Source: Trypanosoma brucei
Lineage: Eukaryota
DNA: 64,000 bases
Direction: 5' to 3'
Assembly (NCBI GenBank): GCA_000002445.1
Contig: AE017150.2
Span: 864,001-928,000, forward strand
Shown here: positions 1-64,000 of the stretch, one piece after another
How positions within the stretch are numbered: position 1 is the first letter of the stretch
Layout of the letters: the number at the start of each line of letters is the position of its first letter
The notes under the pieces: model-generated
Database searches by the model: none
Seen by the model: only the letters and a program-made list of their open reading frames with translations
Told to the model about the DNA's origin: nothing
Program-made: the position numbers and the translations under genes

Positions 1-993
1 CCCACTCATTGCAGCCTCGTCCATCTGCTTCCGCTTCTCACCTTCAGGGAGTCGGTAATTCATAAAAACAATACGCATCTCCTCTGGCGTCATGTCCTTC
101 ACCCAACCTCGTGCATTCAAGTAACGTCGAGCAAGTTCCCGCTCCCTCAAATCACGATGATAAGGGCTCAGTGGGTGGCTCGCTCTCCACAGGGTATCCA
201 GTAAACAGGGGTCACGCAAACCCTCCTCAATCTGTTCATCCGTCAGTGGTGACATATTGGGCCGGTGCAACCGCTCAATCAGTGGTGCCTCTTCAAGTTC
301 ACGCTGCCTCAACGTAGTATATTGTTCCATGTGTATACGCCTGTACCTTTCGCATTCCTCCGTGTACTGCTGCTCAGTCATATCTTTCACGGGGGAACTG
401 TAAGGTGTATCTACGCCAATGAAACAAACACCCATCCGCCTGGCTTGCCCAACAACGCGTCGTACACGGGTCTCCAGTAACGGGTACTCTGGACGTCCCC
501 AACACAACGGTTTCATTTTCGCTATTTCGTATGCCATCTCCAATGTCATCAGAGCACAGTAGTGCCCTCGCAGCGGCACAGGTCCCGTCTCCCGCCGCTT
601 CTTCCGAAGTGCACGCAGAATGAACCACGCAGTAGGTGGCGGTTCAATTGTAAAAAGATACGATTTGTCAAAGTACACTTGGATGCGAACAATCAGCTCG
701 ACATCTTCCTTGAAGTGTGGCTTCGTCCGGTCATTGAACACCTTCGCAAAATCCATCGCCTTCAGCCCAAGTTTCGAAAACTCTTGTCCCACGGGAGGAC
801 CCGTCGCCGCCTTCCCAGCCTTAATAAAGAAACGCCAGTTGTGCAATACACGCTTCCCAGGAAATTCAGGTCGCCCAAATATATCCCTCGCCTTCTCAAC
901 CACCAAAGCTTCAGGCAGTCGGTTTGAACCAGGTTCTACACACACCGTCTTGGGCCGTGCCCTTAGTTGAAGGACGCCACACGCGCGGAGCAT
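1..993 (-). CDS. mitochondrial ribosomal protein uL11 (bacterial-type L11), partial; C-terminus lies beyond window start
   Basis: Manual translation of the minus strand from the ATG at 993 is open to the window edge. It reads ...FIKAGKAATGPPVGQEFSKLGLKAMDFAKVFNDRTKPHFKEDVELIVRIQVYFDKSYLFTIEPPPTAWFILRAL..., which matches the bacterial L11 N-terminal domain pattern (AGKAxPxPPVGPALG...). The long C-terminal extension is typical of kinetoplastid mito-ribosomal proteins. It is absent from the ORF track only because there is no stop codon inside the window. Confidence 0.6.
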   Translation of the reverse strand, partial: MLRACGVLQLRARPKTVCVEPGSNRLPEALVVEKARDIFGRPEFPGKRVLHNWRFFIKAGKAATGPPVGQEFSKLGLKAMDFAKVFNDRTKPHFKEDVELIVRIQVYFDKSYLFTIEPPPTAWFILRALRKKRRETGPVPLRGHYCALMTLEMAYEIAKMKPLCWGRPEYPLLETRVRRVVGQARRMGVCFIGVDTPYSSPVKDMTEQQYTEECERYRRIHMEQYTTLRQRELEEAPLIERLHRPNMSPLTDEQIEEGLRDPCLLDTLWRASHPLSPYHRDLRERELARRYLNARGWVKDMTPEEMRIVFMNYRLPEGEKRKQMDEAAMSG

Positions 994-1535
994 CAGTCAA
1001 CTGTCACTAAATGGCTTACACACAATTACTAGTTGTAAGTCCTTATATACAGTTGCGTACCAGAAGAGAAGAGGGAAGAGATAGTAACAGCAAGCATCCA
1101 AAGAAATGGGCGAGACGGTATACAGGAAACATGTGTATGCATGTAGGCAGTAAGTAGAGCCCGTGCAGCAAGCAAAGGAAATGGTGAAACAGCACAATTA
1201 CCGTATAGTGAAGAGAAGCTTCAGAAACACAAATACAACAAAATGTAAAGGGAAGGGAAGGAATAATACTGAGACCACACACACACGCACACAGAAAGAG
1301 AGAGAGAGAGAGACGTACAGACAAACAAGGAGAAAAAACTCCTCACGATGATTCACATTCCAACACGCGGCATACGACAGTTCCTACCGCAACCGCGTCG
1401 CGCCATATTAACGCACACACTCACTCCATAAATGAATCAAATGTTCAGCACCCGCATCGATCACATCCTAAGCAATGCATTACTCAGTGCATGGCCAAGG
1501 GGAGAGTGCACATCCCAACAAGCTATAATAGCATC

Positions 1536-2516
1536 CTACTCAATTATACCACACAGAAACGACAAGAATAACAGGATACAACAAACAGGAAACGGCACCT
1601 TGTACAGAAGGAACACACTCAATAGTGAGTACATCTCCCTCCCAGAATCAGGTGCAATAACATTCGTCATTCTGCTTGCCTCGCCGACAGCTGCTTCATA
1701 CCCATTACTGCACCGACCGCTAGGAACAGTACCTGAAGCACAGTTAACAGGAGAATAAACCAATGGAGAAGCCGAAGCAGCAGTCTGATCCCCAGCACCC
1801 TTTGGGGAGTGACGGCTCCTCAACGCTGTCGAAGGTGGAGACACCTCTCCTCCAGCATTCCTTACAGCTGAACCTAACTGTGGCTGTGCTGCCGGAGCTT
1901 TCTCCACAGCCGCAGTCTCACAACCTTCCACAAGTCCTTCCACCTTTCCATGACTTCGCTTCATCACAAGGCTATCCGGAACACCCAACTCCCCATAAAT
2001 ACAGCGAAGTGCACACCGAACAGCATTCCGCTCCCTCGCCTGCACACGTCCACGTTGCTTCCAAAATGCAGCAGCGACGTCCGGACCGCTAGGGCCCTTT
2101 CTACTACAGTCACCTCCAAAGAAACCACTCACAGACTCATACGGTGCCATAACTTCCCTCGGCACCACACATATATCCACGAACACCTCATCCCTTGTGC
2201 CAGCGTCTGGCAACTCCACAGCTCCTTCCTCCACGCCACCACGCCTCGCTGCGAGACGACGGAGCCTACGGATGTCAAGCATAAACTTCACCCTCACACA
2301 TTCACCAGCAAATATCAGTCCAACAGATGGTTGAACACCATAGCGATTGCGTACAGCACTGAGAACTTTGAACGCCACAACATTCTCACAAGGGTCCTCA
2401 GTACGTACAAGTAGACTACTTAACTCGATAATATTCTCAATACTGGCATCCGTCAGAGGAGAAGGAAAGTACAGGCACTCCTGTGAAAAACAAACAATGC
2501 CCCCACCACCCTTCAT
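1536..2516 (-). CDS. hypothetical protein (no recognisable domain)
   Basis: 326-aa ORF on the strand used by the PTU. The C-terminal ~50 codons run into low-complexity (CA/GA) sequence, so the true boundaries are uncertain. Confidence 0.3.
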   Translation of the reverse strand: MKGGGGIVCFSQECLYFPSPLTDASIENIIELSSLLVRTEDPCENVVAFKVLSAVRNRYGVQPSVGLIFAGECVRVKFMLDIRRLRRLAARRGGVEEGAVELPDAGTRDEVFVDICVVPREVMAPYESVSGFFGGDCSRKGPSGPDVAAAFWKQRGRVQARERNAVRCALRCIYGELGVPDSLVMKRSHGKVEGLVEGCETAAVEKAPAAQPQLGSAVRNAGGEVSPPSTALRSRHSPKGAGDQTAASASPLVYSPVNCASGTVPSGRCSNGYEAAVGEASRMTNVIAPDSGREMYSLLSVFLLYKVPFPVCCILLFLSFLCGIIE

Positions 2517-3016
2517 CGTGGATGAAAGATACGAAACACTAATTACTCACCCGTAAGAAAGGACAGATACGAAATAGAGAAGAAAAACATAAACACATTC
2601 CCGGGAAGTAATGACAGTCACAGATACAACAAGTATGAAAAAGAAGATATTACACCAATAATAAAATAGCAAAACACCAACCTCTAATACGGTCGAATAA
2701 ATATAAACATATAACATGTCCGCTACGCAACAATTAAGCGAAACAAAAAACAATGAAAGGATAGAAAAAATACAGCGCAAACTTCGTTGGGTTGTCAAAC
2801 AATTCAAAAACACAGATTATGTGGTTGCCCACAGCGCCAACAAATCATATAACCATGCCAAATAACGAGCTGAAAGCACTCCCCACTACGGTGTCATCCT
2901 CATGGTCATACCAATAAAGTAAAATACAGAGCAAAAAAATGATCATACATACCATTCGAACGTATCATAGTACAATGAAAGAGTGACAAACATTTATGCA
3001 GCCACGCAACTCAACA

Positions 3017-3205
3017 TTACAACATATATATACAAACAGTATTAGGCATGGAGAAATACTCCTTCACATTAACAATCACGCGTCCATCATCACCATCAGC
3101 AGCAGTCACATGCAGCGAACACACGGCAGTTAGCAAATATAAAAGACCGCACAGGAGAGCAGCACGCGTAAAACCAAAATTCACCATACGGGTGTCCATG
3201 CTCAT
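3017..3205 (-). pseudogene. truncated 5' fragment of the surface-protein gene at 4049-5104 (signal-peptide exon remnant)
   Basis: The 62-aa ORF MSMDTRMVNFGFTRAALLCGLLYLLTAVCSLHVTAADGDDGRVIVNVKEYFSM is about 90% identical to the first 52 residues of the 351-aa protein. It then diverges into A-rich non-coding sequence. Confidence 0.7.
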
Positions 3206-3441
3206 TGTCAGTGTTGCTTCCTTATGAGTTTATCAAATACACACATATGCGGGAAAGAGGGAAGAGCGTGTGAGTAAAGGGGAAATGCAACAGTGACAAT
3301 AGAAAAAGGAGTTACACAAGATATCAAATAATCACACATACACTCGAGGATAATAAACAAGAAATATGAAAAGGATAACACAAATAATAATGGAAGAGAG
3401 CAGCCATATCACATATCCCAACAAATTGGTTAGTGAGACAC
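3037..3441. repeat. direct repeat copy A (~405 bp, about 97% identical to 4938-5346): 5' end plus upstream region of the surface-protein gene
   Basis: Direct comparison of the sequence aaatactccttcacattaacaatcacgcgtccatcatca...caaattggttagtgag(a/g)cacaggtac in both locations. Confidence 0.85.
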
Positions 3442-4048
3442 AGGTACTCAAAACATTTATTATCATAATGGGCCAAGTATAACTCAGGGATTGAACACTA
3501 TGGAACTCTCGTTTAATGTAACCTCATATAGATTGTTAAAATTATCAAGTGCTGCAAGTTACACGTATAGCAATACATCACACGTAACAGGGAGGACCTA
3601 CAAGCCTCCCACATATACATGGAAGTAAAACATGAAATAACGCGAACTAAACATGACACCCACACACGAAATAAATAATCAACACTAACAACAACGAAAC
3701 AATGGGACATCAAACAGTAAAGATGGTTCAATGGGTCACACACTAAAAGAACAATGATGTGGTCGGAGGGAAGTGATGCCACACATCGGAAGTCCCTCGC
3801 AGAGCCAACATGGTACAAGGAGACCGTTAATATTAGGAACATAAAAGTAATAATTATATAAGAGAGTATTGAGCACTACTGAAAGTAATAGTAGGAAGTG
3901 AAACAATACACGAAGCTAGAAATTGTGACGGTCCGTAACGTAGGATGAAAGCGGTACAGTATTCATTACTCCACTTGATCCTAAACATCACTCAACCACC
4001 ACCCATGTGATACACGATGTGACGCTAATATTATTCACTGGTTCTCAT

Positions 4049-5104
4049 TTAGCCATAATATTGCAGGGCTAAGGGAGGAGCATCAAAACCCTCTGGGGGA
4101 GCAAAAGGTGTTGGCTCCAGGACAAACAACGGTTCTCCAACAACTTCACGCAGCGTCATGGGAATGATCTCCTTTTTAACATTATAATCACAGAACCAAC
4201 GTAAAAGGAAAAGCAGCAACACAATGAGGGAAACAACAGAAATTAGAGCTATGAGAATAATGTGCCAATTACTTCTCTCTTCCAATGACGCAGTTGTCAC
4301 AGTAACTTCTTCATCCTTTGTCACAGTTGGTTCCGGTACTTCGCCTGAGGCAGGTGCAGCTGTAGTTGTTGTCGTCGTGCTGATAGAATCGTGGACCTCG
4401 CAAACAACAACGTAGTCTTGAGACTTTGTTTCAAAGTTCTGACTTGTCCATCGGATAGTCCCAGAAGCCTCCCTGCCATCGTACCAGGTAGTCACATCTT
4501 CGTGTTCATGGTACCATGAAAGGGTATACAACTGACCACTCTTGGGATATTCACTACCCCAAAAGGATGGGTAACCATTCATTGGGGCCGCAAAAGCGTA
4601 TTTGACATATGAACCACGCCAGAACGCCACCCCGTGACCATCAGGCAAAGCCTTTGCAAACAATCCCTTATTCCAACGATACACACAATGACGTGAAGAT
4701 GCCGCGTCTCCAGGCTTACAACGCTTATCAGCTTCAAATACCCTTGTACTGCTGTACACAGCATCTCCACCAAGGTAGCTGACGGCCTCAAACTCAAAAA
4801 TTACACTCTTCATAGCATCCTGCAAACTTTGGTGTGCCGCCTCCGTTTGATCGGCAGGAAGCACAGCACCGTTGTCGACACAATATGCTTCAGCATTATC
4901 GTAACCAACAATGTACCGTTCGTGACGACTAAATGCAAAATTGTCCATAGAGAAATACTCCTTCACATTAACAATCACGCGTCCATCATCATCATCAGCA
5001 GCAGTCACATGCAGCGGACACACGGCAGTTAGCAATAATAAAATACCGCACAGGAGAGCAGCACGCGTAAAACCAAAATTCACCATACGGGTGTCCATGC
5101 TCAT
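4049..5104 (-). CDS. type I transmembrane surface glycoprotein-like protein (signal peptide, Cys-containing ectodomain, Thr-rich stalk, single TM, about 50-aa cytoplasmic tail)
   Basis: 351-aa ORF. The N-terminal hydrophobic signal is MSMDTRMVNFGFTRAALLCGILLLLTAVCPLHVTAA. The stalk is STTTTTTAAPASGEVPEPTVTKDEEVTVTT, the TM segment is WHIILIALISVVSLIVLLLFLL, and a cytoplasmic tail follows. The architecture resembles invariant-surface-glycoprotein-type proteins of trypanosomes; family membership is unverified. Confidence 0.6.
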   Translation of the reverse strand: MSMDTRMVNFGFTRAALLCGILLLLTAVCPLHVTAADDDDGRVIVNVKEYFSMDNFAFSRHERYIVGYDNAEAYCVDNGAVLPADQTEAAHQSLQDAMKSVIFEFEAVSYLGGDAVYSSTRVFEADKRCKPGDAASSRHCVYRWNKGLFAKALPDGHGVAFWRGSYVKYAFAAPMNGYPSFWGSEYPKSGQLYTLSWYHEHEDVTTWYDGREASGTIRWTSQNFETKSQDYVVVCEVHDSISTTTTTTAAPASGEVPEPTVTKDEEVTVTTASLEERSNWHIILIALISVVSLIVLLLFLLRWFCDYNVKKEIIPMTLREVVGEPLFVLEPTPFAPPEGFDAPPLALQYYG

Positions 5105-5346
5105 TGTCAGTGTTGTTTCCTTATGAGTCTATCAAATACACACATATGCGGGAAAGAGGGAAGAGCGTGTCAGTAAAGGGGAAATGCAACAGTGACAATA
5201 GAAAAAGGAGTTACACAAGATATCAAATAATCACACATACACTCGAGGATAATAAACAAGAAACATGAAAAAGGATAACACAAATAATAATGGAAGAGAG
5301 CAGCCATATCACATATCCCAACAAATTGGTTAGTGAGGCACAGGTA
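4938..5346. repeat. direct repeat copy B (partner of 3037-3441)
   Basis: Same evidence as copy A. Covers the 5' coding end and upstream region of the intact gene at 4049-5104. Confidence 0.85.
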
Positions 5347-7087
5347 CACGTCGTATTTGATACAATAGTGGAGAAACTAAAGCAGAAAGAATATACATTA
5401 TTCAACTCTTGTTTGGTACAACCCTACTGTGCGAGGTCACCCGGAGCATTCGAGAGTGATGAAAACCAAATCCTCGCCTATTCATTATCCACGTTAGTTG
5501 AGGAGCGGAACCAACACCGACCGTCACTTCGCAAAGACGAAAAAAAATATGCAGATACAGCATAACATATCAGCTACATGCATGGTTTATGTACTGGAGC
5601 ACAGCTGGACAGTCAGCGACATTTGTCACGTAATTGCGAAACATTGTCCGTTGTTTCGTGCTTGCTGAGAGACTCCTGTAAAGTACATACTCGTCAAAAT
5701 AACCTTAAGGAAGAAAGAGAAGAAAACTAGTGGCAAGCCTTTACGACAGTAGTGAAGTTTTTGCACAAATCCTTCATCACGTGCAAAACTGTTGTAGTCA
5801 TCATCTGTACACTAAATCATTGTGCGCGCCCCATTATTCATTGCTTACTATGTCGCTTTATTGCACTACGCTACGCTGTATAACCTCATCGTCTTGGAAG
5901 TAACGTGGGTCAGATGTGGACCGTTATGAAAAAGTCGTACAACCACCACACGTTGGAAGTGCCCGTGGCGAAGGCAGCGCCGTTGGAGAAGATCAACTTA
6001 TCTTTTGTCCACGTTACGTGCAAACGCAGTTACATCCTTCGGAAACCTTCTGAAGAGCATTAAACCTTCGAAAGACGTTACGCATTTTATCTCGGTCGTG
6101 CCCATACTTACGGCTATGACTCCTCAAAGGATAAATTGAGTAATTATATATGAGTAATCACTCTTCATTTGTCAAAAAAAAAAAGATGAAAGGAAAGGAA
6201 AGGGGGCAAGTTTTAAGATATTGATGTTGTGTAACGGACATGAGTTGCCCTCCATTCCATTTGAAAAAAAAAACAAGATATTTCCTTTATGTTACACACT
6301 CTCTCACATTGTTGTGATTCAGCATTATGAAGCTTACTGCTGCCACTGCCGCTGCCACGCGTTGATAACAGCAACAGCGAGTAGACGGTTTCAGAGGCCA
6401 CCCTCGCCATTTACCGTCCTTCTCGTTTACTTCTCTCCTTTACTAGTTTTGAGACTTCTTTTTTTTTTCTTTTTGCAGCTATCCCCGTGCCTTGTGTCCT
6501 TCGCGTTTGCACAACATAAAGGGGAACTTTGGAGGAGGGGGGGAGGCGATGCCTTTTTATAATGTCATGTGCTCTGTACGAAGCAGAGGAGGGGAGTTAA
6601 ACAGCGTTGTGCTGCTGGCACGAGACGGGGGTTAGACATTTCCTCCAATGCGCATGTCAAAATACACGGGAGGGCTCAAGCAATGTGCAGCACTCACTTT
6701 ACCAGGCAAACCACCTAAAAACAGTCTCTCCACCCCGAGTCAGCATCAAGAGCAGAGGATGGTTGGAGTTAGGATGAAAAAAAAAACTGAGAACGTGAAC
6801 AAGTTAGCGAATGTAAAGTTGAGGGAATCAAGGTACTTTCGTTTTTACACACACACACATACCTACCTACTTGAGCACAGAGCTAAAAAAGAAAATGGGT
6901 AAACTATTTCCCACGCTACTCCACACCATTCTGTCTGACGGAGAGTCCTATGAAGGCAAGAAGCGCCACTCGCTAACCCAACCCATTTCTCCTTCTTTAC
7001 GTGTATCGAAGTTTGTGGAATAAGAAGGAAACTCCTAAAACATACACAAACACACACACACGTATATATATATATACTTCACCACTC

Positions 7088-7825
7088 TCATTTCATCAAC
7101 GTCATGAAGTCTGGAAGTTGAGTCGCCACATTTCCTGGAATGATTTGAGCTGAGTGGGGTGAACTCTCAATCGCGCTCATTAGGGCATCGAACACCAAAG
7201 CGCCTCCAGTCTCACTAAAGTGAAGACCATCAGAAAGGTAATCGCACCACGGCCCTTTGGCTACATTTGGCGACTCAGCGTCTTTTCCAAGAAAACGTTC
7301 GTACAGGTCAACGACATGAACGTCATTGTGCGCTTTTTTCTCCACGCATCCGACCTGCAAAACCGCATCGCGATAACTGAGGACCCTTTCAAGTGATCGG
7401 CCACAGGTGCTGGGGTCTGCCCCAAACTCCCGCTGCAGGCGTTTATGCCACTTTTCAACATTTATAGGTGGTGGCGTCATGAGAAAAATACCGCCGACAG
7501 GAGAAGCGTGTTTACGTACCAAGTCGATGATCGCCCTCAAGTTACTCTTGAATTCATGCAACGGTACGGCCTGACCACCGGTGGCACAGTCATTGGAACC
7601 CAACAACAATGTTATAAACAGCGGACGTGGGGCGTACGCGGGAAGTAAATGGTGCCGTGACTCATCATTCTTCAGTATGCTCAGAATCCAACGAGTGTTG
7701 TAACCACACAACCCACGGTTTATGACGTCTGCGCGGCGGACGTATACGTTGCTCAGTCGTGACGCCCACCCGCACTCAAAGCCCCACTCCGTGAGAGAAT
7801 CACCCAACAAAAGAATGTGAGACAT
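7088..7825 (-). CDS. GDSL/SGNH-family esterase (IAH1-like)
   Basis: The N-terminus is MSHILLLGDSLTEWGF, with the catalytic GDSL motif at residues 8-11. Block II is LLGSND... and a DxxH-like C-terminal region (SDGLHFSETG) is present. Length is 245 aa. Confidence 0.8.
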   Translation of the reverse strand: MSHILLLGDSLTEWGFECGWASRLSNVYVRRADVINRGLCGYNTRWILSILKNDESRHHLLPAYAPRPLFITLLLGSNDCATGGQAVPLHEFKSNLRAIIDLVRKHASPVGGIFLMTPPPINVEKWHKRLQREFGADPSTCGRSLERVLSYRDAVLQVGCVEKKAHNDVHVVDLYERFLGKDAESPNVAKGPWCDYLSDGLHFSETGGALVFDALMSAIESSPHSAQIIPGNVATQLPDFMTLMK

Positions 7826-8125
7826 AGAAAATACGTCGGAGGGGAAAAGAGGTACAAAACTGTTGAATATAGGTGATGTCTGTTGCTAATGTTTCTTCTT
7901 TGATACTATTATTAATACTGGTGGATCGCGTAACGCAATCGCGCAGCAAAAATGAAAGGAGGGAAGAAGGGACATACACGACAAATACTCGGCACTATCT
8001 AACATACAATACAACCGCCACAACAATGTTGTTATTAACCCCAAATGCTCTCCCCCACTTGCCGCACACAAACACCCCATAATAACCGTAAGCGCCAACT
8101 CTGGTGAAGAATAAACCGAAAGCGT

Positions 8126-8126
<1 letters not shown>

Positions 8127-8170
<44 letters not shown>
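8127..8170. repeat. (CA)22 microsatellite in the 3' flank/UTR of the zinc-finger gene
   Basis: Uninterrupted cacaca tract read directly from the sequence. Confidence 0.95.
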
Positions 8171-8175
<5 letters not shown>

Positions 8176-8187
8176 AGACACCTCCAT

Positions 8188-11100
8188 TCATTCATGCAGC
8201 GGCAACAAACCTCCTGCTGCGGTTGTGCATTTAGAACCACCACTGTTAGCGGCGGAATTGGCTGTGGTGTGCCTTTTACACTTACAGATATCATTCATAT
8301 TCGTCCCAACCACCTCTGTCACCACTCGGGACTCACGGGGCACCGCTTTCCGATGTAGACAAGCAGGGCAAACAACATCGTTCACAATCCACTGACGCGG
8401 CAATTTCATGTATCGAAGGTACGCCCAACGCGTCTCACGATAAATGTGAGCCTTTTGCATAGGTCGCACGAGCTCGCACAACTGTGAGAGTACCTCAAAA
8501 CCTAGTTCGTCATAGTCGGTCGTGAGATTCATAAGATCGACCAAATCCAGCGCAATAGCTACCCAGGGCCTCTTGTGTGCCCACGAAACCACCGGCACGC
8601 CGTCAACAACGTTATTGGGCTTTCCTTCCAACGCCAACAAGCAAGCCAACTGAATAATCTCCGCCACGCTCCTTACGGCACTGTGCACTGTGCCATCCTC
8701 CAACACTGGCACCCGTGGGCGTATGCCGCACCTCAAACCTCGAGAAAGGTCACATCCACGCCAGGGCAACGCTGCCTCCTCTGCGCGCTGTAGTGCAGCG
8801 ACTGCGGAACGAAGTAACTTCAAAGCGGTCGAAGGGGAGAGCTCACCATGCGCCGCGCGACGGACCGCGTTGAGAACTATCTTAAGCCTCAAACGGTGAA
8901 CTATCTCTTGCTCCGCCGGCCACACACTGGAAGGCAAAGACCGTCGTTGGTTGCAGTGGTTACATGCAGGACAGACACCGGCTAGATTTTCCAAATGCAA
9001 AAACGTCCCACATGAAGCGCAAGGGGATGGCCCTAAGGGCAGCGGAAAAAGTAGTGCAGTGGGTAAGCAAACCTCAGCACCACCCGGTGAGACACCGTCG
9101 CCGTCTCCCGCAGGGTGGTTCCCGCTGCCGCTAATGTCTTCAACTTCCTTGACTGTGTGATGTAGGTCACTCGCAACCGCAGCCCCGCCAACCTTCTGTT
9201 CAGCAGCGCTGGGATGCATGTCAGTGCACGAACGTATTTCTCGGTACCGAAGAGGATTTGTATAATAAGTAGCGACAGCAACGGCATCGTGAGCAGCACC
9301 ACAGTGCAGGCACGCTAACAGTCCCTCACCACTACCTTTTCGCAAATTGACGCCTAAACAGTTGTTTTTCAGGCAAACCCAAAGCGTGCAAGCGGTATGT
9401 GGGCGAGGAGCATGGCACGTTGGACAAGCCACAGCCTCCTTACCATCGTAGAGGCTACCGCAATGTGGACACGAAGTGTATGCCGGCTCCACCCCACCCT
9501 CAGTAAAATCAATGTCACGTCGGCCTGGATCCCTCTCTGTAGGCTCGAGCACATCCTCGCAGCTACGACAGACAACACTCCACGCAGGGCATGTTGCTCC
9601 ACAGCGAGTGCATTGTCGGGTGGCCCACGGTGTGTCAAGGCGAGTAAATGACGCAGATTTGGTGGCGCCACAGCCGTGACAATGAGTAAGTAGCCATGGG
9701 CAAGCCGTATGGCACTCCACACAACGCCACAATGTCTTTGGAGGACCCGAAGCGGCAGCTGTACACAATGTCCCGCAAAGGGAACACCAAGGACGGAGCA
9801 TCCCAAGAGGATTGTGCCGTCCGCAAACCCTGCAGTCGAATGCAGTTCGCGCCATGGCCTCTTCCATCGTTGGCTGAGGGGATGCACACCGTGCGCAGTA
9901 GAATAAATGTTGCGGTTCGTTTGTGTGGCTGCATCGACCACAGCGCCAGCGTCGTAGTGGAAAGATGGTGCAACCATCAAGAGGAAGCGCGTCACATCCA
10001 ACACCCGCTCCCCGTTCCAATGTTTCCGCTCCACATACAAGACAAATAGGGAAGTTACTGGGAGAAAATCCCCCACAGCCGCGGCATTGAATGACTGCTA
10101 GCTCCAGCGTACCACAGTATTGACACGTGCTGGCACCCCTCCTGTTCCATCGAGTGCATGACCGGCACCTCCACGGCTGTCGCTGCCGCCCAACGTACCG
10201 TCGAAATTCTAAAGCACTCTGCACAGCTTTCAGCACCTTGTCCGTGTGCTCACCCATTTCTGTGGTCGTGACACGGTGGTTCAACGACTCCAATGACGCG
10301 AGTGGCATTTCGTGCAGTGGGCTTAGGTGAGTAACGGGGCATCGAGGCGCGCCCACCACGTCGAGGAGTACAACGCTTATTCCTTCAACGAAACCCAAAC
10401 TAAGGAAGTGCTGAAGGGCCATACGACGCGCACCCAACCCAGGGTGCGCGCGATCCAACAGAGACAAGAGGCAGAAGTGGTCGGATGTAGCTTCCCCGGA
10501 ACGGCATTCACCAAGAAGACGCACGTACAATTCTACAACCTTCGAAAGGAGTCCATCCCTTCGGTAAGTTTCCACTGATGTGTGGCGGTGCAGCAATGCG
10601 TGAAGCAGCTGCAGGCATTCATAAGGCGTAGCATATCCCAAATGACTGTCGTTCGCACCAGCACACCCATGGGCAACTGCAGAAAAGGCGACTGCCGGAG
10701 GTATAGGAAATTTCCATGCTCGCGTCAGGTCGTACAAGCGGAACATACCCACCAAAGCCTCCTCAAATCCTGATTCACTGCAGTACCGCCTAGATGCCCC
10801 CTCCACAGCTTCCAACATCAAATCACGGATGTAGTGAGGGAGGCCGGCAGCAAAGTGCCGCCTCGCACCCAGTAAAAAATGTGTGAAAACCTCCACAGCC
10901 TCAGAATACCTCCCCAACAACACGAGTGCTTTGCCGCCCTCCCACGAACCACCCAATGATGGACAGTCGTGTAGATGCCTCTCAATGATTTCATAGGCGC
11001 CACAGCGTAGAAATAACTTGAAGGAAATGCGAATAGCCTCCCTTAGGCGCCGATCAACCACTGCCCGCGCCCCGCGGTGGAGACCGATGGCATCACGGTC

Positions 11101-12462
11101 ACAGCCGACGGCGGGCGCGCTCCGCTCCAGGGCGTTAAGGTGGGCAACACAACGCGACAGGAGAGAGGATGTTTTCTCTTTCGCATACGCGTTAACGTCT
11201 GGGGCGGTCTCACCAACGTGTCCAACTGTCATGAGAGTGTAGGCGTCAAGCAACAACACTTCTCTGTACACCAAGGGCCCAAATCGCCCTGCTGCGGCAG
11301 AGACAAGCGGAGATTCCAGGCCAGCGACGTCATCCCCCCGCACGGAAGCGTGAGAAGCAGATACCAGGGCACTGTGAAGAAGTAAAATTGGTAGTACGCG
11401 GCCGTGGCGACGGAATGAACAAATGGTACGGCGAAGCGACTGCAACGCGCCGACCTTCGTGCGAGTTCCTACGTCCGTACGGGCAAGCACAAAGTGCGCG
11501 TAACGCACCATCTCAAAAAGAAGCAAGCGCCAAAAAGGGGAAAAGCGCTCTGCCTCCGAAGGAATACAGGAAATTGGTAAAATATTTTGTAACGATAAAA
11601 GCAGTCTCTCTTCTCTCTCGTTCTCACCAAACAGGCACCCATCCAATGCATCCAGCTCTGAGCCGTCATTCGGGAATTGGAAAAGATAACCAGTTGGGGC
11701 CCGGCACACTTCCACCGTTGCGGACTCTAGCAACTCGGTATTTTCAACGTCAGGGCTCACCGCGCACCGCCACAACAACCACAGCACCCCTCCGTGTGCA
11801 CCACGTTTCACCAACAGCTGCATGCTCTTCCGCAAAGGACCTCCAGTGGTGTCCTCAGCTGCAGCAGCACAGGCAAGTGGCAAAAGAAGGTGCACACTCA
11901 AAATATTATCTTGCCGCAACCAGTATGTAAAAATTGTTGTTGCACAATCCCACGTTTCTTGCACTGTCCAGAAGAACTCGTACTTCTTTTCACTCCGTTC
12001 CGCATGCCAACCGCGGCCTAACCGGCATCCACCAACCATGTCCCTCACGAACAGAGCATACTCCCTTTGCACGCCACAGAGAAGCCGCCAGGATCCCCCC
12101 TCCTCTGAAGTAGCGGTGGCTTTATGACGAGTATTTTCCTCACCACCCGGAACCAAAGGAAATGGGGGAGGAGTGTCTAAAAGACCCGCCACAGCGCTTG
12201 CGCCCAGCCCTGTCGCGACTATAATGTCACACAATATTCCCTCGCGTATAAGCGAACGCAGCGGCAGGGAGTTGTACAAAAAGAAAGAAACCGACAGTGC
12301 TGCGTCCGACCGACCCTTCGTCACGTGAAACAACTCGCTGAACAAGTGCGACTTCAGGGAGGGTTTGCTACCCTCAGGGTTAAAGGCGATGCCATACTCT
12401 ACCGGCACAACACAACGCGCGTGCGCAACAGCACTCTGCCGGATAAAAGGTGGCTTCAGCAT
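8188..12462 (-). CDS. large protein (1424 aa) with at least 7 RanBP2-type zinc fingers in its C-terminal half
   Basis: Repeated W-x-C-x2-C-x3-N-x6-C-x2-C motifs, for example WRCRSCTRWNRRGASTCQYCG, WRCGRCSHTNEPQHLFYCARCA, FDCRVCGRHNPLGMLRPWCSLCG, WRCVECHTACPWLLTHCHGCG, WATRQCTRCGATCPAWSVVCRSC and YTSCPHCGSLYDGKEAVACPTCH. The N-terminal ~700 aa show no recognisable domain. Confidence 0.65.
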   Translation of the reverse strand: MLKPPFIRQSAVAHARCVVPVEYGIAFNPEGSKPSLKSHLFSELFHVTKGRSDAALSVSFFLYNSLPLRSLIREGILCDIIVATGLGASAVAGLLDTPPPFPLVPGGEENTRHKATATSEEGGSWRLLCGVQREYALFVRDMVGGCRLGRGWHAERSEKKYEFFWTVQETWDCATTIFTYWLRQDNILSVHLLLPLACAAAAEDTTGGPLRKSMQLLVKRGAHGGVLWLLWRCAVSPDVENTELLESATVEVCRAPTGYLFQFPNDGSELDALDGCLFGENEREERLLLSLQNILPISCIPSEAERFSPFWRLLLFEMVRYAHFVLARTDVGTRTKVGALQSLRRTICSFRRHGRVLPILLLHSALVSASHASVRGDDVAGLESPLVSAAAGRFGPLVYREVLLLDAYTLMTVGHVGETAPDVNAYAKEKTSSLLSRCVAHLNALERSAPAVGCDRDAIGLHRGARAVVDRRLREAIRISFKLFLRCGAYEIIERHLHDCPSLGGSWEGGKALVLLGRYSEAVEVFTHFLLGARRHFAAGLPHYIRDLMLEAVEGASRRYCSESGFEEALVGMFRLYDLTRAWKFPIPPAVAFSAVAHGCAGANDSHLGYATPYECLQLLHALLHRHTSVETYRRDGLLSKVVELYVRLLGECRSGEATSDHFCLLSLLDRAHPGLGARRMALQHFLSLGFVEGISVVLLDVVGAPRCPVTHLSPLHEMPLASLESLNHRVTTTEMGEHTDKVLKAVQSALEFRRYVGRQRQPWRCRSCTRWNRRGASTCQYCGTLELAVIQCRGCGGFSPSNFPICLVCGAETLERGAGVGCDALPLDGCTIFPLRRWRCGRCSHTNEPQHLFYCARCASPQPTMEEAMARTAFDCRVCGRHNPLGMLRPWCSLCGTLCTAAASGPPKTLWRCVECHTACPWLLTHCHGCGATKSASFTRLDTPWATRQCTRCGATCPAWSVVCRSCEDVLEPTERDPGRRDIDFTEGGVEPAYTSCPHCGSLYDGKEAVACPTCHAPRPHTACTLWVCLKNNCLGVNLRKGSGEGLLACLHCGAAHDAVAVATYYTNPLRYREIRSCTDMHPSAAEQKVGGAAVASDLHHTVKEVEDISGSGNHPAGDGDGVSPGGAEVCLPTALLFPLPLGPSPCASCGTFLHLENLAGVCPACNHCNQRRSLPSSVWPAEQEIVHRLRLKIVLNAVRRAAHGELSPSTALKLLRSAVAALQRAEEAALPWRGCDLSRGLRCGIRPRVPVLEDGTVHSAVRSVAEIIQLACLLALEGKPNNVVDGVPVVSWAHKRPWVAIALDLVDLMNLTTDYDELGFEVLSQLCELVRPMQKAHIYRETRWAYLRYMKLPRQWIVNDVVCPACLHRKAVPRESRVVTEVVGTNMNDICKCKRHTTANSAANSGGSKCTTAAGGLLPLHE

Positions 12463-12705
12463 CCATCAGTCACTCTTCCTCTTCCTCCTCCTCCCACGGC
12501 ACAGAAATTAACAGCTGCAACAAGGTAACAAAAAAGCAAAAAAAAGGAAATGAACGATACCACCACAGAAAAAAGGCGGAGGCGGGAATTATAGTGAGCT
12601 CTCCGCCAGCGAACAACAGCCGTGGAATATGTGCTTAGGTGCAAACAAGTGAGCCACAAAACGGGCAGCAAAACTGTCACAAACAGCGAGAACGCCTGGT
12701 AAACA

Positions 12706-13002
12706 TCACACCTCGGTGCCCCGTCCAAACGCGCTCCGGTGCAGCGCATCTACAATATCATGTACGTAAGCGGCCCTGTTGTTCGTAACGCGCAGTCGTT
12801 CTACAGGCTCAAAGTACGGCACCAGTATCTCCTGTCTAAGAAGTTGTAGTGTGCGCTGCAGAACTTCCACCCGTGTCTCTGAAGGAAGCTGACGAGAAAC
12901 ACCATCCGTTGTCATCGCGCCTACAGCGGCGGTGCGGGCTGCGGAAGATGCTGTCTCGCTTGTATTCATAAAGTCCATCAACTTCACGACGACGAAAGGC
13001 AC
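12706..13002 (-). CDS. small hypothetical protein (about 90-98 aa)
   Basis: Short ORF in PTU orientation between two genes. No motif recognised. Confidence 0.25.
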   Translation of the reverse strand: MPFVVVKLMDFMNTSETASSAARTAAVGAMTTDGVSRQLPSETRVEVLQRTLQLLRQEILVPYFEPVERLRVTNNRAAYVHDIVDALHRSAFGRGTEV

Positions 13003-13243
13003 GGCGGCCCTAGACTAGTGTTGAGCATTATGGAAAAGAAAAGGGTTACGGCAAAATCCGTGCATAGGGACAGAAGGGGGAAATGGGCGCAAAGAAACAA
13101 GATAAACCGAGCAAACATGTTGCAACCACTTTGTGATGGGATGTTACGTGTACCATCTTCGAATAGGCCAGGAACGGCATTCGTTTCCACTAGTGGGGGC
13201 CGAGTCCCCTTAAAGCAACTTTACTCCGTTATCGTGCGCGCTG

Positions 13244-15046
13244 TCACACTCCTTGATCATTTGGAGACGCTACTGCAGAACCTGTTGGACTTGGGGGACG
13301 GAAAAGCAAACCCTGCAAAATATCACCCAGCAATTTTATGCCGTCCACTGTCCTAGCGGCTTCCTCGGCACGGGTAGCGATGACATCCTGTCCAGCCTCC
13401 CTTGCTACTGAGGCCACATCTAAGAGAAGTAAGAGCACAGCCGCATCCATAATCGACCGGTCGGCTAGCCGACAGCAATGCAACGGCAATCGTACGTCAC
13501 TACCCGTCCCACTTCCAGGAGAGCACACCACCTCAGGTGACAGAACAGGCCGTCGCAGTACGTAGCTGCGCCCACCACACACTAAGAGCGGATGTGGGAG
13601 AGTACAACCGTAAAGAGTGGACAACGCAACCACGAGATGCGCCGCGCAACCAAGAGAGAGACCCCATTCCTGCAGCAACTCGGTTGACACCCCCTCTGAC
13701 TGGTTGAGTGTTGGCAAGCGGAACCCGCATATACTATACCCAGTGCCGGCCGCCGTGGTGTGGAGAGAGTTACCAGCGCAGCGGATGGGGAACAGCTCCC
13801 GCAACTCCACCACCCTGTAGTACCTCGCCCGCCCAAGCTGTGTGCGAAGGGAGGCATGTTTTCGCTCCTGCTCCTGCACCGTGCTGATGGACAGTTCCTG
13901 TTCCATCCTTTCCTGATCCAACTTTTGCTCTACCGTTTCCAGTTGCGTGTATAGTGACAGTGCGGCCCTCCGTTCATCCGCATATTCTCTACGCAGCTTC
14001 TCCAAGGACAGAAGTTCATATCGCTGCCTCTCGCGGGCACTCTCCAAGCGCGCCTTCAGCACGGCATGCTGCGCCCCCACCACCGCACCCTCTCCTCCCA
14101 AATAGCCGTACTTATCAGCCTTGTCCATGAGTGCCTTCTGCAATTTAGCCCTTGCTGAGCCGAATTCGTTCAAATAGACCCACGCCAAAGTGCCTGTCGA
14201 ACAGGCCTTCAGGTCTCCGACCGACATATTCTTCAAACTGTCAATACGTCGCAGCAGCGCGCCGTTGCGGGTCTCGTTATGAGATGAGGTCACCGAGCCA
14301 CCAGCTCCCCATGCAGTTGGCGCCGCCATTTTGAACAGTGATATTTGTGCTTCCGCAGAGTCCTCCCGCTCCGCACACATGCCTTGGTGTAGCGGAAAGA
14401 AAACACCATCGCTACACCGCAGTAACAAGACAAAAGAATGCAACCCATTGTCCACATGACAGGGCAGTTGCGGTAACTCATCCGCGGCTGTCATGCTCGG
14501 TGCTACAAACTGTACATGGGACGTCTCCACCAACATCTCGTACAGAAGCAAATCCGTATCAGGTGCCGGTCGTGGATCTTTCAGATGTGTTGTGCAGGAG
14601 TACAGAGAAAAGATAAACTTCGTCAGACTTGCGAATTGCATCCGCACCGATTCCGGAATATGCTGCCACACCGGATGCTGAGTATCACACTGAACCTCAC
14701 TCATGTAAATGCAGCGACCCCCATCGGTGGAAGCCCTCTCAGCGACACCCGCATCAACAGCGGCCTCTGAACCTCTTTGGTTTGTGGTCTTCGGAGCAGA
14801 ACTAATAACAAAATAAGATGATATACATCGCCGATCATTCTCCTGGGCTTCTTTGCTTTCGCCATGTGCCCCCGGTTCATCTCCGGCGTTTTTTAGCGGT
14901 AGGTTGCGGGCGTAGATATGCAATATGTGCCGAAAACAGCGAAGCTCAGGTGGAACCACCGAACACGTCATGATGTTCAGTGGTACAGAGCAGGCAACAC
15001 AAACTACGAAAACAAACAAGAGATAACTGTCCAGTTTGTCCCCCAC
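13244..15046 (-). CDS. Beclin-1/Atg6/UVRAG-family-like protein (coiled coil followed by a BARA-like domain); putative PI3K complex subunit
   Basis: There is a central coiled coil (LESARERQRYELLSLEKLRREYADERRAALSLYTQLETVEQKLDQERMEQE). It is followed by ...YSICGFRLPTLNQSEGVSTELLQEWGLSLGCAAHLVVALSTLYGCTLPHPLLVCGGRSYV. This resembles the Beclin BARA signature [33 protein letters not shown]...YRLVPYGNHSY. Confidence 0.4.
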   Translation of the reverse strand: MGDKLDSYLLFVFVVCVACSVPLNIMTCSVVPPELRCFRHILHIYARNLPLKNAGDEPGAHGESKEAQENDRRCISSYFVISSAPKTTNQRGSEAAVDAGVAERASTDGGRCIYMSEVQCDTQHPVWQHIPESVRMQFASLTKFIFSLYSCTTHLKDPRPAPDTDLLLYEMLVETSHVQFVAPSMTAADELPQLPCHVDNGLHSFVLLLRCSDGVFFPLHQGMCAEREDSAEAQISLFKMAAPTAWGAGGSVTSSHNETRNGALLRRIDSLKNMSVGDLKACSTGTLAWVYLNEFGSARAKLQKALMDKADKYGYLGGEGAVVGAQHAVLKARLESARERQRYELLSLEKLRREYADERRAALSLYTQLETVEQKLDQERMEQELSISTVQEQERKHASLRTQLGRARYYRVVELRELFPIRCAGNSLHTTAAGTGYSICGFRLPTLNQSEGVSTELLQEWGLSLGCAAHLVVALSTLYGCTLPHPLLVCGGRSYVLRRPVLSPEVVCSPGSGTGSDVRLPLHCCRLADRSIMDAAVLLLLLDVASVAREAGQDVIATRAEEAARTVDGIKLLGDILQGLLFRPPSPTGSAVASPNDQGV

Positions 15047-15547
15047 TTACACGCCTCCCTGAGTGGGACAATGTGCCCCCTCCCTCCTTACTTCTGCCTT
15101 AGTTTTGCTTCTCCCCTTAATTACGTTTTCGGCCCTCGTACTATCCCTACGAGGGGAAGACGAATAGCTAAAATATATAAAAGTGAAAAGAAAATTATAC
15201 AAATGAGTCACGGAAAGCCATGCAAACAAAGAGGATGGCGTGACCGAGCACTGAGCAACAGGGTGCAACAACAAGAAGCGAACATAAGCAGAAGATGAAT
15301 ACGGTGAGTGATCTGGTGAGGCGAGAGAAGGAGACACAAAAGCGGAAGAGGTGGTACGTTCATAAACATCACATGAACAGTACCCCTTTGCCATTCAGTC
15401 CCCACTCAGCGTCACCGTCACTGCCGTCGATATATTTCCGCACTTATCTCTCTTATTGGTTCCCGCTACTAGCTCCCAGCTTTTATCCCCACCTTCGTTA
15501 CTTCTCAACAAGGTCCTTCACACTCAAACCCTCGCCGAACTTGTCCC

Positions 15548-16387
15548 TTAACGATTGCCGGTGGCTGCTGCACGCGAGAATCCTTCACAAAGGCGGGAGC
15601 ACATGACATGTGCTGTCATCGGGTAGGCGCTGAGACAAACCTGCTGCGTGACATAATCCACCCCATCGAGACTTCCATCCTCAGAGCAACAAATGCAGAA
15701 AAAGCCCGCGACTCCCTTCAAGCCACCCTGCAGCTTGTCATCCACGGGGTTTTCCAGAGCTGCGCGAGCCAACTGCGTGGGGGTGCGAACAGGCGCACTA
15801 TGGGCGTTGGTAAGTCCAATTACTTCTGCGCCATACGGAAGAACTGGGGCAAGCGAGCCAGGGAGTACTTGAAGCAAAACTTCGCCATCTTGCGACCGGA
15901 CTACACCATCGCGTAATAGCGCCGCCACGAGACCCTTGAACCTGCGAAGCGTACGTGGTGGACGCAGTGAAGGGGAAACCTCAACAGTGCGGCCTCCACG
16001 GGAAAATAGGTTGATGAACACGCGTAACTGGCGTTGCTCTTGGGCAAGGCCAGAGTCAAACAGAGCGAGAAGACATTGATGAACGATATCTGGTCGCACG
16101 TCGCGCAGTGAAGCATTCGCAATGGTAGTTGACCCCGCGCGATCGTACGCGTCCACAACGCCCTCGCGCCCAAGCAGTAGTCCAGCTTTTTCGAGTATAA
16201 CAACGACGGAGGGGCAACTAACAGCGGAAGCTCCCGATCCTCTTGTGGATAGTCCACGGCACAAAGGACGGTACAAACTGCTAACTGGAGAAGCGTTGTC
16301 CTCAACTCGCTTTCGTTTCGCCCCTACATGCATCCTAGAACTGAACTGTTGGCCACGTCGATTCAAAAGCGTGTGCGAGGGGGGCAT
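15548..16387 (-). CDS. EMG1: ribosomal RNA small-subunit methyltransferase NEP1/EMG1
   Basis: VVVILEKAGLLLGREG ... RPDIVHQCLLALFDSGLAQEQRQLRVFINLFSRGGRTVEVSPSLRPPRTLRRFKGLVAALL ... SAYPMTAHVMCSRLCEGFSRAA. This matches the conserved Nep1 blocks RLIVVLExASLE, RPDITHQCLL, IPRTFxRFxGLM and LSxxAAxxCxKLxxAxE. Confidence 0.8.
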   Translation of the reverse strand: MPPSHTLLNRRGQQFSSRMHVGAKRKRVEDNASPVSSLYRPLCRGLSTRGSGASAVSCPSVVVILEKAGLLLGREGVVDAYDRAGSTTIANASLRDVRPDIVHQCLLALFDSGLAQEQRQLRVFINLFSRGGRTVEVSPSLRPPRTLRRFKGLVAALLRDGVVRSQDGEVLLQVLPGSLAPVLPYGAEVIGLTNAHSAPVRTPTQLARAALENPVDDKLQGGLKGVAGFFCICCSEDGSLDGVDYVTQQVCLSAYPMTAHVMCSRLCEGFSRAAATGNR

Positions 16388-16787
16388 ACGGCTTCAGGAC
16401 TCTTACTCGTACTCGTACTGGCTCCAGGTGCACAAAAACAAAGAACACGGCACGGGGGAAACAGGTGTACTTAACAGTTAGTTAAGTAAAACAAAGACAG
16501 TACAAGGGGGAAAAGCACACAATGTTCGCGTTGTAACACTTCATCGCACAATGCAATAAAGCACATGATACAAGAGAAAGCCAGGTCAAACACGTGGCAA
16601 GAGCGAAGCAAACAAAAAAAAAACACCACCGCATTGGCTCTTCGAATCTACGAAACGCAACATTTGACAGTACTTAGAGCCGCCAATCATATCACGTCAC
16701 TCTCATGACTTGTGCATTTGCGCCCGCTCGATCCCCCACCTCTTGCGCCCGCCATTTTCCCCCACTCGCTCACTCAGTAAAGGAATA

Positions 16788-19433
16788 TCAAAACGGTCCG
16801 GAGGGCCCCTCTGACGAGACAAATCTCCCCTGTCCGTTGCTCTTGATATCGGGGCGGAGCATCACAGCAGCAGCTGCAACAAGTTGCTCCACACGGGTCA
16901 ATGTCTCTGTTTCCTCTCGCGTCAACGAACGGCCAACTGACTCCTGCGACTCCAAAAACAACCGAAGAGTCTCCTCACACTTCTGCAGTGGAAGAAGAAG
17001 TCTGCCGGGGGTACTCTGCGAAGAACAGTGGGAAGAATCACTTGACGCATCCACAGTGAGCTGCGATCCCTGTGAACCCCCTTTGATTGCCTTTGTTTCT
17101 GAAGTTGGAACCCGACCCAAGTGGGGAAAAAGCATTTGCCAGACGGTAACTTGTGGCGCCAATAAGGCCTCGCATGAGTGCATGGTCACGTCGCCACCAG
17201 TAGTAAGCCCCTTCCCTTCCAGAATCTGACGGAGTGCCGTAGCGACAGAGCCCCCAGGACACAACTCCGCCACCGGTACCGAGGTTTCGCGCTGCGCAAA
17301 AAGGTACAAACACACCGCCGCGTGGTAGCGCAAGATCCCCTCCACACACTGAGACCTGTCGGCTGGCTCTCCGCTGAGCCTACTACCATGTAAGTCGCTT
17401 CCGGATTCCAAGGGTTTGAAGCTTATCTGCACCAGGCGGTGCAACAGTGTGCTATAGGCTGAATCACCACACTGTAAAAGTCCTGCAACAGCAACAATCT
17501 CCGCAGCTACAAATCGTGCACACACGCGAACATCATCCGACGAGTCAGCTGAGTTGTAAAGCGCCTCAATAGCACGCGTGGCAACAGAGAACAAGGGCAC
17601 CACGTTGATGCTACGTGAACCGCTCGTGTGGTTGCACTGCCGCAAAATTTCAACAAGCTTTCCTGGGACCGATGTTAGAACCATGCACAGACGTTGTTTC
17701 TGATCCCCTTCATTGTGTGAAAAAGCGGATTGAAGCTCGTCATGGAGAGCCGAAACAGCCGTTCCCGGTGGAGTCGCTGACACCGCTGCACCCGCTGCGC
17801 GCTCATTACCGCTGAGCACCAGCATCTCCTCCCACCACCACTGATACACACGCGACTGGTGGTACAGTATGCTTACCATGCGATGAAACGTCGGACCTTC
17901 CGGAGGCACGGATCCAACCGTAGAGTCGTTCCTTGTGCCAGTGAGCACCTCAGGCGGGACTCGCAACAGGCGGCATATCTCCGCTGTAAGGACGGCTAGT
18001 AGATTGAGAAATCTGCGCAGAGTCTCCACTTTATCATGCTGCAGAGTATGTGATCTGCGCAGAGCACATAGCTGTCCCTCGCCTAGGAGCAGCAGCTCTT
18101 CCCCCAAGGTTCGACGCAAAGCGCCAGGAAGAGCGTGTAGCGCCGCCTCCCACACCAACAGCACCCGAGCGGCGCTAGTATCGTTTGGTACAAGAAGCGC
18201 GGCAAGCAAAATACTGAAAACCCGAAAGCGCTGTAGCACACCGCACATGAAGCCACTCCCATTCTTTTCGAGGTTTCCGTCCTGCTGATCCAACTGCACG
18301 CTCCTTCGAACGGTACTACGCAGCAGCAACATGAGCTGTGCCCCAAGGTCAAGCTCCTGTGACGACTCCATCGCTTCCACCTCATGCCCCCGACCTGCGT
18401 AGTACACCTCCCGTGGGAGCTCCTTTGCGAGCTGTGAGACGCGTTTGTGCAGTGCACATGCCCCACTATCTTGCTCAACAAGGACAACTGTCATGTCTGG
18501 TAGCCACAAGAGCGAAACCTCCAACAACCGCTCTAGAGAAGCTGGCTTCTCCAACAACGGCACCATCGAACGCGCCATCGCCAACATGGCCGTCATTGCT
18601 GCCACCGCCGTTATAGAATCAACGTCCACCTCATCTCCCAACGATGTCGCTACCTCCGAAGGAGCAGTTCTCAGACACTTCACAAGCAACGGCGACCAGC
18701 CCCCATCCTCCCCAACCTGCTGTTCACCCAGTGTTCCCCCTAAAGCTCCGAGTGTGCCAAGCAGCCGCACCCCAACTTGTTTCTGCAGTTGTTGCGCAGC
18801 CTCCCCATTCTCGGTAGTAACAAGTGTGAAGACGGTCGTGATATGAAGATCCAATATCGAGTTAACAAATGCTTCATCCCGCACCGCAAACGACGGATGC
18901 TTCCTCACGGTCGAAACAAGGTATGAGGCCACGAAGGTTGTGAGTTTAATTTGTTTCGGATCAGACCAGTCGTGCGAAAAAATGTGGTGCTGTAGTTGCG
19001 AGAGCATGAAGTGTAGAATTTTGCAGTAAAGGCCCGCGGTAACATCTTTCAGGGCGGCAACTGAAAGCAGGAGTTTCCATGCAGTGTTCAGTAGCGACAT
19101 GCTGTGGGAACCGCCAACAGAGTTACACAACTGCAGCAGTTCCGGAACAGCTTGCTTATGATGCAAAAGGACTGCGTTTTCATCGAGAGTCCGTATAGAG
19201 TCCGCCTTCCCGGATGACAAAGCCGTCCGGAGGGCGTTAAGTGTGCCTTCCTCACTACCATGTTCCTGTGTCATGAAAACAATCCTTATTGTTGATGAAG
19301 GTATGTATATATTTCTACGTAGACGCGTACGCAAGAATGTCCTTCTGCCCAAAACTCCCCTAGTAAATGCACAAAACGCACACATGTGTACAAACCCAGT
19401 AATTACAGCAAGGGGAAAAGGTAAGCGATTCAA
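16788..19433 (-). CDS. hypothetical large protein (about 830-880 aa; likely helical-repeat)
   Basis: 881-aa ORF in PTU orientation. The true start is probably MTQEHGSEEG at about 19274, because the first 53 codons are odd. No domain recognised. Confidence 0.45.
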   Translation of the reverse strand: MNRLPFPLAVITGFVHMCAFCAFTRGVLGRRTFLRTRLRRNIYIPSSTIRIVFMTQEHGSEEGTLNALRTALSSGKADSIRTLDENAVLLHHKQAVPELLQLCNSVGGSHSMSLLNTAWKLLLSVAALKDVTAGLYCKILHFMLSQLQHHIFSHDWSDPKQIKLTTFVASYLVSTVRKHPSFAVRDEAFVNSILDLHITTVFTLVTTENGEAAQQLQKQVGVRLLGTLGALGGTLGEQQVGEDGGWSPLLVKCLRTAPSEVATSLGDEVDVDSITAVAAMTAMLAMARSMVPLLEKPASLERLLEVSLLWLPDMTVVLVEQDSGACALHKRVSQLAKELPREVYYAGRGHEVEAMESSQELDLGAQLMLLLRSTVRRSVQLDQQDGNLEKNGSGFMCGVLQRFRVFSILLAALLVPNDTSAARVLLVWEAALHALPGALRRTLGEELLLLGEGQLCALRRSHTLQHDKVETLRRFLNLLAVLTAEICRLLRVPPEVLTGTRNDSTVGSVPPEGPTFHRMVSILYHQSRVYQWWWEEMLVLSGNERAAGAAVSATPPGTAVSALHDELQSAFSHNEGDQKQRLCMVLTSVPGKLVEILRQCNHTSGSRSINVVPLFSVATRAIEALYNSADSSDDVRVCARFVAAEIVAVAGLLQCGDSAYSTLLHRLVQISFKPLESGSDLHGSRLSGEPADRSQCVEGILRYHAAVCLYLFAQRETSVPVAELCPGGSVATALRQILEGKGLTTGGDVTMHSCEALLAPQVTVWQMLFPHLGRVPTSETKAIKGGSQGSQLTVDASSDSSHCSSQSTPGRLLLPLQKCEETLRLFLESQESVGRSLTREETETLTRVEQLVAAAAVMLRPDIKSNGQGRFVSSEGPSGPF

Positions 19434-20007
19434 CGAGCGGAAGATAGTTCATACAGAATCATCGTGCTTGTACCTCATCGGCCAAGCACCGGGAGTTGCA
19501 TAAATCGCAACAAACAGTCACACAGCGCTGTAGGGAAGGCGTGGGGGGGAGGGTAAGGAGCTTTCTAAAAAATTAAAACAGAAACGAGATGAGGCTCCAC
19601 TTCCGGTCGGCCATCACAATTCATCGGCTACTATGATTTTGCAGCTGTCTATAGTTTCGTGCCCCGAATGGAGGGACATGGTCATGCGTCCAAAACATTA
19701 AGAAAGGTATAACTAGATAACGATCAACACCACGCCCTTATGTACAAAGAACATATCTATGGTGACGGCTTTCAAAAAAGCACTCCGTGTATTAACACGA
19801 ACCACTCTTTTCCGCCGACTCCAGAGGTGGGCACCACCCGTTTTCGTTTTGTTGCTTCTATCCCCTTGTAACGAACTGGCGTTCACATGCAAGTCCTTTT
19901 TGCATCTATCTACTCTATTCGTTTAGCAGCGTGCTGACGGCTGTACGAACATATAAACAGACCGAAATGACGATAACAACAGCACTGAGTATACACAAAT
20001 ATATTCC

Positions 20008-21240
20008 TCACTTGTGTTGAAGCCTGAGAGCCATTGGTGGAGTCGGTGGCACGCGCAGAGTCACGCCTTTTGCGCCTGTCTCCTGGTGAACTGGCTTCCC
20101 TCGGGTACCACCCGGTGCAAGTAGAGACCCGGAGTTGGCTTCTTCTGTTACGCAGCGGTTTTGTGAACCACGAGCCACGCCAGCTCCGTCCACACACTCC
20201 GTTTTTGTTAGTAATACCTCTCCTTTGACCAATATTGCCTCCTCCAACTGCCGTACCCACTGTAAAAGATACTGAACTTGCGCAACCAACTGGGACTGAC
20301 GCTCCTCCAACCGCGTGGTAGCTTCGTCGTGCTGAAGTTTCAGTGCATGGAAAGCTACCTCTAGCTCCTCACATCGAGCTTCCGCCCGCGTTGCACGCTC
20401 CTGAGCATCCCGAAGGGCTGACTGCATGAAATCCAAACGTGAGTCGATGACTGATGGTTCCCTCCCCACAGAATCGAGCGTAGTCGTACCCTCCGCCTTC
20501 CGGGCGAGGGACACAACCACGGAAGATGCCCTTGAGTTTGAGGGCGCTGACCGGTTCGAGGGCCTTCGCACACTCTCTGAAGGCGCGGCATAACTCTTGC
20601 CCGACACTCTTTGAGTGTGAGCATCAGATCCCGTACTTCCAACACGTTTCAAACCTTCCTGCTGCGGGCGCCTCGGATTATCGGCGCTCGAGCTGCGGGT
20701 AACACGACGTGGCTCTGTGACCGGGTCACTTACGACAGGCTTTTTGCGCGGGGTTGGAGTCCTCCGATTCCACCCCGGCTTTGCCGGCGACTCGTCACGG
20801 CGGGGCGGACGTGGTGAGGGAGGTCGAAGGCCTTTACCCCGATGTCTCTGGTCTTCCCGCTGCTCCAGAGAAGTGCCAATTGGCGTTCGGCATTTTGCTT
20901 TTGTGCACTCGCTTTGTGGTAGTGCACCCGCGACGGCAGCCGTCTCCCTCGTCGGAGCATCACAGTGCTTATGGACGCTGCGCAGGAGCTCTTCGATGTG
21001 AGCCATCCGTGCGGCGCTGTCAAGTATTGCTGTTTCGGCGCAAGCAACACTCTCAAGCACGCGGCCAGGGTGCGCTGTTTGATAGTGATCGGTCAGTATA
21101 CTGCCAGTCGAAGGCAGTGCAGGGGGTTTTCCCCAGAGGGAGCGAGCTGCGGTGACGGATGTAGGCGTTGGCTCAAGCAGTGGGACCCGCACGACGGGGG
21201 GTGGGGGAGCCACACCTCTTGTTGCCATGCCGCTCCTCAC
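20008..21240 (-). CDS. hypothetical Ser/Arg/Pro-rich protein with C-terminal coiled coil
   Basis: 410-aa ORF. It has an RS/RP-rich N-terminal and middle region, and a C-terminal heptad region (LRDAQERATRAEARCEELEVAFHALKLQHDEATTRLEERQSQLVAQVQYLLQWVRQLEE). Confidence 0.4.
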   Translation of the reverse strand: MRSGMATRGVAPPPPVVRVPLLEPTPTSVTAARSLWGKPPALPSTGSILTDHYQTAHPGRVLESVACAETAILDSAARMAHIEELLRSVHKHCDAPTRETAAVAGALPQSECTKAKCRTPIGTSLEQREDQRHRGKGLRPPSPRPPRRDESPAKPGWNRRTPTPRKKPVVSDPVTEPRRVTRSSSADNPRRPQQEGLKRVGSTGSDAHTQRVSGKSYAAPSESVRRPSNRSAPSNSRASSVVVSLARKAEGTTTLDSVGREPSVIDSRLDFMQSALRDAQERATRAEARCEELEVAFHALKLQHDEATTRLEERQSQLVAQVQYLLQWVRQLEEAILVKGEVLLTKTECVDGAGVARGSQNRCVTEEANSGSLLAPGGTRGKPVHQETGAKGVTLRVPPTPPMALRLQHK

Positions 21241-22018
21241 CGTATCTGTGTCCGTTTCGATCCCCTTGCGATGCTAGGAAACCTTGAAAACTTTACCCTC
21301 AAATTATCGGTGCATCGATACGAGCAAATGGGATAGAGAGAATCGCATCGCTAGTAAGTCAAGTGGCAGTGGCACCTCCGGTAAGCGAAAGAAACAACGA
21401 GTCGCTCACCCCGAGAATTTGGACGCAAAGACAGAATGAAACAAAATGGAGAGCAACCCGATCTCCCGTGTCTTCATCAAACGGAGCAGGGTCAATATAT
21501 ACGGAGATGGAAGAAGTGATAAATGAACGGTTGTTGTTGTGCCTTTTGCAGCAGTCCATGGTGGGGTTCGCCCCGACTGGTTCGAACAGAGCGGAGAATA
21601 AGTAAGAGCACCCCTCCTACTATTCCGTCTATGTCCTTAAAACTTCCAACCCAAGTGCTCCACACCCACATACCCTCATGCACCATCTCATTTCAACTAA
21701 TTACGTCTCATCCCCCTGCCACGAATATACAGGAATATAAAGCAATCTCAACCATTACCCTCACTTCCCATCGCTGTCCACCCGTTCTGAACGGACGCGG
21801 ATCAAAATCGGACTCACAGAAGCTTTGCAGAGGCACCGCAATTCAGTCCCAGCGAATATGTTGGCGCAGAAACCACGCAGGGAACCCGAAGAAATGAACC
21901 GCACCCACCTAACCCTCTTCTCGGAGACTGGTGACAGGTCGAAACCGGGTCCCTGCCGCGGTTACAAGCATGCAAAAAAAAAAGGAAAAGGAAGAAACAA
22001 CTTCTATGTGCACCTCTT

Positions 22019-23572
22019 TTATACTACATGTGCGCTCTGGTCATCCAACTGCGTAATAGCAGCAACTGGGTCGTCGCTGCTCATGGTCGCTTGAGACCTT
22101 GGAGAGGTGAGATGCGATAAAAGGTTTGCCAGGGCTTTGCACCAGATATCGGCCTTCGATTTGGATTCCGTGCTTAGCCTCAGAAGCCTTCTCGAAGTTT
22201 TCACGAGCAACGTATGCGGAGTGCGTGGGGCGCGAGTGGGACTTCTGCATTCAACTTCCTCTGATTCACATGTTTCTTTGTAGCACACGCGGGTGATATG
22301 ATCTAACCTAATTTTCCTAGCGAATGTCGTCTCAAAGGTCTCCCAATGCGCCCATAAAAGGAATAAATTCACAATATCCACCCATACCCACCGCGGAGAG
22401 CAGGTGCCCGCCCTGCTGCTCCACTTGTAGAACCAGTCACCGCCACATAGCAAAGACACAGGCGCATAGGTGGTCAGCCTCAACTCATCAACCGGAAGCC
22501 TAGTCAGGGCGTTAGGACGCAGAGAAACCGTGCCTACGCCCCCCTGAGCACCCGGCAATGGTGACACCTGCAGTGGAGCTGGTAAGGGCTTTGGTTCCTC
22601 CGCTTCAAGAAACAGCTCCCCTGATTGTAGTCTGTCACCCTCCAGCTTACCCGTGTCTCTAGAAATTGTATTCTGTAGGTGCTGCACCCGCTCACCGCGA
22701 CGTGGTGTGTCAAGTGAAAAAATGGGGCAAACGGCAAGGCTATCTGCATGGCCAGTGCGGGAAACCGGCGTACAGTTGGGGCTGTCGTAGCGCAAAGGCT
22801 GAACACACGCTTCCTCAAGGGGTTGACGATGGACTAACCTCACAACGCACCGCCCGGGTGAGCCGAACCTGCGCATGCTCAAATCATTGGTGTTTTCCCC
22901 CGATGGGTTGAAGCACGCTTCAGGCTTGCTGTAAGAAAGCTGCGGTACTGTTCGGCCGATGGGAAATTCGTCATAAAGTGCAGTAACAGTGTTAATCGCA
23001 CCCCTTTCGCCATTGACGGAAGAATAAAGACTGTTTGTCCGATGACATGCAGCCTCCCAGCGGCTCCCTTCACAATTACCGTTTCCACGGGGGTTACCGT
23101 GAGGTGATATGGGGAAGCTACAGTACCCCGTATCCGTGCTTAGCATTGTAAATCTTCTCCGGTTGCTGTCACTGTCCGGGTACGTGCTAACATTAATGAC
23201 TAAGCACGGCACACAGCGGTCATCCTCCGCACCTCCCCGGGTGGGCTCCGCTGAGTGAGCAGACGAATTGCAGGTGCGGGTAACCTCCGGCACCGCATCA
23301 ACTGCTTCTTGAGCACGGGGGCGATTTCCCGACACCAAATCCTTTGGGGACGTGGCAGACGATGCCCTTCTCGTTTCTGTTCCTTCGATTGCCTGCACTT
23401 GTTCATCCGTTGCTGCGCCTGCAGGAGGAGAACAGGATATGGTGACTGCGGCGTTGGGCGCGTTGCGCCGCCGACGCCTCTCCAATATCTTCTCTAGGTG
23501 TGCCTCGTGTACGGCGTCCATATCTCCACCGAGAAAGACATGGTTCGTTGTTGTTAAAATGATGGACACCAC
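22019..23572 (-). CDS. hypothetical protein (517 aa)
   Basis: Long ORF in PTU orientation. No confident domain. A possible PH-like segment is ...KETCESEEVECRSPTRAPRTPHTLLVKTSRRLLRLSTESKSKADIWCKALANLL. Confidence 0.4.
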   Translation of the reverse strand: MVSIILTTTNHVFLGGDMDAVHEAHLEKILERRRRRNAPNAAVTISCSPPAGAATDEQVQAIEGTETRRASSATSPKDLVSGNRPRAQEAVDAVPEVTRTCNSSAHSAEPTRGGAEDDRCVPCLVINVSTYPDSDSNRRRFTMLSTDTGYCSFPISPHGNPRGNGNCEGSRWEAACHRTNSLYSSVNGERGAINTVTALYDEFPIGRTVPQLSYSKPEACFNPSGENTNDLSMRRFGSPGRCVVRLVHRQPLEEACVQPLRYDSPNCTPVSRTGHADSLAVCPIFSLDTPRRGERVQHLQNTISRDTGKLEGDRLQSGELFLEAEEPKPLPAPLQVSPLPGAQGGVGTVSLRPNALTRLPVDELRLTTYAPVSLLCGGDWFYKWSSRAGTCSPRWVWVDIVNLFLLWAHWETFETTFARKIRLDHITRVCYKETCESEEVECRSPTRAPRTPHTLLVKTSRRLLRLSTESKSKADIWCKALANLLSHLTSPRSQATMSSDDPVAAITQLDDQSAHVV

Positions 23573-23784
23573 GAAAAAGAAAACACGAATAGGGTAATTC
23601 CCATTGGAGAATAAAACGATAATGCCACAATCGGGGGCGGGGTATTACCACATGCACAAGAAGTGGTGCAGAAGAAGGGGAAGAAAATGAGAGCCGCACT
23701 AAACCAGGGGATACCAAATTTTCACACGAGTGCGCACTGAAAAAAGAAAAAGAAAGAATCAAGCGATTGAAGTAGTTGAATGCA

Positions 23785-25971
23785 TCATTTCTCTTGTGCA
23801 AAGGACTGTTTGCCCGCTAGCCCATGGAAAAGATCAAAATCTTCCCTTGATTCCTCCATCTTCTCTTGCTCCGCCTTAGTGTTTCCGAAAGGCTTCCTAT
23901 CGCCAAACAGAAGAACCTTATCCCCCCGTTGTATCCCTGTGTCGGTTCCCGGGATGGTCCAGTAGGACTCCATATCCTCTGCAGCGCAGGGGGCGCGTAG
24001 AGCCCTCGGAACCTGGAAAGCGTCGACAAGGTTTACACACTGCGGCGCCATGACAGTAACAATGTTATCAAGATGGGAGCTGAGGATGCAGGATTTGCTG
24101 GGACTCATCATTTGTTGGGTGAGAAAGTAATCTAACCGGTCCTGCTGCCTGGAAAGGGCAAATATCCACCCCATGTCACGTAGTATTTTTCTCGCTCGAG
24201 GATCGGTACAGGCCTGGGTTTCGTCCATCATCACTTCCAGTGCGAACATTTCCATGTACGCTTCGCCGCAGTGCACCACCTGTTCGTGACGAAACATTAC
24301 CCAGTCGTACCATTGGTGCTCGGAGCCGCCTTTACGCCTTTCTATTTCACGGGATTGCCGTAGGCGCTTCTTCTCGCGGTAATGCTTGTGACTAAAAAAA
24401 ATCCGATGCCTTCCCAGATCCGCAATTCGTGGTGAATAAAAGGGGTTTTTAACGAACCTATCCAGCGCCGCAAACGACTGGAAACAACTGGAGAGCCACC
24501 AACCCCAATGGGTAGTGCCCACATTTTTGACGACCGATTTGAACGCCACCTCTCGAATAAGTGAAGAATGGTCCAACCCATCACGCCGCATCTGAACTGT
24601 TAAAAGGACGTCGCACGTTCCGGTGCTCCTGAGGGAGGAATGCACATCCATAAAATCATCCGCAAAACTCTTTAGAGTCGACAAATTATCCGTTAAGAAG
24701 TACAGGGTTCCGGCAAGTTTCATCTCATCTTCGTAGTCCGCCGGTTGTGCCTCTGGCTTCGTGAAGGCGGGAAGCACGCGCCGCCAGAGGGTCATGTAAA
24801 CGTACGATGTGCAGAGAAGCTTTACAAGAGGCGATTGGACATGTTGCACTCCAAAGACTGGGTAATTGCGTCGTCCATCAGGCCCCACCATCCACTTTTG
24901 TGCGACGTAGCGGACAATATTCGTCAAACTCCTCTTCAAGGTTCCAACGTAAAGTGCTCCGGATGCCAACCGCATTTGGCGGGTTAGTGCCTGTACGGAT
25001 GTGAGAGTGGCAGCACCACCCGCAAATACAAGTTTTCCATCAACAATCTCGGACGGAAGAAGTAGGGAAGTAACAGGGATGGTAACATTCTCGAAGTGAA
25101 GGACGCCCACGCCGGCAGCAGTCATGGCTTCATTCTCTCCATTAATCGGCCTCGCACTAACGCCCTTTTTCAGCACTCCACCCTCCCTTAGTTGCACTGC
25201 GAAAGCATGAATCCCCATGTTGTCATCCTTGTTAAGCGTAAGGGTGGCAGTAACAATAGCCCAGTCCGCACACACGGCACCCACAACAGCAAACTTTCCC
25301 GAACCGCGCAGTACAAAAACATTTTCGCCGCGGTTGTAGCGCGCTTCTGTGTTGAGAGGGACGCCTTCAGCAATGAGCTCTCTGTGGGCAATTGCCCCAA
25401 CAATGTGGCAACTGTCAACGTGGTCCAGCAGAAGTGCCTTCATTTCTTTCGACCCGTACAACGCTATCATTGCCGCGAAGGTGAAGTGGTCTGCAGCCAA
25501 CAGCGCAAGTGGGGTACAACACATTGCGATGACCTCATAGAAGGTACAAAACAACTGCGGGGTAGAGTTCACCTGCGCAAAAGAAAGAAGTCGCTTCTTG
25601 GCAATTGCACGAAGGAGCTGGACGGTTCGCTGAACAGAACTACCCTGGGACTGAGGCAGGTCATCACGCACGACAAAATTTGATGGGTTCCGGGGGAGCA
25701 CCTCCATTAAAGCCCGCCGCACCTCCTCCTTGTAGTCTATATCGATGCCCTCACAAATAAAGCGGAATGTTGGCTCCTCAAATGCATGTTCCATGCTGTA
25801 CATCTGCTGTGAAGGATTCAACTCGAAGTGCAGCTGAGGGGAACGATGGAACGTCCGCCGCTGAGCAGTTAGCGGCGCCTTCCAGCAACAGCTTTTAAGG
25901 CCCGTGTTCGCGTAAAGAAACCGATACACAATATTTGGGGGCAATTTTGAAAATAGACCCTTGCACATCAT
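23785..25971 (-). CDS. acyl-CoA oxidase/dehydrogenase family-like protein
   Basis: MGIHAFAVQLREGG...GVLHFENVTIPVTSLLL resembles the ACOX middle-domain blocks GxHAFIVxIRD and FxNVRIP. An ACOX-like C-terminal helical domain follows. The true start is probably at an internal Met (MYSMEHAFEE). Confidence 0.5.
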   Translation of the reverse strand: MMCKGLFSKLPPNIVYRFLYANTGLKSCCWKAPLTAQRRTFHRSPQLHFELNPSQQMYSMEHAFEEPTFRFICEGIDIDYKEEVRRALMEVLPRNPSNFVVRDDLPQSQGSSVQRTVQLLRAIAKKRLLSFAQVNSTPQLFCTFYEVIAMCCTPLALLAADHFTFAAMIALYGSKEMKALLLDHVDSCHIVGAIAHRELIAEGVPLNTEARYNRGENVFVLRGSGKFAVVGAVCADWAIVTATLTLNKDDNMGIHAFAVQLREGGVLKKGVSARPINGENEAMTAAGVGVLHFENVTIPVTSLLLPSEIVDGKLVFAGGAATLTSVQALTRQMRLASGALYVGTLKRSLTNIVRYVAQKWMVGPDGRRNYPVFGVQHVQSPLVKLLCTSYVYMTLWRRVLPAFTKPEAQPADYEDEMKLAGTLYFLTDNLSTLKSFADDFMDVHSSLRSTGTCDVLLTVQMRRDGLDHSSLIREVAFKSVVKNVGTTHWGWWLSSCFQSFAALDRFVKNPFYSPRIADLGRHRIFFSHKHYREKKRLRQSREIERRKGGSEHQWYDWVMFRHEQVVHCGEAYMEMFALEVMMDETQACTDPRARKILRDMGWIFALSRQQDRLDYFLTQQMMSPSKSCILSSHLDNIVTVMAPQCVNLVDAFQVPRALRAPCAAEDMESYWTIPGTDTGIQRGDKVLLFGDRKPFGNTKAEQEKMEESREDFDLFHGLAGKQSFAQEK

Positions 25972-26405
25972 CTTCCTGGCCAGACAGGTCTACCGATAGC
26001 TGCACAAAAGTTTTGAGGGAGAACGTACTCATGGGTACGTACACAAAGTGGTGAAGAACAAGTAATTAAAAAAGTGTAACACCCCAAACCATACCACTGA
26101 CCCGGTTTGGGCGCTGACCCCTGCCCTTATTCTTATCTCCCACCAAATCTAGGCGGGTCAACCAATTCCCGCTGCCTCGCTTTAAAACTCTTACCCTTTC
26201 CTTATTCGTAAGGAGGGAATGGATAATGCAAAACGAGGATATACATACACCGCCCATTATTGCTTTCCTTCCCCTCGAACACGTGCTCCTATGTGATACA
26301 TATGATATTGTGACTCCTATTTCCCTTGCCTTGCCACAATTTTGGCTAAGCTTACCTTGACTCGGCATTCCCCAAGCAGACTACGTAGACACCTCGCTGC
26401 CACAC

Positions 26406-28553
26406 TTACTCTATGTCCATCTCGTACCACTCGGAGTTGCCCGCCCAGTCTTCCGATGTCATGCGAGGATTGGGAACCGACAGGTCTGCTCGAGAAGCAT
26501 TATGTGGGTTGCGATTTACCGTTGGAAGCTGCTTCGCTGGTTGTATCTGTTTTGTCGTGGTTCGACCGCCAATAAGCAGGACACAACTAGCATCGACAGC
26601 TACCAACCCTGAGTTTTCCTTCACAGTTTTTACGCGCACAAAAAGGGTAGTGTTAAATACCTGTTCCACACGACCAGTCTGGCCGTCGAGATGATACGGA
26701 GAGCTGTCGTCATTCTGTATAATCACCTCAGATCCACGGGTAATCATGTTAGCCAGCTGGTCCGTGGTTTGGCGCCGCCCAGTGAGGACTGGCTTGATCT
26801 GTGTGGTTGACAAGTAGCGCGTCTCCATCCGATCTGTCAAGACGCATACGTCGTTGCGGTTTAGGCGCACAACACAAGCGACGGATGAGGAATCCGGCAG
26901 CATCACTAGATCAAATAGTTTCCATGACCCCGAAGTATGGCCGAAGGAGCCAACGAGATTGCTCCGATGACAGTCATCTGCACGAACCACCAACTCGCGT
27001 GTAGCAGTAGCCCTATCGGAGAACACATGTACAACATCACCCAGCGCCTTCACCACCGTGCCACTTTCACCAGCATGCACACCCCCATCGATAACGACAT
27101 GGGTCCCCTCGGTGAAGTGCTTCACACACAGTGGAAGCTCGACCCGAAGCTTTATTGTCTCGCCCCTCATGGGAACCCGACATGACAAGGCAACCGTATT
27201 TGTGTCCAGAAAAATATTTTCTATTGTCCCCACAGTTTCGCGCAGCTGTCCAGATACCACCCGCACCATGTCACCAATGCGCAGCCCCGCTGAGCCACGA
27301 CCGTTGGAGGCGAAATGGGAAGCAGCCTCACGCACCCTGTTAAGGTCGCTGCTAAAGAAGGCAGCTAACTCCTCTACTGTGGGCTTCTCCATCTTAACCC
27401 CACTTATAACCTGGCTGAGGGACACGCTGAGGTGAAGGTATCCTTCGCCATCAAAAATGAGGTCACCCCACGCGTACATTTCACCCCGGTTATGAGCTCC
27501 TACGGCAAGATTTGGGACAAATAAGCGTTGGGGCATTCGCACCTCAGGTTTGTTGCAAGTTTTTCCAACGAAGTCCTCCCGAGGAACCACTTTAACCGTC
27601 ACGCGTCGAGAGGCTGAGTCAACGGCAATTACCTGCGCGATATCCAGGCGGTATTGACGCCGCCGCAGCCGAACAAAGGAGCCTACACGAATCTTATCCT
27701 CTGAGGGCCGATGTTCCATCATCTGCATCAGCTCTGAAGGATTTACTAGAGAAATATTGCTTCGAAACAGGCCAACTAACCCGTTGATTGCATTCTCTAC
27801 AAACGCTTTGCGGTGTGATTCAATATATATATATTCTTTCACGTGATCGAAGCAAAACACCGAAATAATACCCAGGTCAACTTTTCGCTTCTCATAATTG
27901 CGACCTATACGAAAAGCGTAGCATTTGTTTACTAATCGGGCGACAAGCACACGAGCCATGCGAGGGCGACACTTAACAGCGAAAACTTTGGGATCCGTAT
28001 CCTGCGGCAGCAAATGCGAAGCATAACGTAGTGACGACAGCTTCCCTTTAGGAATACCAGAAGACAAAAGCGCTTCTGTTCGGTTCGCTTTTTTCCTACC
28101 AGAGCGGTACCGTTCTTCAATAGCACGCGCTACCTCTTCGGCTGTCATGTCCTCTTCTCCCTCAAGAAAGATGTGTCGTTTCCCTCCTTCGCGCATCGCC
28201 ATCGGACCACCATAGACGTCACTTTCGCTGTCCTCATCACTTCCAACAACAAAACCATCGTCAGATTCCGTTTCCCCGCTCTCTGCAGCATCAATAACAA
28301 ACTTGGATCGCACCCTTGGGTTCACGCCATCGCTCTTTCTCCCTCCCGAATGCTTAATACGTGATTTGGCCCCATGACGCGAACGCTTCCTCCTTTTATG
28401 TTTCCTGCTCTCTTCTCTTTCCTGCTGTTCTTTCTTGTAAACTTCGTCATAACTACCTTCTACTTCTGAGGGGTCGGAGGGAACCACAAGGTCCATTGGT
28501 TCATGGTCTGCAAGGAGATCAGCGAGTTCCTTTACACCTAGTTCGTCGGACAT
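26406..28553 (-). CDS. SPT5: transcription elongation factor SPT5
   Basis: There is an acidic N-terminus and an NGN domain (FAVKCRPRMARVLVARLVNKCYAFRIGRNYEKRKVDLGIISVFCFDHVKEYIYIESHRKAFVENAINGLVG). Multiple KOW-like motifs are present (GDMVRVVSGQLRETVGTI, GTHVVIDGGVHAGESGTVV, GSEVIIQNDDSSPYHLDGQTGRV). Confidence 0.8.
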   Translation of the reverse strand: MSDELGVKELADLLADHEPMDLVVPSDPSEVEGSYDEVYKKEQQEREESRKHKRRKRSRHGAKSRIKHSGGRKSDGVNPRVRSKFVIDAAESGETESDDGFVVGSDEDSESDVYGGPMAMREGGKRHIFLEGEEDMTAEEVARAIEERYRSGRKKANRTEALLSSGIPKGKLSSLRYASHLLPQDTDPKVFAVKCRPRMARVLVARLVNKCYAFRIGRNYEKRKVDLGIISVFCFDHVKEYIYIESHRKAFVENAINGLVGLFRSNISLVNPSELMQMMEHRPSEDKIRVGSFVRLRRRQYRLDIAQVIAVDSASRRVTVKVVPREDFVGKTCNKPEVRMPQRLFVPNLAVGAHNRGEMYAWGDLIFDGEGYLHLSVSLSQVISGVKMEKPTVEELAAFFSSDLNRVREAASHFASNGRGSAGLRIGDMVRVVSGQLRETVGTIENIFLDTNTVALSCRVPMRGETIKLRVELPLCVKHFTEGTHVVIDGGVHAGESGTVVKALGDVVHVFSDRATATRELVVRADDCHRSNLVGSFGHTSGSWKLFDLVMLPDSSSVACVVRLNRNDVCVLTDRMETRYLSTTQIKPVLTGRRQTTDQLANMITRGSEVIIQNDDSSPYHLDGQTGRVEQVFNTTLFVRVKTVKENSGLVAVDASCVLLIGGRTTTKQIQPAKQLPTVNRNPHNASRADLSVPNPRMTSEDWAGNSEWYEMDIE

Positions 28554-28874
28554 ACTTCGTGACTACAACAAGGAAGGGTCAAAGTCAAATATATATATAT
28601 ATTAAAAGGCTATGCAGGAAAAAAAAAAAGTAGTTTTTTTTCTTTTGTTCACAACCTAGAACGCGGCGAGCGAGTCAACCTCTTTATTCATCATGACCGT
28701 ATCATATGCCCCAATATTCCACATTGTACAAATTGGTACTGCTGCCGCAGCCCCACACACCTCGTGCTTCATCGAACGAGAGCCTCTCAGTGGGAAATGG
28801 CACCGGGATAACAAATGCGAATGATCATGGTGGTACTCAGAACAATCAACGAGACCCCATGTGCTCAGAGTGCT

Positions 28875-29408
28875 CTATAAACTAACCTCCGCAAGCAAGC
28901 CAACTCCCTGTCCGTGATGGAACTTTCCAGCCCAACGTTTCCCCTTTGCATCGATATATGTCCCTTTACCATGCATTTTGTTGTTTTCCCACTGCCCCTC
29001 GTAGCGGGAGCCATCAGGCCAAGTATACGTTCCCGTCCCCCAAAACGAGTTTGCGTACATACTACCCTCATATGTGGCGCCGCTGGGAAACCGTAGCAGA
29101 CCCTCCCCAGTCATGTCACCCTCAACCCAGCAACCGTCGTACACCAAACCGCCAGCATCTTTAAAAACGCCCTTCCCATGGTGAAAAGGTATGGGAGGGG
29201 GAAGTTCCTGCTGTTGTGCATTGCGCGTCGTTGGTGGGTGGGCAGATGGGAATTGTGATTTAGCCGTTCCATCAGCATTCGACTCACGGCGACAGAACTT
29301 TCCTTCGTACATACTTCCATCAGCAAAGCGGAAGGCACCAAACTCCTCTTCATCTCGGTGCTCTTCCTTCTTTCTCTTCATTCTGTCAGCGTCCCTCTGC
29401 ATGATCAA
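28875..29408 (-). CDS. MORN-repeat protein
   Basis: Tandem YEGxxxxxxxxGxGxxxxxxG units, for example SMYEGKFCRRESNADGT, GGLVYDGCWVEGDMTGEGLLRFPSGATYEGSMYANSFWGTGTYTWPDGSRYEGQWENNKMHGKGTY. Confidence 0.75.
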   Translation of the reverse strand: MIMQRDADRMKRKKEEHRDEEEFGAFRFADGSMYEGKFCRRESNADGTAKSQFPSAHPPTTRNAQQQELPPPIPFHHGKGVFKDAGGLVYDGCWVEGDMTGEGLLRFPSGATYEGSMYANSFWGTGTYTWPDGSRYEGQWENNKMHGKGTYIDAKGKRWAGKFHHGQGVGLLAEVSL

Positions 29409-30052
29409 CTCACTTTAGATGTGCTTTTTTTTCTCCCTTTGGCACTCTGTGGTCCCCCTGATCTATCGTCGCTTCCGTAGCACAACTTGTGCGGGTGGGT
29501 TGGTACAAAACCGGTAGTACTTGTGCACAACGAGAATTTCACTAAGTTGGAAAGAACTTATTGCTGCATTCGATTCGCACGGAACCCCACAGCAAAGACA
29601 TTATATATTTTTTTGAGAAAAAATAAAGGAAGTGCTTAGCTGCTGTGAGGATGTTAGGAACGTCGTTTCATGAAACGAAGCAGCAAAAATATAAAATTAT
29701 ATTTGCTGCTTTGCGCAAAACAACCGCGCCGTCTTGAAAAAGTGCGAGCGCACTGTGGAAAAAAAGAAAAGAAAAACGGTGAAGTGGGAAGATTTAAAAA
29801 AAAAAAAGTAAAACAGCTTCAAAAATAAGGAAGTTCATACAACAACTAAATGAGGTTTGAGGACTGCCAACACTACCTGATGCCCACTTGTAAAATCCCA
29901 TAGCAAACACTGAGCGCCCTCCTCCACCCCCTAACCAGTTCCGTTCTCTGCGTTACGTGTTAGGAAGAAGCGCTTATCAACCCATGTTGAGGTACAGCAA
30001 GCTACATACGTGGGTAACGCAATGCAAGCCAAGACACAAAACCGCGCCTCAC

Positions 30053-31012
30053 TCATAATTTTACATTACTCGAATGATCGTCGGCAAAGCCATCTTCTAC
30101 CCTCTTCAAAAAGGAACTTTTAAACTGAACGATGATGACGGTCATATTATCCGCGCCAGGAGCAGCCGACACAGGAGCCAGGCAAGAGTCCATCAACCGT
30201 TCACATGCCAGCGAAAGATCGCCGTGGTCTCCCACCTCCTCTCGAATAAATTTAACAACCCTTTCGTTAGAAAACTTCTCCCACACGCCATCGCAAGCGA
30301 TAACAACGAACTCATCCTGAGGCGTGAGCTTCACGTGAAGAACATCTGGAACCGCGCTTATCGCTTGATCCTCAGGTTTTAAATGGTGGTCCTTAAATGC
30401 AAAATCACCTAAAGCGCGGCTCAACGACAGTATACCATTTACACGCCCGTTTCGAACGTAACATCCTGCTTTTTTTATCCGCTCCTTTTCCCTGAGAAGA
30501 GTAGGTTTATGATCCTCGCTTAGAGGTAAGGGAACCCCTCCCCGACACATAACCGCACGGCTATCGCCAACATTACCGCAGTATAAATTATTCTGCACTA
30601 GCACTATGCAATTCCCCGTGCAGCCACTCTGCTCATGAGGCATACTCCTCCGAATAGCTGCATCGCCCGAAATGAAGGCTTCAAAAATCGCGTTTTCTAC
30701 ATTTCCCGAAACAAACGACTCACTTGAAGTTATCCATCTCGCCATATGTGTTGCAGCGAACTGAGCCGTTTTGCATCCCGAGTGTCCATCAAAGACTGCT
30801 GCCATAGCAGCGTCATGAGGAGATATATGAAGGGGAAGATTTGGTAGGGAAAGGTGAATGGCGTGGGCATCTTCCATTGTGCTCCTCCATCCCTGCATAC
30901 TACTTGTGCCCACACGAATTTTATCATCCTCCATCAAAATCGAATACTTATCTCTTACTGGTGTACATAGCACCGCCTGTGCATGAGAAGCATAGGCTCC
31001 AAATAAGTCCAT
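30053..31012 (-). CDS. protein phosphatase 2C (PPM family)
   Basis: GTSSMQGWRSTMEDAH, AAVFDGHSG, GCTGNCIVLV, VGDSRAVMC, SEDHKP, LSRALGDFAFK and VIACDGVWE are the canonical PP2C motifs, including the metal-binding aspartates. Confidence 0.9.
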   Translation of the reverse strand: MDLFGAYASHAQAVLCTPVRDKYSILMEDDKIRVGTSSMQGWRSTMEDAHAIHLSLPNLPLHISPHDAAMAAVFDGHSGCKTAQFAATHMARWITSSESFVSGNVENAIFEAFISGDAAIRRSMPHEQSGCTGNCIVLVQNNLYCGNVGDSRAVMCRGGVPLPLSEDHKPTLLREKERIKKAGCYVRNGRVNGILSLSRALGDFAFKDHHLKPEDQAISAVPDVLHVKLTPQDEFVVIACDGVWEKFSNERVVKFIREEVGDHGDLSLACERLMDSCLAPVSAAPGADNMTVIIVQFKSSFLKRVEDGFADDHSSNVKL

Positions 31013-31260
31013 TTTCTATTATCGTTCCTTTCTTGCTATACCAGTGCGCCTAGCTATAAGCTAGTGTCCCGAGAATAGAAAGGAAAAAACAAAGGAGAAA
31101 GCCGTATTGAAACGGACATCGGAAGCATACGCAATCCACGTCTCACAACTTATCATTCAAAAATGGAACGCAAACACAAAACGGTTTAATTCATGGGATA
31201 GAGGAAGCCCTCTTGTTAGTAACACCAATATCGTGGTTATTGAACTTCATCTCTTTTCTA

Positions 31261-32445
31261 TTACTTCTTACCTCCTTTAGCTGCATTAAATTTGAAGAAG
31301 ATTATATCACCGTCCCTTACCTCATAGTTCCTTCCCTCCTGATGTTGCTTACCTGCTTCGCGACAGGCAGCTTCACTCTCCAATTTTTCGTAGTCCTCCC
31401 AGTGAATCACCTCGGCACAGATGAACCCTTTCTCCATGTCAGAATGAATCTTTCCAGCGGCCTGAGGGGCTTTTGTGCCACGTTGTATTGTCCAACATTT
31501 CACTTCATCCGGGCCCGCTGTAAAATAGTGAATCAAGTTAATCGCATGGTAAGCACTGGTTATAATCTTCGGAACTTGAGACTTAGTTTTATTTTGCTTG
31601 AGAAATTCTTCGGCTTCTTCTGAAGACATATTAAGGAGGTTGGCCTCCATCTCCGCGGAAACTGGGATAAGAAGCTCCCCGGTATGCTTGTCGATCCATT
31701 CTTTTAGCTTCGCAAGCCACTTACTCCGTTGACGGATGAAATCTTTCTCGGACATATTAGCCAGAAATATTGCCGGTTTTGCCGTCAATAGTTGAAGTGT
31801 ATTGAGAAAGTCGATCTCCTTATTATTCCACTGATAGCACCGAACCTGTTCACCCTTCTCTAAGTGATCCCTTACCTTATGCAATATTTCTAGATCATTC
31901 TTTTTGGTTTTATCAAGTCCGCGATTGACTATCACAGTTAATTTATCAATCAAACCGTTGACAACCTGTAAATCCTTCAGTACGAGTTCTGAAAAGATGA
32001 TGTCCAAGTCCCGGACAGGATCGAGTTCACCCTCCACATGAGTGATGTCTTCCTCCTCGAAAACACGGATCATATGAATAACACCATCACATTCATTGAT
32101 GTGAGATAAGAAAGCATTGCCAAGCCCCTCCCCGTGACTGGCCCCGCGTACCAAGCCAGCAATATCACGTATATGAACCTGTGCTGGGACAACAGACGCC
32201 GGCTTGTTAAGCTGCACCAGCTTGTCAAATCTGTCATCCGGAATGTTTATGTCCGCCGTATTAGGATCTATCGTGCAAAACGGACGATTTTCCGCTGGAA
32301 CTCCCTTTTTGGATAACACGTTAAAAAATGTGGACTTACCAACGTTCGGGAGCCCAACAATGCCGACCTTCAGATTACTGCCTGGCCGCCCGAGGAGAAC
32401 CGTAAGGGACTCCTGTGATTTGTCATCCTTCTTCTTAGGTGGCAT
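31261..32445 (-). CDS. OLA1: Obg-like ATPase 1 (OLA1/YchF)
   Basis: Start MPPKKKDDK. P-loop LKVGIVGLPNVGKSTFFN. NxxD and G-domain motifs are present. C-terminal TGS-like region (FICAEVIHWEDY...). Confidence 0.9.
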   Translation of the reverse strand: MPPKKKDDKSQESLTVLLGRPGSNLKVGIVGLPNVGKSTFFNVLSKKGVPAENRPFCTIDPNTADINIPDDRFDKLVQLNKPASVVPAQVHIRDIAGLVRGASHGEGLGNAFLSHINECDGVIHMIRVFEEEDITHVEGELDPVRDLDIIFSELVLKDLQVVNGLIDKLTVIVNRGLDKTKKNDLEILHKVRDHLEKGEQVRCYQWNNKEIDFLNTLQLLTAKPAIFLANMSEKDFIRQRSKWLAKLKEWIDKHTGELLIPVSAEMEANLLNMSSEEAEEFLKQNKTKSQVPKIITSAYHAINLIHYFTAGPDEVKCWTIQRGTKAPQAAGKIHSDMEKGFICAEVIHWEDYEKLESEAACREAGKQHQEGRNYEVRDGDIIFFKFNAAKGGKK

Positions 32446-32658
32446 ATATTTCCTTCCAAATTGAAGTTTAGTTAGCACAATTCAGGCGGCTAAGGGTCAA
32501 AAGGGTTGAAACAAAATGAAGAAGGTACTTATTTACAACAAGAAGCACCCAGTACACGCAAATACGCATTTTAAAAAAAAAAAGCGCAACAACTCGATAA
32601 GCCTTTGGGTTATATGGATGGCTAACATTGGTAAACGAACGTTATGCCGCCATTTATG

Positions 32659-33201
32659 TCATAGACTGAATCGAGCAATCGACATATCATTAACTGAGCT
32701 CTCTTCTTCATCTCCGGTGAAGTGGGTGACACTGGGTTCTTGTACACCGCTTCCACCATCGGTAGAACTATACGAACGACAAGCGCAGGCACAACAATTG
32801 TTTTGTAACAATGCCTTCAACTCCTCTAGCTCCCTCGTTTTCGACGATATGAGGGCCGCGTTTTCGGCAAGGGCCTCCAAAAGAACGCGGTCGTCACCAT
32901 CGGCATTTAGGGTGCTAATATCGTTGCTCGATAACGTCTGATGTCTTGTCCCTGAATTACGTCCTTCATCATTCAAGAATTCATTGATGTTAGCGTTGCT
33001 CTCCTTTAGTTTTTGAATATACTTTTCAATTTCTTCGATTTTATATGCAATGATCTCCATTTTATCACCATCCGACACAGGACCAATTAGCTTCCGCGGT
33101 AAAGCGGCGCTCCGTCGGAGCATGAACACACCCGGGAGAACCATATCCCCCCAACCATCACTACCGTCACCCGACATATCCTTTATACTAAAACAACACA
33201 C
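32659..33201 (-). CDS. hypothetical small coiled-coil protein
   Basis: 180-aa ORF. Central coiled coil (KMEIIAYKIEEIEKYIQKLKESNANINEFLNDEG ... TRELEELKALLQNN). Confidence 0.35.
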   Translation of the reverse strand: MCCFSIKDMSGDGSDGWGDMVLPGVFMLRRSAALPRKLIGPVSDGDKMEIIAYKIEEIEKYIQKLKESNANINEFLNDEGRNSGTRHQTLSSNDISTLNADGDDRVLLEALAENAALISSKTRELEELKALLQNNCCACACRSYSSTDGGSGVQEPSVTHFTGDEEESSVNDMSIARFSL

Positions 33202-33387
33202 ACAGATGTATATACCTAGAAAAACGAACGTCTCAACAAAGTGAAAGTTTATGTGTGATATAAAGATAAATTTATATCACAGTGACAATCGCAATAACGC
33301 TCCAAGCAATACAAAGCAAAATGAAAGCTTTAACCTGCACTGAGGCATAATTCAAAAAAAAAACTAAAACTAGATTGCCACACATAT

Positions 33388-34934
33388 CTACAATTTTAAC
33401 TTAGAAATGAGCGAAACACAATCTAGGGCTAACTCAACAGCCCTCACAGACCGCCGAAACTCTTCGCAATCCACCATGTGACCACTTGATACATAAGACC
33501 TACCGCTTCTGTACTGCCCAACAACACTATTTGCATATGACATCGAACTCATCAGCTTAGCGTGATCCTCAGCAATTTTCTCTACCTCCTGGACATACGT
33601 TGCCGGAGGCTCCACCAAAGAGGGGTTAAGACAAATAGCATGTGAAACCAGCACGGCGTGTATGGCGCCAGCAAAGTGCCGAAGGTACGCATTCTGACTA
33701 CCGTGACGGGGTAACCGACGGCAAATATACTCAGCTAAAAACAGACAACATATGCCAACGACCCCGCCGTTGGTATACATCGAACCAGAATACACCTCGT
33801 AGGCGTATTGAGCTGCCTTTTCACACACTTCTAGTAGAGCCAACTTGGTGATGGGATCACCAACGGGAATTACTATTGTCGCCACACTGTTTTTTCCATA
33901 TATCCAAAGCCCTCCCTCTCTTGACAGCGTTGCTCTGCGCACCATTCCGACCTTAAAGAAACCCCGCTTCGCTGATCCAGCGTATTCTGCCCACGCACAA
34001 AACTCGTGCTCGGTATGAAATGGTGTTGCTCCCGTTGCATGCTGGATAGCGTCACAGACACACAACGACAACCGCTCAAGAGAGACTATTCCCATGTCAA
34101 AAAGCAGTTCCTTCAGCTCACAACACATCAGGCGCTGGGATCCCAAGAAACTAACCCCTATACTGCCCACCAACGTTAGAAAGTCCTCCAACACAGCACC
34201 TCTCATCTCAAGTGAGCACGAAAACAGCAGTATACCACCTTCTCTACAGTCACCCTCCAACAGCATTCGTGATTCTATGGGCAAGTTAACAGATATAAAT
34301 ACCCCATCTTCCACATAAACCTCACTCAACTGTGTTTCCACAGATGACAATAAACACTGACTAACTTCTAGCATGTGGGCATCACTCGTTAAAAAGTATA
34401 TATTCTTTTTTTGGATCACAACATTAGAAATAAGTTGCGCAAGAAAGGCACAATCACCTTTTGCCAAAACACCGCAGCTGAGCAAAATCGACTCCACTCC
34501 ATGCAAGCAGCAATGACTAAATGTTGACTTACACCTTTCGGACCACAAGAAGCCGAAATAAGCTTCGTTGGCCCACTCCTTCAGCAACTTTACAGCTTGA
34601 TGCAAATACATACGTTTCCGGTAACAACAACTGACGCCGCCTACAACACCATCTACTGCACCGAAAAGCCTACATACTAAAAAACCAACCAGCAAACGCG
34701 ACGATTCTTCATAAAAATAAACTTCATTTAAACCTGAAGCCCGAGAAAGCAGCAAGGCACCAAAAAGCTGATTACAACTGTCCCCGCTTTGCATCATACT
34801 GTATTTGACAACATAGCTAAACCACGCAGCCTTAACACTAATACCAGAAGAATCAACAAACAAAAAACGTCTACGACGCCCATATACTTCAAAAAAACAT
34901 ATATTTAAAAAAGTTAACAACTCTTTCAAATTCA
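33388..34934 (-). CDS. divergent TCP-1/cpn60-family chaperonin-like protein (BBS/MKKS-type chaperonin-like?)
   Basis: ELLFDMGIVSLERLSLCVCDAIQHATGATP resembles the CCT intermediate/apical hinge block (dl.rla.atGa). SGSMYTNGGVVGICCLFLAEYI resembles the PGGGA(xE) block. The ORF track extends the ORF to 35028, but those extra 31 codons lie inside the SIRE-like repeat. The likely true start is MNLKELL at 34934. Confidence 0.4.
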
Positions 34935-34954
34935 TACTAATCACGCTAATACAA

Positions 34955-35518
34955 ACCTCATAATCAGACGCAAATCCAACATAGAAAAAGAAAAGGGGAT
35001 AAATCCGGTTAATTCCTCCTTCCGCCACACCAGCAGCACAAACACAACAAAAATGACGAAAAATGATACCAAATCACAACTACAAAAGAAAAAAATAAAA
35101 GTTACGAAACCATCCCGACACCTTGAAACATTTGAACAACACAAATAGCTGCGGGGGCTACGACAACCACAACAACGCAGCAACCAGTGGACCCTCTGAG
35201 GGACGGATGCTCGCACCGCAAAGAAAACTTCGGAGAGCACCACACACACACACACACACCCGTCTGAACCGCTCCCGTCGCGAGAAACAGCCTCCGCCTC
35301 TTCTCAGGTCAAGCACCGCTTAATACCACCGAACCAACATTCCCCACTGCATTCCGCACCCACACCACGGAAACACCACCGTCCAGACACGCTACAACAG
35401 TAAATATGAGTAGGGCCCGTCAAAACACACGGCATCCGGTGGGAAATGCCAACACGTTGCCACAAATTGGCGCAATCATGCAAAAGTCACTACCGCAACA
35501 ACCGAGGGCACTCCAGTA
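34955..35518 (-). repeat. intact SIRE-like interspersed repeat (~565 bp; segments X'+A), inverted relative to the split copy at 36640-37057 + 41360-41505
   Basis: The reverse complement of 35095-35518 matches 36640-37057 almost perfectly, including an internal (CA)8. The reverse complement of 34955-35095 matches 41360-41505. The contiguous small ORFs (66 aa MKHLNNTN..., 104 aa MCVCVV...) are mirrored on both strands. Confidence 0.85.
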
Positions 35519-36639
35519 GCCTCAGTTGTCATATCTTCGCTTTTCCTCCCGCTCCTGGAGACACCCTTGCTGTCCCACCAACCGCCTGAATCTACGCGCA
35601 CCTGCCCGCAGACGGCCCTTTTGTCACCGGTTTCCGCCCACACCTGTCACCGCAGCAACAGCCCGCCTATACTCCACGAGCCGGTGCCGGCAGAGGGAAG
35701 TGCCTTGCTTTTCGCATAATGCCACTGAACAAAGTCCCAAGCGAAAACAATGAGGGACAGCCGCACAAGACCGCCCAGTAGCGTAGTGACGGCAGCTCAG
35801 ATAGAGCGCTGCGGACCCAATGGATGCCATGACGGCTCTGAGGTTTACCCCCCCCCCCCCCGTGGAGGCAAACTCAGCGAGACCGGGGTCAAAGGGCCCA
35901 CTTGCCTTGTTCTGCCGATAAAACATAGAAAGGCGACAGGTGACCCGCGGCATCTGGTTTCCTGTCAGCAAGGTGGTGTCGACCACTGCAGCCCCATCGT
36001 GCAGTGGGTGCCATTCCCCAGCGTAAGAAAAGCATCGGTTGGGTGTGTGCCCTATCTGGTCCCCGGATGAACCTTCCCAACATATCGCTAGTCACATTCT
36101 TTTGCGGCGACCCACCCTCAAGCCCTTGCTAGCGGCCAAAGCTCTTCAGACACGGGTGTACTGGTACTTGTTGAGGATTTCCCTCACCTTATTCGGGTTC
36201 CATCTTTGGTGCTTCAGTGCGTTAGAAGGTCCGCCATATGCTGGCTCGTTGGGTGCATTTTTCGATACGTAGAACACGGTCTCAACGTCTTATTGGCGAA
36301 GCTCCGGCAAATTGCTATGGGGGCCCAGTGACCGGGCAAAGGTCCTACGTTTGAGGAGTCGCGGCTGACGGGCGACTTTTGAGTACCACATTTCAAAGGA
36401 AAATGGGGGGGGGGCGGCCAGTGATTCAATCGGTTCGTCCGGAACATTAAGTGGCCTTGGAGATGAAATCCTTTACTTGCCTCGGAAGCGACGCAAATCT
36501 CTCACTATAGTTGGGGAGAAATAGCCCTCGCCCCTCCGGCGTCCAAGCTTGCACGCGGAAGTACCCTAAGGGTGACGCTACCTAATCATAGAGGGACAAC
36601 GCATCACAAGAACTTCGAACTGCGGAAAGATAAGAGTGC

Positions 36640-37057
36640 CCTCGGTTGTTGCGGTAGTGACTTTTGCATGATTGCGCCAATTTGTGGCAACGTGTTGGCA
36701 TTTCCCACCGGATGCCGTGTGTTTTGACGGGCCCTACTCATATTTACTGTTGTAGCGTGTCTGGACGGTGGTGTTTCCGTGGTGTGGGTGCGGAATGCAG
36801 TGGGGAATGTTGGTTCGGTGGTATTAAGCGGTGCTTGACCTGAGAAGAGGCGGAGGCTGTTTCTCGCGACGGGAGCGGTTCAGACGGGTGTGTGTGTGTG
36901 TGTGTGGTGCTCTCCGAAGTTTTCTTTGCGGTGCGAGCATCCGTCCCTCAGAGGGTCCACTGGTTGCTGCGTTGTTGTGGTTGTCGTAGCCCCCGCAGCT
37001 ATTTGTGTTGTTCAAATGTTTCAAGGTGTCGGGATGGTTTCGTAACTTTTATTTTTG
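36640..37057 (+). repeat. 5' part (A') of the split SIRE-like repeat, flanking the retroelement
   Basis: Matches the reverse complement of 35095-35518. Similarity stops at cttttattttt|gtgagg. Confidence 0.85.
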
Positions 37058-37454
37058 TGAGGTTGAGAAAGGAATCGTCCATCCTTACCACTTTCCTTGT
37101 TATTCGTTCTTTCCTTTCTTATATATGCATAGAAAAACTATTACTGAGGAAAGTTTTTTAAAAAGGTAAGTAATCGCTGTAAGTTTTGAGAGATGGTAAC
37201 GACAACCCCTCCAACTATATTGGATGCCGAATGGAAAATAAGTTTGAAAGAAATAAGGACTTTTGTGAAGCAGGGCGGTCGGACCACATTTTCATTCGAC
37301 TATTGTCCCCCTTTTGGAAATACAGCGGTACACGTAGACGGTTTGGTGAGGCTTGAAAATGGAGAGCTTCGAGTGATTTTTGACTAGGCAGCTAAATTTC
37401 GTCGATTTACGGAGCTCGTTGGTTTCCTTCAATATGCCCTAAAACATTGAATTC

Positions 37455-38440
37455 TTGTGTATGTTCAAAGAAAATAGAGATATGTTTCGTAACGAATGTC
37501 TAGCACTAGAAGCAAATAAGTCTAATTTATACCAACAGTACGAAATGACAAGACCACAAATGAATGATGAGCACTGGAGAATGCAAAACCAGTCGATGGA
37601 ACTGAATAGGCAAGTTGAAAGGTTCATGCAAGAAAATTGTGCTTTGAGAGGGGAAATGGAACAGATGCTCTTCCATAACAATAGGTTAGTAGTTGTCATT
37701 GAATCGATAACACCTGAGTTACACCACTGGAAGATATTAGCAAATACGGACGCCACACATAAAACGGATCCAGTTGTCGAACAAGGGAGAGTAAAGAATG
37801 AATCAGATCAAAAGGAAAAAGGTAGAATAGAAATAAAGTTCCCTTTTGACTCATACAAATCACAGTTTTGTCAGAAATCAAGCGGTTAACATGTAAGGAA
37901 CCACAAGGTAGGAATCAGAGGCATTCAGCAGGTAAAAATAGCTTTGTGGGCAAGGGTTTTCCCCCTAAAGAAAACATACGGACGTTTAAAGGGGAGATCG
38001 AATACATGACGGAGACATCACCGGAACAGTTTTTTAACTGCGTACAAAGAATTGTTCCCATTACCACAAAAACCGGATTACGGGTCACAATGCGTCTGGG
38101 AGCAATTTGCGGCGTGGATAAGTGCAGTGGGAGTATAAGGATCTCAGAAGGTGGGATAACAGTCGGGAGGTCGATTCACACTTATCTTCGAGTCTTACAA
38201 ACAGCGAAAGCCCATCCGGGGGTGCGAGTGGAAGCGTTGGCAAAGGCAGTACATGACTCAAGGAGGGACGAGGATCCATACCATCAAGCATACCCAAAAG
38301 TTCAAAAACCGACTTCCCAAGTTAGCAGAATACGATGCTTCCGATGTGGGAAGTTGGAGCACTACAGTGCGTCATGCTTCGTTAAGGATGCCAAGGTTCC
38401 GTGGAAGCCAACAAGCGAATACCGGCCCCGGAAACAGTAA
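37455..38440 (+). pseudogene. gag-like ORF remnant with CCHC zinc knuckle (frameshifted near 37870)
   Basis: A coiled-coil N-terminal ORF (37455-37889) is followed, in a different frame, by a 190-aa ORF ending ...RIRCFRCGKLEHYSASCFVKD. This contains a Cx2Cx4Hx4C motif. Confidence 0.6.
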
Positions 38441-38870
38441 GCTTCGGGGCCGAGAAAATATTGGAATCCGTATCCATGGTTACGGGGCCAAGGACCCACA
38501 AGTGGGTAATAGCGAATGGAGAAATGCCACGGAAAACTTGCCGGGTAAAGGTCTGATGGTAGAGGAGGACACAGAGGACACAAAGGGAAGAGAGCCAGCA
38601 AGAGAAACGGCATCCCCAGTTTTGCGCCCTACGAAAACACCGGTAAACGAAGTTATCGTTATAAAACTGGCGACCCACGATCCGGTTATGGCGGCGTGGG
38701 CTTCATAATCGAATTGCATAGCAAGGGTCATGAGGACACAGTCAACTTGGGAGCAGCGGCGGTCGATTCTCAGAAGATTCTGCGAGTTTGCGGCAAAACA
38801 CAACGTGGAGCCAAGTGAGGGGAATGTTCCCATCTTCATTGTGAGTTTGTAACTGGACAAAAGCAGCGCC

Positions 38871-39382
38871 GTGAGGTATACAGGAACTCTTTTGTCGATG
38901 CTGGCAGCGGAAAAGGCACTAGCAAGAATGTTTTTGTTGGGTTTGCAGAGAAAAGTGGAGGAAACACCAATAAAGCAGGCCTGCCCCATGGAGATGTGGG
39001 AGCTGGACATGATAAGCGACACAACGGAACTGGAAAGGGAGCGAGTGGCCATGCGTCTGTCTTGGGTCACTGCCAGTCGTTGGGGAGAGATTGCTTCGCT
39101 GCAAAAGGAAAATTTTGTCGCTCATCCTCAGGACGAGGAGGCACTAATCGTCGACTGGGGGGCATCCCAAAGACATTCAAGTTAGATCCACGCAGAGCAG
39201 CGAGATATGTGGTCATCGCGGGCGAGGACGCCAAAAAGTTGAAGAAAGTCGTAAGGTTGATGGTGGATGAAGAAAAACTAACCACCATCAGCACAAGGGA
39301 CGTGGAAAACATTCTGAAACCTTACGCAATGACGGTACATTCTATAAAAAAAAAAGGGGGTCTCTACCTCATGCGACCGTAG
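38871..39382 (+). pseudogene. tyrosine recombinase (DIRS/VIPER-type integrase) remnant
   Basis: LSWVTASRWGEIASLQKENFV resembles the box I arginine region (LxxxTGxRxxExxxL) of YR catalytic domains. A later HSIKKKGG...Y region lies in a shifted frame. Confidence 0.4.
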
Positions 39383-39774
39383 CGGTGGTAGAAAACGACC
39401 TCGACTCACACATTCTGGCCCAGATGGGAAAACACGCGGACCCCATGGAATTTCGTCGGAGCACCACTAGGAATTTAGGGTCGTGGGTGGCAGTGCTAAA
39501 CAAGTAAATTTAACAGTGCTCATGCATAAACGGAGGGTGAGTGGGCCACGTTACTGTGGAAGGTTCAGAATCCAACGATAAAAATAATAGGACAGGACCT
39601 TTATTTCAGAGACACAACATTCTCCGACGCACCCATCAAACCAAGGTCGCCTCGGATACTGAGCAACAGGAGTCACCGTAACAACAGATGAATGTGGAGA
39701 CTTTATCGCTAAAATGGATCAAGTAACGACTGAATAGTCAATATTTACAGCTCTTCAATGATGTTTGGGAGACC

Positions 39775-41163
39775 ATGCGCAGACCGGCCAGGAAAGAAGG
39801 TCGGGAATACGAGCCAAAATTGACGATTTCAGACCAGAATACTATCACCGTGGAAAGAGAGGGTACAATTCAGAAAGTGTCCAACAACCCTACCACGGGT
39901 TGGGCGGTGCCCTTCACGGTAGTTGAAGAGAAGCCAACGGGTTGTCGAGGGCGAATCATTACATGGCCAAAGTCTAAGAATGCACAGGACGATTATGAAG
40001 CTATTGTTCCTCTGGGACACGTGCCACGCTACCTGGATGCTGTCCATGATGAGGGTGCAGCGCTTTGTGATTTAAAAGCTTCGTTTTCTTAAAAGCGGGC
40101 TTGCTGATGGACACCCGATCAGGTTTCTTATGCCGGACGGCAGGTGGAAAGCTCGTGGAACTTGCCCGACTTCCTATGGGTTACAAGTGTGGCCCGGGAG
40201 TCTTACACACGGCCCCGTGTGTATTGGCCGGGGACTCTGCAGTAGTGAAAGCTGAATATGCAGCGCCTTCGTAGCTAAAAGTACATGTGTGGATTGATAA
40301 TATTCGTATTAGCAGTCCACGGGAAGTTGTAAACTGATGGAACAAGGTGATTAGAAGAAACATGTTACAGCGCGGCGCAACTTCATGGAAAAGCAAGTCC
40401 ATCACCGCACTATATGATTTCATTGGAGTCCACTTTGGTCATGGTTCAAAGATGGTGCCATTGAGCAAAAAAACGGTGCGGAAACTCAGGAGGCTATCCC
40501 ACTGAGAGGGTTACTGTTGACAGTTTGGAGAGCATAGTATCCCGAATGATGTATGCGGCAGGGGCACGGGGAGGTTCTCTGTTCCGACATTTTTTTTTCT
40601 TAAAGATGGTAAGACGGCGCTTGTCGGAGCTCAACAGGTGTGTCTTGGCGCAGAACGACATGGCACGGCTTTCCCTCCAGGCAATCCGCATGGGGCAGGA
40701 GTGACTAAGCGGGTTGATCGAAAAAGAACCCGTTAAGCCGTCAAGGTAATTACCGACTTCTGCAACATCGGTTACCGATGCTTCTATACACGGCTGGTGA
40801 GCTTCACTTTTTAAGGACAATGGGAAAGTATGGGCTTCAGGAGGCCAGCGGGCACAACCTCCACATTGTATCTCTCATACCAAGGCGAGAGCAGTGACAT
40901 TGGCATTGAGAGCTTTTCAGGGCAGCCTGCTTAATAATATTTACGTATGTGTGGATAATACTACAGTTATGCATGTCACGAAAAAAGGTAACACACACTC
41001 CGATGCTTCGGTTCAAGAAGTAAGTTTAATAGATCATGTTTATCTGGAGGAAGGCATCGAGGCTCTTTGGGACTATGTTGTTTCATTAGCGAATTTCGCT
41101 GATGGTATCTCACGGAGGAGGGCGGTTTTTCCATCGGACTTAGCGAAAGGGTGGAACTTGTGA
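39775..41163 (+). pseudogene. reverse transcriptase / RNase H remnants
   Basis: A VHVWIDNIRIS peptide (YxDD-like, around 40280) is followed by a stop. The ORF 40894-41163 contains ...YVCVDNTTV... and ...SLANFADGISRR, which is an RNase H-like C-terminal (N..AD.LA) pattern. Confidence 0.35.
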
Positions 41164-41359
41164 TAGGGAGCGCGGGAGGCGGGATGAGAACGCTTTCACC
41201 AATTCCTTATCGTAAGTGTTTTGTTTCTTTCATTGTCTTAATATTGGGAGTTTTACCTACATTGAAAAAGCTTACCGTGATACCCCAAAATTGGCCATTT
41301 AAATAATTATATCTTTATCATAATTCTCTTCTATATGTAGGAGTAGGTAAGGTGCAAAC

Positions 41360-41505
41360 TATTCTTTTCTTTTGTAGTTGTGATTTGGTATCATTTTTCG
41401 TCACTTTTGTTGTGTTTGTGCCGCTGGTGTGGCGGAAGGAGGAATTAACCGGATTTATCCCCTTTTCTTTTTCTATGTTGGATTTGCGTCTGATTATAAG
41501 ATTCA
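41360..41505 (+). repeat. 3' part (X) of the split SIRE-like repeat, flanking the retroelement
   Basis: Matches the reverse complement of 34955-35095 (ttcttttgtagttgtgatttggtatcatttttcgtca...ggaattaaccggatttatcccc...). A pyrimidine-rich tract and AG dinucleotides follow, ahead of the VAMP7-like gene. Confidence 0.8.
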
Positions 41506-41712
41506 TCCGTGCGTGTTGTATAATTATTGATTGTTTTATGTTTGTAATTGGTTATTTGTTGCTTGTTTCTTATATTGCTCTTTTATTTGCTTCGTTGATA
41601 TGCTCAAATATATTCTTTTACATGTTTGTAGTGTAGTGTAGTTGAAGGAAAGGGTCCTAGTTTGTACCTGAGTATTGTGTTACTCTTTTTTATATATGGG
41701 AAGGAATTGCCA

Positions 41713-42378
41713 ATGCTTATATCTGCCTCCTTTGTGTCTTACCAGCGCATGATCGTTGCAGAACATCGTGTTACGGCTACAATGAAAGGTGTTGTTGATG
41801 TTATGCTCGAGCAGCTTCCTCGTTATGACACTAAAGCCGTCTATCAGTATGATGAAAGCGTGTTTCATTTTCTTGTTGAAAATGAACTTGTGTACGGTTG
41901 TGTCACAGGTGTGGATCACACAAAGCGCGTGGTATTTGAATTTTTGTCACGTATCCGTGATTTCTTTAAAAAAGAGTTTGCTGGTAGCGATAGGCGATAT
42001 CCACGACCCTCGGCTATTTCTTTCAGTGCTTGCAGTAAATTCGGCGCAGTGCTTTCAGATAATATGCGGTCATTCAATGAAACTAATAGTACAGATAAAC
42101 TTGGTGAAATTAATAAACTTGTTGATGATACGAAGCATACAATGTTGGGGAACATAGACGTGCTAATTGATCGCGGGGAGCGAATTGAATTATTGTGTCA
42201 TAAGACGGAAGTGCTTAACACCGGATCCCGTGCTTTTCAGTCCAGTGCTAGGTCGTTAAAGTGGAAAGTGTGTATGGGAAAGATGCGGTTTGTTATTGGG
42301 ACGTTTTTACTTTTCCTTTTCTTTGCGACCATATCTTTCATTTTCATTTGCGGCACTAACCTCAAGTGCAAAAAGTAG
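41713..42378 (+). CDS. R-SNARE, VAMP7-like longin-domain vesicle-associated membrane protein
   Basis: Longin-like N-terminus (MLISASFVSYQRMIVAEH...VYQYDESVFHFLVENELVYGCVTGVD). SNARE motif NIDVLIDRGERIELLCHKTEVLNTGSRAFQSSARSLK with the central Arg. C-terminal TM segment. Confidence 0.7.
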   Translation: MLISASFVSYQRMIVAEHRVTATMKGVVDVMLEQLPRYDTKAVYQYDESVFHFLVENELVYGCVTGVDHTKRVVFEFLSRIRDFFKKEFAGSDRRYPRPSAISFSACSKFGAVLSDNMRSFNETNSTDKLGEINKLVDDTKHTMLGNIDVLIDRGERIELLCHKTEVLNTGSRAFQSSARSLKWKVCMGKMRFVIGTFLLFLFFATISFIFICGTNLKCKK

Positions 42379-42512
42379 GAAACACGCTATCACGTAGTCG
42401 GACATTTTTTCATAGTGTAGTTTTTTATAGTTATTTCCACTTTGAAAAAAAAACATTGGTCACTTATTGCAGTTGCAGAGTAAGTGGTATTTGACAGATA
42501 CCTGCTGTTTTA

Positions 42513-43778
42513 TTGCATTATCTTTCGGGTCTTATCACTAAAAAGCAAAAAGAAGCTATACAAGGAAAGGGAAACTTGTCAAGGAAGTCCATTCTAAAAG
42601 AACCTATGGTGGTTACTTTGGTGGAACCAACGAAATGGGCTAATTTAATAGAGGAATACCCAGACACTCTTTATTCTTCCGAATCGGCAAAGAATGTTGA
42701 AAATGTACTCTCGAAAACGTCTACGAGGAGGCACCAAAAAGTGCTGTTCAACGCCGCCAAACCCTTTATGCCAAAAATGATACACGATTGCATTGGTACT
42801 TCGATTCTGAACTCTCTTGTTAAGTATGGTACTGTTACTACCGTCGACGGCGTTTGCAAAATAGTTTTCGAGTCTTGTGAAAAAATTCTGAGATGCCGAT
42901 GCAGCCCTGAAAATCAACGAATTGAATCGTTGGGTTCGCTTTTGGAACGCATTGTTTACCGCTACGACTGTTTGGGTAATTACCGGCAAAACATCATCGA
43001 AGTACTGAAGTCTCTAAGGCCCTCACAGCTTATGGGCACCCCTGTGCTCTTGTTGGCTGCCGCGCGACTGTTAATTCAAAATAGGGATTTTGCATCTTTG
43101 GTTCTGACAAATAGTGAGGCTCGAACGGAGTTTTTTTCAGCCTCCTTAGTAAGAACGAATAGGGGCGTCGTATCTGCTTTCTGCAAAATTCTTTTATCAG
43201 AAGATGCTTTAAAGGACGGTGAAATGACTGGTCTTTGTTCGGCGTTTATTTTCGATTCCTTTTCCGGATTGTATGAACCAAAAGCCACGCTGCGACCGAT
43301 GAAAGACATAACACTACTACTGGCTAGCTGCGGTTCCATTGATGGGGTCCGAAATCTCGGGAAAAGTCTGGCGCGTTGGCCGGATATTCACGGTAGGGCA
43401 AAGGGTGATGATTATGCCAAAATTGTGGCTCATATTTTATCCCGCCTACCTGATACCGACAGCGGATTGCCGCTTGTTAAGGCAGTTCTTCACTCTGAAG
43501 AGGATATAAATGATCGACTTCGTTGTCGCAAATCATCTCATTTGCATCTTCTCGCTTCAATTGCTGAAAAGCAGTCGTACGTTCAAGTTCTCTCAGAGGC
43601 ATTGGGTACTTCTGTGGAAAAGAAGCTTGCGAGTGCTGTTGTGCAGTACCGAAGAGTGACGAAACCACGAGTGGTTTCGACAAAAGAGTTGCTTTCCCGA
43701 AAGCTTGCCGATATGCGGAAAGGCTCCGGGGAGAATGACAGCGCGCGTAACGTTTCCAAGAGATTCCGTGAATGGTAA
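42513..43778 (+). CDS. hypothetical protein (421 aa)
   Basis: Long ORF in PTU orientation. No domain recognised. Confidence 0.4.
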   Translation: MHYLSGLITKKQKEAIQGKGNLSRKSILKEPMVVTLVEPTKWANLIEEYPDTLYSSESAKNVENVLSKTSTRRHQKVLFNAAKPFMPKMIHDCIGTSILNSLVKYGTVTTVDGVCKIVFESCEKILRCRCSPENQRIESLGSLLERIVYRYDCLGNYRQNIIEVLKSLRPSQLMGTPVLLLAAARLLIQNRDFASLVLTNSEARTEFFSASLVRTNRGVVSAFCKILLSEDALKDGEMTGLCSAFIFDSFSGLYEPKATLRPMKDITLLLASCGSIDGVRNLGKSLARWPDIHGRAKGDDYAKIVAHILSRLPDTDSGLPLVKAVLHSEEDINDRLRCRKSSHLHLLASIAEKQSYVQVLSEALGTSVEKKLASAVVQYRRVTKPRVVSTKELLSRKLADMRKGSGENDSARNVSKRFREW

Positions 43779-43942
43779 TGAATATCCTTACTATATATAT
43801 AGCGTTTAGTTTGTCATGGTGTTGAGGGATCATGTGATATTGTGTTATTGCCATTTTTAAAAAAAGTCCTGTACTTAACGCATTACATTTCTCCCCTCCC
43901 TCCTTTCCCCTACGGGAGTGGCAAAAAGGTTTAAAAGGCAGA

Positions 43943-44392
43943 ATGAAGCGTGTAGCTCAGAGTGCCCTTATCGCACGGTCGTGTGGGACATTTCTGTGCT
44001 CGAGGCGATGCAGCTTACTTGAACACAGGACGAAAGGCTCCATGTTCATGAAGCATTTAGATTTATATGCTAGACGGGATCCCCAGCTGGCTCCTTACTT
44101 GCTTAGGGAAGTTGACATAGAATATAAGAGGAGGTGTCGAAAGGTCTCGTTTTGTGCATGGATATGCGTATTTACCGCTGTAACTGCAGTGCAAATTCGT
44201 ATGCAAAGTGAGCAGTTGCACTACATGCGTTTGTACGCCGATTGTGTAGAAGCTGAGCAACGCGCTAAGGATGAGGATGGGATCCGGCGAAGGAAGGCAC
44301 TTGTTGCATTGATGAACGTTGCGAAAGATGCATTCGGTCGGAATCAGTCATGGGGTAATGAAGATCAAGAAAAGGCTCTCAAAGAATTGTGA
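43943..44392 (+). CDS. hypothetical small protein (149 aa) with one predicted TM helix
   Basis: ORF in PTU orientation. It has a hydrophobic segment (FCAWICVFTAVTAV). Confidence 0.3.
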   Translation: MKRVAQSALIARSCGTFLCSRRCSLLEHRTKGSMFMKHLDLYARRDPQLAPYLLREVDIEYKRRCRKVSFCAWICVFTAVTAVQIRMQSEQLHYMRLYADCVEAEQRAKDEDGIRRRKALVALMNVAKDAFGRNQSWGNEDQEKALKEL

Positions 44393-45184
44393 ATTATTGG
44401 TGACAATCGGCGTGATAATCGGCAACGTTTCTGAAGGATAGAGAAGCTGCTTTCCCTGTTGACGGTTAGTGCAGCATGGAACTTGTCCTCTGTTTCTTTT
44501 ATTACGCCTACATTTTGCTAACTTTGTTGTAGCGCTGGTTCTTTGTGTTGCGCCTCCTTTTGGGTCGGTGCTGGATTTTAAACCTTAGTAACAAACGTGT
44601 AAACCTTTTTTTTACTCGGGGTGTCGTACATGTCACTGGGCACCATCGTGCATATTCTTATATTCCACTTAAAAGCTTTTTAAATCTTTTTTGAGTGCTT
44701 TGTCATCTAAAGACCGATATGCAGAACTGTCTCGAGCATATATGATTTGTTGGAGATAAGGGGGTTAAAGCGTTTGTATCCATCGTGGTTAGGTAGTCAG
44801 GTCTATTATCATAGTAGTCGAGCAGATGAGGGGGTAGTAAACATTGATGTTTTGTCCCACCTAACGTCAGAGGATCTCCAGTTAGTGGTATGTAATGGAA
44901 ATATTAAACATACACAGCGTAGTTGTATTTTCTTTGCTTTAGGTGAATTTGAGAATCGTGGTCCCTGGCCATACTCCGTCGACTCTCCAAAGTGGCTACA
45001 ATTTTAGCTCCAGAACGCTGGAGGAGGTGGATCAGTGTCTGTGAAAACTAGGTTTACCTGCTGTGCATAAACTTTTTTCCAGTATGCAATTAAATGCAGT
45101 GCTTCTACTTTGCTTTCCTCATTATTTCTTACCATCCAGTTTCCTCATTAAAGGCAACGTATATACTTAGATCTAACCGCATAA

Positions 45185-46654
45185 ATGGATTACGCCGCCG
45201 CAATAAAGCAGCAGGCAGAAGATCTGCAAGACGAGCTGAAGGACTTGGCTTTATGGCAGGAGGAAGTTGCACGTCAGCATGAAGTGAACAAGATGAAAAA
45301 GTCAGCCACATTTGTCACAAACTCTGTTCCTCCTATAAGAGGAACAGTACCATCCCTGAAGGAAGCCGTTTTGAAGAGCGCTGGTGTTGTTGAGAAGGAG
45401 GACCCTGTGAAGAAACAGAAAGACAAAGGTAACGAACTGTTCCAAAGTGGGAAACTCCAGGAAGCAGTGGAGGCATATGCTGTGGGTATAGACCTTGACC
45501 CAGAAGGGCCGATGGCACACGTGCTCTACGGCAACCGAGCGCTTTGTTACTTGAAGTTGGAGAGATGGTCTGATGCCGAACGGGATGCCTCCTCTTGTGT
45601 TCGTCTTAACCGCACATACGCCAAAGGGTACTTTCGCCGCGCTACAGCCAGGAAACAGCTAGGGAATTTAAAAGGTGCGCGTACAGACCTAGAGGCAGTG
45701 TTGGCGCTTTCACCGAATGATGTAAGTGCCACAAATGAGATGTCGTTAGTAACCAAAATGATCCGAGCAGATCGAGATGGCGCTGAACCGGTTACCAGGA
45801 AAAAGATTGTTATTACCGAGGTTGACGACGATGATGATGAGCAATGTGTGGGCGAGGGTGCTCAAGACAAGACGGCCTCTCCAAGTGTGATTGAAAGCAA
45901 CACCGGTCGACACCCTAACACCGTGGGAGATCAGGTAGTGAAAAATGAGATCGCTGAGTTGGAGAGGTTTCGGGCGGCCCAACGAGACGCACAGGAAGCC
46001 AGGTCAAGAGAAAGGGAAACCAAATTGCAGTACAAAGGACGTACTTCGTCGAGAGTGGAGATTGTGGAAGAAATCAACAATGAGAGTAAGGAAGGAGTAG
46101 TTGTTTCTTCGTCCCCTCTGTCACTAAACAACGGAGTGACGTCAGCGTCGGCACAAGAATGTCCTTCGAGAGAACTAGCCGCGGTTTCAACGAGCGGTGC
46201 AGCGCAACGACCGGCGACCTTTAAAGACAAAAAGATGAATGAGCCTGTTGTCCCTCGCATGCTAAAGCCGACTGTAAAGTGGACTAAGGATACTTTGAAA
46301 GCACCCAAGTCGTTTACAGAATTTGAGCGAGTTTTTTTAGACCTTAAGGACGATGAGGAACTGCTCTGTTTTTATGTTTCGGTTATACCCCCTGGGAGCA
46401 TGCAGGTGCTTTTTGGAAGCAATATGACACCTGATATTCTTCTTGGTATGCTGAAAGCGGCAGGAAGGCTTTCAGGAACATCAACGGTTTCTTTTCTCAA
46501 GGGACTGTGTACCGTGAAACGCGTGAGGGATATCTCACTGTTCTTTGATGACTGCGAGAAGAAGGTGGTCGAGGAGGTGATGGATGTTGTTGTCTCTTGC
46601 GGAGCTTCTGATGAGGATGTGAGCCTGTTTAGGCGGCAACTTGGGGTTATATAG
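45185..46654 (+). CDS. TPR-repeat protein (co-chaperone-like, RPAP3/Tah1-type?)
   Basis: Three TPR units are present (KGNELFQSGKLQEAVEAYAVGIDLDPEGPMAHVLYGNRALCYLKLERWSDAERDASSCVRLNRTYAKGYFRRATARKQLGNLKGARTDLEAVLALSPND). An acidic linker and a C-terminal globular domain follow. Confidence 0.55.
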   Translation: MDYAAAIKQQAEDLQDELKDLALWQEEVARQHEVNKMKKSATFVTNSVPPIRGTVPSLKEAVLKSAGVVEKEDPVKKQKDKGNELFQSGKLQEAVEAYAVGIDLDPEGPMAHVLYGNRALCYLKLERWSDAERDASSCVRLNRTYAKGYFRRATARKQLGNLKGARTDLEAVLALSPNDVSATNEMSLVTKMIRADRDGAEPVTRKKIVITEVDDDDDEQCVGEGAQDKTASPSVIESNTGRHPNTVGDQVVKNEIAELERFRAAQRDAQEARSRERETKLQYKGRTSSRVEIVEEINNESKEGVVVSSSPLSLNNGVTSASAQECPSRELAAVSTSGAAQRPATFKDKKMNEPVVPRMLKPTVKWTKDTLKAPKSFTEFERVFLDLKDDEELLCFYVSVIPPGSMQVLFGSNMTPDILLGMLKAAGRLSGTSTVSFLKGLCTVKRVRDISLFFDDCEKKVVEEVMDVVVSCGASDEDVSLFRRQLGVI

Positions 46655-46853
46655 ATGGAAACTTTTAATCTGTGTGACTCAGTCGGGGGGGGGGAAGTGC
46701 TTTTTCGTGCTAATTTTTAGTTGAGCATATGCGGCTTTGTGTTTCGCGTCTCTGCCGGTTTCTGGCGTGTTGCGTTGGTTTTCCGCTCCTTTCCAAACTT
46801 CAGTGTCGTTGCTTTTTTTTTTTTGATCCTTTTGCGTGTGGATGCAAGCAAGG

Positions 46854-48056
46854 ATGGTGAAAGAAACAAAATACTACGACGCTTTGGGGGTCCCTCCCAA
46901 TGCTTCCGAAGATGACATTAAGAGAGCTTACCGCAAACTTGCTTTGAAGTATCACCCAGACAAAAATAAGGAGCCTGGAGCAAACGAAAAGTTCAAGGAG
47001 GTTTCGGTGGCCTACGAATGTCTATCGGATGTGGAGAAAAGGAGACGCTACGACCAGTTTGGCGAGAAGGGCGTTGAGTCAGAGGGCGTCGGCATCGACC
47101 CATCGGATATCTTTTCCAGTTTCTTTGGTGGGAGACGCGCACGTGGAGAGGCCAAACCAAAAGATATTGTTCATCAGCAGCCCGTGCCCCTCGAAACTTT
47201 TTATAATGGTAAGACGATTAAGTTGGCTATTATACGTGATCGGCTTTGCGATTCTTGCAACGGTTCCGGCTCTAAAGATCCCAAGGTTTCCTCGCGGTGC
47301 GTGGAATGTGATGGTCGTGGCGTTAAGATAATTACTCGTTCGATTGGACCCGGCTTTGTTCAACAGATGCAGGTCGCGTGTCCAAGGTGCGGCGGAAAGG
47401 GTACGGATATTAAAGAAGAGCATAAGTGCCAGAGTTGCAGAGGCCAACAGATCGTAAAGGATAAAAAGGTTTTTGATGTTGTTGTGGAGAAGGGCATGCA
47501 GCATGGGGACAGTGTGACTTTCCAGGGTGAGGGCGATCAAATACCGGGTGTTCGCCTTTCTGGTGACATTATCATCATACTGGATGAAAAACCCCATCCT
47601 GTCTTCACGCGCAAAGGTGATCATCTCCTCATTCACCACAAAATATCGTTGGCAGAAGCGCTAACAGGTTTCACAATGAACATTAAGCATCTTGATGAAC
47701 GTGCCATTTCTATACGATCCACTAACGTAATCGATCCCCAAAAATTATGGAGCGTGAGCAGGGAGGGTATGCCCATTCCCGGAACGGGTGGCACGGAGCG
47801 AGGTGACCTGGTAATCAAGTTCGACGTTGTATACCCGTCCGCACAAAGCCTCTCTGGAGATGGCATTGAGCCACTGCGCAGAATCCTCGGGTATCCAAAG
47901 CAAGAAGAGCCTGCGCCTGAGGCCACGGAGCACACGCTGGCTGTAACTTACGTTGATCTGGATAGAGAAGCCAGACGCCGTCGCACTGCCGCGAACGACG
48001 ACGACGATGATGCGGGTCAACATGTACACACCGGTGCAACGTGTACGCAGCAATAG
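46854..48056 (+). CDS. type I DnaJ/Hsp40 (DNAJA/Ydj1-like) with C-terminal CaaX box
   Basis: J domain [35 protein letters not shown] region. Four CxxCxGxG repeats ([32 protein letters not shown]). C-terminal CTQQ immediately before the stop. Confidence 0.9.
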
Positions 48057-48629
48057 TAATTCCAAGCATGAAAAGGAAGAAAGAGGGGTTAAAAGGGAAG
48101 TTGTGCGAGATTTAAGTATTGGATTCACGAGTCCCTACAATGCGAACCTTTTACTTCTAATCTGAATCATCTGGAGAGATGTTCGTGAGAGCGATGACTG
48201 CCATCCAGAATGAAGTGTGGTCTCCCTCCTCCTTTTGTATGTGGCGTTTCTCATCCTTGGAAGAAAGACATAGAGGAGAGATGGGAGCAAAGAATATGCC
48301 CAACTTCTTATATTATTATTATTATTACTATTATTATTATTACTGTTTTCTGTTGAGATTAAATTTCTACTAAATATTATTCTGTTGAAACATGCCCCCC
48401 TTTTCATGTACACGCCTGGAAAGGGGGGGAATGAAGGGGAATTCAGTGCGGGGCGCCGCTGCAATTCAAATGCTCTGCTGATAAAAGCTTCTGTTTCCTA
48501 CTGTTTTTTATTGAAAAATAACACTGGTCGTTTGGCGCGTAGGTATCTGAAAGTCTGCAATAAACTCGCGGACGCGGAGTTGTCTATGCACCGTGGATAA
48601 AGGGAACCTGAACTGAGATACAGACGCAC

Positions 48630-49649
48630 ATGCCTGGGGTTAACGTGATGAGCTACAAGCCGCTTGGTGGACCTGTGCTCGGTGTAACGCGGATGTTACA
48701 GATGAGGAATGGGTACACCATTCCTCAGTGTGGGTTTGGGACATACAGAATGACCCCTACCGAAGCCGGGGCGGCTGTCGAATATGCGGTGCAGGCGGGA
48801 TTCCGTCATTTCGACTGCGCCAAGGCTTACTGCAACCAATTTGCTGTGGGTGATGGATTGCGGCGCGCCATATCGTCGGGGAGGGTGAAGCGAGATGATT
48901 TGTTTGTAACGTCCAAGCTCTGGCCAACCGACCAGCATCCTGAAAATGTGGAAAAGGCCTGTAGGGAGACGTTAGAAGAGCTAAAAGTTTCCTATCTAGA
49001 TCTCTACCTCATACATTGGCCTGTTGCGTGGCGCCACTCACCCGAATTTAAAACCGAAGAAGACAAATATCCCAAGCATGATAGCGGCCTGCCTGCCGTG
49101 GACGAGAGAGTGAAACTTACGGACACATGGAGGGCAATGTGTGCACTAGTTGATAAGGGGCTGGTGCGTTCTATTGGGCTTTCTAACTGTTCTGAGAAAC
49201 ATATTGCGGAGGTAATGGGGGACGGTGACTTGTACGCACCTGTGCTTAATCAGATCGAGCTCCATCCTGCACTTGTGCAGCGGGACCTCCTCAACGTACA
49301 CCGCACCAAAAGGATGCTAACAGCATCGTATAGCCCACTTGGGATGCCTTCAAGGTTCACCTCACCGGACTACAAGGGTCTTCTGACTCATGAAGCGCTG
49401 TTGCCCCTATCTGAGCACTCGGGCTTCAGTGTAGCTCGCCTTCTGCTTAACTGGAACCTCGACATGCACAACGTGGTAATTGTGCGCTCGACAAGGAGGG
49501 ACCACATTCAATCAAATGCAAAGGCGTCGCTCTATACTCTCTCCGATCCTGTTCGGATGATACTTGACCGGTTTCAGGATCGTGAAGGAACCGTGAGGAC
49601 AATTAACCCCACAAACTTCACCCACTCCGGCGAGAGTTTCTTTTCGTAA
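48630..49649 (+). CDS. aldo-keto reductase family protein
   Basis: IPQCGFGTY, FRHFDCAKAYxN, DLFVTSKLW and LDLYLIHWP are AKR catalytic tetrad and signature blocks. The true start may be an internal Met. Confidence 0.85.
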   Translation: MPGVNVMSYKPLGGPVLGVTRMLQMRNGYTIPQCGFGTYRMTPTEAGAAVEYAVQAGFRHFDCAKAYCNQFAVGDGLRRAISSGRVKRDDLFVTSKLWPTDQHPENVEKACRETLEELKVSYLDLYLIHWPVAWRHSPEFKTEEDKYPKHDSGLPAVDERVKLTDTWRAMCALVDKGLVRSIGLSNCSEKHIAEVMGDGDLYAPVLNQIELHPALVQRDLLNVHRTKRMLTASYSPLGMPSRFTSPDYKGLLTHEALLPLSEHSGFSVARLLLNWNLDMHNVVIVRSTRRDHIQSNAKASLYTLSDPVRMILDRFQDREGTVRTINPTNFTHSGESFFS

Positions 49650-49848
49650 TACCGCAGGTAAGTACCTAACAAGTTTTCACGGCCTTGAGCGGGTCTATGT
49701 GACAATGCAATCCCCATCGCAACGTGGACACAACTGGCACATAGACTTTTCCGTGGTGATTAGTCCCCCCGCTGTTTTCTGTCTCTTTAATTTCTTCTCT
49801 GCATACCATTGCTTCGTGTGTTTATTCACATCTTTGTAGGCCAAGTAC

Positions 49849-50541
49849 GTGTGCATGGCGTCCAAGAAAGGAGGGAAGAAGGCTAACGGAGAGGATTTGG
49901 AGGCGGCCATTCTTCGGTGGTTCGAATGCGAGGGTGAACCAGCAACTGTGCAGTCACTGACCGATGCACTTGGAAGTAAGTTCGGTAAGCAACTGGTTCA
50001 AAATACGTTGGAGCAATGTTTAAAGGAACAGAAGCTGTTAGCCAAGGACATAAAAAAGGCACGGTTCTACTTCCTTGCCAGTCCCGCGCCTGGAAGCAAT
50101 GATGAGGGAAGCGATGTAGGCTCGCACAAAATAGATATCGTAAAACAGCTACGACAGTTACGAAATGGGGTCTCCATGCTTTCTTCTGAGTTGAGCGTTC
50201 TCCTGCAGGCCCAGACTTCCTCGAAGAGAGCCACAACGATCGCCTCTCTTGTCTCCGAGTGTGCAGCACTGAGGTCACGGCTTCAGGCACTACATGTGAT
50301 AGCAGGCAAGGAAAGCAGTTGTGTGTCGGACGATGTCTCGCTCCTCATCCACCGTTACAAAAGGGCCAGAGAATTATGGAGGGATCGGAAGCGTATTACG
50401 GTATGCGTCATCGATGCCGTTCTGGGAGATAGTTGTGGCCCGCAGGAGCTTGAGGATATCTTCGGACTGTCCACGGATGAGCAGATGAATCTGTGCCTAT
50501 CTGGAACTGCACTCACACTTCCAGCGACGGTGAGTAGTTGA
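49849..50541 (+). CDS. HOP2: homologous-pairing protein 2 (HOP2/TBPIP) meiotic recombination factor
   Basis: N-terminal winged-helix-like segment (AILRWFECEGEPATVQSLTDALGSKFGKQLVQNTLEQCLKEQKLLAKDIKKARFYFL). Coiled coils. A C-terminal segment (YKRARELWRDRKRITVCVIDAVLGDSCGPQELEDIFGLSTDEQMN) matches the Hop2 motif YxxExxxWRKRKRxxxExxDAILEG...EEVGIETDED. Confidence 0.6.
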   Translation: MCMASKKGGKKANGEDLEAAILRWFECEGEPATVQSLTDALGSKFGKQLVQNTLEQCLKEQKLLAKDIKKARFYFLASPAPGSNDEGSDVGSHKIDIVKQLRQLRNGVSMLSSELSVLLQAQTSSKRATTIASLVSECAALRSRLQALHVIAGKESSCVSDDVSLLIHRYKRARELWRDRKRITVCVIDAVLGDSCGPQELEDIFGLSTDEQMNLCLSGTALTLPATVSS

Positions 50542-51056
50542 TAGGGACAAACTTTCCTCAAAGCAACAGACGGGGCAACTAAAGGTGATTACAGATAGGA
50601 GGGAATCGGATTATTTAACATCACTTGTGTGTATGTATTAATCATTTATCGTTTGTTCTTTTAACATGGTGTTAACCACGCATACATTGTTTTTATTTTA
50701 CATTTACAGAAGCCATTACTTCATTATTTATTTATTAACTCCGCTGACAGATTTTTAAAAATAAAGGTCTCCATTTCCCTGCGTCATGGACGAAAAAAAG
50801 TTTGAGTTTGTGCCATAATGAATTACTTAACCTCCTTGGGGCCATCATACAGCGATGCAGCAACTGTTCAGTTCCTTTAAAGGTCTTTTTACTTTACTTT
50901 TCCCCCTGTCCAGCTATTTATTTCGTTTTTCTGTTCGGTGCACCATCTTTCGGAGGTGCGAGGGAAGAGAGGAAAAAGAGATAGAAGGCCAGGTGTTCAC
51001 AACACGTTTTCTAACCCTAACCCTGCAGTGTCACGATTATTTTTTCAGGTCTCTAA

Positions 51057-53198
51057 ATGGATGAGCAAAACAGTGAGAGCTCGGATGTGGGGGGCTTACT
51101 TGAAGTTCTCGAAGAGTGTGCGCTTGGTGACTGGGACGTGAGTGCAGATGAGTTGCTGTTAAAGTCGTTGATGACAATGCAGGCGAAGCTTTCCGCCCGT
51201 TTTGACTCTATTCGCGGTATGGTGGACTCCCTTTATGATGAGGCGCGTACGGCCTCGATCCAACTTCAAAACGCCATGAATTCCTTTGCCGTCTTATCAC
51301 AGAGGCAGTTCGTGCAGAACCGTGTGTCGGCAGAAGACGAAGGTAGCGAAAGAGAAACCGAGCCCTCCAAGTCTGATGAAGGCGAGTCAGAGGATAGAGA
51401 AAGGGGTCTTGGGGACGTGGAGGTGAGGGTTGCCCGTATGTGCCAAGAGTGCGTAGACCTTAGCTATCGTGTTCTCAAGAAACGAACAATGCCGTTGCTC
51501 GACGAGGACTCTTCCCTGAGTGAGTATGGTTCGGGGGATGATGAGAGCGAAGGAAGCTCCGCTGAGGTTCGCCGCCCTTCTTGCTCTGAGAATCTCTTCA
51601 TGTCACCCATTACTTCAAGAAAATTTCTCAGCGACCCGTACGGGGGCTACTTTGATAATACTGTCGGCAAAGCAGATTTTACCTCGGGAGGGAGGCGTCG
51701 TCTTGGTGGTTCTACGGGACGAATGGGAAGAGGCTCGCGGCAAAACCCGTCAACGAGATTAGGGGGACCGACGACCGTGCGTCCTGCTGCGCCACCGCCG
51801 TTGCCACCCACTCCCCCACCGGTTCAGATGGCGAAGGCGAAAGGGACTTTGCCCCCACCACCTCCACCGATGCCCACAGGAAAGCTTAAGGCTCCCCCGC
51901 CTCCACCGCCACCGTTTGCGTCGATTGCTGGAAAGACGAGGGCACCCCTGCCACCGCCACCCCCTGCGCCTACTGGAAAGACTCAGGCCCCAGCAGCTCC
52001 ACCCCCTGCGCCTACTGGAAAGACTCAGGCTCCAGCAGCTCCACCCCCTGCGCCTACTGGAAAGACTCAGGCCCCAGCAGCTCCACCCCCTGCGCCTACT
52101 GGAAAGACTCAGGCTCCAGCAGCTCCACCCCCTGCGCCTACTGGAAAGACTCAGGCCCCAGCAGCTCCACCCCCTGCGCCTACTGGAAAGACTCAGGCTC
52201 CAACAGCTCCACCCCCTGCGCCTACTGGAAAGACTCAGGCTCCAGCAGCTCCACCCCCTGCGCCTACTGGAAAGACTCAGGCTCCAGCAGCTCCACCCCC
52301 TGCGCCTACTGGAAAGACTCAGGCCCCAGCAGCCCCGCGTGTCGCCGCACAGACGCAAAAGCAGCAGGCAAAAAAAGGTGTAGCTGCGTTTCTCGACTCT
52401 TCCGACAGTTCGGACGGGTCAGAAGCGAAACCATGTGCGGGGGCTGTGGTAAGACCGGGTCTGGCAGCTCCTTCGCTTGTACGAGAGAATTCAACGCTCC
52501 CGTCACCCGCACCAGTGCTAAGCATGAAGAGGCCACCTGCTGCTTCATCGGGAAAGGGAAAGGTTGCCCTGTTCGACTCGAGCTCGGATAGTGACGAAGA
52601 AAACTCTGGTGTGCGAGCAGCCACTTTCACTGAGAAGGATGACCAACAGTTCCCTAAGGGAGGGGTGGGTGCTGGTGATTTGGCGCGCAAAGGCTCTCCG
52701 AGGGGGGTTCCGAGTCGAGCAACGAGCGGCAGTAGGGTCGGTCCAACTGACCAACAGAAGCTGATATCACCAGTGGGCAGCCCGCGGAGCAGGCGTCCAA
52801 TCTTTTCTAGTTCAAGCGGCAGCTCTCCGGAAGCGACTCCACCGAGGGCGAGTATCAAACAAACCGGTTGCCGAGGTGCGGCTCTCGGGGTATCCAGTAC
52901 CGCACAGGTAGGCGGCGGTAATAACCAAAGCACAACCGCAAAACCTCTCCCAACCACATTTCAATCTGTCGAGAGGAGTGTTCCAGCGTCTCCACCGCCG
53001 CCAGAAGGAGTGCGTGCTAGGAGTGAGGCCGCACCTGCACAGTCGCCCGATGCCGCAGCCAATGTGATGCCTATTGTGAAGACGGAAACTCAACCACAAG
53101 GTGATGACAAAGAGCAGCATACTGCTGCGCCCCTGAAGGTGATACCCAATGTAGCCTTCAGCAAGCGTAAAATAAGCGATAGCGATTCCGACAATTAG
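51057..53198 (+). CDS. proline-rich protein with 9 tandem APTGKTQAPAAPPP repeats (FH1-like polyproline region) and acidic LFDSSSDSDEE motifs
   Basis: 713-aa ORF. PPPPPP runs precede a near-perfect 14-aa repeat array. No FH2 or WH2 domain is recognisable downstream. Confidence 0.6.
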   Translation: MDEQNSESSDVGGLLEVLEECALGDWDVSADELLLKSLMTMQAKLSARFDSIRGMVDSLYDEARTASIQLQNAMNSFAVLSQRQFVQNRVSAEDEGSERETEPSKSDEGESEDRERGLGDVEVRVARMCQECVDLSYRVLKKRTMPLLDEDSSLSEYGSGDDESEGSSAEVRRPSCSENLFMSPITSRKFLSDPYGGYFDNTVGKADFTSGGRRRLGGSTGRMGRGSRQNPSTRLGGPTTVRPAAPPPLPPTPPPVQMAKAKGTLPPPPPPMPTGKLKAPPPPPPPFASIAGKTRAPLPPPPPAPTGKTQAPAAPPPAPTGKTQAPAAPPPAPTGKTQAPAAPPPAPTGKTQAPAAPPPAPTGKTQAPAAPPPAPTGKTQAPTAPPPAPTGKTQAPAAPPPAPTGKTQAPAAPPPAPTGKTQAPAAPRVAAQTQKQQAKKGVAAFLDSSDSSDGSEAKPCAGAVVRPGLAAPSLVRENSTLPSPAPVLSMKRPPAASSGKGKVALFDSSSDSDEENSGVRAATFTEKDDQQFPKGGVGAGDLARKGSPRGVPSRATSGSRVGPTDQQKLISPVGSPRSRRPIFSSSSGSSPEATPPRASIKQTGCRGAALGVSSTAQVGGGNNQSTTAKPLPTTFQSVERSVPASPPPPEGVRARSEAAPAQSPDAAANVMPIVKTETQPQGDDKEQHTAAPLKVIPNVAFSKRKISDSDSDN
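51955..52335 (+). repeat. 42-bp tandem repeat, about 9 copies (gctccaccccctgcgcctactggaaagactcaggcYccagca), coding
   Basis: Read directly from the sequence. Copies differ only at synonymous C/T positions and by one A-to-T codon change. Confidence 0.9.
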
Positions 53199-53440
53199 GT
53201 TTATTCAGTTGCAGGAAACACAAATGTGGGTAAAAGACCCATACTGTGAGAAATACTTGATCTTTGCTGTTACCTCGGTACCTCTTTTTGATTTAAAAAA
53301 AAGTTAATGAACTCCTTTCAGATGGGTACAGGTATGCTTTCTTCTTTCCATTTACGGTCTTTCTTTTCTTTGCTTTTTCGTTGATTTTTGTGGCGTGCGT
53401 ATGCCGTCGGTGTGGGATGGGCGGCAAGTGAGGGGCCGGT

Positions 53441-54184
53441 GTGTTGAAAACTGGCCATATGCCATGGAACCTTCAAGGCCGGGTCGCAGTTGTGGTTGGA
53501 GCTTCGTCCACCGTTGGTCGGCAAGTGGCTTCACGGCTTGCTGATGAGCACCGTATGCGATTGGCGTGCGTTTCCAGAAGGGGTTGCGGTAGCTCCCTTC
53601 CGTCGGGGTGCGTCGCATTCAAAGCGGATCTCACAGTCGCACCAGAGTCCGACACTGTAATGAAGCAAGTGAAGGAAACACTTGGTCCTGTTTCTCTCCT
53701 TGTAAACTGCGCGGGAGTCACGCTCAACAAAATTCATGTGCGTTGCACAGACACGGACTACGATGTACTTATGAATGTCAACCTACGGGGAGCGCTCCAC
53801 ATCACGCGTTCAGCACTCCGTCATGGTGGCATGCTTCAGGTAGGGGACGGCTCTGTTGTACACATCGGGTCTCTCGTGGGTTGTATGGGCAATGAGGGTC
53901 AGGTTATTTACTCCGCTTCGAAAGCAGCACTGAGTGGCGCAGTGAAGTCGTGGGCGCGTGAGTATGGCCCAAAGAACATTCGCTTTAATGTCATTGCCCC
54001 TGCGTTAATTGAAGGCGAAGGAATGGCCACAACGTTGACGGAGAATCAAATCGAAGAGTGGCGGCAGCGCTGTCCGCTACGGCGTTTGGCTACGGTAACT
54101 GACGTAGTTGATGCAGTTGTGGGTGTAGCATGCTGCCCCTTTATCAGTGGGCAGACTATACATGTAGATGGGGGAATGTGGTGA
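53441..54184 (+). CDS. short-chain dehydrogenase/reductase (3-oxoacyl-ACP reductase FabG-like)
   Basis: Cofactor-binding motif VVVGASSTVGRQVA. NCAG. Catalytic YSASK. IRFNVIAPALIEG. C-terminal GQTIHVDGG. Confidence 0.85.
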   Translation: MLKTGHMPWNLQGRVAVVVGASSTVGRQVASRLADEHRMRLACVSRRGCGSSLPSGCVAFKADLTVAPESDTVMKQVKETLGPVSLLVNCAGVTLNKIHVRCTDTDYDVLMNVNLRGALHITRSALRHGGMLQVGDGSVVHIGSLVGCMGNEGQVIYSASKAALSGAVKSWAREYGPKNIRFNVIAPALIEGEGMATTLTENQIEEWRQRCPLRRLATVTDVVDAVVGVACCPFISGQTIHVDGGMW

Positions 54185-54332
54185 CGGAGCCCCTTACCGG
54201 TGCCATTGCGGAGACGAACAGCGATTAAATCGTTTTATTCTGCTTTGGTGCGCAATGGTTCTGCGGATGCGTACAATTGTGTACAAGACAGTGCTTGTTT
54301 GGCGGAATGGTGTGCGTTGAAACGTGTGATGG

Positions 54333-55496
54333 ATGCATTCCAATTACCTAAACCCAGATTTCTTTTTTGTTATCTGCTTCTATTCTACCTTTGTTTCATT
54401 ACTTTGTAGGCACTGTTGGTGCAAGACTATCCGTAAGCGGATGCGGTTGAGTGTTTCGGGGCGGTCTTCCGCTCGATCGGGAATGAGTAGTGACACACGG
54501 CTCCCCGCTGCAGTCTTAGAGAGAGAGACGAAGGTGATTAACTACAGCCACTCCACTTCACGGGCCATGGCGGCTCAACTGGAGAACTGTGTCCGGTTGA
54601 TCCGCGGCTACCAAGCGTCGTTGCAGTACTGCAACGAAGAAATCGAGGGGGCGTTGCTATCTCTTGGCGTAGCTACGACCCACTCACTGATTTCCTCCAT
54701 TACTTCCGTTATGGAGGGCTTAGACACTCTCTCCGGGGTGTGCAGGGCCATGCACGAGGGGTACAACGAAGAGGTGCGACATCGCGAGGATCTGCATACC
54801 TCGCTGACAGGAGCGTATATATCCTTAAAAGAGCTCCACGAAGCCACTGAGAATGAGTTGAGAGAAGTTGTTGCGGAACGCGACCGAAAAGTGGCGGCAT
54901 TCGGGAAGGCCGTTGCCTACGTTGAGGCTGTGGTTGCGGAAAGGATGCTCTGGCAGGAGGCGAACGGCTACAACTGCGCCGGTCTTCCAGTTGTGGAAAT
55001 GTCTTTTTCTGAGAGCTGCCACGAAGCGCTTAGAAAGTTTGATGATACAGTGTCTGAAGCACAGGGTGAAGGACACAGCAACGCAGAAAGCCTGCTAGCG
55101 TCCACAGATGTCCCCCAAACACTCGCAAAGCGTTGGGACAATGTCGAGAACTTGCGACACACGAATGGACTGCCATCCGCTCGTGTTCTATATGTTCCAC
55201 CGAAGGATGAGGTTGAGTTACTGCGCAATGTGCTGGAGATGGGTACAGGAGACCGCGCATTAATGTGGGACGTCCAGCAGAGAGAAAGGGCGCTCCAGGA
55301 TTCATTAACAAACATACATGTGTTCGGGCACTCATGTCTGAAGGCACTCCACAGTATGCGAGAAGAACTCGCTGAATTTCGGCAGTGGTTCTTAACGATA
55401 GACCGGAAGTGCGAACCAATCGTCGTGGCGATGAGGAAACTCGGGAACGGAGTTTGTGGATTAAGCAGCGCTTCGGATAAGAATCTCCCACATTGA
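54333..55496 (+). CDS. hypothetical coiled-coil protein
   Basis: 387-aa ORF in PTU orientation. The start is probably an internal Met (MRLSVSG or MSSDTRL). Confidence 0.4.
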   Translation: MHSNYLNPDFFFVICFYSTFVSLLCRHCWCKTIRKRMRLSVSGRSSARSGMSSDTRLPAAVLERETKVINYSHSTSRAMAAQLENCVRLIRGYQASLQYCNEEIEGALLSLGVATTHSLISSITSVMEGLDTLSGVCRAMHEGYNEEVRHREDLHTSLTGAYISLKELHEATENELREVVAERDRKVAAFGKAVAYVEAVVAERMLWQEANGYNCAGLPVVEMSFSESCHEALRKFDDTVSEAQGEGHSNAESLLASTDVPQTLAKRWDNVENLRHTNGLPSARVLYVPPKDEVELLRNVLEMGTGDRALMWDVQQRERALQDSLTNIHVFGHSCLKALHSMREELAEFRQWFLTIDRKCEPIVVAMRKLGNGVCGLSSASDKNLPH

Positions 55497-55975
55497 AGTG
55501 GCGCGAAATGTCTTTGCTGTAAAGTATTTATGAGGCCAACTCGTCTCCTGCGGTATGTGTGAGTCAATGGGAGCATCCGTTTTCGTTGTTGCGGGGCGGG
55601 TGCAAGGCTGGATGGAGGGAGTAAATATACTTATGTAGAGCCTACACCGACCGAAAGAGGGCGGGCAGTTTGCGTGTCAAAAAAAGCAAAAACTTTGCGT
55701 CGCGAACCTCGCGTTGCCTCCTCTCTTGCTCGTTCTATTAACCCACACTGAGCGTTTCTCATCTTGTTTTTGATGTTTGCCCGCCTTACGCTGTTTTCTT
55801 TTTCTTTTTCGTTGGAACCGTCAAGGCGCTGAGACACTTTGCTTTCTCCTAAACTTGTGCACCCTTCCCCTCCCTAGTGGCGGGCAACTTTTTTCACGCA
55901 TCCTTTTTCTTGCCCATATCCTCCATCATACGGGACGTGTTTGACGTCGGCCTTTACCAGAACGCCAACAGTGGA

Positions 55976-56818
55976 GAAATGGAGCGGTACAAGCTGCGCC
56001 CATACCCGTCCGCCCGCACTCCGAGCAGTGCTCTGTACCTCTGCGTTGACCAACTGACTGAAAGGGAGCTTGCCGTGAAGGTTATCGGCAAAGGGAACCC
56101 ATCGGCTGATCGCAGGGTCCGGCGGTTGCTTCATGGAGTTCAAATGGTTGCGCGCGCAGGGCCACATCAAAACCTTATCGCCGTCCACGGTGTCTACGAT
56201 TCCGATGGTAATGTATATGTGTTTATGGACTACGCGGAGGGTGGAACGTTATTGAACTACATAAAGCGTCGAGGGCCACTCCCAGAGGGAGTTACTATTC
56301 AGGTTGTAAGACAGCTGTTGGAAGCACTTGCGCACCTCCACGGCCGAGGTGTAATGCATCGCGACATTAAAGCAGAGAACATCCTAATTCGTGAGCCCAC
56401 GGAAGGGAGGAAGCCCCTGGGGCGTGTGTGCATCTGTGATTATGGTTTCGCGACGTGCTCAACCCCAACAAACGAGTGCGTGGGTTCTCCAGGGTACTGT
56501 GCTCCGGAGATAGCTCTAATCGGAATCACGCAAGGACCGAAGGCGGATGAGAATGGCTACTGTTACGATGAGAAGTGTGACATTTGGTCATTGGGAGTCA
56601 CTACGTATGCAATGTTAAGCGGACAGCTCCCCTTTACCGGAGGCACACCAACAGATGTGTTTAAAAGTATCCTTCGGGATAGCGTGCCATTCAGTTCCCC
56701 CACGTGGGGTAATGTAAGCCACGAGGCAAAGAAGTTTGTTCTTTACCTGATGACCTTCAAGGCAAGTAACAGGCCTTCTGCCCGAGCGGCACTGGGGCAC
56801 CCTTGGTTAGTTGTGTAA
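55976..56818 (+). CDS. serine/threonine protein kinase (CAMK-like catalytic domain only)
   Basis: VAVKVI, HRDIKAENIL, DYGFA, GSPGYCAPE and DIWSLGV subdomain motifs. Confidence 0.85.
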   Translation, partial: EMERYKLRPYPSARTPSSALYLCVDQLTERELAVKVIGKGNPSADRRVRRLLHGVQMVARAGPHQNLIAVHGVYDSDGNVYVFMDYAEGGTLLNYIKRRGPLPEGVTIQVVRQLLEALAHLHGRGVMHRDIKAENILIREPTEGRKPLGRVCICDYGFATCSTPTNECVGSPGYCAPEIALIGITQGPKADENGYCYDEKCDIWSLGVTTYAMLSGQLPFTGGTPTDVFKSILRDSVPFSSPTWGNVSHEAKKFVLYLMTFKASNRPSARAALGHPWLVV

Positions 56819-57220
56819 GAAAGTTTGCGCACTGGACGTGCGGGAAAGGAATTACATGTGCAAATGTTTAGGAATTTGCTTTCACCGAGGCTCCACCTAA
56901 GGGGAGGAGTGATGACGTGGAGACAGTATCTGAGTAGGGGCATGCACCTCTCTTGTGTATAGTGACTAACGGATTTCTTGCGGGTGTACTTTAGGTCTGC
57001 AGATGGGGGACCTCCAAAAATGGGTCTGCCAACACTAGCTACTACCTTTTCCTCTTTCTTTTTCCACTCACACCGCTGGTTTCTCCAGTCTTTTCCTTGC
57101 ACCAACAATCATCACCGAAAGATACTCCTGTTTTCGCATCACTACCCTGAAGGAGCACTACAAAGGAGGAGAGAAGGCCAAGGAGGGGGTGAAAGAGGAG
57201 GGGGAGGGGCGCAGTAAAGT

Positions 57221-58750
57221 ATGTTTTGTTGCATTTCTAACTGTGTGCCGCACGAACCGGTGGTCTCACGCTCCTCCGGCTGCTTGTACGAGCGGTCGCT
57301 GATTGAGAAGTATATTGCAGAGCACGGATGTTGTCCAATAACTGGTGAGGCTCTTCACAAGGAGGATCTCATTGCAGTGCGCCGGACACCTCTGACGGGT
57401 GCAACTTTTGTGGCGGATGAAACTGTGCCTGCATTGCTTGCGAAGTTGCACTCGCAGTGGGATGCCATTATGCTTGAGCAGTTCGCACTGCGACAGCAAT
57501 TGACACAAACACAACAAGAGCTGGCTCAGGCTCTTCACCAATACGAAGCGGCGTGCCGAGTAATTGCGACATTTCTCAGTGACGGCAAGGCGGAGGAGGA
57601 CACACGCGTGGTAGAACAAACTGAGTCAGGCGCAGGGGATGGTAGCAGCGAAGGAAACCGTGTGGATGAAGAAAGAATTGTCTTACCCGGTGAGGTTGTC
57701 CGGGAACTGGAGGAACACGACTCCGCGCAGCGGCAAAGGCGGAGGACCCGGTCGATGCCAACTACATTGGCGACGCTGCAGTGTGTGCAGGGCTTCACAG
57801 AGCGGAATTCCGTCCATTTGGGGAGAGGAGCATGCGGCGTCAGCCGTCTGGTGTGTGGCAATGTTTTTGTTGGTTTGGACAACGCAGCTATAATACGCTG
57901 CGATGTACGAGGTGGGCAGGTGCAGACCGCGGGTGTCGGTCACGAAGGAGCGGTTCGTCATGTTGTCGCCATGTCGGGGTCTTGCGGTGACGGTAATACC
58001 AGCAACGGCACTCTCCGCGTAATATCTGGATCAGACGATGCATCGTTGCGTTTCTGGGCGTCTGAGGGAGAGGTATTGGTTTGTCAAGGCGTAGTGCGAC
58101 ACCATAAGGGAGGGATCGTTGGTCTCCGCAGTCTCACATCTGGCCGCTTGTTCCTATCCGCAAGTTCTACAGAGGTTGGGCTGGTCGATGCGGTTCGATT
58201 GGATTCTGTTGTGTGCGTCAACGGGGCAACAATGGGATTTTCGCGAATAATCAGTCTGGACGCACATCCGTACGGGGCACTGGCGGCAATAGGAGTGGAA
58301 GGAGCGGGCTTTTGTATATGGTCCACTGCTTACATGTGCGTGGACACCACCGTTTCGCTGAAGGGCAAGGGTGACGTGTGCAGTATTGCTTTTAACGGGG
58401 ACTGCTTCACCCTAGCCACCGGTCTGCGCGATGGAAAGGCTCTGTTATGGGACCTCAGAAATTTGTCCACACCTTTCCGTGAAATATTGCCGGAAGCAAC
58501 CGCGCTAAAGGGATCAGCTCTCAGTGGTGCAGTCTGTACCGTTGCCTTCGATGACTACGGCAAGTATTTAGCCGTAGGCGGGTGCCACACCCGCCTGTAC
58601 GACTGGGCGGCGCCATCTGAAGGTCAACAGGAGTTGTGTACGCTGAACACAGGCCCACAGTCGGTTGCTGGCATCCTTTGGGACGTTGATGCGCAAGGGC
58701 TTGTTAGCTGCAGTGTAGATGGTGTGGTGAAGGAGTACAGATCAACATGA
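57221..58750 (+). CDS. PRP19: pre-mRNA processing factor 19 (PRP19/PSO4; U-box E3 ligase with WD40 repeats)
   Basis: The N-terminus MFCCISNCVPHEPVVSRSSGCLYERSLIEKYIAEHGCCPITGEALHKEDLIAV aligns residue-for-residue with the PRP19 U-box. The coiled coil QWDAIMLEQFALRQQLTQTQQELAQALHQYEAACRVIA and C-terminal WD repeats are present. Confidence 0.9.
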   Translation: MFCCISNCVPHEPVVSRSSGCLYERSLIEKYIAEHGCCPITGEALHKEDLIAVRRTPLTGATFVADETVPALLAKLHSQWDAIMLEQFALRQQLTQTQQELAQALHQYEAACRVIATFLSDGKAEEDTRVVEQTESGAGDGSSEGNRVDEERIVLPGEVVRELEEHDSAQRQRRRTRSMPTTLATLQCVQGFTERNSVHLGRGACGVSRLVCGNVFVGLDNAAIIRCDVRGGQVQTAGVGHEGAVRHVVAMSGSCGDGNTSNGTLRVISGSDDASLRFWASEGEVLVCQGVVRHHKGGIVGLRSLTSGRLFLSASSTEVGLVDAVRLDSVVCVNGATMGFSRIISLDAHPYGALAAIGVEGAGFCIWSTAYMCVDTTVSLKGKGDVCSIAFNGDCFTLATGLRDGKALLWDLRNLSTPFREILPEATALKGSALSGAVCTVAFDDYGKYLAVGGCHTRLYDWAAPSEGQQELCTLNTGPQSVAGILWDVDAQGLVSCSVDGVVKEYRST

Positions 58751-59103
58751 TAAATTATTAAGCGGGTGGATGGGTGTAACTGTTAGCGAGGATCACTTGA
58801 GGGATGGCAGTGCGAGCCCACACTGTTGGTGCCCCTATCTCTGTGTACGCACTTTTCCGCTTGTCAGCACCAAGTAATCACTAATGTGAATGGGAAGGTA
58901 CAAAAAAATAGTGTTACCGCTCGTGCCAGACACTCTTGATATGCATCTATGCATAAGTGTTTTATATGCAAGGTTCTTCAATTTGCTCTGACTTTTTTCT
59001 GTTCGGCTATTATTCTTACACATCTCTGCCATTCTCCTAATCTGCTTGCTGACATCTGTGTTTTTTTTTAGGTGGTGTCTGCGCTGTTAGCCACCATCGA
59101 GGG

Positions 59104-60285
59104 ATGAGTGAGTTCCCGTTGGTGTCACCTAACGTGGATTCTGATCGTCCCCCCTTAGGTGCGGCACCCCGTTTCTTCCTTGGAGAGTCGAACTTCAGCG
59201 TGTATGAAGAAATGGCCAGGCAATTGAAGGAAATGGGGTGGTGCGAAGTGCGGTCGAAAGGTTGGCTCCCGACGTGTGATGTCATTTTGGGAGATCGCTT
59301 CACAATTCCATACCCACTGCTTCGCTGCGAGTGCTTACCACCTACTTCACGTTACAGCGGCAGCAGGTGGCTAAATTATTTTCGAGGATCGCACCGGCTG
59401 ACGTTAAAGGCATCCATGGCACGCCTGTTGCAGAAGGCTGACAGCACCTGCGGAGAGTGGATGCCGCGGTCATATGTTCTTGGTGGTGATCAAGAGCGAC
59501 GGAAGGACGATAGAGAAGCTTTCCTGGAGCACGCAGTGAGGGACCCCACTCAAGTGTGGATCATCAAACCGAGCAGTGGCTGCAAGGGAAAGGATATTGT
59601 GTTGACACGCAGCGTGGCGGAGCTTGAAGTTTTCATCTCGGAGTTGGACCCGAAGTGCCGCAGAATATACTTGGTACAGCAGTACGTTCAGCGTCCGCTG
59701 CTCTATCGAGGGAGGAAGTTTGACATGCGCGTTTGGGCGCTGCTGAAATCGCCGTACACAATATATGCCTTTACAAAGGGAAGTTGTCGCACTTCCAGTA
59801 GTCCGTATGACCCAGACGACATCGAAGACTATCTCGTTCACCTCACAAATCACTGCCTACAGGAAGATGCTCCGGAGTTTGGACAGTACGAGGAAGGCAA
59901 CGAGTTATGGTTTGAGGAAGTCGGTGCTTACTTGCATGAAGTTTACCGAAAGCGAGTCCTTGAGGACCGCATCCTGCCACAGATTGCTAGCATCATTATT
60001 CGTACACTGCTAGCCGCGCGGGCAGAGCTTCAAGTGCTGGAAAACGAACCCTATCAATGCTTCCAGTTGTTTGGTTACGATGTCATCGTGGACGAGGGGT
60101 TAAGCGTAATGTTATTGGAGATAAACGGATCGCCGGGGGTCGCGAGCAAGTATTTGCAGCCACTAGTACGCGAGATAATTAAACTCGTCGATGGAGGCGA
60201 GGCGTTGAACGAGTGGGACGTTGATGCGGTTGGATTTGTAAAACTCTGGGCGGAGGGCGATGAATTGCCTATCGGGAGCACGTGA
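59104..60285 (+). CDS. tubulin-tyrosine ligase family protein (TTL/TTLL)
   Basis: WIIKPSSGCKGKDI, YLVQQYVQRPLL, KFDMRVWAL and FQLFGYDVIVDEGLSVMLLEINGSPG are ATP-grasp TTL signature blocks. Confidence 0.85.
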   Translation: MSEFPLVSPNVDSDRPPLGAAPRFFLGESNFSVYEEMARQLKEMGWCEVRSKGWLPTCDVILGDRFTIPYPLLRCECLPPTSRYSGSRWLNYFRGSHRLTLKASMARLLQKADSTCGEWMPRSYVLGGDQERRKDDREAFLEHAVRDPTQVWIIKPSSGCKGKDIVLTRSVAELEVFISELDPKCRRIYLVQQYVQRPLLYRGRKFDMRVWALLKSPYTIYAFTKGSCRTSSSPYDPDDIEDYLVHLTNHCLQEDAPEFGQYEEGNELWFEEVGAYLHEVYRKRVLEDRILPQIASIIIRTLLAARAELQVLENEPYQCFQLFGYDVIVDEGLSVMLLEINGSPGVASKYLQPLVREIIKLVDGGEALNEWDVDAVGFVKLWAEGDELPIGST

Positions 60286-60576
60286 GGTAGATCCAAGGCC
60301 GTGGTTCGATCACCACAGCTGCACCTTTGGGTTCCAAAACAATCGCTTCCCTCTTGTCGTTTCCATTCTTCTTCCCCTAACATTTTTCCACTTATGCTGT
60401 TGTATGCGTATGTTTGTATTTATAGAGATAGATCGGTGGCGGATATATTAAAAGCAGCGCTTTTGTGTCTCTTGTGCTCACCCTCATTGAGCGCGGGCGT
60501 ACCTTATCCCTTCCCCCCGTCTCCCTTTCTTTTTAATAATAATAATTCCAATTACCTCTTCGTTTAGGTACACGGT

Positions 60577-60951
60577 ATGTCTGGTGGTGTTAATCCCACT
60601 GTTCGCCTCAGCGCCACCGCTGGTGGAGGCACTGGCACCGCAGGCAACAATGAGCAGGCGCCACAGCCGAGTGATGCCTCAGTGTCCAAACCGCAACCGA
60701 TAATGTCACGCGCCGCACGGAGACGTGCAAAGAAACCACCGGTTATTGTAACCCCTCAAATGCGGGAAGACGCACGGGAGAGGTTGAGGGAGCTACGGAA
60801 GTACCACCGGTTGCTGAAATCTAACGGAGCGCGCCGGAAGTTGGCGAAGCTTCGCGCACAGAAGCGCCAAAGGGATGTGAACCCCGTGGATGAGGTCTGC
60901 GCCCGTTTCGACACCGACTGTAGACCGCGAAAGAAGAGTCGGCGTGAGTAA
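60577..60951 (+). CDS. small basic hypothetical protein (124 aa, Lys/Arg-rich)
   Basis: ORF in PTU orientation. Strongly basic C-terminal half. Confidence 0.3.
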   Translation: MSGGVNPTVRLSATAGGGTGTAGNNEQAPQPSDASVSKPQPIMSRAARRRAKKPPVIVTPQMREDARERLRELRKYHRLLKSNGARRKLAKLRAQKRQRDVNPVDEVCARFDTDCRPRKKSRRE

Positions 60952-61430
60952 AAGCAGAAGATGCGGTAGCAGCAGCGACAGAAGCTCGAGACAAAAGGTG
61001 GAGGCACCGAACTGCTGGCCGTAAGGAAGGCGCCTTGGGGGCAGCGAAAGGCGCAAAAGTAAAAAAAACAAAGAGGAGTGGGCATGAAATTGCTAGTGGT
61101 GGGGTTCTTTCCATACTAGTGGGCGGAGCTGCGGGCTATTTTTCTTCTGCATGGGGTCGTCAGTTCTGCGAAAAAAAATAATATCATCCTGAGGCGCTGC
61201 TGCACGCACCCTCGCGTGAAGAACCCCAATATGTATTCGGTTAAAATCGCTTTAATTGATTTGTTGTTTCTAGTGCAGACTGCTGCACCGCGGCCCATAC
61301 CCTTCCCTCCAAGGTTTCCTTTTCACCTGTTGTTTCTCGTATTGCAAATCTCCTCTCCACTTTGTTACTGGCTTGGGTAGGATCTACATATAGAGAGAAC
61401 ACGTGTGGGTATTGGTGTCTGCAGTGAGAA

Positions 61431-64000
61431 ATGAATGAAGAACCACCTCAGATGGGGAAGTTATTGCTGGAAGCAGAGATCCCAGAGGAACTGTTGAAGG
61501 ACAAAACACCACAGGAACAAAACATAATCATGCGCGGTCACCTAACGCAGCGCCGCTTCGAGCAGAACGAAACGCCTGTTGTTCGGGATGTGGTGCGGCA
61601 AAAGGTGAAGGAAGACGTACGACAGCTGGGGCTGAAAACATATCCTGCGCAACGACGAGCGCAGACGACTAACCAACTGAACGTCATGCGGGAGATGCAC
61701 CAGGCCACGAAATTCAGAAATCCTACGGCAGCCCCATTGCCAATGCGGTTACCGCCACTTCTAGGAAAAATGCTGCGGCGGCAAAACAGTACGGGTGCGA
61801 AATCTACGCTGCTCGCACAGGATGGCGGTGCAAGTGCGGTGAACCCCGACGCTGAGGTTGAGAAGGATGGAAAGAGGTTGGCCTCGGCACAAGGGCAAGG
61901 TGACAGAGTTAATCCCTCTGCGAGTGGACGAAAATACTTTTTGTTGGAAGATTTTGATAGCACCGATTTTGAGCTTCATACGCCGGAAGAGTGGGTTGCG
62001 CTCGGCGAAGCATGTGGGGGTACGCCGGCGCGGTCGCGCTACTTCATCAAAACAACGAATGGGACGGAGTGGCGTCCATGTCGTGTCGTGGCGTACAATG
62101 AGTCCAGCTGTTGCTACCGCATCGTGTGGGAGTGCGATGGTTGTAGCAAGTGGACCACCAGGCTGAACATTATATTTGATGATGAAAGCGAGTTGAAGTG
62201 GCTTGAGCGTGTACGGCAAGCTGAGGCATATCGAGATGAAACAGAAGCAGCGCTTCGGAGTCGCCTGTACATAGAACAGCTCGACAAGAGCATTCTGGCT
62301 CCAATGGATCAGGTGCAAATGGAGCGGATTCTCTCCCTCGTTGCCCGTCGGTTTCCAATCACAACGCTATCGCTTGTTGATTGTTGTACGCGCGAGGTGG
62401 AAGAACTCTACTATTACAGTCTCAAGCGAGCGCAACACTGGCGGGAGATGGTGAGTGACCCAGAGGAACGGAAGAGAGCACACTTACTGGGACTTCCACC
62501 TCCACCGCCAGGGATGGTGACCGAGACATATACTGAGTCGACGAAGGAGTTACGCGGCACAATTGACACACCATCACCCAATTTTGAGGCCGCACGACAG
62601 TTCGTGGCGGAAAATCTCTTCCAGACACATTTGCTACTGAATACGACCATTCATTCCATTCACTCACAGTGGGGCGAGTACAAGTCTCAGTTGTTCTGCT
62701 TAACACAGTACGGCAAGGGTGACACACCGCTGCAGCTCCGATTGTTCAGTGACATGCAGTCGCACCGCGGTATTGCCACTGCCGAGAAGTTGCGGAATGA
62801 GTGGAGTATGAACGTACGGTACACAATCCTGAACAAGCTGGACCTCCATTTCAAGTTTTATGAAGATGATATAAATCGATACAACGGCAGTCGCATGAAC
62901 CGCTTTGTGAACCTTGTCAACATCATGATGACATCTCAGCTACGTGAGTTACTGGTCGCCTCGCTACAGGAATATGCCGACTTTATCTATCAGTACCGTA
63001 CAGTACCGCTTGACGGCGATGAGGAGATGGAAGAGCTTCAGGAAGACATTGAAGAGGCTCAACACTGGGTGAGACGTCAAAACGAGTGGAAAGCGAAACT
63101 GCGCGCTGACGCTGAAGGAGAACAAGAGCGGTTGCGCAGTGGTGGCGCATCGGCTGGCCCCACAGGCAGTTCCCGCCGTGTCCCGCCTAAGGCCGAAGAG
63201 GAAGATGCGGATGGGGAGGTACCCTTTGTTTGGCGGCTGGGCCAATTCCGGAACAGTATACCGTACACAAGGAGAGTAGTCGAAATGACGATGAACACAC
63301 GCGGCTTACAGCCACTGTTTATACTGAACCTCGTGGAGGAGGACGGCCGCGTTGTATTCTTCCCCACACTTGAGGAAGTCAAACTTCGTGTGCGCGGTGT
63401 CTTTGAGAGCTGTTTCGAACATGCGGATAGAATACAAGGTATGGGTGATCAGCTTTTCCCCTTGTTGCAGCTCCCGCAGGTGATACTCCAACCTCTCGGC
63501 CCGCAGGAACCAGTTGTGTGTGAGGCACGTCGCTTGATTGACAAGGCTCTTGAGGACAACGTCGAGGCCCCTATGCAGCTTCTGCAAATGTACCAAACTT
63601 TTGAGTACATACTACGACTTGATCCTAACGACCTTGTTGAGGAGGCAAACGAGCGTCAGTTGTCCTTGCACGACTTCGACTGGACGTTCGAGCGACTCAC
63701 TCGTGACAAGGAGCGCATTGTGCACCGTACGCATAATCATGTCAAGTACGAAATGTTTTTTATTGACTGTACAGGGATTAAAACAACACTAATCACAAAA
63801 GCAACCAATGTTCAGGACGCGTTGATGGAAGCACTAGCGCAGCGTCTAAGGGGAAATTGTACTTCTATTATAAATGAATATAATATGATGAGTAATCGCA
63901 TGGCGGTGGAGCCTCGAACACCGGAAGAGTTGCAGGAGCTACGTGACTTCCTTGATGCTATTCCGGGCCGTCAGGAACAAATAAACGTGGTGTTCGACAC
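61431..64000 (+). CDS. dynein heavy chain, N-terminal tail region (partial; continues beyond window end)
   Basis: Manual translation from the ATG at 61431 gives more than 850 codons with no stop, up to the window edge. The composition and motifs (for example ...EYNMMSNRMAVEPRTPEELQELRDFLDAIP...) are typical of the DHC N-terminal region 1. Confidence 0.55.
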   Translation, partial: MNEEPPQMGKLLLEAEIPEELLKDKTPQEQNIIMRGHLTQRRFEQNETPVVRDVVRQKVKEDVRQLGLKTYPAQRRAQTTNQLNVMREMHQATKFRNPTAAPLPMRLPPLLGKMLRRQNSTGAKSTLLAQDGGASAVNPDAEVEKDGKRLASAQGQGDRVNPSASGRKYFLLEDFDSTDFELHTPEEWVALGEACGGTPARSRYFIKTTNGTEWRPCRVVAYNESSCCYRIVWECDGCSKWTTRLNIIFDDESELKWLERVRQAEAYRDETEAALRSRLYIEQLDKSILAPMDQVQMERILSLVARRFPITTLSLVDCCTREVEELYYYSLKRAQHWREMVSDPEERKRAHLLGLPPPPPGMVTETYTESTKELRGTIDTPSPNFEAARQFVAENLFQTHLLLNTTIHSIHSQWGEYKSQLFCLTQYGKGDTPLQLRLFSDMQSHRGIATAEKLRNEWSMNVRYTILNKLDLHFKFYEDDINRYNGSRMNRFVNLVNIMMTSQLRELLVASLQEYADFIYQYRTVPLDGDEEMEELQEDIEEAQHWVRRQNEWKAKLRADAEGEQERLRSGGASAGPTGSSRRVPPKAEEEDADGEVPFVWRLGQFRNSIPYTRRVVEMTMNTRGLQPLFILNLVEEDGRVVFFPTLEEVKLRVRGVFESCFEHADRIQGMGDQLFPLLQLPQVILQPLGPQEPVVCEARRLIDKALEDNVEAPMQLLQMYQTFEYILRLDPNDLVEEANERQLSLHDFDWTFERLTRDKERIVHRTHNHVKYEMFFIDCTGIKTTLITKATNVQDALMEALAQRLRGNCTSIINEYNMMSNRMAVEPRTPEELQELRDFLDAIPGRQEQINVVFD

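What the first reader, a model, noticed from the sequence alone, without database searches (positions are those of the whole stretch)
4049..5104. Candidate lineage-specific type I surface glycoprotein with Thr-rich stalk
The protein has a cleavable-looking signal peptide and an ectodomain of about 250 aa with 7 cysteines. It also has an STTTTTTAAPASGEVPEPTV stalk typical of O-glycosylated mucin-like linkers, a single TM segment and a ~50-aa proline-containing cytoplasmic tail ending ...PPLALQYYG. This architecture resembles trypanosome invariant surface glycoproteins, but I could not place it in a named family from memory. Together with the partial duplicate it marks a potentially fast-evolving surface locus embedded among housekeeping genes.
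Basis: partly seen in the sequence, partly recalled or inferred. Interest (0 to 1): 0.5.

Follow-up and report, generated by a model that had tools for sequence, protein, structure and literature searches.

The report
Known trypanosome ER lectin-like protein IGP40
The gene is an already described member of the Trypanosoma brucei IGP40 "invariant glycoprotein" family, whose tested member sits in the endoplasmic reticulum rather than on the cell surface, so the finding is real but ordinary.

Summary
The 351-aa ORF is real, on the minus strand at 4049..5104. It has the described layout: signal peptide, lumenal/ecto domain, poly-Thr stalk, one TM helix and a 49-aa Pro-rich tail. It does belong to a named family. 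Pfam PF16825 ("IGP family C-type lectin domain") matches at E=1.3e-85. The protein is identical to T. brucei TREU927 XP_951669.1/Q586T1. The published IGP40 qRT-PCR primers and the forward RNAi primer match it exactly. Synteny with T. b. gambiense and T. b. equiperdum places it as the dispersed IGP40 copy next to the GDSL esterase gene, most likely Tb927.2.4920. Allison et al. 2014 showed that HA-tagged IGP40 (paralog Tb927.2.5330) co-localises with BiP in the ER of bloodstream forms. It is retained through its lumenal domain, runs at its polypeptide mass and turns over in about 30 min. A structure model matches only C-type lectin-like folds. The partial duplicate is real: 402 bp at 97% identity. 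The gene is 5-7x more diverged between subspecies than its neighbours at both synonymous and non-synonymous sites, which points to paralog gene conversion. A surface role in tsetse salivary-gland stages is not excluded. Verdict: already known, low interest.

The parts
4049..5104 (-). Complete CDS (351 codons + TAA) of an IGP40-subfamily invariant glycoprotein. Identical to T. brucei TREU927 XP_951669.1 / UniProt Q586T1; most likely Tb927.2.4920.
   Evidence: ORF; exact database match; Pfam PF16825 E=1.3e-85; published IGP40 primers match exactly at 4997-5014(-), 4517-4537(+) and 4667-4688(-); synteny with the T. b. gambiense and equiperdum loci.
5000..5104 (-). Signal peptide, aa 1-35. Predicted cleavage after VTA(35) or TAA(36).
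   Evidence: Hydropathy and the -3/-1 rule read from the sequence. Allison et al. report a predicted signal peptide in all 20 IGPs. No dedicated predictor was available.
4397..4915 (-). IGP-family C-type lectin-like domain (PF16825/DUF5075), aa 64-236, with conserved Cys75, 129, 140 and 235.
4268..4384 (-). Stalk/linker, aa 241-279, including the T6 run (aa 243-248, nt 4361-4378) and an acidic Thr/Val/Pro-rich stretch.
   Evidence: Sequence. Poly-T length varies from 6 to 11 among T. brucei-group copies. Published NetOGlyc prediction for this gene family. Low pLDDT, so probably disordered.
4199..4267 (-). Single transmembrane helix, aa ~280-302.
   Evidence: Hydropathy maximum 3.4; AF2 helix 280-308.
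4052..4198 (-). Cytoplasmic tail, aa 303-351. It has a juxtamembrane Cys305 and a K-x-x-x-P-M-T-L-R-E motif conserved in T. congolense and T. vivax homologs and in IGP48. There is no C-terminal di-lysine signal. It ends at a CAA->TAA nonsense codon relative to paralogs.
   Evidence: Alignment A1. DNA after the stop still reads MRTSE* in frame, which is the C-terminus of paralogs P0002/P0003.
3047..3447 (-). Partial duplicate: a relic 5' end of an IGP40 gene (243 bp of 5' flank with polypyrimidine tract/AG, the ATG at 3205 and the first 53 codons). It continues as a 62-codon ORF (3017-3205) that runs into unrelated sequence.
   Evidence: The same relic lies downstream of the IGP40 gene in the T. 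b. gambiense and equiperdum loci and is annotated as a 41-aa fragment in T. b. gambiense (CBH09534).
4946..5347 (-). The counterpart of the duplicated segment in the intact gene: the first 53 codons plus 243 bp upstream, containing the probable trans-splice acceptor region.
   Evidence: That it is a splice acceptor is inferred from the CT-rich tract followed by AG, about 30-75 nt upstream of the ATG.

Best explanation
This is one of the two dispersed copies of the T. brucei IGP40 gene family, most likely Tb927.2.4920. IGP40 is a subfamily of the kinetoplastid-specific 'invariant glycoproteins' (IGP34/40/48).

The product is a type I membrane protein. A signal peptide puts a C-type-lectin-like domain of about 200 aa, with two probable disulfides, into the ER lumen. 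A short disordered poly-Thr/acidic stalk, one TM helix and a 49-aa cytoplasmic tail follow.

By homology with the tested paralog (83-95% identity within the subfamily), it most likely stays in the ER. Retention would come from its lumenal domain, probably through self-association or association with other ER components, and not from a cytoplasmic retrieval signal. The likely role is a short-lived, lectin-like ER factor that helps fold or sort secretory or surface cargo, an ERGIC-53-like role. Expression rises in transmission stages (stumpy forms, salivary-gland epimastigotes).

Shown: identity, family membership, domain fold, architecture, locus structure and elevated divergence.
Taken from the literature on a paralog or the whole subfamily: ER localisation, lumenal-domain retention, ~30 min half-life, growth defect on pan-IGP40 RNAi, stage regulation.
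Inferred: that this particular copy behaves the same way; the cargo/lectin function; oligomerisation, which was shown only for IGP48.
For: Family and identity:
- Pfam PF16825 matches over its full length, E=1.3e-85.
- The sequence is identical to TREU927 XP_951669.1.
- The IGP40 qRT-PCR primers and the forward RNAi primer from Allison et al. 2014 match the ORF with 0 mismatches. The 19-nt core of the reverse RNAi primer also matches exactly, although the 22-nt string as stored does not.
- Tb927.2.4760 and Tb927.2.4920 are on the authors' list of ten IGP40 genes.
- The window carries DNAJ2 (Tb927.2.5160) and PRP19 (Tb927.2.5240) 42-53 kb away.
- It is collinear with the gambiense/equiperdum order 1424aa-GDSL-IGP40-relic-326aa-L11.

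Fold:
- C75 lies in helix 68-77 and C235 in the last strand 233-238, as in the canonical CTLD alpha1-beta5 disulfide.
- A profile search gives weak hits to conglutinin, SP-A and CD93.

Literature:
- ER localisation, lumenal-domain retention, migration at the polypeptide mass, ~30 min half-life and an RNAi growth defect (PMC4497807).
- Up-regulated in stumpy forms.
- Up-regulated in salivary-gland parasites: log2FC 2.3 for Tb927.2.4920.

Selection: orthologs in three subspecies keep the ORF intact with dN/dS about 0.3.
Against: - Localisation was done with an ectopically expressed C-terminally HA-tagged paralog (Tb927.2.5330), in bloodstream forms only. This copy was never tested individually.
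- The copy lacks any N-glycosylation sequon, so 'glycoprotein' is unproven for it.
- The canonical Ca2+/sugar-binding motifs of C-type lectins (EPN/QPD and WND) are not evident. The sequence has WYD at 207-209, and there is no Pfam Lectin_C hit at E<=1. Carbohydrate binding is therefore not established.
- The most conserved stretch (aa 114-190) was modelled with low confidence.
- IGP48 knock-down gave no bulk glycan defect.
- A poly-Thr stalk is unusual for a resident ER protein.
- mRNA peaks together with genuine surface-coat genes in epimastigotes.
Confidence: 0.85

Rival explanations
1. One reading: a genuine cell-surface type I glycoprotein. It would travel through the Golgi, have its poly-Thr stalk O-glycosylated, and be displayed on the plasma membrane, perhaps only in tsetse salivary-gland epimastigotes, with the lectin-like domain binding host or vector ligands.
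For: - Signal peptide, mucin-like stalk, TM and tail architecture.
- Naguleswaran et al. 2021 list Tb927.2.4760/.4920/.5290-.5360 as membrane proteins with poly-Thr stretches 'highly likely to be O-glycosylated'. Their mRNA peaks in salivary glands, in the BARP-positive epimastigote population.
- Telleria et al. 2014 report 4-10x higher expression in salivary-gland parasites than in bloodstream forms.
- The TM and tail carry no ER-retention signal and allow surface/endosomal delivery when the ectodomain is replaced.
Against: - IGP40-HA co-localises with BiP, and the ectodomain fused to the ISG65 TM/tail still stays in the ER.
- IGP40-HA runs at its predicted polypeptide mass, so it is not heavily glycosylated in bloodstream forms.
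- IGP48 stays in the ER in stumpy forms too.
- No protein-level or localisation data exist for insect stages.
- From general knowledge: mucin-type O-glycosylation is well established in T. cruzi but not in T. brucei.
Confidence: 0.12
2. A decaying, functionally redundant dispersed copy (incipient pseudogene) left by segmental duplication. It would be kept only by gene conversion from the tandem array, with no role of its own.
For: - The C-terminus is cut short by a CAA->TAA nonsense change relative to paralogs.
- A truncated relic copy lies 840 bp downstream.
- The locus is part of a segmental duplication of at least 5.5 kb.
- The equiperdum annotation does not call the orthologous ORF.
- Synonymous divergence is elevated, indicating sequence exchange.
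Against: - The ORF is intact in TREU927, T. b. gambiense and T. b. equiperdum. The same early stop position is shared, and dN/dS is 0.26-0.33 between orthologs.
- All conserved family residues are kept.
- Transcripts assigned to Tb927.2.4920 are regulated.
Confidence: 0.03

Closest known systems
T. brucei IGP40 subfamily (Tb927.2.4760, .4920, .5290-.5360; Allison et al. 2014, Microb Cell 1:325)
   Same: It is a member. It has the PF16825 domain, 83-95% identity to other T. brucei-group IGP40 proteins, the same architecture, location on chromosome 2, exact primer matches and the poly-Thr stretch.
   Different: - It is a dispersed copy outside the 8-gene tandem array.
- It has the shortest poly-T run seen (6, against 8-11).
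- The C-terminus is 6-12 residues shorter because of a nonsense change.
- It carries a distinctive patch at aa 99-125 (SVIFEFEAVS...TRVFEA), shared only with the equiperdum ortholog.
- It has no N-glycosylation sequon, like most IGP40 copies examined.
- It was not the copy that was localised experimentally.
IGP48 / IGP34 subfamilies of the same family
   Same: The same CTLD-like domain with the same four cysteines, type I topology and a conserved juxtamembrane x-P/V-M-T/S-L-R-E motif (IGP48). Identity is 30-36%.
   Different: IGP48 has a DENTTV repeat 'trimerisation' region with about 15 N-glycan sites in place of the poly-Thr stalk, and a longer half-life. IGP34 lacks the cytoplasmic tail in the aligned sequence.
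Invariant surface glycoproteins ISG65/ISG75
   Same: Overall layout (signal peptide, ectodomain, one TM, short tail), size, and expression from non-telomeric housekeeping regions. This resemblance is what the IGP name alludes to.
   Different: There is no sequence homology: no ISG Pfam hit and separate clades. From general knowledge, ISGs are helical-bundle surface/endosomal proteins, whereas this protein has a CTLD fold and the tested IGP40 member is in the ER.
Metazoan C-type lectin-like domains (e.g. tetranectin, CD93, collectins)
   Different: - No Pfam Lectin_C match at E<=1.
- EPN/QPD and WND sugar/Ca2+ motifs are not evident (WYD instead).
- The second Cys pair (129/140) lies within an enlarged, family-specific loop region (aa 114-190).
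- Ligand unknown.
ERGIC-53/LMAN1 (functional analogy proposed by Allison et al.)
   Same: A type I protein with a lumenal lectin-type domain, stalk, TM and short tail; oligomerisation (shown for IGP48); early-secretory-pathway residence; no bulk secretion defect on depletion.
   Different: No sequence relationship. From general knowledge, ERGIC-53 has an L-type (legume-like) lectin fold and a C-terminal KKFF retrieval signal. This protein ends in QYYG with no di-lysine motif, and retention maps to the lumenal domain.

Membership tests
IGP family (Pfam PF16825 / DUF5075) | Match to the family-defining PF16825 domain above the gathering score | tested here: met
   285.9 bits against a cut-off of 22.6, E=1.3e-85, profile positions 1-173 of 173.
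IGP family (Pfam PF16825 / DUF5075) | Type I topology: N-terminal signal peptide, single TM, short cytoplasmic tail | tested here: met
   Hydropathy shows two hydrophobic segments, aa 10-35 and 280-304. The -3/-1 residues are V/A. The tail is 49 aa. AF2 gives a helix at 280-308. No SignalP/TMHMM was available.
IGP family (Pfam PF16825 / DUF5075) | Conserved four-cysteine C-type-lectin-like fold of the lumenal domain | tested here: met
IGP family (Pfam PF16825 / DUF5075) | At least one N-glycosylation sequon. This is part of the authors' rationale for the name. It is descriptive and is not the criterion used to delimit the family. | tested here: not met
   There is no N-x-S/T in this protein, nor in 6 of the 7 other T. 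brucei-group IGP40 sequences examined. Both candidate gene IDs are nonetheless on the authors' own IGP40 list, and IGP40-HA ran at its polypeptide mass.
IGP family (Pfam PF16825 / DUF5075) | Restriction to kinetoplastids | tested here: met
   All 14 homologs found among 5.8 billion proteins are Trypanosoma proteins carrying PF16825. The word-index search is not exhaustive for distant relatives.
IGP40 subfamily | High identity to other IGP40 genes (authors: 85-100% within a subfamily) and only 25-30% to IGP48 | tested here: met
   83-95% to T. brucei-group IGP40 proteins; 34-36% to IGP48-type P0010; 30-31% to IGP34-type P0013. The pan-IGP40 qRT-PCR primers and forward RNAi primer match with 0 mismatches, as does the 19-nt core of the reverse RNAi primer.
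IGP40 subfamily | Chromosome 2 location; gene is Tb927.2.4760, .4920 or .5290-.5360 | tested here: met
   Identical to a TREU927 protein on the 1,193,948-bp contig. DNAJ2 (Tb927.2.5160) and PRP19 (Tb927.2.5240) lie in the same window. Synteny matches the gambiense 353-aa copy next to GDSL. The exact ID (.4920 rather than .4760) is inferred, because TriTrypDB could not be queried.
IGP40 subfamily | ER localisation through the lumenal domain | not testable with these tools
   Shown experimentally only for HA-tagged Tb927.2.5330 in bloodstream forms.
ISG65/ISG75 invariant surface glycoproteins | Sequence homology to the ISG ectodomain family | tested here: not met
   No ISG Pfam family among hits at E<=1. 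The homolog search returned only PF16825 proteins. The literature places IGPs and ISGs in separate clades.
Canonical Ca2+-dependent C-type lectins (Pfam PF00059) | Lectin_C profile match and EPN/QPD + WND carbohydrate/Ca2+-binding motifs | tested here: not met
   No PF00059 hit at E<=1. Only E~0.03 profile hits to the N-terminal half of collectin CTLDs. By inspection WYD replaces WND and there is no EPN/QPD. The fold is nevertheless CTLD-like.

The most novel reading that the evidence does not exclude
In tsetse salivary-gland epimastigotes, IGP40 proteins including this copy might escape ER retention. They would then be O-glycosylated on the poly-Thr stalk and act as a stage-specific surface lectin-like coat component, for example in attachment to the gland epithelium. 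The same family would then be an ER resident in the mammal and a surface molecule in the fly. The two literatures (Allison 2014, 'ER-localised IGP40'; Naguleswaran 2021, 'novel poly-threonine membrane protein family') describe the same genes. The later paper's main text never uses the IGP name (a text search for 'IGP' returned 0 occurrences).
Probability: 0.12. Interest if true: 0.5.

Novelty: already known. Interest (0 to 1): 0.1.

Why it matters
It matters little as a discovery. The gene, its family, its Pfam domain, its expression pattern and the recombining nature of the array are all published. Three points are useful:

1. It corrects the label. This is an ER-type IGP40, not an unplaced ISG-like surface protein.
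2. Two papers describe the same ten genes under different descriptions, and the later one does not use the IGP name.
3. Some small copy-specific facts emerge that a specialist could use when designing copy-specific reagents or interpreting multi-mapping reads: no N-glycan sequon, a truncated C-terminus, the shortest poly-T run, membership of a segmental duplication of at least 5.5 kb, and mosaic divergence.

Tried and rejected
- A sequence search of the PDB with the single protein found nothing. With the family profile, the top 'presenilin' hits are artefacts of the low-complexity stalk plus TM helix. Only weak hits (E~0.03) fall on CTLDs.
- A weak internal tblastn hit at 17117-17338 (E=0.006) suggested a second lectin-like domain in the 881-aa ORF. 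Direct BLASTP and Pfam show nothing, so it is chance and in a different frame.
- I first took the equiperdum locus L001 (P0001) to be the ortholog and read the end of collinearity at 5510 as a synteny break. Fetching the loci that carry the GDSL neighbour showed that L001 is the paralogous 'A' copy of a segmental duplication, and that L002/L003 are the true orthologous loci. The divergence figures are therefore paralog comparisons; one search gives the ortholog ones.
- Exact look-ups of the window protein, P0003 and the 326-aa neighbour in the contig index returned nothing.
- Literature searches for the IDs of the immediate neighbours (Tb927.2.4740-4780, 4890-4950) gave no usable descriptions. 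The .4920 assignment therefore rests on synteny and on counting from DNAJ2/PRP19.
- The RNAi reverse primer as stored (22 nt) did not match. A 19-nt core without one extra T does match. I assume a text-extraction error in the supplement.
- No tRNA and no Rfam family was found anywhere in the window.

Full report
**1. What is in the sequence**

A 351-codon ORF from ATG to TAA occupies 4049..5104 on the minus strand.

The protein has these parts:
- An N-terminal signal-like segment: basic n-region, hydrophobic core around aa 15-31, then V33-T34-A35|A36.
- A hydrophilic region of about 244 aa.
- The stretch ISTTTTTTAAPASGEVPEPTVTKDEEVTVTTASLEER at aa 241-277.
- One strongly hydrophobic segment at aa ~280-302.
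- A 49-residue tail with eight prolines, ending PPLALQYYG.

Seven is the count for the whole precursor. Two lie in the signal peptide, one (C305) is cytoplasmic, and four (C75, C129, C140, C235) are in the ectodomain. The protein contains no N-x-S/T sequon.

The 'partial duplicate' is real. Positions 3047-3447 match 4946-5347 over 402 bp at 97% identity. That segment covers 243 bp of 5' flank and the first 53 codons, with weaker similarity further upstream. The relic keeps the ATG and reads as a 62-codon ORF that runs into unrelated sequence.

**2. What it is**

- Pfam places the protein in a named family. PF16825 (DUF5075, 'IGP family C-type lectin domain') matches over the full profile, aa 64-236, at 285.9 bits and E=1.3e-85.
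- The exact 351-aa sequence is already public as XP_951669.1 / AAQ15950.1 / UniProt Q586T1 from T. brucei brucei TREU927 chromosome 2.
- Its closest relatives are T. brucei-group proteins at 80-95% identity, followed by T. congolense and T. vivax PF16825 proteins at 35-46%.
- The family was described by Allison et al. 2014 (PMC4497807) as 'invariant glycoproteins', with subfamilies IGP34, IGP40 and IGP48. PF16825 was created for it.
- The paper's pan-IGP40 qRT-PCR primers match the ORF without mismatch, at 4997-5014 and 4517-4537. So does the forward RNAi primer, at 4667-4688. A 19-nt core of the reverse RNAi primer also matches exactly.
- The ten IGP40 genes are Tb927.2.4760.4920 and .5290-.5360.

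**3. Which copy**

- The window also encodes DNAJ2 (Tb927.2.5160) at 46.8 kb and PRP19 (Tb927.2.5240) at 57.2 kb. Only about 16 ORFs of 200 aa or more lie between the IGP40 gene and DNAJ2.
- Loci fetched through the neighbouring GDSL esterase show the order 1424aa - GDSL - IGP40 - relic - 326aa (MSP-like) - L11 - DSP phosphatase - phosducin-like. This holds in both T. b. gambiense and T. b. equiperdum. Both are collinear with window 1-17.9 kb, at 99.4% upstream and about 98% across the IGP40 segment.
- The gambiense gene there is the 353-aa CBH09548. It is 95% identical to the window protein and shows the same early stop.
- The window gene is therefore the upstream-most dispersed copy, most likely Tb927.2.4920.
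- A second locus in equiperdum (L001) has the order 940aa - IGP40 - relic - 326aa - L11 - GT22 - RRM protein. It aligns to window 1-5510 at 97.5% and then stops. This is the paralogous copy (Tb927.2.4760-like). The block [L11 - 326aa - relic - IGP40 + ~400 bp] is thus a segmental duplication of at least 5.5 kb.

**4. Fold**

An AlphaFold2 model built from 18 family sequences is only partly confident (mean pLDDT 52.9). The core at aa 45-113 and 191-240 and the TM helix are good. The long, highly conserved loop region at aa 114-190 is poor.

At the sequence level the link to canonical C-type lectins is marginal. There is no PF00059 hit at E<=1 and the profile hits are around E~0.03. The EPN/QPD and WND sugar/Ca2+ motifs are not evident; the protein has WYD, with W207 and D209 invariant. 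So it has a lectin fold, but lectin activity is unproven.

**5. How it most likely works**

The following comes from the literature on the subfamily:
- HA-tagged IGP40 (Tb927.2.5330) overlaps extensively with BiP in bloodstream forms.
- Replacing the TM and tail with those of ISG65 leaves it in the ER.
- Replacing the lumenal domain with BiPN releases it to endosomes, the cell surface and the medium.
- It migrates at about its polypeptide mass.
- Its half-life is about 30 min.
- Pan-IGP40 RNAi slows growth.
- All three subfamilies rise in stumpy forms.
- IGP48 forms oligomers and is needed for normal ER morphology.
- The authors propose an ERGIC-53-like role.

Other transcriptome studies show the same ten genes 4-10x up in salivary-gland parasites. 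Tb927.2.4920 has log2FC 2.3 against the proventriculus and is expressed mainly in BARP-positive epimastigotes.

My best explanation is therefore an ER-resident, short-lived, lectin-fold type I protein that is retained through its lumenal domain and conditions the secretory pathway in transmission stages. Its application to this untested copy, and the cargo/lectin function, are inferences.

Points from the sequence that fit this view:
- There is no C-terminal di-lysine signal.
- A juxtamembrane K-x-x-x-P-M-T-L-R-E motif is conserved from T. brucei to T. congolense and T. vivax and in IGP48, which suggests a still unknown cytosolic partner.

Points that sit less well:
- A poly-Thr stalk in an ER protein.
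- Co-regulation with surface-coat genes.

**6. The 'surface glycoprotein' reading**

This is not excluded for insect stages. Naguleswaran et al. [quoted passage not shown] It is contradicted for bloodstream forms by the data above. There is no homology to ISGs. I give it about 0.12.

A pseudogene reading gets about 0.03. In its favour are the nonsense-shortened C-terminus, where CAA->TAA leaves the downstream frame still reading MRTSE*. Against it, the ORF is intact with the same stop position in three subspecies and dN/dS is about 0.3.

**7. 'Fast-evolving locus'**

This is partly supported:

| Comparison | dS | dN |
|---|---|---|
| IGP40, syntenic orthologs | 0.061-0.087 | 0.016-0.029 |
| Flanking GDSL, 326-aa and 1424-aa genes | ~0.008-0.015 | 0-0.008 |

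- Both site classes are raised 5-7 fold and dN/dS is 0.26-0.33. This points to sequence exchange among paralogs rather than demonstrable positive selection.
- The differences are patchy. The aa 99-125 patch is shared with the equiperdum ortholog but is replaced by array-type sequence in gambiense.
- This agrees with published results for the Tb927.2.5290 array: Ds 0.156 and Dn 0.078, 8 copies against 24 in gambiense, and significant recombination tests.
- The poly-T length varies from 6 to 11 among copies.

**8. Verdict**

The gene, its family, its localisation (for a paralog), its expression and its array dynamics are all published. Novelty is 'already known' and interest is low.

Noticed in passing
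window 1-5510; L001 9596-15132; L002/L003 9751-17862: The block [mitochondrial-type L11 gene - 326-aa MSP-like gene - IGP40 relic - IGP40 + ~400 bp upstream] exists twice on chromosome 2, at about 97.5% identity. One copy is followed by GT22/RRM genes and the other (this window) by DSP phosphatase/phosducin-like genes. The 326-aa paralogs differ by only dS~0.013, whereas the IGP40 CDSs differ by dS 0.12.
   Followed up: partly
window 3017-3447 (-): The relic IGP40 5' end keeps its polypyrimidine tract, AG and ATG. It lies about 840 bp downstream of the IGP40 stop codon. In trypanosomes such a splice-acceptor region would also set the polyadenylation site of the upstream IGP40 mRNA (inference). 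Its residues (GDDG, SMPN) resemble array-type copies more than the adjacent gene.
   Followed up: partly
window 34954-41503: The divergent strand-switch region contains a perfect 423-nt inverted repeat (35091-35513 / 36634-37056, 1120-nt spacer). Its continuation (34954-35097 against 41360-41503, 97%) is interrupted by an insert of about 4.3 kb made of broken ORFs, one with a gag-like CCHC zinc knuckle (37868-38440). This looks like a degenerate retroelement inserted into one arm.
   Followed up: partly
window 4049-4066 (-): The IGP40 stop codon is a CAA->TAA change relative to paralogs. The next in-frame codons still read MRTSE*, the paralog C-terminus. The gambiense and equiperdum orthologs stop at the same position.
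   Followed up: yes
L003 12740-13807 (T. b. equiperdum CM010673.1): An intact 355-codon IGP40 ORF orthologous to the window gene is present, but it is not among the called genes for that assembly.
   Followed up: partly
window 51957-52333 (+): Nine nearly perfect 42-nt tandem repeats (97% matches) lie inside the 713-aa ORF 51057-53198, which has no Pfam match. They encode a 14-aa Pro/Ala-rich repeat.
   Followed up: no
window 8127-8181: A (CA)27 microsatellite overlaps the last few bases and the immediate 3' side of the 1424-aa ORF (8188-12462, minus strand). That ORF has many CxxC...CxxC zinc-finger-like motifs (e.g. W-x-C-x2-C) but no Pfam hit at E<0.001.
   Followed up: no
window 4052-4198 (-); alignment A1: A cytoplasmic juxtamembrane motif K-E-I-I-P-M-T-L-R-E is conserved in T. 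congolense (KETTPMTLRE), T. vivax (EKVTPMVLRE) and IGP48 (KYITVMSLRE). Published domain swaps found no essential ER-retention signal in the TM and tail, so the motif's function is unknown.
   Followed up: no
literature (PMC4497807 and PMC8483307): The 2021 tsetse transcriptome paper presents Tb927.2.4760/.4920/.5290-.5360 as a 'novel family' of poly-threonine membrane proteins. A text search of its main text for 'IGP' returned no occurrence, so it does not connect them to the IGP40 family shown in 2014 to be ER-localised.
   Followed up: yes

What the first reader, a model, noticed from the sequence alone, without database searches (positions are those of the whole stretch)
8188..12462. Giant protein carrying a cluster of at least seven RanBP2-type zinc fingers
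The C-terminal ~550 residues contain successive W/F-x-C-x2-C-x3-N-x6-C-x2-C fingers. RanBP2 ZnFs bind ubiquitin, Ran-GDP or single-stranded RNA. An array of seven attached to a ~700-aa uncharacterised helical N-terminus is unusual. It suggests a multivalent ubiquitin- or RNA-binding scaffold, which would fit a kinetoplastid where gene regulation is post-transcriptional. The (CA)22 tract immediately 3' of the stop would give a (UG)n element in the mRNA 3' UTR.
Basis: partly seen in the sequence, partly recalled or inferred. Interest (0 to 1): 0.5.

Follow-up and report, generated by a model that had tools for sequence, protein, structure and literature searches.

The report
Kinetoplastid solenoid protein with nine zinc ribbons
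The ORF is the uncharacterised Trypanosoma brucei gene Tb927.2.4950: a helical-repeat protein carrying nine different four-cysteine zinc fingers, some of them loosely RanBP2-like, that is found only in kinetoplastids and is probably imported into the mitochondrion, which argues against a ubiquitin-binding role.

Summary
The ORF is real: window 8188-12462, minus strand, 1424 aa. It is 100% identical to T. brucei TREU927 Tb927.2.4950 (UniProt Q586T3), annotated 'hypothetical protein, conserved' and auto-named 'RanBP2-type domain-containing protein' in UniRef.

It has an all-helical N-terminal solenoid of about 750 aa.

Only finger 1 fits the quoted RanBP2 pattern exactly. Fingers 3, 4 and 8 fit with longer loops, and fingers 5 and 6 fit in other species. 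Fingers 2, 7 and 9 are generic zinc ribbons. Pfam zf-RanBP matches none of them.

The residues that define ubiquitin-, RNA- or Ran-binding RanBP2 fingers are absent from all nine.

All nine fingers keep their order from Bodo saltans to Trypanosoma. An exhaustive profile search with the N-terminal domain found no relatives outside that group of orthologues.

A published import proteomics study lists the protein as ATOM40-dependent. All orthologues have basic, acid-free N-termini.

Best reading: a mitochondrial scaffold whose fingers bind nucleic acid, probably RNA. This is inferred, not shown. The (UG)n tract after the stop codon is real and is a polymorphic microsatellite. Interest is modest.

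The parts
8188..12462 (-). Complete CDS of Tb927.2.4950 (UniProt Q586T3), 1424 aa, stop codon at 8188-8190
   Evidence: ORF list. 100% identity to the TREU927 protein P0011. Gene ID and 155.91 kDa mass come from Peikert 2017 Suppl. Data 6.
12400..12462 (-). N-terminal 21 residues MLKPPFIRQSAVAHARCVVPV: basic and acid-free, a candidate mitochondrial presequence
   Evidence: The first acidic residue is at position 22. 16 of the 18 orthologues examined have no D/E in at least the first 16 residues (first D/E at position 17-60), and all but one have a net positive first 30 residues, although the N-termini are not alignable between lineages. TargetP and MitoFates did not call a presequence.
10186..12357 (-). 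All-alpha solenoid domain (residues ~36-759; best conserved from residue ~300), with one TPR-like hairpin near residues 500-545
10114..10173 (-). Finger F1 (764-783) WRCRSCTRWNRRGASTCQYC: the only exact fit to the RanBP2 PROSITE-type pattern; conserved W-N-[KR]-[KR]
   Evidence: Regex. 12.8 bits on a rough RanBP2 profile, reached by 3 of 300 Cys-fixed shuffles. W764, W772 and N773 are invariant in Trypanosoma and Leishmania.
10033..10086 (-). Finger F2 (793-810) CRGCGGFSPSNFPICLVC: RanBP2 spacing (x2, x10, x2) but no Trp and Ser in place of Asn; with F1 it resembles a double zinc ribbon
   Evidence: Pfam DZR covers 766-811 at 17.6 bits, below the 27.3 cut-off. No better than shuffles on the RanBP2 profile.
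9886..9948 (-). Finger F3 (839-859) WRCGRCSHTNEPQHLFYCARC: RanBP2-like with a loop one residue longer
   Evidence: Relaxed regex in all orthologues. 11.5 bits, reached by 3 of 300 shuffles. L836, R837, W839, N848, H852 and F854 are invariant from Bodo to T. brucei.
9775..9840 (-). Finger F4 (875-896) FDCRVCGRHNPLGMLRPWCSLC: aromatic-x-C and Asn present, loop x12
   Evidence: G887, R890, P891 and W892 are invariant across the family.
9670..9729 (-). Finger F5 (912-931) WRCVECHTACPWLLTHCHGC: RanBP2 spacing; the signature Asn is replaced by Cys921 in T. brucei but kept in T. vivax, Phytomonas, Bodo and others
   Evidence: The strict pattern is met at this position in 7 orthologues. The closest solved sequences are the eL40 zinc ribbon and the MDM2 RanBP2 finger, E about 0.2, not significant.
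9559..9627 (-). Finger F6 (946-968) WATRQCTRCGATCPAWSVVCRSC: RanBP2 spacing; Asn replaced by Cys958 in T. brucei; the Trp sits 5 residues before the first Cys
   Evidence: Bodo saltans has a perfect pattern here, WSCEHCDGSNVMWKTFCSHC.
9415..9471 (-). Finger F7 (998-1016) CPHCGSLYDGKEAVACPTC: generic Cys4 zinc ribbon
   Evidence: Many sub-threshold zinc-ribbon Pfam hits and none to zf-RanBP.
9301..9381 (-). Finger F8 (1028-1054) WVCLKNNCLGVNL...CLHC: W-x-C-x4-C-x3-N with a long x15 loop
   Evidence: W1028, C1030 and C1035 are invariant.
9043..9282 (-). Variable, acidic, low-confidence linker (1061-1140) between F8 and F9
   Evidence: Poorly aligned and length-variable among orthologues. pLDDT 20-40. 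Net charge -5.
8953..9021 (-). Finger F9 (1148-1170) CASCGTFLHLENLAGVCPACNHC: generic Cys4/5 knuckle pair
8383..8937 (-). Conserved helical C-terminal domain (1176-1360) with motifs LPWRGCDL, RVPVLE..TVHSA, DELGF and RETRWAYLR.MKL
   Evidence: Conserved from Bodo and Leishmania to Trypanosoma. AF2 pLDDT 66-83 in its helices. No Pfam, PDB-sequence or Foldseek match.
8269..8370 (-). C-terminal CxxC...CxC(xxH) knuckle (1365-1398), a possible tenth zinc site
   Evidence: C1365, C1368 and C1395 are invariant in Trypanosoma and Leishmania. Bodo has CRRCLYLRCRC.
8127..8181 (.). (CA)22 perfect / 27.5 imperfect microsatellite, 6 nt 3' of the stop codon; reads (UG)n in the transcript
   Evidence: TRF. 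It is the only dinucleotide run of 10 or more units in the 64-kb window. T. b. gambiense has it too, but the neighbouring ~70 nt differ.

Best explanation
Window 8188-12462 (-) is T. brucei gene Tb927.2.4950. It encodes a 156-kDa modular protein found only in Kinetoplastea.

**Anatomy (shown)**
- A short basic N-terminal tip.
- An alpha-solenoid of about 720 residues.
- Nine individually conserved, non-equivalent Cys4 zinc-ribbon modules on variable linkers. F1, F3, F4 and F8 (plus F5 and F6 in other species) carry the RanBP2-like [WFY]-x-C-x2-4-C-x3-N signature. F2, F7 and F9 are generic ribbons.
- A 250-residue conserved helical domain ending in one more Cys knuckle.

**Location (supported by one published data set plus sequence features, not proven)**
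- The protein is imported into the mitochondrion through ATOM40.

**Mechanism (inferred)**
- The solenoid and the C-terminal domain dock protein partners.
- The string of basic, aromatic-rich zinc ribbons grips single-stranded nucleic acid, most likely mitochondrial RNA.
- Each finger contributes a different contact rather than acting as one of several identical binding units.
- The protein would therefore be an adaptor in mitochondrial RNA metabolism, not a ubiquitin or Ran receptor.
For: **Identity and spread**
- 100% identity to the TREU927 protein.
- Orthologues with the same N-domain, nine fingers in the same order and the same C-domain occur in Trypanosoma, Leishmania, Leptomonas, Novymonas, Lotmaria, Phytomonas and the free-living Bodo saltans.
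- An exhaustive HMMER search of 1.84 billion representatives with the N-domain profile found 27 hits. Fifteen have E<=1e-30, all family members or fragments of them. The weaker hits are two distant orthologues, one of them Bodo saltans, and matches over the single TPR-like hairpin; the two such hits scanned with Pfam are TPR-repeat kinases.

**Fingers**
- The signature is far above chance (0 of 5000 shuffles).
- Orthologous fingers are much more alike than paralogous ones (0.31-0.75 against 0.17).
- Linkers expand greatly in Leishmania while the fingers stay put. This is a beads-on-a-string layout.
- Finger region F1-F8 has net charge +9. The residues invariant from Bodo to T. brucei are mostly W, F, H and R.

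**Mitochondrial import**
- Peikert et al. 2017 (PMC5436138, Suppl. Data 6) report the protein reduced to 0.34-fold in gradient-purified mitochondria after ATOM40 RNAi, in 4 of 4 replicates, p=0.049.
- In that study 84.5% of mitochondrial reference proteins but only 5.5% of non-mitochondrial ones fell in the importome.
- With a prior of about 14% mitochondrial genes, my own calculation gives roughly 0.7.
- N-termini are acid-free and basic in 16 of the 18 orthologues examined (first D/E at position 17-60), across lineages with unalignable N-termini.
- The mRNA is listed among those elevated in stumpy forms (PMC2753553).

**Precedent**
- MRB6070 is a T. brucei mitochondrial protein predicted to have 5-6 RanBP2-type fingers. 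It associates with the MRB1 editing-accessory complex in an RNA-dependent way (PMC3384329).
Against: - No RNA-binding evidence exists for this protein. The ZRANB2-type RNA-recognition residues are absent from every finger.
- The import evidence is a single high-throughput entry with borderline p (0.049) and 1.7% sequence coverage. The same list contains obvious non-mitochondrial proteins such as nucleoside transporters.
- TargetP and MitoFates predicted no presequence.
- The gene was not found in the text-held supplement of the 2017 mitoproteome compilation or in the held TrypTag supplements.
- It matches no chain of any solved trypanosomatid mitochondrial ribosome, assembly intermediate or editing complex in the PDB sequence set.
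- The finger region could not be modelled (pLDDT <50), so even the zinc-ribbon fold is inferred from motifs.
Confidence: 0.4

Rival explanations
1. The zinc ribbons are protein-protein interaction or purely structural modules. The protein is then a scaffold of a protein complex, mitochondrial or cytosolic, with no nucleic-acid contact.
For: RanBP2-type and other zinc ribbons often bind proteins (stated in PMC3384329). Each finger has its own conserved identity, which fits distinct fixed partners. The residues conserved from Bodo onwards are mostly the structural Trp, Asn and Pro of the fold. The solenoid and C-domain are typical protein-docking surfaces.
Against: The finger region is net basic and rich in exposed-type aromatics. 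Flexible, expandable linkers suit a polymer ligand. There is a mitochondrial precedent for RNA binding by such arrays.
Confidence: 0.25
2. One reading: a cytosolic or nuclear multivalent ubiquitin-binding (NZF-type) scaffold.
For: Npl4/TAB2/HOIP-type NZFs share the W-x-C-x2-C-x3-N-x6-C-x2-C scaffold that F1 fits exactly. F3-F6 have the N-(x)-P turn also seen in NZFs.
Against: The T-F dipeptide after the second Cys and the hydrophobic residue between the last two Cys define ubiquitin-binding NZFs (established knowledge of the Npl4/TAB2 structures). They are absent in all nine fingers, and these positions are not conserved among orthologues. The protein is likely mitochondrial. The fingers are not equivalent copies.
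Confidence: 0.06
3. A nuclear-transport or nuclear-pore factor: a karyopherin-like solenoid plus Ran-binding fingers, as in Nup153/RanBP2.
Confidence: 0.04
4. A kinetoplast DNA maintenance factor whose fingers bind kDNA rather than RNA.
For: If the protein is mitochondrial, DNA is an alternative polymer ligand. The gene appears in the 'Day 5 +tet kDNA0 vs Day 0' list of a 2026 RIT-seq screen for kDNA loss (logFC 3.8, FDR 0.0035; PMC13191291).
Against: That list has 1852 genes. The authors judge that a considerable portion are false positives, with no enrichment for mitochondrial proteins. The gene occurs only once in the file, so it is absent from the 436-gene and 132-gene lists. It is not mentioned in the main text of the kinetoplast-associated protein preprint checked.
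Confidence: 0.1

Closest known systems
MRB6070 (Tb927.2.6070), T. brucei mitochondrial RNA-binding complex 1 accessory protein
   Same: Same organism and, probably, the same compartment. Both have an array of several RanBP2-type-like Cys4 fingers. For MRB6070 the association with MRB1 is RNA-dependent (PMC3384329), which is the functional model adopted here.
   Different: MRB6070 is a 31-kDa protein made of little more than 5-6 fingers. Tb927.2.4950 is five times larger, with a solenoid and a C-terminal domain. Its nine fingers are heterogeneous.
Canonical RanBP2-type zinc fingers (Pfam PF00641; PROSITE PS01358): ZRANB2, FUS/EWS/TAF15, RBM5/10, Npl4/TAB2/HOIL-1L NZFs, Nup153, RanBP2, MDM2
   Same: Four Cys with x2(4)/x10/x2 spacing, Trp two residues before the first Cys, and Asn four residues after the second. 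All of these are present in F1, and with longer loops in F3, F4 and F8. F5 and F6 have them in other kinetoplastids. The MDM2 finger is among the nearest solved sequences to F5 (E 0.22).
   Different: No finger reaches the Pfam profile. On a rough profile built from remembered family sequences, the fingers score 0.6-12.8 bits, against 19-52 bits for true members left out in turn. Loops are lengthened. The ligand-specifying residues of all three characterised subclasses are missing.
Double zinc ribbon arrays (Pfam DZR PF12773, DZR_2 PF18912, Zn_ribbon families), including DZANK1 and bacterial multi-ribbon proteins
   Same: Tandem C-x2-C-x10-12-C-x2-C-G ribbons. F1+F2 align end to end with the DZR model. 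PF12773 is the only precomputed Pfam domain on five Trypanosoma orthologues. The only non-family hits of the finger-region profile are such proteins (E 3e-6 to 0.5). DZANK1 is a weak PDB-sequence hit.
   Different: The T. brucei protein stays below the DZR cut-off (17.6 against 27.3 bits). DZR proteins have near-identical repeats and no solenoid or C-domain.
Ribosomal protein eL40 zinc ribbon
   Same: C-x2-C-x3-N-P-W-x4-C-x2-C-G matches the family consensus of F5 almost residue for residue. eL40 is an RNA-contacting ribbon (own knowledge).
   Different: The match is not significant (E 0.2). eL40 is a single ribbon in a 50-residue protein.
Plant organelle zinc-finger (OZ) RNA-editing factors with RanBP2-type fingers (own knowledge, not tested here)
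   Same: Organelle-targeted proteins that combine several RanBP2-type fingers with other domains and act in organellar RNA processing.
   Different: There is no sequence relationship: the exhaustive search with the N-domain found nothing outside the orthologue family. This is an analogy only.

Membership tests
RanBP2-type zinc finger (PROSITE PS01358 pattern W-x-C-x(2,4)-C-x3-N-x6-C-x2-C) | Exact match to the pattern | tested here: met
   Met by F1 only in T. brucei (764-783). At family level it is also met by F5 in 7 orthologues and by F6 in Bodo saltans. Eight of the nine T. brucei fingers do not meet it.
RanBP2-type zinc finger (Pfam PF00641 zf-RanBP) | Score at or above the curated gathering threshold of the family profile | tested here: not met
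   No PF00641 hit at E<=10 on the whole protein or on nine isolated fingers. None at E<=0.01 on the Leishmania, Bodo and two other orthologues. None in the precomputed Pfam lists of orthologues.
RanBP2-type zinc finger | Conserved Trp (or other aromatic) at -2 of Cys1 and Asn at +4 of Cys2 | tested here: met
   Both are present in F1, F3, F4 and F8 of T. brucei, and in F5 and F6 of other species. They are absent in F2, F7 and F9. Enrichment against Cys-fixed shuffles: 4 observed, 0.05 expected, 0 of 5000 shuffles reach it.
RanBP2-type zinc finger | Zinc-ribbon fold of two beta-hairpins around one Zn | tested here: inconclusive
   The AF2 model of residues 741-1424 has pLDDT mostly below 50 over the fingers. 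Short paired strands are predicted but are not reliable. Zinc binding itself is not testable with these tools.
Ubiquitin-binding NZF subclass (Npl4, TAB2/3, HOIL-1L, TRABID) | T-F (or T-Y) at +1/+2 of Cys2 and a hydrophobic residue (M/L) between Cys3 and Cys4 | tested here: not met
   The +1/+2 residues are TR, GG, SH, GR, HT, GA, GS, LG and GT. These positions vary among orthologues.
ssRNA-binding ZRANB2 subclass (ZRANB2, FUS/EWS/TAF15, RBM5/10) | D-W before Cys1 and N-[FW]-x-R-R after the signature Asn | tested here: not met
   The residue after the Asn position is R, P, E, P, P, P, D, L and H in F1-F9. No N-[FW] occurs and no D-W.
Ran-binding subclass (Nup153, RanBP2/Nup358) | L-V-x-N after Cys2; FG-repeat context | tested here: not met
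   No finger has L-V at +1/+2. The protein has two isolated FG dipeptides (residues 278 and 394) and no repeats.
Double zinc ribbon (Pfam DZR PF12773) | Score at or above the gathering threshold (27.3 bits) | tested here: inconclusive
   The T. brucei protein scores 17.6 bits over 766-811, full model length. Five Trypanosoma orthologues carry a precomputed PF12773 hit.
Karyopherin-beta / importin family | Sequence-level membership or a specific structural superposition | tested here: not met
T. brucei mitochondrial importome | ATOM40-dependent abundance in purified mitochondria | tested here: met
   This is literature evidence, not my own experiment. Log2 ratio -1.56, 4 of 4 replicates, p=0.049, coverage 1.7% (PMC5436138 Suppl. 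Data 6). The criterion was log2 <= -0.62 and p<0.05.
T. brucei mitochondrial importome | Microscopic co-localisation with a mitochondrial marker | not testable with these tools
   The gene is not in the text-held TrypTag supplements, and no tagging study mentions it.

The most novel reading that the evidence does not exclude
Tb927.2.4950 is a kinetoplastid-only mitochondrial RNA-handling factor. It would read or hold single-stranded RNA with nine non-equivalent, non-canonical zinc ribbons mounted between two helical docking domains. That would make it a so far unnamed player in the unusually complex mitochondrial RNA processing, editing or translation machinery of these parasites, with a recognition code different from the ZRANB2-type GGU readers.
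Probability: 0.25. Interest if true: 0.55.

Novelty: new variant of a known kind. Interest (0 to 1): 0.33.

Why it matters
Kinetoplastid mitochondria run one of the most elaborate RNA-processing systems known, and many of its factors are lineage-specific proteins without recognisable domains. A 156-kDa protein conserved from free-living Bodo to the pathogens, absent from the host, and built from an ancient fixed array of nine distinct zinc ribbons is a reasonable candidate for a missing adaptor.

The fingers also show how far the RanBP2/zinc-ribbon scaffold can drift, with longer loops and loss of the signature Asn, and still be kept for hundreds of millions of years.

For annotation, the practical lessons are these:
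- The 'RanBP2-type' label on this family rests on one or two fingers.
- That label says nothing about the ligand.
- The ubiquitin reading is unlikely.

Nothing here changes a major question, and the gene and its automatic label are already in public databases.

Tried and rejected
1. Pfam scans of the whole protein, of each finger and of orthologues found no zf-RanBP. They gave only sub-threshold ribbons.
2. phmmer and profile searches against all PDB chain sequences gave nothing significant. In particular, no trypanosomatid mitoribosome, assembly-factor or editosome chain matched.
3. The AF2 model of the finger and C-terminal half was too poor over the fingers (pLDDT 46.8). Foldseek against the PDB gave no hit with E<0.07.
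The C-domain was therefore never searched exhaustively.
6. Word-indexed homologue searches returned only 9 family members. For the finger profile they returned only three zinc-ribbon repeat proteins of bacterial type (my reading of their sequences; the sources give no organism).
7. I first guessed gene IDs from neighbour counting (Tb927.2.4960 and others), which found nothing. The correct ID, Tb927.2.4950, came from a UniProt-to-gene table in a supplement.
8. The kDNA-loss screen hit was rejected as uninformative, because it sits in the 1852-gene list that the authors themselves distrust.
9. The TriTrypDB GO terms 'translation initiation factor activity / RNA binding' attached to the gene are probably an automatic mapping from a zinc-ribbon signature. 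That is my inference, and I did not use them as evidence.
10. The rough RanBP2 profile was built from sequences recalled from memory. It is indicative only.
11. The overlapping ORFs 9369-10076 (-) and 11388-11930 (+) lie inside the CDS in other frames. I took them to be spurious.

Full report
**1. The observation**

The window holds one uninterrupted ORF at 8188..12462 on the minus strand, 1424 aa. Its product is 100% identical to the T. brucei brucei TREU927 chromosome 2 protein XP_951671 / UniProt Q586T3, and 99% identical to the T. b. gambiense copy. NCBI calls it 'hypothetical protein, conserved'. UniRef calls it 'RanBP2-type domain-containing protein'.

A supplement table that pairs UniProt and TriTrypDB identifiers gives the gene as Tb927.2.4950, 155.91 kDa. 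Window landmarks agree with this: Spt5 (Tb927.2.5030) at 26406-28553, a DnaJ gene (Tb927.2.5160 is annotated 'chaperone protein DNAj, putative') at 46836-48056, and the neighbouring GDSL esterase (Tb927.2.4930) at 7088-7825.

Residues 758-1175 contain 45 of the 75 cysteines, arranged as nine CxxC...CxxC units. A further CxxC...CxC knuckle sits at 1365-1395.

The tract 6 nt after the stop codon is (CA)22 perfect, or 27.5 units with imperfections, on the plus strand. It therefore reads (UG)n in the mRNA. It is the only dinucleotide run of 10 or more units in the 64 kb.

**2. How RanBP2-like are the fingers?**

| Finger | Residues | Aromatic at -2 of Cys1 | Residue at +4 of Cys2 | Loop between Cys2 and Cys3 | Reading |
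|---|---|---|---|---|---|
| F1 | 764-783 | W | N | x10 | exact fit to the quoted pattern |
| F2 | 793-810 | none (I) | S | x10 | canonical spacing, no signature |
| F3 | 839-859 | W | N | x11 | fits with a longer loop |
| F4 | 875-896 | F | N | x12 | fits with a longer loop |
| F5 | 912-931 | W | C | x10 | Asn replaced in T. brucei |
| F6 | 946-968 | none (R; Trp at -5) | C | x10 | Asn replaced in T. brucei; no aromatic at -2 |
| F7 | 998-1016 | none (T) | Y | x11 | generic ribbon |
| F8 | 1028-1054 | W | N | x15, with a C-x4-C first knuckle | fits with a longer loop |
| F9 | 1148-1170 | none (S) | L | x12 | generic ribbon |

- Across 20 family members, the strict PROSITE-type pattern hits F1 almost everywhere, F5 in seven non-brucei species and F6 in Bodo saltans. 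Six finger positions are therefore RanBP2-like at family level, and four in T. brucei itself.
- This is not chance. With cysteines fixed and all other residues of the region shuffled, the relaxed motif appears 0.02 times per shuffle against 4 observed. None of 5000 shuffles reached 4.
- Pfam zf-RanBP gives no hit at E<=10 on the whole protein or on any isolated finger. It gives none on four distant orthologues and none in the precomputed domain lists.
- The only Pfam signal is the generic double zinc ribbon model: 17.6 bits against a cut-off of 27.3 in T. brucei. It is listed as a precomputed hit for five orthologues.
- A rough RanBP2 profile that I built from remembered sequences, so approximate, scores true family members at 19-52 bits when each is left out in turn. 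It scores F1, F3, F5 and F7 at 12.8, 11.5, 8.0 and 7.7 bits, and the rest near zero. Only F1, F3 and F5 clearly beat Cys-fixed shuffles.
- A profile of the finger region against all PDB chain sequences finds only non-significant matches (E about 0.2). These are the eL40 zinc ribbon, the MDM2 RanBP2 finger and DZANK1.
- Against 5.8 billion proteins, the finger profile's only non-family hits are zinc-ribbon repeat proteins of bacterial type. One of them also carries PF00641.

My reading is that these are zinc ribbons lying between the RanBP2 and 'double zinc ribbon' families. The 'RanBP2-type' label rests on one or two fingers.

**3. Specificity positions**

None of the three characterised signatures is there.
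- The ubiquitin-binding T-F...hydrophobic motif is missing. The +1/+2 residues after Cys2 are TR, GG, SH, GR, HT, GA, GS, LG and GT, and they vary between species.
- The ZRANB2-type N-[FW]-x-R-R motif is missing.
- The Ran-binding L-V-x-N motif is missing.

The definitions of these signatures come from established structural knowledge of Npl4/TAB2, ZRANB2 and Nup153, not from a test run here.

**4. The rest of the protein**

- The N-terminal 760 residues fold as an all-alpha solenoid in AlphaFold2 (pLDDT 71.8, pTM 0.69).
- One hairpin near residues 500-545 is TPR-like.
Its motifs (LPWRGCDL, RVPVLE..TVHSA, DELGF, RETRWAYLR.MKL) are conserved through to Leishmania and Bodo.
- That C-terminal domain matches nothing in Pfam, PDB sequences or Foldseek.

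**5. Distribution and evolution**

- An exhaustive HMMER search of 1.84 billion cluster representatives with the N-domain profile returned 27 proteins. Fifteen have E<=1e-30.
- The named ones are Trypanosoma, Leishmania, Leptomonas, Novymonas, Lotmaria, Phytomonas and the free-living bodonid Bodo saltans.
- The weaker hits are two distant orthologues, one of them Bodo saltans, and matches over the single TPR-like hairpin; the two such hits scanned with Pfam are TPR-repeat kinases.
- The family therefore appears confined to Kinetoplastea.
- All nine fingers are present in the same order in Bodo.
- Non-Cys identity between orthologous fingers is 0.31-0.75, while paralogous fingers average 0.17.
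- In Leishmania the linkers between fingers grow by tens of residues while the fingers stay.

The array is thus ancient, fixed and heterogeneous, laid out as beads on a string. It is unlike the homogeneous multivalent arrays of Nup153 or RanBP2.

**6. Where it acts**

- Peikert et al. 2017 list Tb927.2.4950 among 331 'new mitochondrial candidate proteins'. Its abundance in gradient-purified mitochondria fell to 0.34-fold after ATOM40 RNAi (4 of 4 replicates, p=0.049, 1.7% coverage). TargetP and MitoFates were negative.
- In that study 84.5% of mitochondrial but only 5.5% of non-mitochondrial reference proteins met the criterion, and only 4 of 11 validated proteins had a predicted presequence.
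- With about 14% of genes mitochondrial, my estimate for the probability of mitochondrial location is about 0.7. I lower it somewhat for the borderline statistics and for obvious contaminants in the same list.
- Independently, 16 of the 18 orthologues examined have a basic N-terminus with no acidic residue in at least the first 16 residues (first D/E at position 17-60), although these N-termini cannot be aligned between lineages.
- The mRNA is listed among those elevated in stumpy forms. This fits a mitochondrial role, though weakly.
- Against this, the protein is not in the held mitoproteome compilation or the held TrypTag supplements. It also matches no solved mitochondrial complex.

**7. 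Mechanism**

Shown: the domain anatomy, its conservation, and the absence of known ligand signatures.

Supported but not proven: mitochondrial import.

Inferred: no ubiquitin or Ran system is known in the mitochondrion. The finger region is net basic (+9), and its invariant residues are W, F, H and R. In the same organelle, MRB6070 is predicted to have 5-6 RanBP2-type fingers and joins the MRB1 complex through RNA.

I therefore favour a mitochondrial adaptor that holds single-stranded RNA with the ribbons and docks partners with the two helical domains (confidence 0.4).

Rivals, with my confidence in each:
- A pure protein-protein scaffold, 0.25.
- kDNA binding, 0.1. The only hint is membership of a distrusted 1852-gene screen list.
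- Ubiquitin binding, 0.06.
- Nuclear transport, 0.04.

**8. The (UG)n tract**

It is real, and it is also present in T. b. gambiense. There the sequence next to it differs by about 70 nt. That is the usual behaviour of a microsatellite, and nothing ties it to regulation.

**9. Verdict**

- The gene and its automatic label are already public, and no functional study exists in the searchable literature.
- The architecture is a lineage-specific variant of known parts.
- Interest is modest (0.33). It would rise to about 0.55 if the mitochondrial RNA-adaptor reading were confirmed.

Noticed in passing
window 35000-41700: Divergent strand-switch region. All ORFs of 200 aa or more are on the minus strand up to 35028 and on the plus strand from 41662. 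GC skew changes sign at about 36 kb, as expected for a polycistron start region in a trypanosome.
   Followed up: no
window 9670-9729 and 9559-9627 (residues C921, C958; also C900 at 9763-9765): In T. brucei the signature Asn of fingers F5 and F6 is replaced by Cys, and a Ser after F4 is also Cys. Other kinetoplastids keep N/T/S at these positions. The extra cysteines next to zinc ligands might alter or add metal ligation.
   Followed up: partly
window 12400-12462 and the N-termini of P0002-P0039: In 16 of the 18 orthologues examined the N-terminus is basic with no Asp/Glu in at least the first 16 residues (first D/E at position 17-60), even though it is unalignable between Trypanosoma, Leishmaniinae, Phytomonas and Bodo. 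This looks like a presequence that TargetP and MitoFates missed.
   Followed up: partly
window 8075-8181 versus L001 5775-5830: The (TG)n tract after the stop codon is followed in TREU927 by about 70 nt that are missing in T. b. gambiense DAL972, where the repeat runs straight into 'gcggcaagtggggg'. This is either a microsatellite-associated indel or an assembly collapse.
   Followed up: partly
window 13244-15046 (-): The upstream neighbour encodes a 600-aa coiled-coil protein with a Pfam ATG14/VPS38 domain (E 7e-10), a candidate PI3-kinase complex subunit.
   Followed up: no
window 8188-12462 (literature): Tb927.2.4950 appears in the 1852-gene 'Day 5 +tet kDNA0 vs Day 0' list of a 2026 genome-wide RNAi screen for kDNA loss (logFC 3.8, FDR 0.0035), but not in the stricter lists. 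[quoted passage not shown]
   Followed up: yes
window 8188-12462 (literature): TriTrypDB v8.1 GO terms for this gene were 'translation initiation factor activity' and 'RNA binding'. This is probably an automatic transfer from a zinc-ribbon signature such as the eIF2-beta/eIF5 type (my inference), and is an example of misleading annotation.
   Followed up: no
window 4049-5104 (-) and 1536-2516 (-): A gene with an IGP-family C-type lectin domain (DUF5075, E 1e-85) and a gene with a weak MSP/VAP domain lie downstream of the esterase.
   Followed up: no
window 23785-25971 (-): A 728-aa protein matches only the C-terminal part of acyl-CoA oxidase (PF01756, E 4e-11). This is unexpected for an organism usually described as lacking peroxisomal beta-oxidation by ACOX (the biological remark is from my own knowledge).
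   Followed up: no

What the first reader, a model, noticed from the sequence alone, without database searches (positions are those of the whole stretch)
34900..41760. Repeat halves sit directly at the 5' ends of the first gene of each divergent PTU and may donate splice signals; ORF-track start of the chaperonin-like gene is an artefact
The intact SIRE-like copy abuts the chaperonin-like gene so closely that the ORF extends 31 codons into the repeat, giving the N-terminus MAEGGINRIYPLFFFYVGFASDYEVCISVIS. These codons are mirrored by the ORF 41352-41636 on the other side, so they are repeat sequence and not gene. The true start is most likely MNLKELL at 34934. On the other side, segment X at 41360-41505 is followed by a long pyrimidine tract and AG dinucleotides about 100-200 bp upstream of the VAMP7-like start at 41713. 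In T. cruzi, SIRE is known to contribute trans-splicing and polyadenylation signals to neighbouring genes. The same could apply here to the two genes that open the PTUs.
Basis: partly seen in the sequence, partly recalled or inferred. Interest (0 to 1): 0.55.

Follow-up and report, generated by a model that had tools for sequence, protein, structure and literature searches.

The report
Retroelement-filled strand-switch region, T. brucei
This is the gap between two back-to-back gene clusters on Trypanosoma brucei chromosome 2, filled by a short SIRE-like repeat and a dead VIPER retroelement; the long reading frame is an artefact, and published RNA mapping shows the repeat supplies a minor splice-acceptor site for one flanking gene but not the other.

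Summary
The window is T. brucei TREU927 chromosome 2 (window coordinate + 864000 = Tb927_02_v4). The repeats are real: a 560-bp SIRE-like element (35513→34954, minus strand) faces a degenerate VIPER retroelement (36634→41503, plus strand) across a 1.1-kb GC-rich spacer. The layout is the same in T. b. gambiense.

The 31-codon extension is an artefact. It starts at a GTG, consists of repeat DNA, and lies upstream of every mapped spliced-leader (SL) site. Orthologues in five other trypanosome species begin at the Met at 34935 (not 34934). Public annotation (Tb927.2.5080, 515 aa) already uses this start.

Splice donation is half right, judged against Kolev et al. 2010:
- **Tb927.2.5080:** the 5'-most SL site is window 34956. 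Its AG (34958-34957) and pyrimidine tract (34999-34983) lie inside the repeat. The predominant site, however, is cryptic and sits inside the coding sequence at 34837.
- **VAMP7-like gene (Tb927.2.5120):** the site is 41632, 129 nt past the repeat end. It follows a unique T-rich, AG-free tract, so nothing is donated there.

This is a modest T. brucei example of something known from T. cruzi SIRE. "Chaperonin-like" has only weak support.

The parts
33388..34935 (-). CDS of Tb927.2.5080 (515 aa), a Trypanosoma-specific conserved hypothetical protein with a possible divergent Cpn60/TCP-1 relationship; first gene of the minus-strand PTU
   Evidence: 99% identical to XP_951684.1 / CBH09564.1. GeneDB v4 ORF 898935-897388; orthologues start at the same Met; 4 of 8 aligned sequences hit PF00118. 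Table S14 lists it as first gene of a 'Divergent' PTU.
34936..35028 (-). Artefactual 31-codon N-terminal extension of the ORF track (GTG start); it comprises 5'UTR plus repeat DNA
   Evidence: GTG start. (34954-35097 is repeat). (5'-most SL site 34956 is downstream of 35028). (no orthologue has the extension). (the 546-aa form exists only as an automatic Logan call).
34936..34956 (-). 21-nt 5'UTR defined by the 5'-most mapped SL-addition site (898956)
   Evidence: Kolev 2010 Table S1. AG checked at 34958-34957.
34957..34999 (-). Repeat-derived 3' splice-site signals: pyrimidine tract TCCCCTTTTCTTTTTCT (34999-34983) and the first AG after it (34958-34957, context TGAG|G with the disfavoured G at -3)
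   Evidence: identical in T. b. gambiense. (AG + PPT rule and exclusion of G at -3).
34837..34839 (-). Predominant SL-addition site of Tb927.2.5080 in procyclic cells (898837; AG at 34839-34838), 98 nt inside the annotated CDS; next in-frame Met is M47 at 34797
   Evidence: Table S12: predominant SAS 898837, dispersion 154.33, 5'UTR 'NA'. Sequence. (T. equiperdum OVI model of 469 aa starts at M47).
34954..35513 (-). Solo SIRE-like element (560 bp) made of the VIPER 5' segment (35513-35091) joined to the VIPER 3' segment (35097-34954), with a 7-nt overlap TATTTTT at the junction
   Evidence: Structural definition of SIRE.
35514..36633 (.). Unique GC-rich (53-60%) spacer between the head-to-head elements; GC skew changes sign here; C14 at 35848-35861 and G10 at 36405-36414 put a G-run on the sense strand of each PTU; candidate transcription start region (inferred)
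   Evidence: No Rfam family. GT-rich/G-run promoter concept.
36634..41503 (+). Degenerate VIPER retroelement. 5' repeat segment 36634-37056. Interior 37057-41359 with Gag-like CCHC ORF (37868-38440), putative recombinase-like stretch (38643-39504), RT (39805-40575) and RNase H (40594-41115) remnants broken by stops and frameshifts. 3' repeat segment 41360-41503
   Evidence: (zf-CCHC, E = 0.0014). (frames). (E down to 1.8e-200 to trypanosomatid proteins carrying RVT_1/RVT_3, including 'TcC31.12').. (collinear with a T. melophagium element).
41504..41631 (+). Unique T-rich, AG-free tract followed by the first AG (41630-41631): the 3' splice-site region of the VAMP7-like gene, outside the repeat
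   Evidence: (predominant SAS 905632 = 41632).
41632..41712 (+). 81-nt 5'UTR of Tb927.2.5120
   Evidence: Table S12: predominant 5'UTR 81, dispersion 22.5.
41713..42378 (+). CDS of Tb927.2.5120, a longin-type R-SNARE (VAMP7-like, 221 aa); first gene of the plus-strand PTU
   Evidence: Longin 3e-11, Synaptobrevin 1.3e-23. (221-aa annotated models). (Table S14).

Best explanation
The interval is the divergent strand-switch region between Tb927.2.5080 and Tb927.2.5120 on T. brucei chromosome 2. It is almost entirely retroelement-derived. A solo SIRE-like element points toward the minus-strand gene, and a degenerate VIPER points toward the plus-strand gene. They sit head-to-head around a 1.1-kb GC-rich spacer.

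The 546-aa ORF is a by-product of listing ORFs with bacterial start codons. Translation of the full-length protein starts at the ATG at 34935.

The SIRE-like element ends only 18 nt from that ATG, so no room remains for a native 3' splice-site region. The only SL-addition site that can yield the full-length protein uses the element's own pyrimidine tract and the first AG after it, giving a 21-nt 5'UTR. That AG has a poor context (G at -3), and most SL addition in procyclic cells occurs at a cryptic AG 98 nt inside the CDS.

On the other side the VIPER 3' end is 210 nt from the ATG. The VAMP7-like gene uses the first AG after a unique T-rich, AG-free tract, so it does not depend on the repeat.

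Shown: repeat anatomy, SL-site positions, orthologue starts. Inferred: that the element displaced an ancestral splice region, that the repeat-derived site is the functional one for full-length protein, and that transcription of both PTUs starts in the spacer or repeat arms.
For: Identity and coordinates. The CDS start, stop and three independent AG dinucleotides all fit an offset of 864000.

Repeat anatomy. Conservation in T. b. gambiense.

VIPER identity of the interior. T. brucei is known to carry degenerate VIPER copies (PMC6681497; 76 copies in PMC12278014 Table 1).

Start codon: GTG start. T. grayi, T. congolense, T. melophagium, T. cruzi and T. vivax proteins of 515-520 aa all begin at the Met aligned with M32, an invariant column. 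Among six species the first 46 residues are conserved about as well as the rest (27% vs 32% pairwise identity).

SL sites (Kolev et al. 2010, PMC2936537). Table S1 gives the 5'-most site of Tb927.2.5080 as 898956. Table S12 gives predominant sites 898837 for Tb927.2.5080 and 905632 for Tb927.2.5120. Table S14 lists both as first genes of 'Divergent' PTUs.

Signals: the pyrimidine tract and first AG lie inside the repeat. G at -3 is disfavoured. The AG-free T-rich tract 41504-41629 lies outside the repeat.
Against: The repeat-derived site is only the 5'-most site, not the predominant one. Read counts per site (Table S4) were not available, so its share is unknown. Kolev et al. class the gene as having a misannotated start.

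The T. brucei N-terminal 46 residues are less similar to orthologues (13-21%) than the rest of the protein (26-35%). This is compatible with weakened constraint.

The same AG and pyrimidine tract in the VIPER 3' segment is not the predominant VAMP7 site, so the repeat is not an intrinsically strong acceptor.

Only procyclic-form data from one study were accessible. No other T. brucei SIRE/VIPER copy could be examined, so generality is untested.
Confidence: 0.78

Rival explanations
1. The functional protein starts at M47 (34797), as the predominant SL site at 34837 implies. The upstream repeat-derived SL site would then be splicing noise, and the repeat contributes nothing to expression of either gene.
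For: Table S12: predominant SAS 898837 lies inside the annotated CDS, dispersion 154. The gene is listed in Table S1 as having a misannotated start. The T. equiperdum OVI model of 469 aa starts at MMQSGD. The repeat-derived AG has the disfavoured G at -3. The T. brucei N-terminus is more diverged than the rest of the protein.
Against: All six species keep an open frame and a Met at the same aligned position. Across species the first 46 residues are conserved about as well as a median 46-aa window of the protein. A real SL site exists 21 nt upstream of that Met. Internal SL sites are common in trypanosome data sets.
Confidence: 0.18
2. Both repeat halves donate the trans-splicing signals of both PTU-opening genes.
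For: The VIPER 3' segment carries the same pyrimidine tract (41458-41474) and an AG at the equivalent position (about 41498), in sense orientation upstream of the VAMP7-like gene.
Against: The predominant VAMP7 SL site is 41632, with low dispersion (22.5) and an averaged site (905654) downstream rather than upstream. Its pyrimidine-rich AG-free tract 41504-41629 lies outside the repeat, and homology stops at 41503.
Confidence: 0.05
3. The 546-aa ORF is real and the repeat has been exapted as coding sequence for an N-terminal extension.
For: Only that the frame is open for 31 codons and that automatic Logan gene calls report it.
Against: It starts at GTG and has no in-frame ATG upstream of 34935. 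No SL site is mapped upstream of 34956. It is absent from all orthologues. Curated models are 515 or 518 aa.
Confidence: 0.01
4. The perfect 423-nt inverted repeat is an assembly artefact rather than two genomic elements.
For: The arms are 100% identical in this assembly.
Against: The same inverted arrangement, with arm-specific differences (95% across arms including a ~20-nt indel), is present in the independent T. b. gambiense assembly.
Confidence: 0.02

Closest known systems
T. cruzi SIRE providing a trans-splicing acceptor (ribosomal P2-beta genes; Vazquez et al. 1994, cited from my own knowledge) and polyadenylation sites (stated in PMC11957388)
   Same: A short non-autonomous element built from the two ends of VIPER sits in sense orientation just upstream of a gene. 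Its pyrimidine tract and the following AG are used for SL addition.
   Different: The species is T. brucei, where SIRE is often described as absent ('exclusive to T. cruzi'). The element is 560 bp rather than about 428 bp and appears once in 64 kb rather than in thousands of copies. No nucleotide similarity to T. cruzi sequence was demonstrated. The donated site is minor and in poor context, not a strong acceptor. No polyadenylation role is possible because the gene opens its PTU.
VIPER tyrosine-recombinase retrotransposons of trypanosomatids (Vazquez 2000; Lorenzi 2006; Ribeiro 2019, PMC6681497)
   Same: The order is Gag-like (CX2CX4HX4C), then a putative recombinase region, then RT and RNase H. 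The termini match the two halves of the short element. The copy is degenerate, as reported for T. brucei.
   Different: The copy shows A(5')...B(3') only, without the extra terminal A2-B2 described for complete T. cruzi Dm28c copies. Segment lengths are A = 423 bp and B = 144 bp, against 173 and 219 bp in T. cruzi. The recombinase domain could not be confirmed with the tools.
Dispersed GT-rich RNA pol II transcription start regions at divergent strand-switch regions of T. brucei (Siegel 2009; Kolev 2010; Wedel 2017, PMC5579346)
   Same: This is a divergent SSR of 6.8 kb listed as a 'Divergent' initiation region. The sense strand of each arm is G+T-rich (67-70%), with a (GT)9 run and a G-run on each sense strand.
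   Different: Here nearly all of the region is retroelement sequence arranged as a perfect inverted repeat. No TSS or H2A.Z coordinates for this locus were accessible.
T. cruzi GC-rich, L1Tc/VIPER-containing strand-switch regions that act as centromeres (Obado 2007, PMC1868937; PMC13508446)
   Same: A GC-rich retroelement cluster containing VIPER lies at a PTU boundary. The T. cruzi locus upstream of the orthologous gene also carries VIPER and L1Tc-like remnants and is 50-66% GC.
   Different: The T. brucei chromosome 2 centromere maps elsewhere (Tb927.2.1470-Tb927.2.1560), and no AT-rich repeat array is present here. Whether the syntenic T. cruzi locus binds kinetochore proteins could not be checked.

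Membership tests
SIRE (short element derived from VIPER) | Consists of the 5' terminal segment of VIPER joined to the 3' terminal segment of VIPER | tested here: met
   35513-35091 equals the VIPER 5' segment 36634-37056 (100%). 35097-34954 equals the VIPER 3' segment 41360-41503 (97%). The two are contiguous in the short copy. Definition from PMC6681497.
SIRE (short element derived from VIPER) | Nucleotide similarity to the T. cruzi SIRE consensus | not testable with these tools
   No T. cruzi SIRE reference sequence was available. blastn of the element against one 21.5-kb T. cruzi locus (L003) gave no hit, which is uninformative.
SIRE (short element derived from VIPER) | About 428 bp, highly dispersed (1,500-3,000 copies in T. 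cruzi) | tested here: not met
   The element is 560 bp, and there is one solo copy in 64 kb. Genome-wide copy number in T. brucei could not be counted.
SIRE (short element derived from VIPER) | Contributes RNA-processing signals to neighbouring genes | tested here: met
   The 5'-most SL site of Tb927.2.5080 (898956) uses the AG and pyrimidine tract inside the element. This is not so for Tb927.2.5120.
VIPER retrotransposon | Reverse transcriptase / RNase H of the VIPER lineage | tested here: met
   A conceptual RT-RH translation hits trypanosomatid proteins at E down to 1.8e-200, several with precomputed PF00078 or PF13456, including 'TcC31.12'. Homologues give RVT_1 at E = 1e-5 and RVT_3 at E = 6e-4, below Pfam's cut-offs. 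The T. brucei fragment itself gives RVT_3 at E = 0.022.
VIPER retrotransposon | Gag-like ORF with a CX2CX4HX4C zinc knuckle upstream of the enzymes | tested here: met
   ORF 37868-38440 contains CFRCGKLEHYSASC. zf-CCHC scores E = 0.0014, 19.1 bits against a cut-off of 20.8. The motif is described for VIPER in PMC6681497.
VIPER retrotransposon | Tyrosine recombinase domain between Gag and RT | tested here: inconclusive
   Stretch 38643-39504 is 52% identical to the T. melophagium copy. It gives only Phage_int_SAM_1 at E = 0.08 and no PDB hit.
VIPER retrotransposon | Split direct repeats: A1 at the 5' end; B1, A2, B2 at the 3' end | tested here: inconclusive
   A at the 5' end and B at the 3' end are present. 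No A2-B2 follows in cis, and no internal direct repeats were found. This matches the original 'first part of SIRE ... last part of SIRE' description but not the complete Dm28c form.
Cpn60/TCP-1 chaperonin family (for Tb927.2.5080) | Significant match to PF00118 or to solved chaperonin structures | tested here: inconclusive
   The T. brucei protein has no Pfam hit at E <= 1. A profile of 6 sequences gives no PDB hit. 4 of 8 aligned sequences hit PF00118, best E = 4e-6. The AlphaFold model has pLDDT 43, too poor for a fold search.
Longin R-SNARE (VAMP7-like) for Tb927.2.5120 | N-terminal longin domain plus synaptobrevin SNARE motif and a C-terminal transmembrane segment | tested here: met
   Longin 3e-11 and Synaptobrevin 1.3e-23, both above the cut-offs. 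A hydrophobic C-terminus is visible.
Divergent strand-switch / pol II transcription start region | Flanking genes diverge; 5'-triphosphate RNA or histone-variant marks; G/T-rich coding strands | tested here: met
   Gene orientation. Kolev Table S14 lists both PTUs as 'Divergent'. GC-skew sign change and GT-rich sense strands.

The most novel reading that the evidence does not exclude
The two polycistronic units are driven from retroelement sequence. The head-to-head VIPER/SIRE 5' ('A', LTR-like) segments are kept identical by gene conversion. Each is GT-rich on the strand that is transcribed outward, and each lies downstream, on its own sense strand, of a G-run in the spacer. Together with the spacer they would form the bidirectional pol II start region, so a dead tyrosine-recombinase retroelement would have been co-opted as promoter and partial splice-signal donor for a whole PTU.

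A related reading: the VIPER remnants found upstream of the same gene in T. brucei, T. melophagium and T. cruzi would mark an ancient retroelement-rich boundary, possibly an inactivated ancestral centromere.
Probability: 0.15. Interest if true: 0.6.

Novelty: new member of a known kind. Interest (0 to 1): 0.3.

Why it matters
For annotation it matters little. The correct start is already in the reference, and ORF lists made with bacterial start codons will over-extend trypanosome genes.

Biologically it is a concrete, experimentally anchored case in T. brucei of a VIPER-derived short element sitting 18 nt from a start codon. The gene is left with only the element's own weak acceptor plus a cryptic internal one. 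This illustrates how retroelement insertions reshape mRNA processing in an organism that controls genes post-transcriptionally.

It also flags a transcription start region built almost wholly from retroelement DNA. That could be a convenient natural test case for what defines a pol II start region in trypanosomes.

Tried and rejected
1. Word-indexed protein searches with the 546-aa ORF and with the VAMP7-like protein each returned only the T. brucei cluster. Orthologues came from the exhaustive HMMER search.

2. Exact look-up of the Tb927 515-aa protein and of two repeat-encoded ORFs found nothing. No other T. brucei SIRE/VIPER copy could be retrieved, so generality is untested.

3. Supplements of Nilsson 2010 held no data for these genes, and those of Siegel 2010 are not held. 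Kolev Table S4 (all sites with read counts) is truncated before chromosome 2.

4. Pfam on the VIPER fragments gave only sub-threshold hits. A PDB profile search for the recombinase-like region gave nothing.

5. Rfam found no RNA family in 33000-43000.

6. The AlphaFold model of Tb927.2.5080 was too poor (pLDDT 43) for a fold search.

7. I tested whether repeat homology runs on through the ATG, which would make the start codon repeat-derived. It is not significant.

8. I considered that this SSR is the chromosome 2 centromere. Rejected: the centromere lies between Tb927.2.1470 and Tb927.2.1560.

9. The first BLAST against 'L003' silently used a missing file. It was redone correctly.

10. Neither the VAMP7-like gene nor its downstream neighbour lies within 10 kb upstream of the orthologue in T. 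melophagium or T. cruzi. Synteny across the SSR could therefore not be followed.

11. Vazquez 2000 and Siegel 2009 are not held.

Full report
**Identity of the window.** The ORF 33388-35028 is 99% identical to a conserved hypothetical protein of Trypanosoma brucei. Its cluster contains four gene models and one automatic call:
- TREU927: XP_951684.1, 515 aa
- T. b. gambiense DAL972: 518 aa
- T. equiperdum OVI: 469 aa
- T. b. equiperdum: 292 aa
- an automatic Logan call of 546 aa

Kolev et al. 2010 (PMC2936537), Table S1, gives the GeneDB v4 ORF of Tb927.2.5080 as 898935-897388 on the minus strand. With the ATG at window 34935 and the stop at 33388, the window equals Tb927_02_v4 coordinates minus 864000. 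The offset is confirmed because all three published splice sites used below fall immediately after an AG in the window sequence. The right-hand gene, 41713-42378, is a longin/synaptobrevin R-SNARE of 221 aa, Tb927.2.5120.

**Checking the observation.** The repeat finder reports two inverted pairs:
- 35091-35513 with 36634-37056: 423 nt, 100% complementary
- 34954-35097 with 41360-41503: 144 nt, 97% complementary

The left copy is therefore contiguous on the minus strand (35513→34954, 560 bp, with the two segments overlapping by TATTTTT). The right copy has the same two segments on the plus strand, split by 4.3 kb. No further copy lies in the window. The whole arrangement recurs in the independent T. 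b. gambiense assembly at 97.6-99% identity, with arm-specific differences. It is genomic, not an assembly artefact.

The ORF-track N-terminus is as quoted, but it begins with GTG. It lies 18 nt past the repeat end. The 'mirror' ORF 41352-41636 lies on the same repeat DNA but in another frame. It mirrors the 104-aa ORF 34941-35255, not the 31 codons. Homology between the copies does not continue past 34954/41503.

**What the repeats are.** The 4.3-kb interior carries these features in order:
- an ORF with a CX2CX4HX4C zinc knuckle
- a stretch 52% identical to the corresponding part of a T. melophagium element
- stop- and frameshift-ridden remnants with RT-like (HVWIDN) and RNase H-like (DASxxGW, NxADGISR) motifs

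A profile of the RT/RH remnants finds proteins in T. theileri, T. grayi ('TcC31.12'), T. melophagium, T. vivax, T. cruzi and Leptomonas at E down to 1.8e-200. Several of these carry RVT_1 or RVT_3. The recombinase domain could not be confirmed.

This is the organisation described for VIPER. SIRE is defined as the short element made of VIPER's 5' and 3' terminal segments (PMC6681497 and PMC12278014). T. brucei is known to carry degenerate VIPER copies (76 by RepeatMasker). So the left copy is a solo SIRE-like element and the right copy is a degenerate VIPER, head-to-head across a unique 1120-bp spacer.

**The start codon.** An exhaustive HMMER search found orthologues only in Trypanosoma. The T. 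grayi (519 aa), T. congolense (520), T. melophagium (520), T. cruzi (518) and T. vivax (515) proteins all begin at the Met aligned with M32 of the ORF-track protein. That column is invariant, and none has the extension.

Four points together make the 31 codons an artefact:
- the start is GTG
- the sequence is repeat DNA
- no mapped SL site lies upstream of 34956
- the curated annotations do not include it

This part of the finding is correct and already known.

**Splice sites.** Kolev et al. mapped SL-addition sites in procyclic cells.

For Tb927.2.5080 the 5'-most site is 898956 = window 34956 (Table S1). The AG is at 34958-34957, inside the last five bases of the repeat. It is the first AG after the repeat's pyrimidine tract TCCCCTTTTCTTTTTCT at 34999-34983. 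The 5'UTR is 21 nt. The sequence is identical in T. b. gambiense.

Table S12, however, gives the predominant site as 898837 = window 34837 (AG at 34839-34838), 98 nt inside the CDS. Its dispersion is 154, and the gene is listed among those with 'misannotated' starts. The repeat-derived AG has G at -3, which Kolev et al. report as excluded at T. brucei splice sites. This fits a weak site.

The 469-aa T. equiperdum model starts at M47, the first Met after the internal site. Against M47 as the only start, the first 46 residues are conserved among six species about as well as the rest of the protein (27% vs 32%). The T. brucei N-terminus itself is more diverged, at 13-21% vs 26-35%.

For Tb927.2.5120 the predominant site is 905632 = window 41632, with a 5'UTR of 81 nt and dispersion of 22.5. 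The AG at 41630-41631 is the first AG after a 126-nt stretch, 41504-41629. That stretch is 66% pyrimidine, 55% T and AG-free (1.3% of shuffles). It lies wholly outside the repeat. Table S12 lists no transcript between the two genes. The VIPER 3' segment, although it carries the same tract and AG, is therefore not the acceptor for this gene.

**Mechanism.**
- Shown: the SIRE-like element ends 18 nt from the ATG of the first gene of the minus-strand PTU, and the only upstream SL site uses the element's signals.
- Inferred: the insertion displaced whatever splice region existed before, leaving the gene with a weak element-borne acceptor and a stronger cryptic one in the CDS.
- On the other side, 210 nt of unique DNA provide an ordinary splice region.

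Kolev's Table S14 lists both genes as the first of 'Divergent' PTUs. Transcription must therefore start in the spacer or the repeat arms. The following features fit the GT-rich dispersed promoters of Wedel et al. 2017, but this is inference only:
- the GC skew changes sign in the spacer
- C14 (35848-35861) and G10 (36405-36414) put a G-run on each sense strand
- each arm is 67-70% G+T on its sense strand and carries a (GT)9 run

**Comparison with known systems.** The closest precedent is T. cruzi SIRE. It is reported to supply polyadenylation sites (PMC11957388) and, from my own knowledge of Vazquez et al. 1994, a trans-splicing acceptor for P2-beta genes. The T. brucei case is the same kind of event but weaker, single and one-sided.

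'Chaperonin-like' is only weakly supported. The T. brucei protein has no Pfam or PDB hit, while 4 of 8 aligned sequences hit Cpn60_TCP1 (best E = 4e-6). The structure model was unusable.

**Verdict.** The ORF artefact is ordinary and already resolved in public annotation. The splice-signal donation holds for one gene (a minor site) and fails for the other. Novelty: a new member of a known kind. Interest: 0.3.

Noticed in passing
L002 1393-5279 (T. melophagium); L003 3180-4369 and 4411-6441 (T. cruzi YC6): VIPER remnants also lie within 10 kb upstream of the orthologue of Tb927.2.5080 in T. melophagium (same strand as the gene) and in T. cruzi (opposite strand, as in T. brucei). In T. cruzi the remnant abuts an L1Tc-like RNase H/C2H2 ORF in a 50-66% GC region that resembles T. 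cruzi centromere-type domains. This could reflect an ancient retroelement-rich boundary or recurrent insertion into the same gene-free gap.
   Followed up: partly
window 35091-35513 and 36634-37056: The 423-nt inverted arms are 100% identical although the 144-nt arms are only 97% identical. In T. b. gambiense the long arms differ mainly by a ~20-nt indel. This suggests ongoing gene conversion between arms 1.1 kb apart, or a capacity to form a large hairpin or cruciform.
   Followed up: partly
window 35848-35861 and 36405-36414: A C14 run and a G10 run in the GC-rich spacer place a G-run on the sense strand of each diverging PTU. The GC skew changes sign between them.
   Followed up: partly
window 33388-34935: Public databases hold five different start models for this one gene (546, 518, 515, 469 and 292 aa). 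T. b. gambiense has an extra in-frame ATG 9 nt upstream, created by a G-to-A change at window 34944.
   Followed up: yes
window 51868-52420: A tandem array of 42-bp units (about 10 or more copies, 96-98% identical in the core) was seen in the whole-window repeat scan. It presumably lies inside a coding region.
   Followed up: no
window 3047-3523 and 4946-5423: A direct duplication with a period of about 1.9 kb (300 nt at 97% plus 155 nt at 79%), probably a tandem gene pair.
   Followed up: no
L004 (T. grayi), L005 (T. vivax), L006 (T. congolense): In three draft assemblies the contig ends within 0.3-2.1 kb upstream of the orthologue. This would be expected if repeats also occupy the upstream region in those species.
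   Followed up: no

What the first reader, a model, noticed from the sequence alone, without database searches (positions are those of the whole stretch)
35519..36639. 1.1-kb GC-rich unique spacer flanked by 420-bp inverted repeats, with C12 and G10 homopolymers, at the centre of the divergent SSR
The two inverted SIRE-like arms (35095-35518 and 36640-37057) bracket an 1121-bp GC-rich segment. It has no recognisable ORF, no resemblance to the flanking genes, a C12 run at 35848-35859 and a G10 run at 36407-36416. Large inverted repeats with a spacer can extrude as cruciforms or stem-loops. The G/C tracts can form G4 or i-motif structures. This may be the actual bidirectional initiation zone. 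Pol II TSS regions at divergent SSRs lack classical promoters and are marked by histone variants and often by G-rich tracts. The segment could also be the residue of another element captured between two repeat copies. It is worth checking as a structural or epigenetic landmark and as a possible assembly collapse artefact.
Basis: seen in the sequence. Interest (0 to 1): 0.5.

Follow-up and report, generated by a model that had tools for sequence, protein, structure and literature searches.

The report
Retroelement-end palindrome at a trypanosome strand switch
The perfect 423-bp inverted repeat is real and is formed by the 5' ends of two head-to-head copies of a dead VIPER/SIRE-type retroelement at a Trypanosoma brucei divergent gene-cluster boundary, and the 1.1-kb piece between them is unique non-coding DNA whose orientation differs between genome assemblies; it is an interesting but largely ordinary transposon-derived structure.

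Summary
The arms are 35091-35513 and 36634-37056 (423 nt, 100% complementary). The spacer is 35514-36633 (1120 nt, 56% GC). It carries C14 (not C12) at 35848-35861 and G10 at 36405-36414.

The window is T. brucei chromosome 2; the gene next to the repeat is 100% identical to its TREU927 protein. The right arm is the 5' terminal 'A' repeat of a 4.87-kb frameshifted VIPER-type retroelement (CCHC gag, RT/RNase H) that ends in a 144-bp 'B' repeat. The left arm plus an inverted B copy is a 560-bp SIRE-like deletion derivative.

The palindrome is present in two further assemblies. There the arms stay identical apart from (GT)n length, so it is not a collapse artefact. The spacer is inverted in T. 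equiperdum IVM-t1, which is either a real flip or an assembler's choice.

The spacer has no protein, RNA-family, tRNA, plasmid or phage match and no canonical G4 motif. It diverges between strains at an intergenic rate. The coding-strand skew changes sign at its centre, and a G run faces each gene cluster in either orientation.

My best reading is a transposon-built, recombination-homogenised, possibly invertible core of a bidirectional Pol II start region. Promoter function was not tested.

The parts
34954..35097 (-). B'' copy: 144-bp 3' terminal repeat of the left SIRE-like element. It ends about 19 nt upstream of the ATG of the first minus-strand gene. Its sense strand carries the polypyrimidine-AG stretch TTTTTTTCTTTTGTAG.
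   Evidence: Inverted match to 41360-41503 at 96.5%.
35091..35513 (-). Left arm: 'A' 5' terminal repeat of the SIRE-like element, with (CA)9.5 at 35241-35259. It is GT-rich on the sense strand of the minus-strand gene cluster.
35514..36633 (.). Spacer: 1120 nt, 56% GC, non-coding and without homologues. The coding-strand skew changes sign at about 36000-36100.
35848..35861 (+). C14 run, which is a G run on the sense strand of the leftward gene cluster. Its length is 14, 16 and 15 in the three genomes.
36405..36414 (+). G10 run, on the sense strand of the rightward gene cluster. Its length is 10, 9 and 11 in the three genomes.
36634..37056 (+). Right arm: 'A' 5' terminal repeat of the VIPER-type element, with (GT)9.5 at 36888-36906.
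37057..41359 (+). Degenerate interior of the VIPER-type element. It holds a gag-like ORF with a CX2CX4HX4C zinc knuckle (37868-38440), a weak tyrosine-recombinase-like stretch (about 38700-39400), and RT/RNase H (39274-41184) broken by frameshifts and stops.
41360..41503 (+). B copy: 144-bp 3' terminal repeat of the VIPER-type element, 210 nt upstream of the longin/synaptobrevin gene.
33388..34935 (-). First gene of the minus-strand cluster. It is a conserved hypothetical protein, 100% identical to T. b. brucei TREU927 XP_951684.
41713..42378 (+). First host gene of the plus-strand cluster (longin + synaptobrevin domains).

Best explanation
Shown. The palindrome is the head-to-head junction of two copies of one degenerate VIPER/SIRE-type tyrosine-recombinase retroelement in a T. 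brucei chromosome 2 divergent strand-switch region. The right copy is A(423)-gag/YR/RT-RH(4.3 kb)-B(144). The left copy is an inverted A-B deletion derivative of 560 bp, joined at a 7-nt microhomology. The two A repeats are the arms. The 1120-nt spacer is unique, non-coding DNA lying between the two element 5' ends.

Inferred.
1. The arms are kept identical by arm-to-arm gene conversion or crossover. The same process can flip the spacer, which would explain its opposite orientation in one assembly.
2. The spacer is residual strand-switch DNA, or the original 5' flank of the element, and it evolves near-neutrally.
3. The module is the core of a broad bidirectional Pol II start region. Each arm presents its GT-rich strand as the sense strand of the gene cluster it faces. 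Each half of the spacer presents a G run on the sense strand, and this layout is unchanged by inversion. The B copies supply polypyrimidine-AG splice-acceptor signals just upstream of the first gene on each side.
For: Anatomy. The inverted repeat and the extra inverted 144-bp pair are, and the junctions with the TATT(T/C)TT microhomology are.

Element identity. The RNase H ORF 40801-41160 finds 45 proteins. Every strong hit with a source name is trypanosomatid (T. vivax, T. melophagium, T. theileri, T. grayi, Angomonas 'TcC31.12', Leptomonas). The two long bacterial or environmental hits looked up (P0036, P0049) scored at E 6e-8 to 1e-4 and are repeat or Ig-domain proteins. The long trypanosomatid hits carry RVT_1 and RVT_3. 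They align collinearly to 39274-41184 with E down to 1e-110. PMC6681497 describes VIPER A/B split repeats and SIRE as A+B.

Reality and homogenisation. The palindrome is present in DAL972 and IVM-t1. Within each genome the arms are identical except for (GT)n length, and the two substitutions fixed between strains occur in both arms.

Inversion. In IVM-t1 the flanks align in reverse while arms plus spacer align forward.

Spacer. It has no homologue of any kind. Divergence between strains is 1.2% against 0.5-1.9% for neighbouring coding and intergenic DNA.

Promoter-compatible features. GT excess is 0.357 on the sense strand of each arm, and the skew switch lies at about 36.0-36.1 kb. Wedel et al. 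showed that synthetic 210- and 416-bp GT-rich elements drive directional Pol II transcription and H2A.Z deposition (PMC5579346). In Leishmania chromosome 1 the mapped initiation segment is GC-rich and holds a conserved, length-variable poly(C) tract (PMC1805754). B'' ends about 19 nt from the ATG of the first minus-strand gene, so that cluster must start inside the arm or spacer.
Against: No transcription, chromatin or read-level data were available, so the promoter role is inference from composition and layout.

The spacer shows no extra conservation, as expected of neutral DNA.

The concerted-evolution signal rests on only two substitutions.

The inverted orientation comes from a hybrid assembly (MiSeq 2x300 plus about 2x PacBio; PMC6395869). 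That assembly may not have resolved a 430-bp repeat. DAL972 may also have inherited its orientation from the reference.

The tyrosine-recombinase part of the element is only weakly recognisable (E 0.15 for Pfam, 1.5e-6 by tblastx).

No T. cruzi VIPER sequence was compared directly.
Confidence: 0.6

Rival explanations
1. It is a neutral relic only. Two old retroelement copies lie in opposite orientation around a stretch of junk DNA. The arm identity reflects a recent local inverted duplication, or occasional conversion, with no role in transcription. The G/C runs are slippage-prone homopolymers.
For: The spacer diverges at an intergenic rate. Run lengths vary between strains. The element interior is thoroughly degenerate. 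T. congolense has nothing similar within 2.1 kb upstream of the orthologous gene.
Against: The first minus-strand gene starts about 19 nt beyond B'', so transcription of that cluster must begin within or beyond the arm and spacer. The sense-strand GT richness matches elements shown experimentally to act as promoters. Two of the three long G/C runs in 64 kb sit here, each on the sense strand of the cluster it faces.
Confidence: 0.3
2. Arms, spacer, coding region and outer B copies are one composite element of about 6.55 kb (34954-41503), with 144-bp inverted terminal repeats in the manner of DIRS1. On this view the spacer is element sequence.
For: The outermost repeats (34954-35097 / 41360-41503) are inverted and bracket everything. 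DIRS-type tyrosine-recombinase elements do carry inverted terminal repeats (PMC6681497).
Against: VIPER-like elements are reported to have split direct repeats, not inverted terminal repeats. The left A-B unit reproduces the two ends of the right element, joined at a microhomology, which is the known SIRE/VIPER relationship. No frame of the spacer resembles any protein, and none of the trypanosomatid VIPER-type proteins matches it.
Confidence: 0.05
3. The structure, or at least the perfect identity of the arms in this window, is an assembly artefact.
For: Arms that are 100% identical could come from one collapsed consensus. Related short-read assemblies break or scaffold oddly here: the OVI contig ends in the arm and has an N10 join, and the T. 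grayi contig ends 281 bp from the gene.
Against: Three assemblies built from different data carry the same palindrome with a spacer of 1120-1125 nt. In DAL972 and IVM-t1 the two arms have different (GT)n lengths, and in DAL972 they also differ by one substitution, so they were assembled as separate copies.
Confidence: 0.05

Closest known systems
VIPER / SIRE of Trypanosoma cruzi (VIPER-like tyrosine-recombinase retrotransposons; Vazquez 2000, Lorenzi 2006, Ribeiro 2019 = PMC6681497)
   Same: The order is a gag-like ORF with a CX2CX4HX4C knuckle followed by RT/RNase H. Its homologues are the elements of T. vivax, T. theileri, Angomonas and Leptomonas, all species reported to carry VIPER. The termini are an 'A' and a 'B' repeat. 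A short non-autonomous form consists of A joined to B. The copies are degenerate, as reported for T. brucei.
   Different: A is 423 bp and B 144 bp here, against 173-185 and 219-220 bp in T. cruzi. The canonical A1...B1-A2-B2 direct layout is absent. Instead the A-B unit is inverted and sits 1.1 kb upstream of the A-interior-B unit. No T. cruzi sequence was compared directly.
Large palindromes kept identical by arm-to-arm gene conversion, with invertible spacers (human Y-chromosome palindromes, plastid inverted-repeat flip-flop, the yeast 2-micron circle); cited from general knowledge
   Same: The arms are near-perfect although the sequence is old. The spacer is unique. Substitutions are shared by both arms within a genome. 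Spacer orientation differs between genomes.
   Different: The scale is much smaller. No dedicated recombinase is implied, because the element's own tyrosine recombinase is a wreck. Isomers within a single population were not shown.
GT-rich dispersed Pol II promoters of T. brucei (Wedel 2017, PMC5579346) and the poly(C) tract at the Leishmania chromosome 1 initiation site (PMC1805754)
   Same: The sense strand is GT-rich over about 400 bp facing each gene cluster. A G/C homopolymer of variable length sits in a GC-rich stretch at the switch point.
   Different: Here these features are carried by transposon ends and the DNA between them. No transcription or H2A.Z data were examined for this locus.
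DIRS1-type inverted terminal repeats
   Same: A tyrosine-recombinase retroelement associated with inverted repeats.
   Different: In DIRS1 the repeats flank the coding region of one element and pair with an internal complementary region. Here the 423-bp repeats flank non-coding DNA and the coding region lies outside them.

Membership tests
VIPER-like (VIPER/SIRE) retroelement | First ORF is gag-like, in some species with a CX2CX4HX4C zinc knuckle | tested here: met
   CFRCGKLEHYSASC lies at residues 157-170 of ORF 37868-38440. Pfam zf-CCHC gives E 0.0014 at 19.1 bits, just under the 20.8-bit cut-off.
VIPER-like (VIPER/SIRE) retroelement | RT/RNase H ORF related to that of trypanosomatid VIPER elements | tested here: met
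   The RNase H ORF has 45 hits, and the named strong ones are all trypanosomatid. RVT_1 and RVT_3 are found in the long trypanosomatid hits. Collinear tblastn covers 39274-41184 with E down to 1e-110. The hits are not labelled VIPER by their sources; the link rests on the species list in PMC6681497.
VIPER-like (VIPER/SIRE) retroelement | Tyrosine recombinase ORF between gag and RT | tested here: inconclusive
   Phage_int_SAM_1 gives E 0.15. tblastx of 38929-39119 to a T. theileri remnant gives E 1.5e-6. P0018 residues 88-188 match 38882-39181 at E 1e-4.
VIPER-like (VIPER/SIRE) retroelement | Split direct repeats A1 ... B1-A2-B2 | tested here: not met
   Only A-interior-B and an inverted A-B unit are present. 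No direct repeat of 30 nt or more occurs in 33000-39500.
SIRE-type short derivative | Consists of the 5' end and the 3' end of the long element, joined | tested here: met
   rc(34954-35513) equals A (identical to 36634-37056) followed by B (96.5% to 41360-41503), joined in a 7-nt microhomology.
G-quadruplex / i-motif forming site | Four G (or C) runs of 3 or more separated by loops of 1-7 nt (also tried with loops up to 12 nt) | tested here: not met
   No match in 34500-37700 on either strand, and one match in the whole window at 19533-19553. Single G10 or C14 runs could still take part in intermolecular or non-canonical structures.
Invertible segment bounded by inverted repeats | Both orientations of the spacer occur relative to fixed flanks | tested here: inconclusive
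   The orientation in IVM-t1 is opposite to that in the window and DAL972. The IVM-t1 assembly rests mostly on 2x300 reads with about 2x PacBio.
Palindrome under arm-to-arm gene conversion | Arms more alike within a genome than the same arm is between genomes | tested here: met
   Outside (GT)n there are no arm-to-arm substitutions in the window or IVM-t1 and one in DAL972. Two substitutions between the window and the other two genomes are present in both arms. This is a small sample.
Pol II transcription start region of a divergent SSR | H2A.Z/H2B.V, H4K10ac and primary-transcript 5' ends | not testable with these tools
   Only sequence features could be assessed: sense-strand GT excess of 0.357 in the arms and a skew switch at about 36.0-36.1 kb.
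Known structured RNA or tRNA gene (Pol III genes often sit in SSRs) | Match to an Rfam model or a tRNA fold | tested here: not met
   No match at gathering score in the whole window. The best in 34500-37600 is 20 bits at E 0.71. No tRNA was found.
T. brucei centromere | AT-rich repeat array with degenerate retroelements at the mapped topoisomerase-II site | tested here: not met
   The chromosome 2 array is mapped between Tb927.2.1470 and Tb927.2.1560 (PMC1868937). No array occurs in 33000-43000.

The most novel reading that the evidence does not exclude
The ends of an extinct retroelement have been co-opted as the two mirror-image directional promoters of a bidirectional Pol II start region. 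The segment between them flips by recombination between the arms. It also carries its two G runs in an arrangement that is unchanged by inversion, so it works in either orientation. A second, nested inversion between the 144-bp B copies may move the whole 6.3-kb block. That second inversion is hinted at by three short-read contigs shown (five on record) and one scaffold, which place VIPER next to the opposite gene.
Probability: 0.15. Interest if true: 0.6.

Novelty: new member of a known kind. Interest (0 to 1): 0.35.

Why it matters
Pol II promoters in trypanosomes are poorly defined. Here one whole inter-cluster region consists only of transposon ends plus 1.1 kb of anonymous DNA, and the first gene on one side begins about 19 nt beyond the transposon. 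This gives a compact and naturally symmetric test case for asking which sequences suffice for bidirectional initiation.

If flipping is real, the locus also offers a simple marker for mitotic recombination between short inverted repeats in T. brucei. In practical terms, the locus is a trap for assemblers, because spacer orientation and perhaps the whole 6.3-kb block are ambiguous. Otherwise it is an ordinary transposon-derived structure in a well-studied reference genome.

Tried and rejected
1. RNA gene in the spacer. Rfam at gathering score over the window, Rfam at E up to 10 over 34500-37600, and ARAGORN all found nothing credible.
2. Coding or pseudogene origin of the spacer. Pfam on five spacer ORFs found nothing. 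A 1583-residue concatenation of every stop-free stretch of 30 or more codons in six frames found no protein at E up to 0.1. The trypanosomatid VIPER-type proteins do not match the spacer. The longest open frame is not unusual.
3. Contaminant or transferred DNA. There is no blastn match in the plasmid or phage collections.
4. Canonical G4 motif: none.
5. Finer structure inside the spacer. Only the trivial C-run/G-run complement and short chance matches appeared, and there are no tandem arrays. The bacterial-type promoter/terminator scan is at background level and is irrelevant to this organism.
6. Centromere: rejected from the published map.
7. Word-indexed protein search with a reconstructed gag/YR/RT/RH polyprotein returned nothing. 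Pfam and PDB searches on reconstructed pieces gave only E of about 0.1. The exhaustive HMMER search with the intact RNase H ORF was what established the family.
8. Exact-protein look-ups failed for the window's PP2C, synaptobrevin, an arm ORF and the TREU927 protein.
9. Logan contigs as evidence for a second inversion were set aside. The B copies are identical over more than the k-mer length, so the graph cannot tell the isomers apart.
10. An orthologous palindrome in other species was not found. T. theileri has no inverted repeat, and T. congolense shows no similarity within 2.1 kb upstream.
11. I could not retrieve Siegel et al. 2009 to verify my recollection that G runs on the sense strand mark T. 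brucei divergent SSRs. That point remains unverified memory.

Full report
**1. Observation**

The repeat finder reports one inverted pair in 33000-39500. The arms are 35091-35513 and 36634-37056, 423 nt and 100% complementary, with 1120 nt between them. A blastn of the region against the window confirms this.

The spacer (35514-36633) is 56.2% G+C, against 39-45% in the flanking kilobases. The C run is C14 at 35848-35861, not C12. The G10 run is at 36405-36414. These are two of only three G/C runs of 10 or more in the 64 kb. Shuffles of the spacer give a mean longest G/C run of 6.3.

**2. Where we are**

ORFs lie on the minus strand left of about 35 kb and on the plus strand right of about 41.7 kb.
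- On the left are YchF, PP2C and SPT5 homologues.
- On the right are a longin/synaptobrevin protein and an RPAP3-like protein.

The gene next to the repeat (33388-34935, minus strand) is 99% identical to a T. b. gambiense DAL972 protein. It is 100% identical to T. b. brucei TREU927 XP_951684. The window is therefore T. brucei chromosome 2, probably TREU927.

Cumulative GC skew reaches its minimum at 35-36 kb. In 100-nt bins the GT excess changes sign at about 36000-36100. The palindrome centre is 36073.

The chromosome 2 centromere is mapped elsewhere, between Tb927.2.1470 and Tb927.2.1560 (PMC1868937).

**3. What the arms are**

The same blastn revealed a second inverted pair: 34954-35097 matches 41360-41503 at 96.5%. 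The layout is therefore:

hyp gene - B''(144, inverted) - A(423, inverted) - spacer(1120) - A(423) - 4.3 kb - B(144) - synaptobrevin gene.

The 4.3 kb contains the following.
- A gag-like ORF with an exact CX2CX4HX4C knuckle, CFRCGKLEHYSASC.
- RT and RNase H motifs scattered over three frames.

The intact RNase H ORF (40801-41160) was searched against 1.84 billion representative proteins and found 45 relatives. Every strong hit that carries a source name comes from a trypanosomatid:
- T. vivax (many copies, one named 'Reverse transcriptase like');
- T. melophagium;
- T. theileri;
- T. grayi;
- Angomonas deanei ('TcC31.12');
- Leptomonas pyrrhocoris.

The two long bacterial or environmental hits that I looked up (P0036, P0049) scored weakly, at E 6e-8 to 1e-4. 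They are repeat or Ig-domain proteins and are most likely spurious. The long trypanosomatid hits carry RVT_1 and RVT_3. They align collinearly to 39274-41184 with E down to 1e-110.

These are the species in which VIPER was reported. VIPER has A and B terminal repeats, and SIRE equals A+B (PMC6681497; PMC12278014). The tyrosine-recombinase part is only weakly detectable.

The junctions read as follows.
- A|interior: ...CGTAACTTTTATTTTT|GTGAGG
- interior|B: ...GCAAAC|TATTCTTTTCTTTTGTAG
- left copy: ...CGTAACTTTTATTTTTTTCTTTTGTAG

The short copy is therefore the long one minus its interior, joined within a 7-nt microhomology. The arms are the 5' terminal repeats of a VIPER-type element and of its SIRE-like derivative, placed head to head. 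The canonical direct A1...B1-A2-B2 arrangement is not present.

**4. Is it an artefact?**

I fetched the orthologous loci of two other genomes.
- T. b. gambiense DAL972 (L001) is collinear with the window over 10 kb at 97.6%. Its inverted repeat lies at 7829-8271 / 9396-9854.
- T. equiperdum IVM-t1 (L002) has the repeat at 7189-7621 / 8747-9177, with a 1125-nt spacer.

In both genomes the two arms differ in (GT)n length, and in DAL972 they also differ by one substitution. They were therefore assembled as separate copies. The existence of the palindrome is not an assembly collapse.

Short-read assemblies do break here.
- The T. equiperdum OVI contig starts in the arm and carries an N10 scaffold join.
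- The T. grayi contig ends 281 bp from the gene.

**5. Arm homogenisation and spacer orientation**

Outside the microsatellite, the two arms have no differences in the window or IVM-t1 and one in DAL972. The two substitutions that separate the window from the other genomes are present in both arms. That is the signature of arm-to-arm conversion, though it rests on only two sites.

In IVM-t1 the flanks align to the window in reverse while arms plus spacer align forward. The spacer is therefore inverted relative to its flanks. That assembly combined 2x300 MiSeq reads with about 7,500 PacBio reads (PMC6395869). DAL972 may have been guided by the reference. I therefore treat the inversion as likely but unproven.

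**6. A possible second isomer**

Three Logan contigs, of five on record, are 99.7-99.8% identical to DAL972. They join the VIPER 3' half through B directly to the hypothetical gene. The OVI scaffold points the VIPER 5' end at the same gene across its gap. This is the arrangement expected from recombination between the inverted B copies.

In gambiense, however, the B copies are identical over about 138 nt. A k=31 graph cannot separate the isomers. I record this as unexplained.

**7. What the spacer is**

Searches found no match of any kind.
- No Rfam family or tRNA.
- No Pfam domain in its ORFs.
- No protein relative in any of six frames at E up to 0.1.
- No match to the VIPER-type proteins.
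- No plasmid or phage DNA match.
- No copy elsewhere in the window.
- No internal repeat structure apart from the C-run/G-run complement.
- Its longest open frame (155 codons) is matched by 11-25% of shuffles.

Between strains it shows 13 substitutions in 1119 sites (1.2%). Neighbouring coding and intergenic segments show 0.5-1.9%. There is therefore no sign of special constraint.

No canonical G4 pattern occurs on either strand. The C and G run lengths vary between strains: 14/16/15 and 10/9/11.

**8. How it most likely works**

Shown: the anatomy, the family of the element, and the presence of the structure with arm identity in three genomes.

Inferred:
- (a) Recombination between the arms keeps them identical and can invert the spacer.
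- (b) The spacer is what remains of the original inter-cluster DNA, or the element's original 5' flank.
- (c) The module is the core of a bidirectional Pol II start region.

The argument for (c) has four parts.
- B'' ends about 19 nt before the ATG of the first minus-strand gene. Transcription of that cluster must therefore begin in the arm, the spacer or beyond.
- Each arm has a GT excess of 0.357 on the sense strand of the cluster it faces. Synthetic GT-rich elements of 210 and 416 bp drive directional transcription and H2A.Z deposition in T. brucei (PMC5579346).
- The mapped initiation segment of Leishmania chromosome 1 is GC-rich and holds a conserved poly(C) tract of variable length (PMC1805754).
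- The C run lies in the left half and the G run in the right half. Each cluster therefore sees a G run on its sense strand, and this remains true after inversion.

From memory, Siegel et al. 2009 reported sense-strand G runs at T. brucei divergent SSRs. I could not retrieve the paper.

Both B copies carry a polypyrimidine-AG stretch upstream of the first gene on each side. They are plausible splice-acceptor donors, as I recall was reported for T. cruzi SIRE.

From general knowledge, cruciform extrusion is unlikely with a 1.1-kb spacer.

**9. Rivals**

- Pure neutral relic (0.3).
- A single composite element with 144-bp inverted terminal repeats (0.05).
- Assembly artefact (0.05).

The evidence for and against each is given in the rival-explanations section.

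**10. Novelty and score**

VIPER and SIRE in T. brucei, transposon-rich strand-switch regions, GT-rich promoters and conversion-homogenised palindromes are all known. This particular head-to-head arrangement with a possibly invertible spacer is a new instance of those kinds, and I found no description of it.

Interest is moderate to low (0.35). It would rise if long reads show flip-flop, or if the arms prove to be the promoters.

Noticed in passing
window 37500-38500 and 39500-41000 (peak 40000-40500): Mismatch density against both DAL972 and IVM-t1 is 2.6-8% in patches of the VIPER interior (40 of 500 at 40000-40500). The flanks show about 0.5% and the spacer about 1%. This could be ectopic gene conversion from other VIPER copies or a divergent haplotype.
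   Followed up: partly
L004-L006 (Logan ERR7929156/163/164) and L003:1-560: Short-read contigs join the VIPER 3' half through B directly to the hypothetical gene. The OVI scaffold joins A + VIPER 5' 360 bp + N10 to the same gene. This is the isomer expected from inversion between the 144-bp B copies, or else a repeat-induced mis-join.
   Followed up: partly
window 35070-35120, 37030-37080, 41335-41385: The A|B junction of the SIRE-like copy lies in a 7-nt microhomology, TATT(T/C)TT. The same 7 nt are shared by the A|interior and interior|B junctions of the long copy. This suggests the short form arose by internal deletion or template switching.
   Followed up: yes
window 34936-35097 and 41360-41712: The first gene on each side of the strand switch lies just downstream of a B copy: about 19 nt on the left and 210 nt on the right. 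Each B copy has the sense-strand sequence T(6-7)CTTTTGTAG, which looks like a polypyrimidine tract plus AG splice acceptor. The transposon probably supplies the 5' processing signals of both genes.
   Followed up: no
L007:2171-3351 (T. theileri NBCO01000023): Degenerate VIPER-type recombinase and RT/RNase H remnants lie 6.6-7.8 kb upstream of the orthologue of the hypothetical gene, in the same relative orientation as in T. brucei. No inverted repeat is present there. This could be an ancient shared insertion or a recurrent target. T. congolense shows nothing within 2.1 kb.
   Followed up: partly
window 35241-35259 / 36888-36906; L001 and L002 arms: The (CA/GT)n tract inside the arms is 9.5 units in both arms of the window. 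It is 4-18 units longer in the other genomes, and unequal between the two arms in both DAL972 and IVM-t1. It is a handy marker for telling the arms apart in long reads.
   Followed up: yes
L001 genes 4794-5111, 5832-6404, 6996-7424 (DAL972 annotation): The DAL972 record annotates short ORFs inside the degenerate VIPER as protein-coding genes. One of them lies on the antisense strand. These are probably spurious gene models.
   Followed up: no
window 46685-46694: This is the only other G/C run of 10 or more in the window. It is a G10 on the sense strand of the plus-strand cluster, in the gap between ORFs 45185-46654 and 46836-48056.
   Followed up: no
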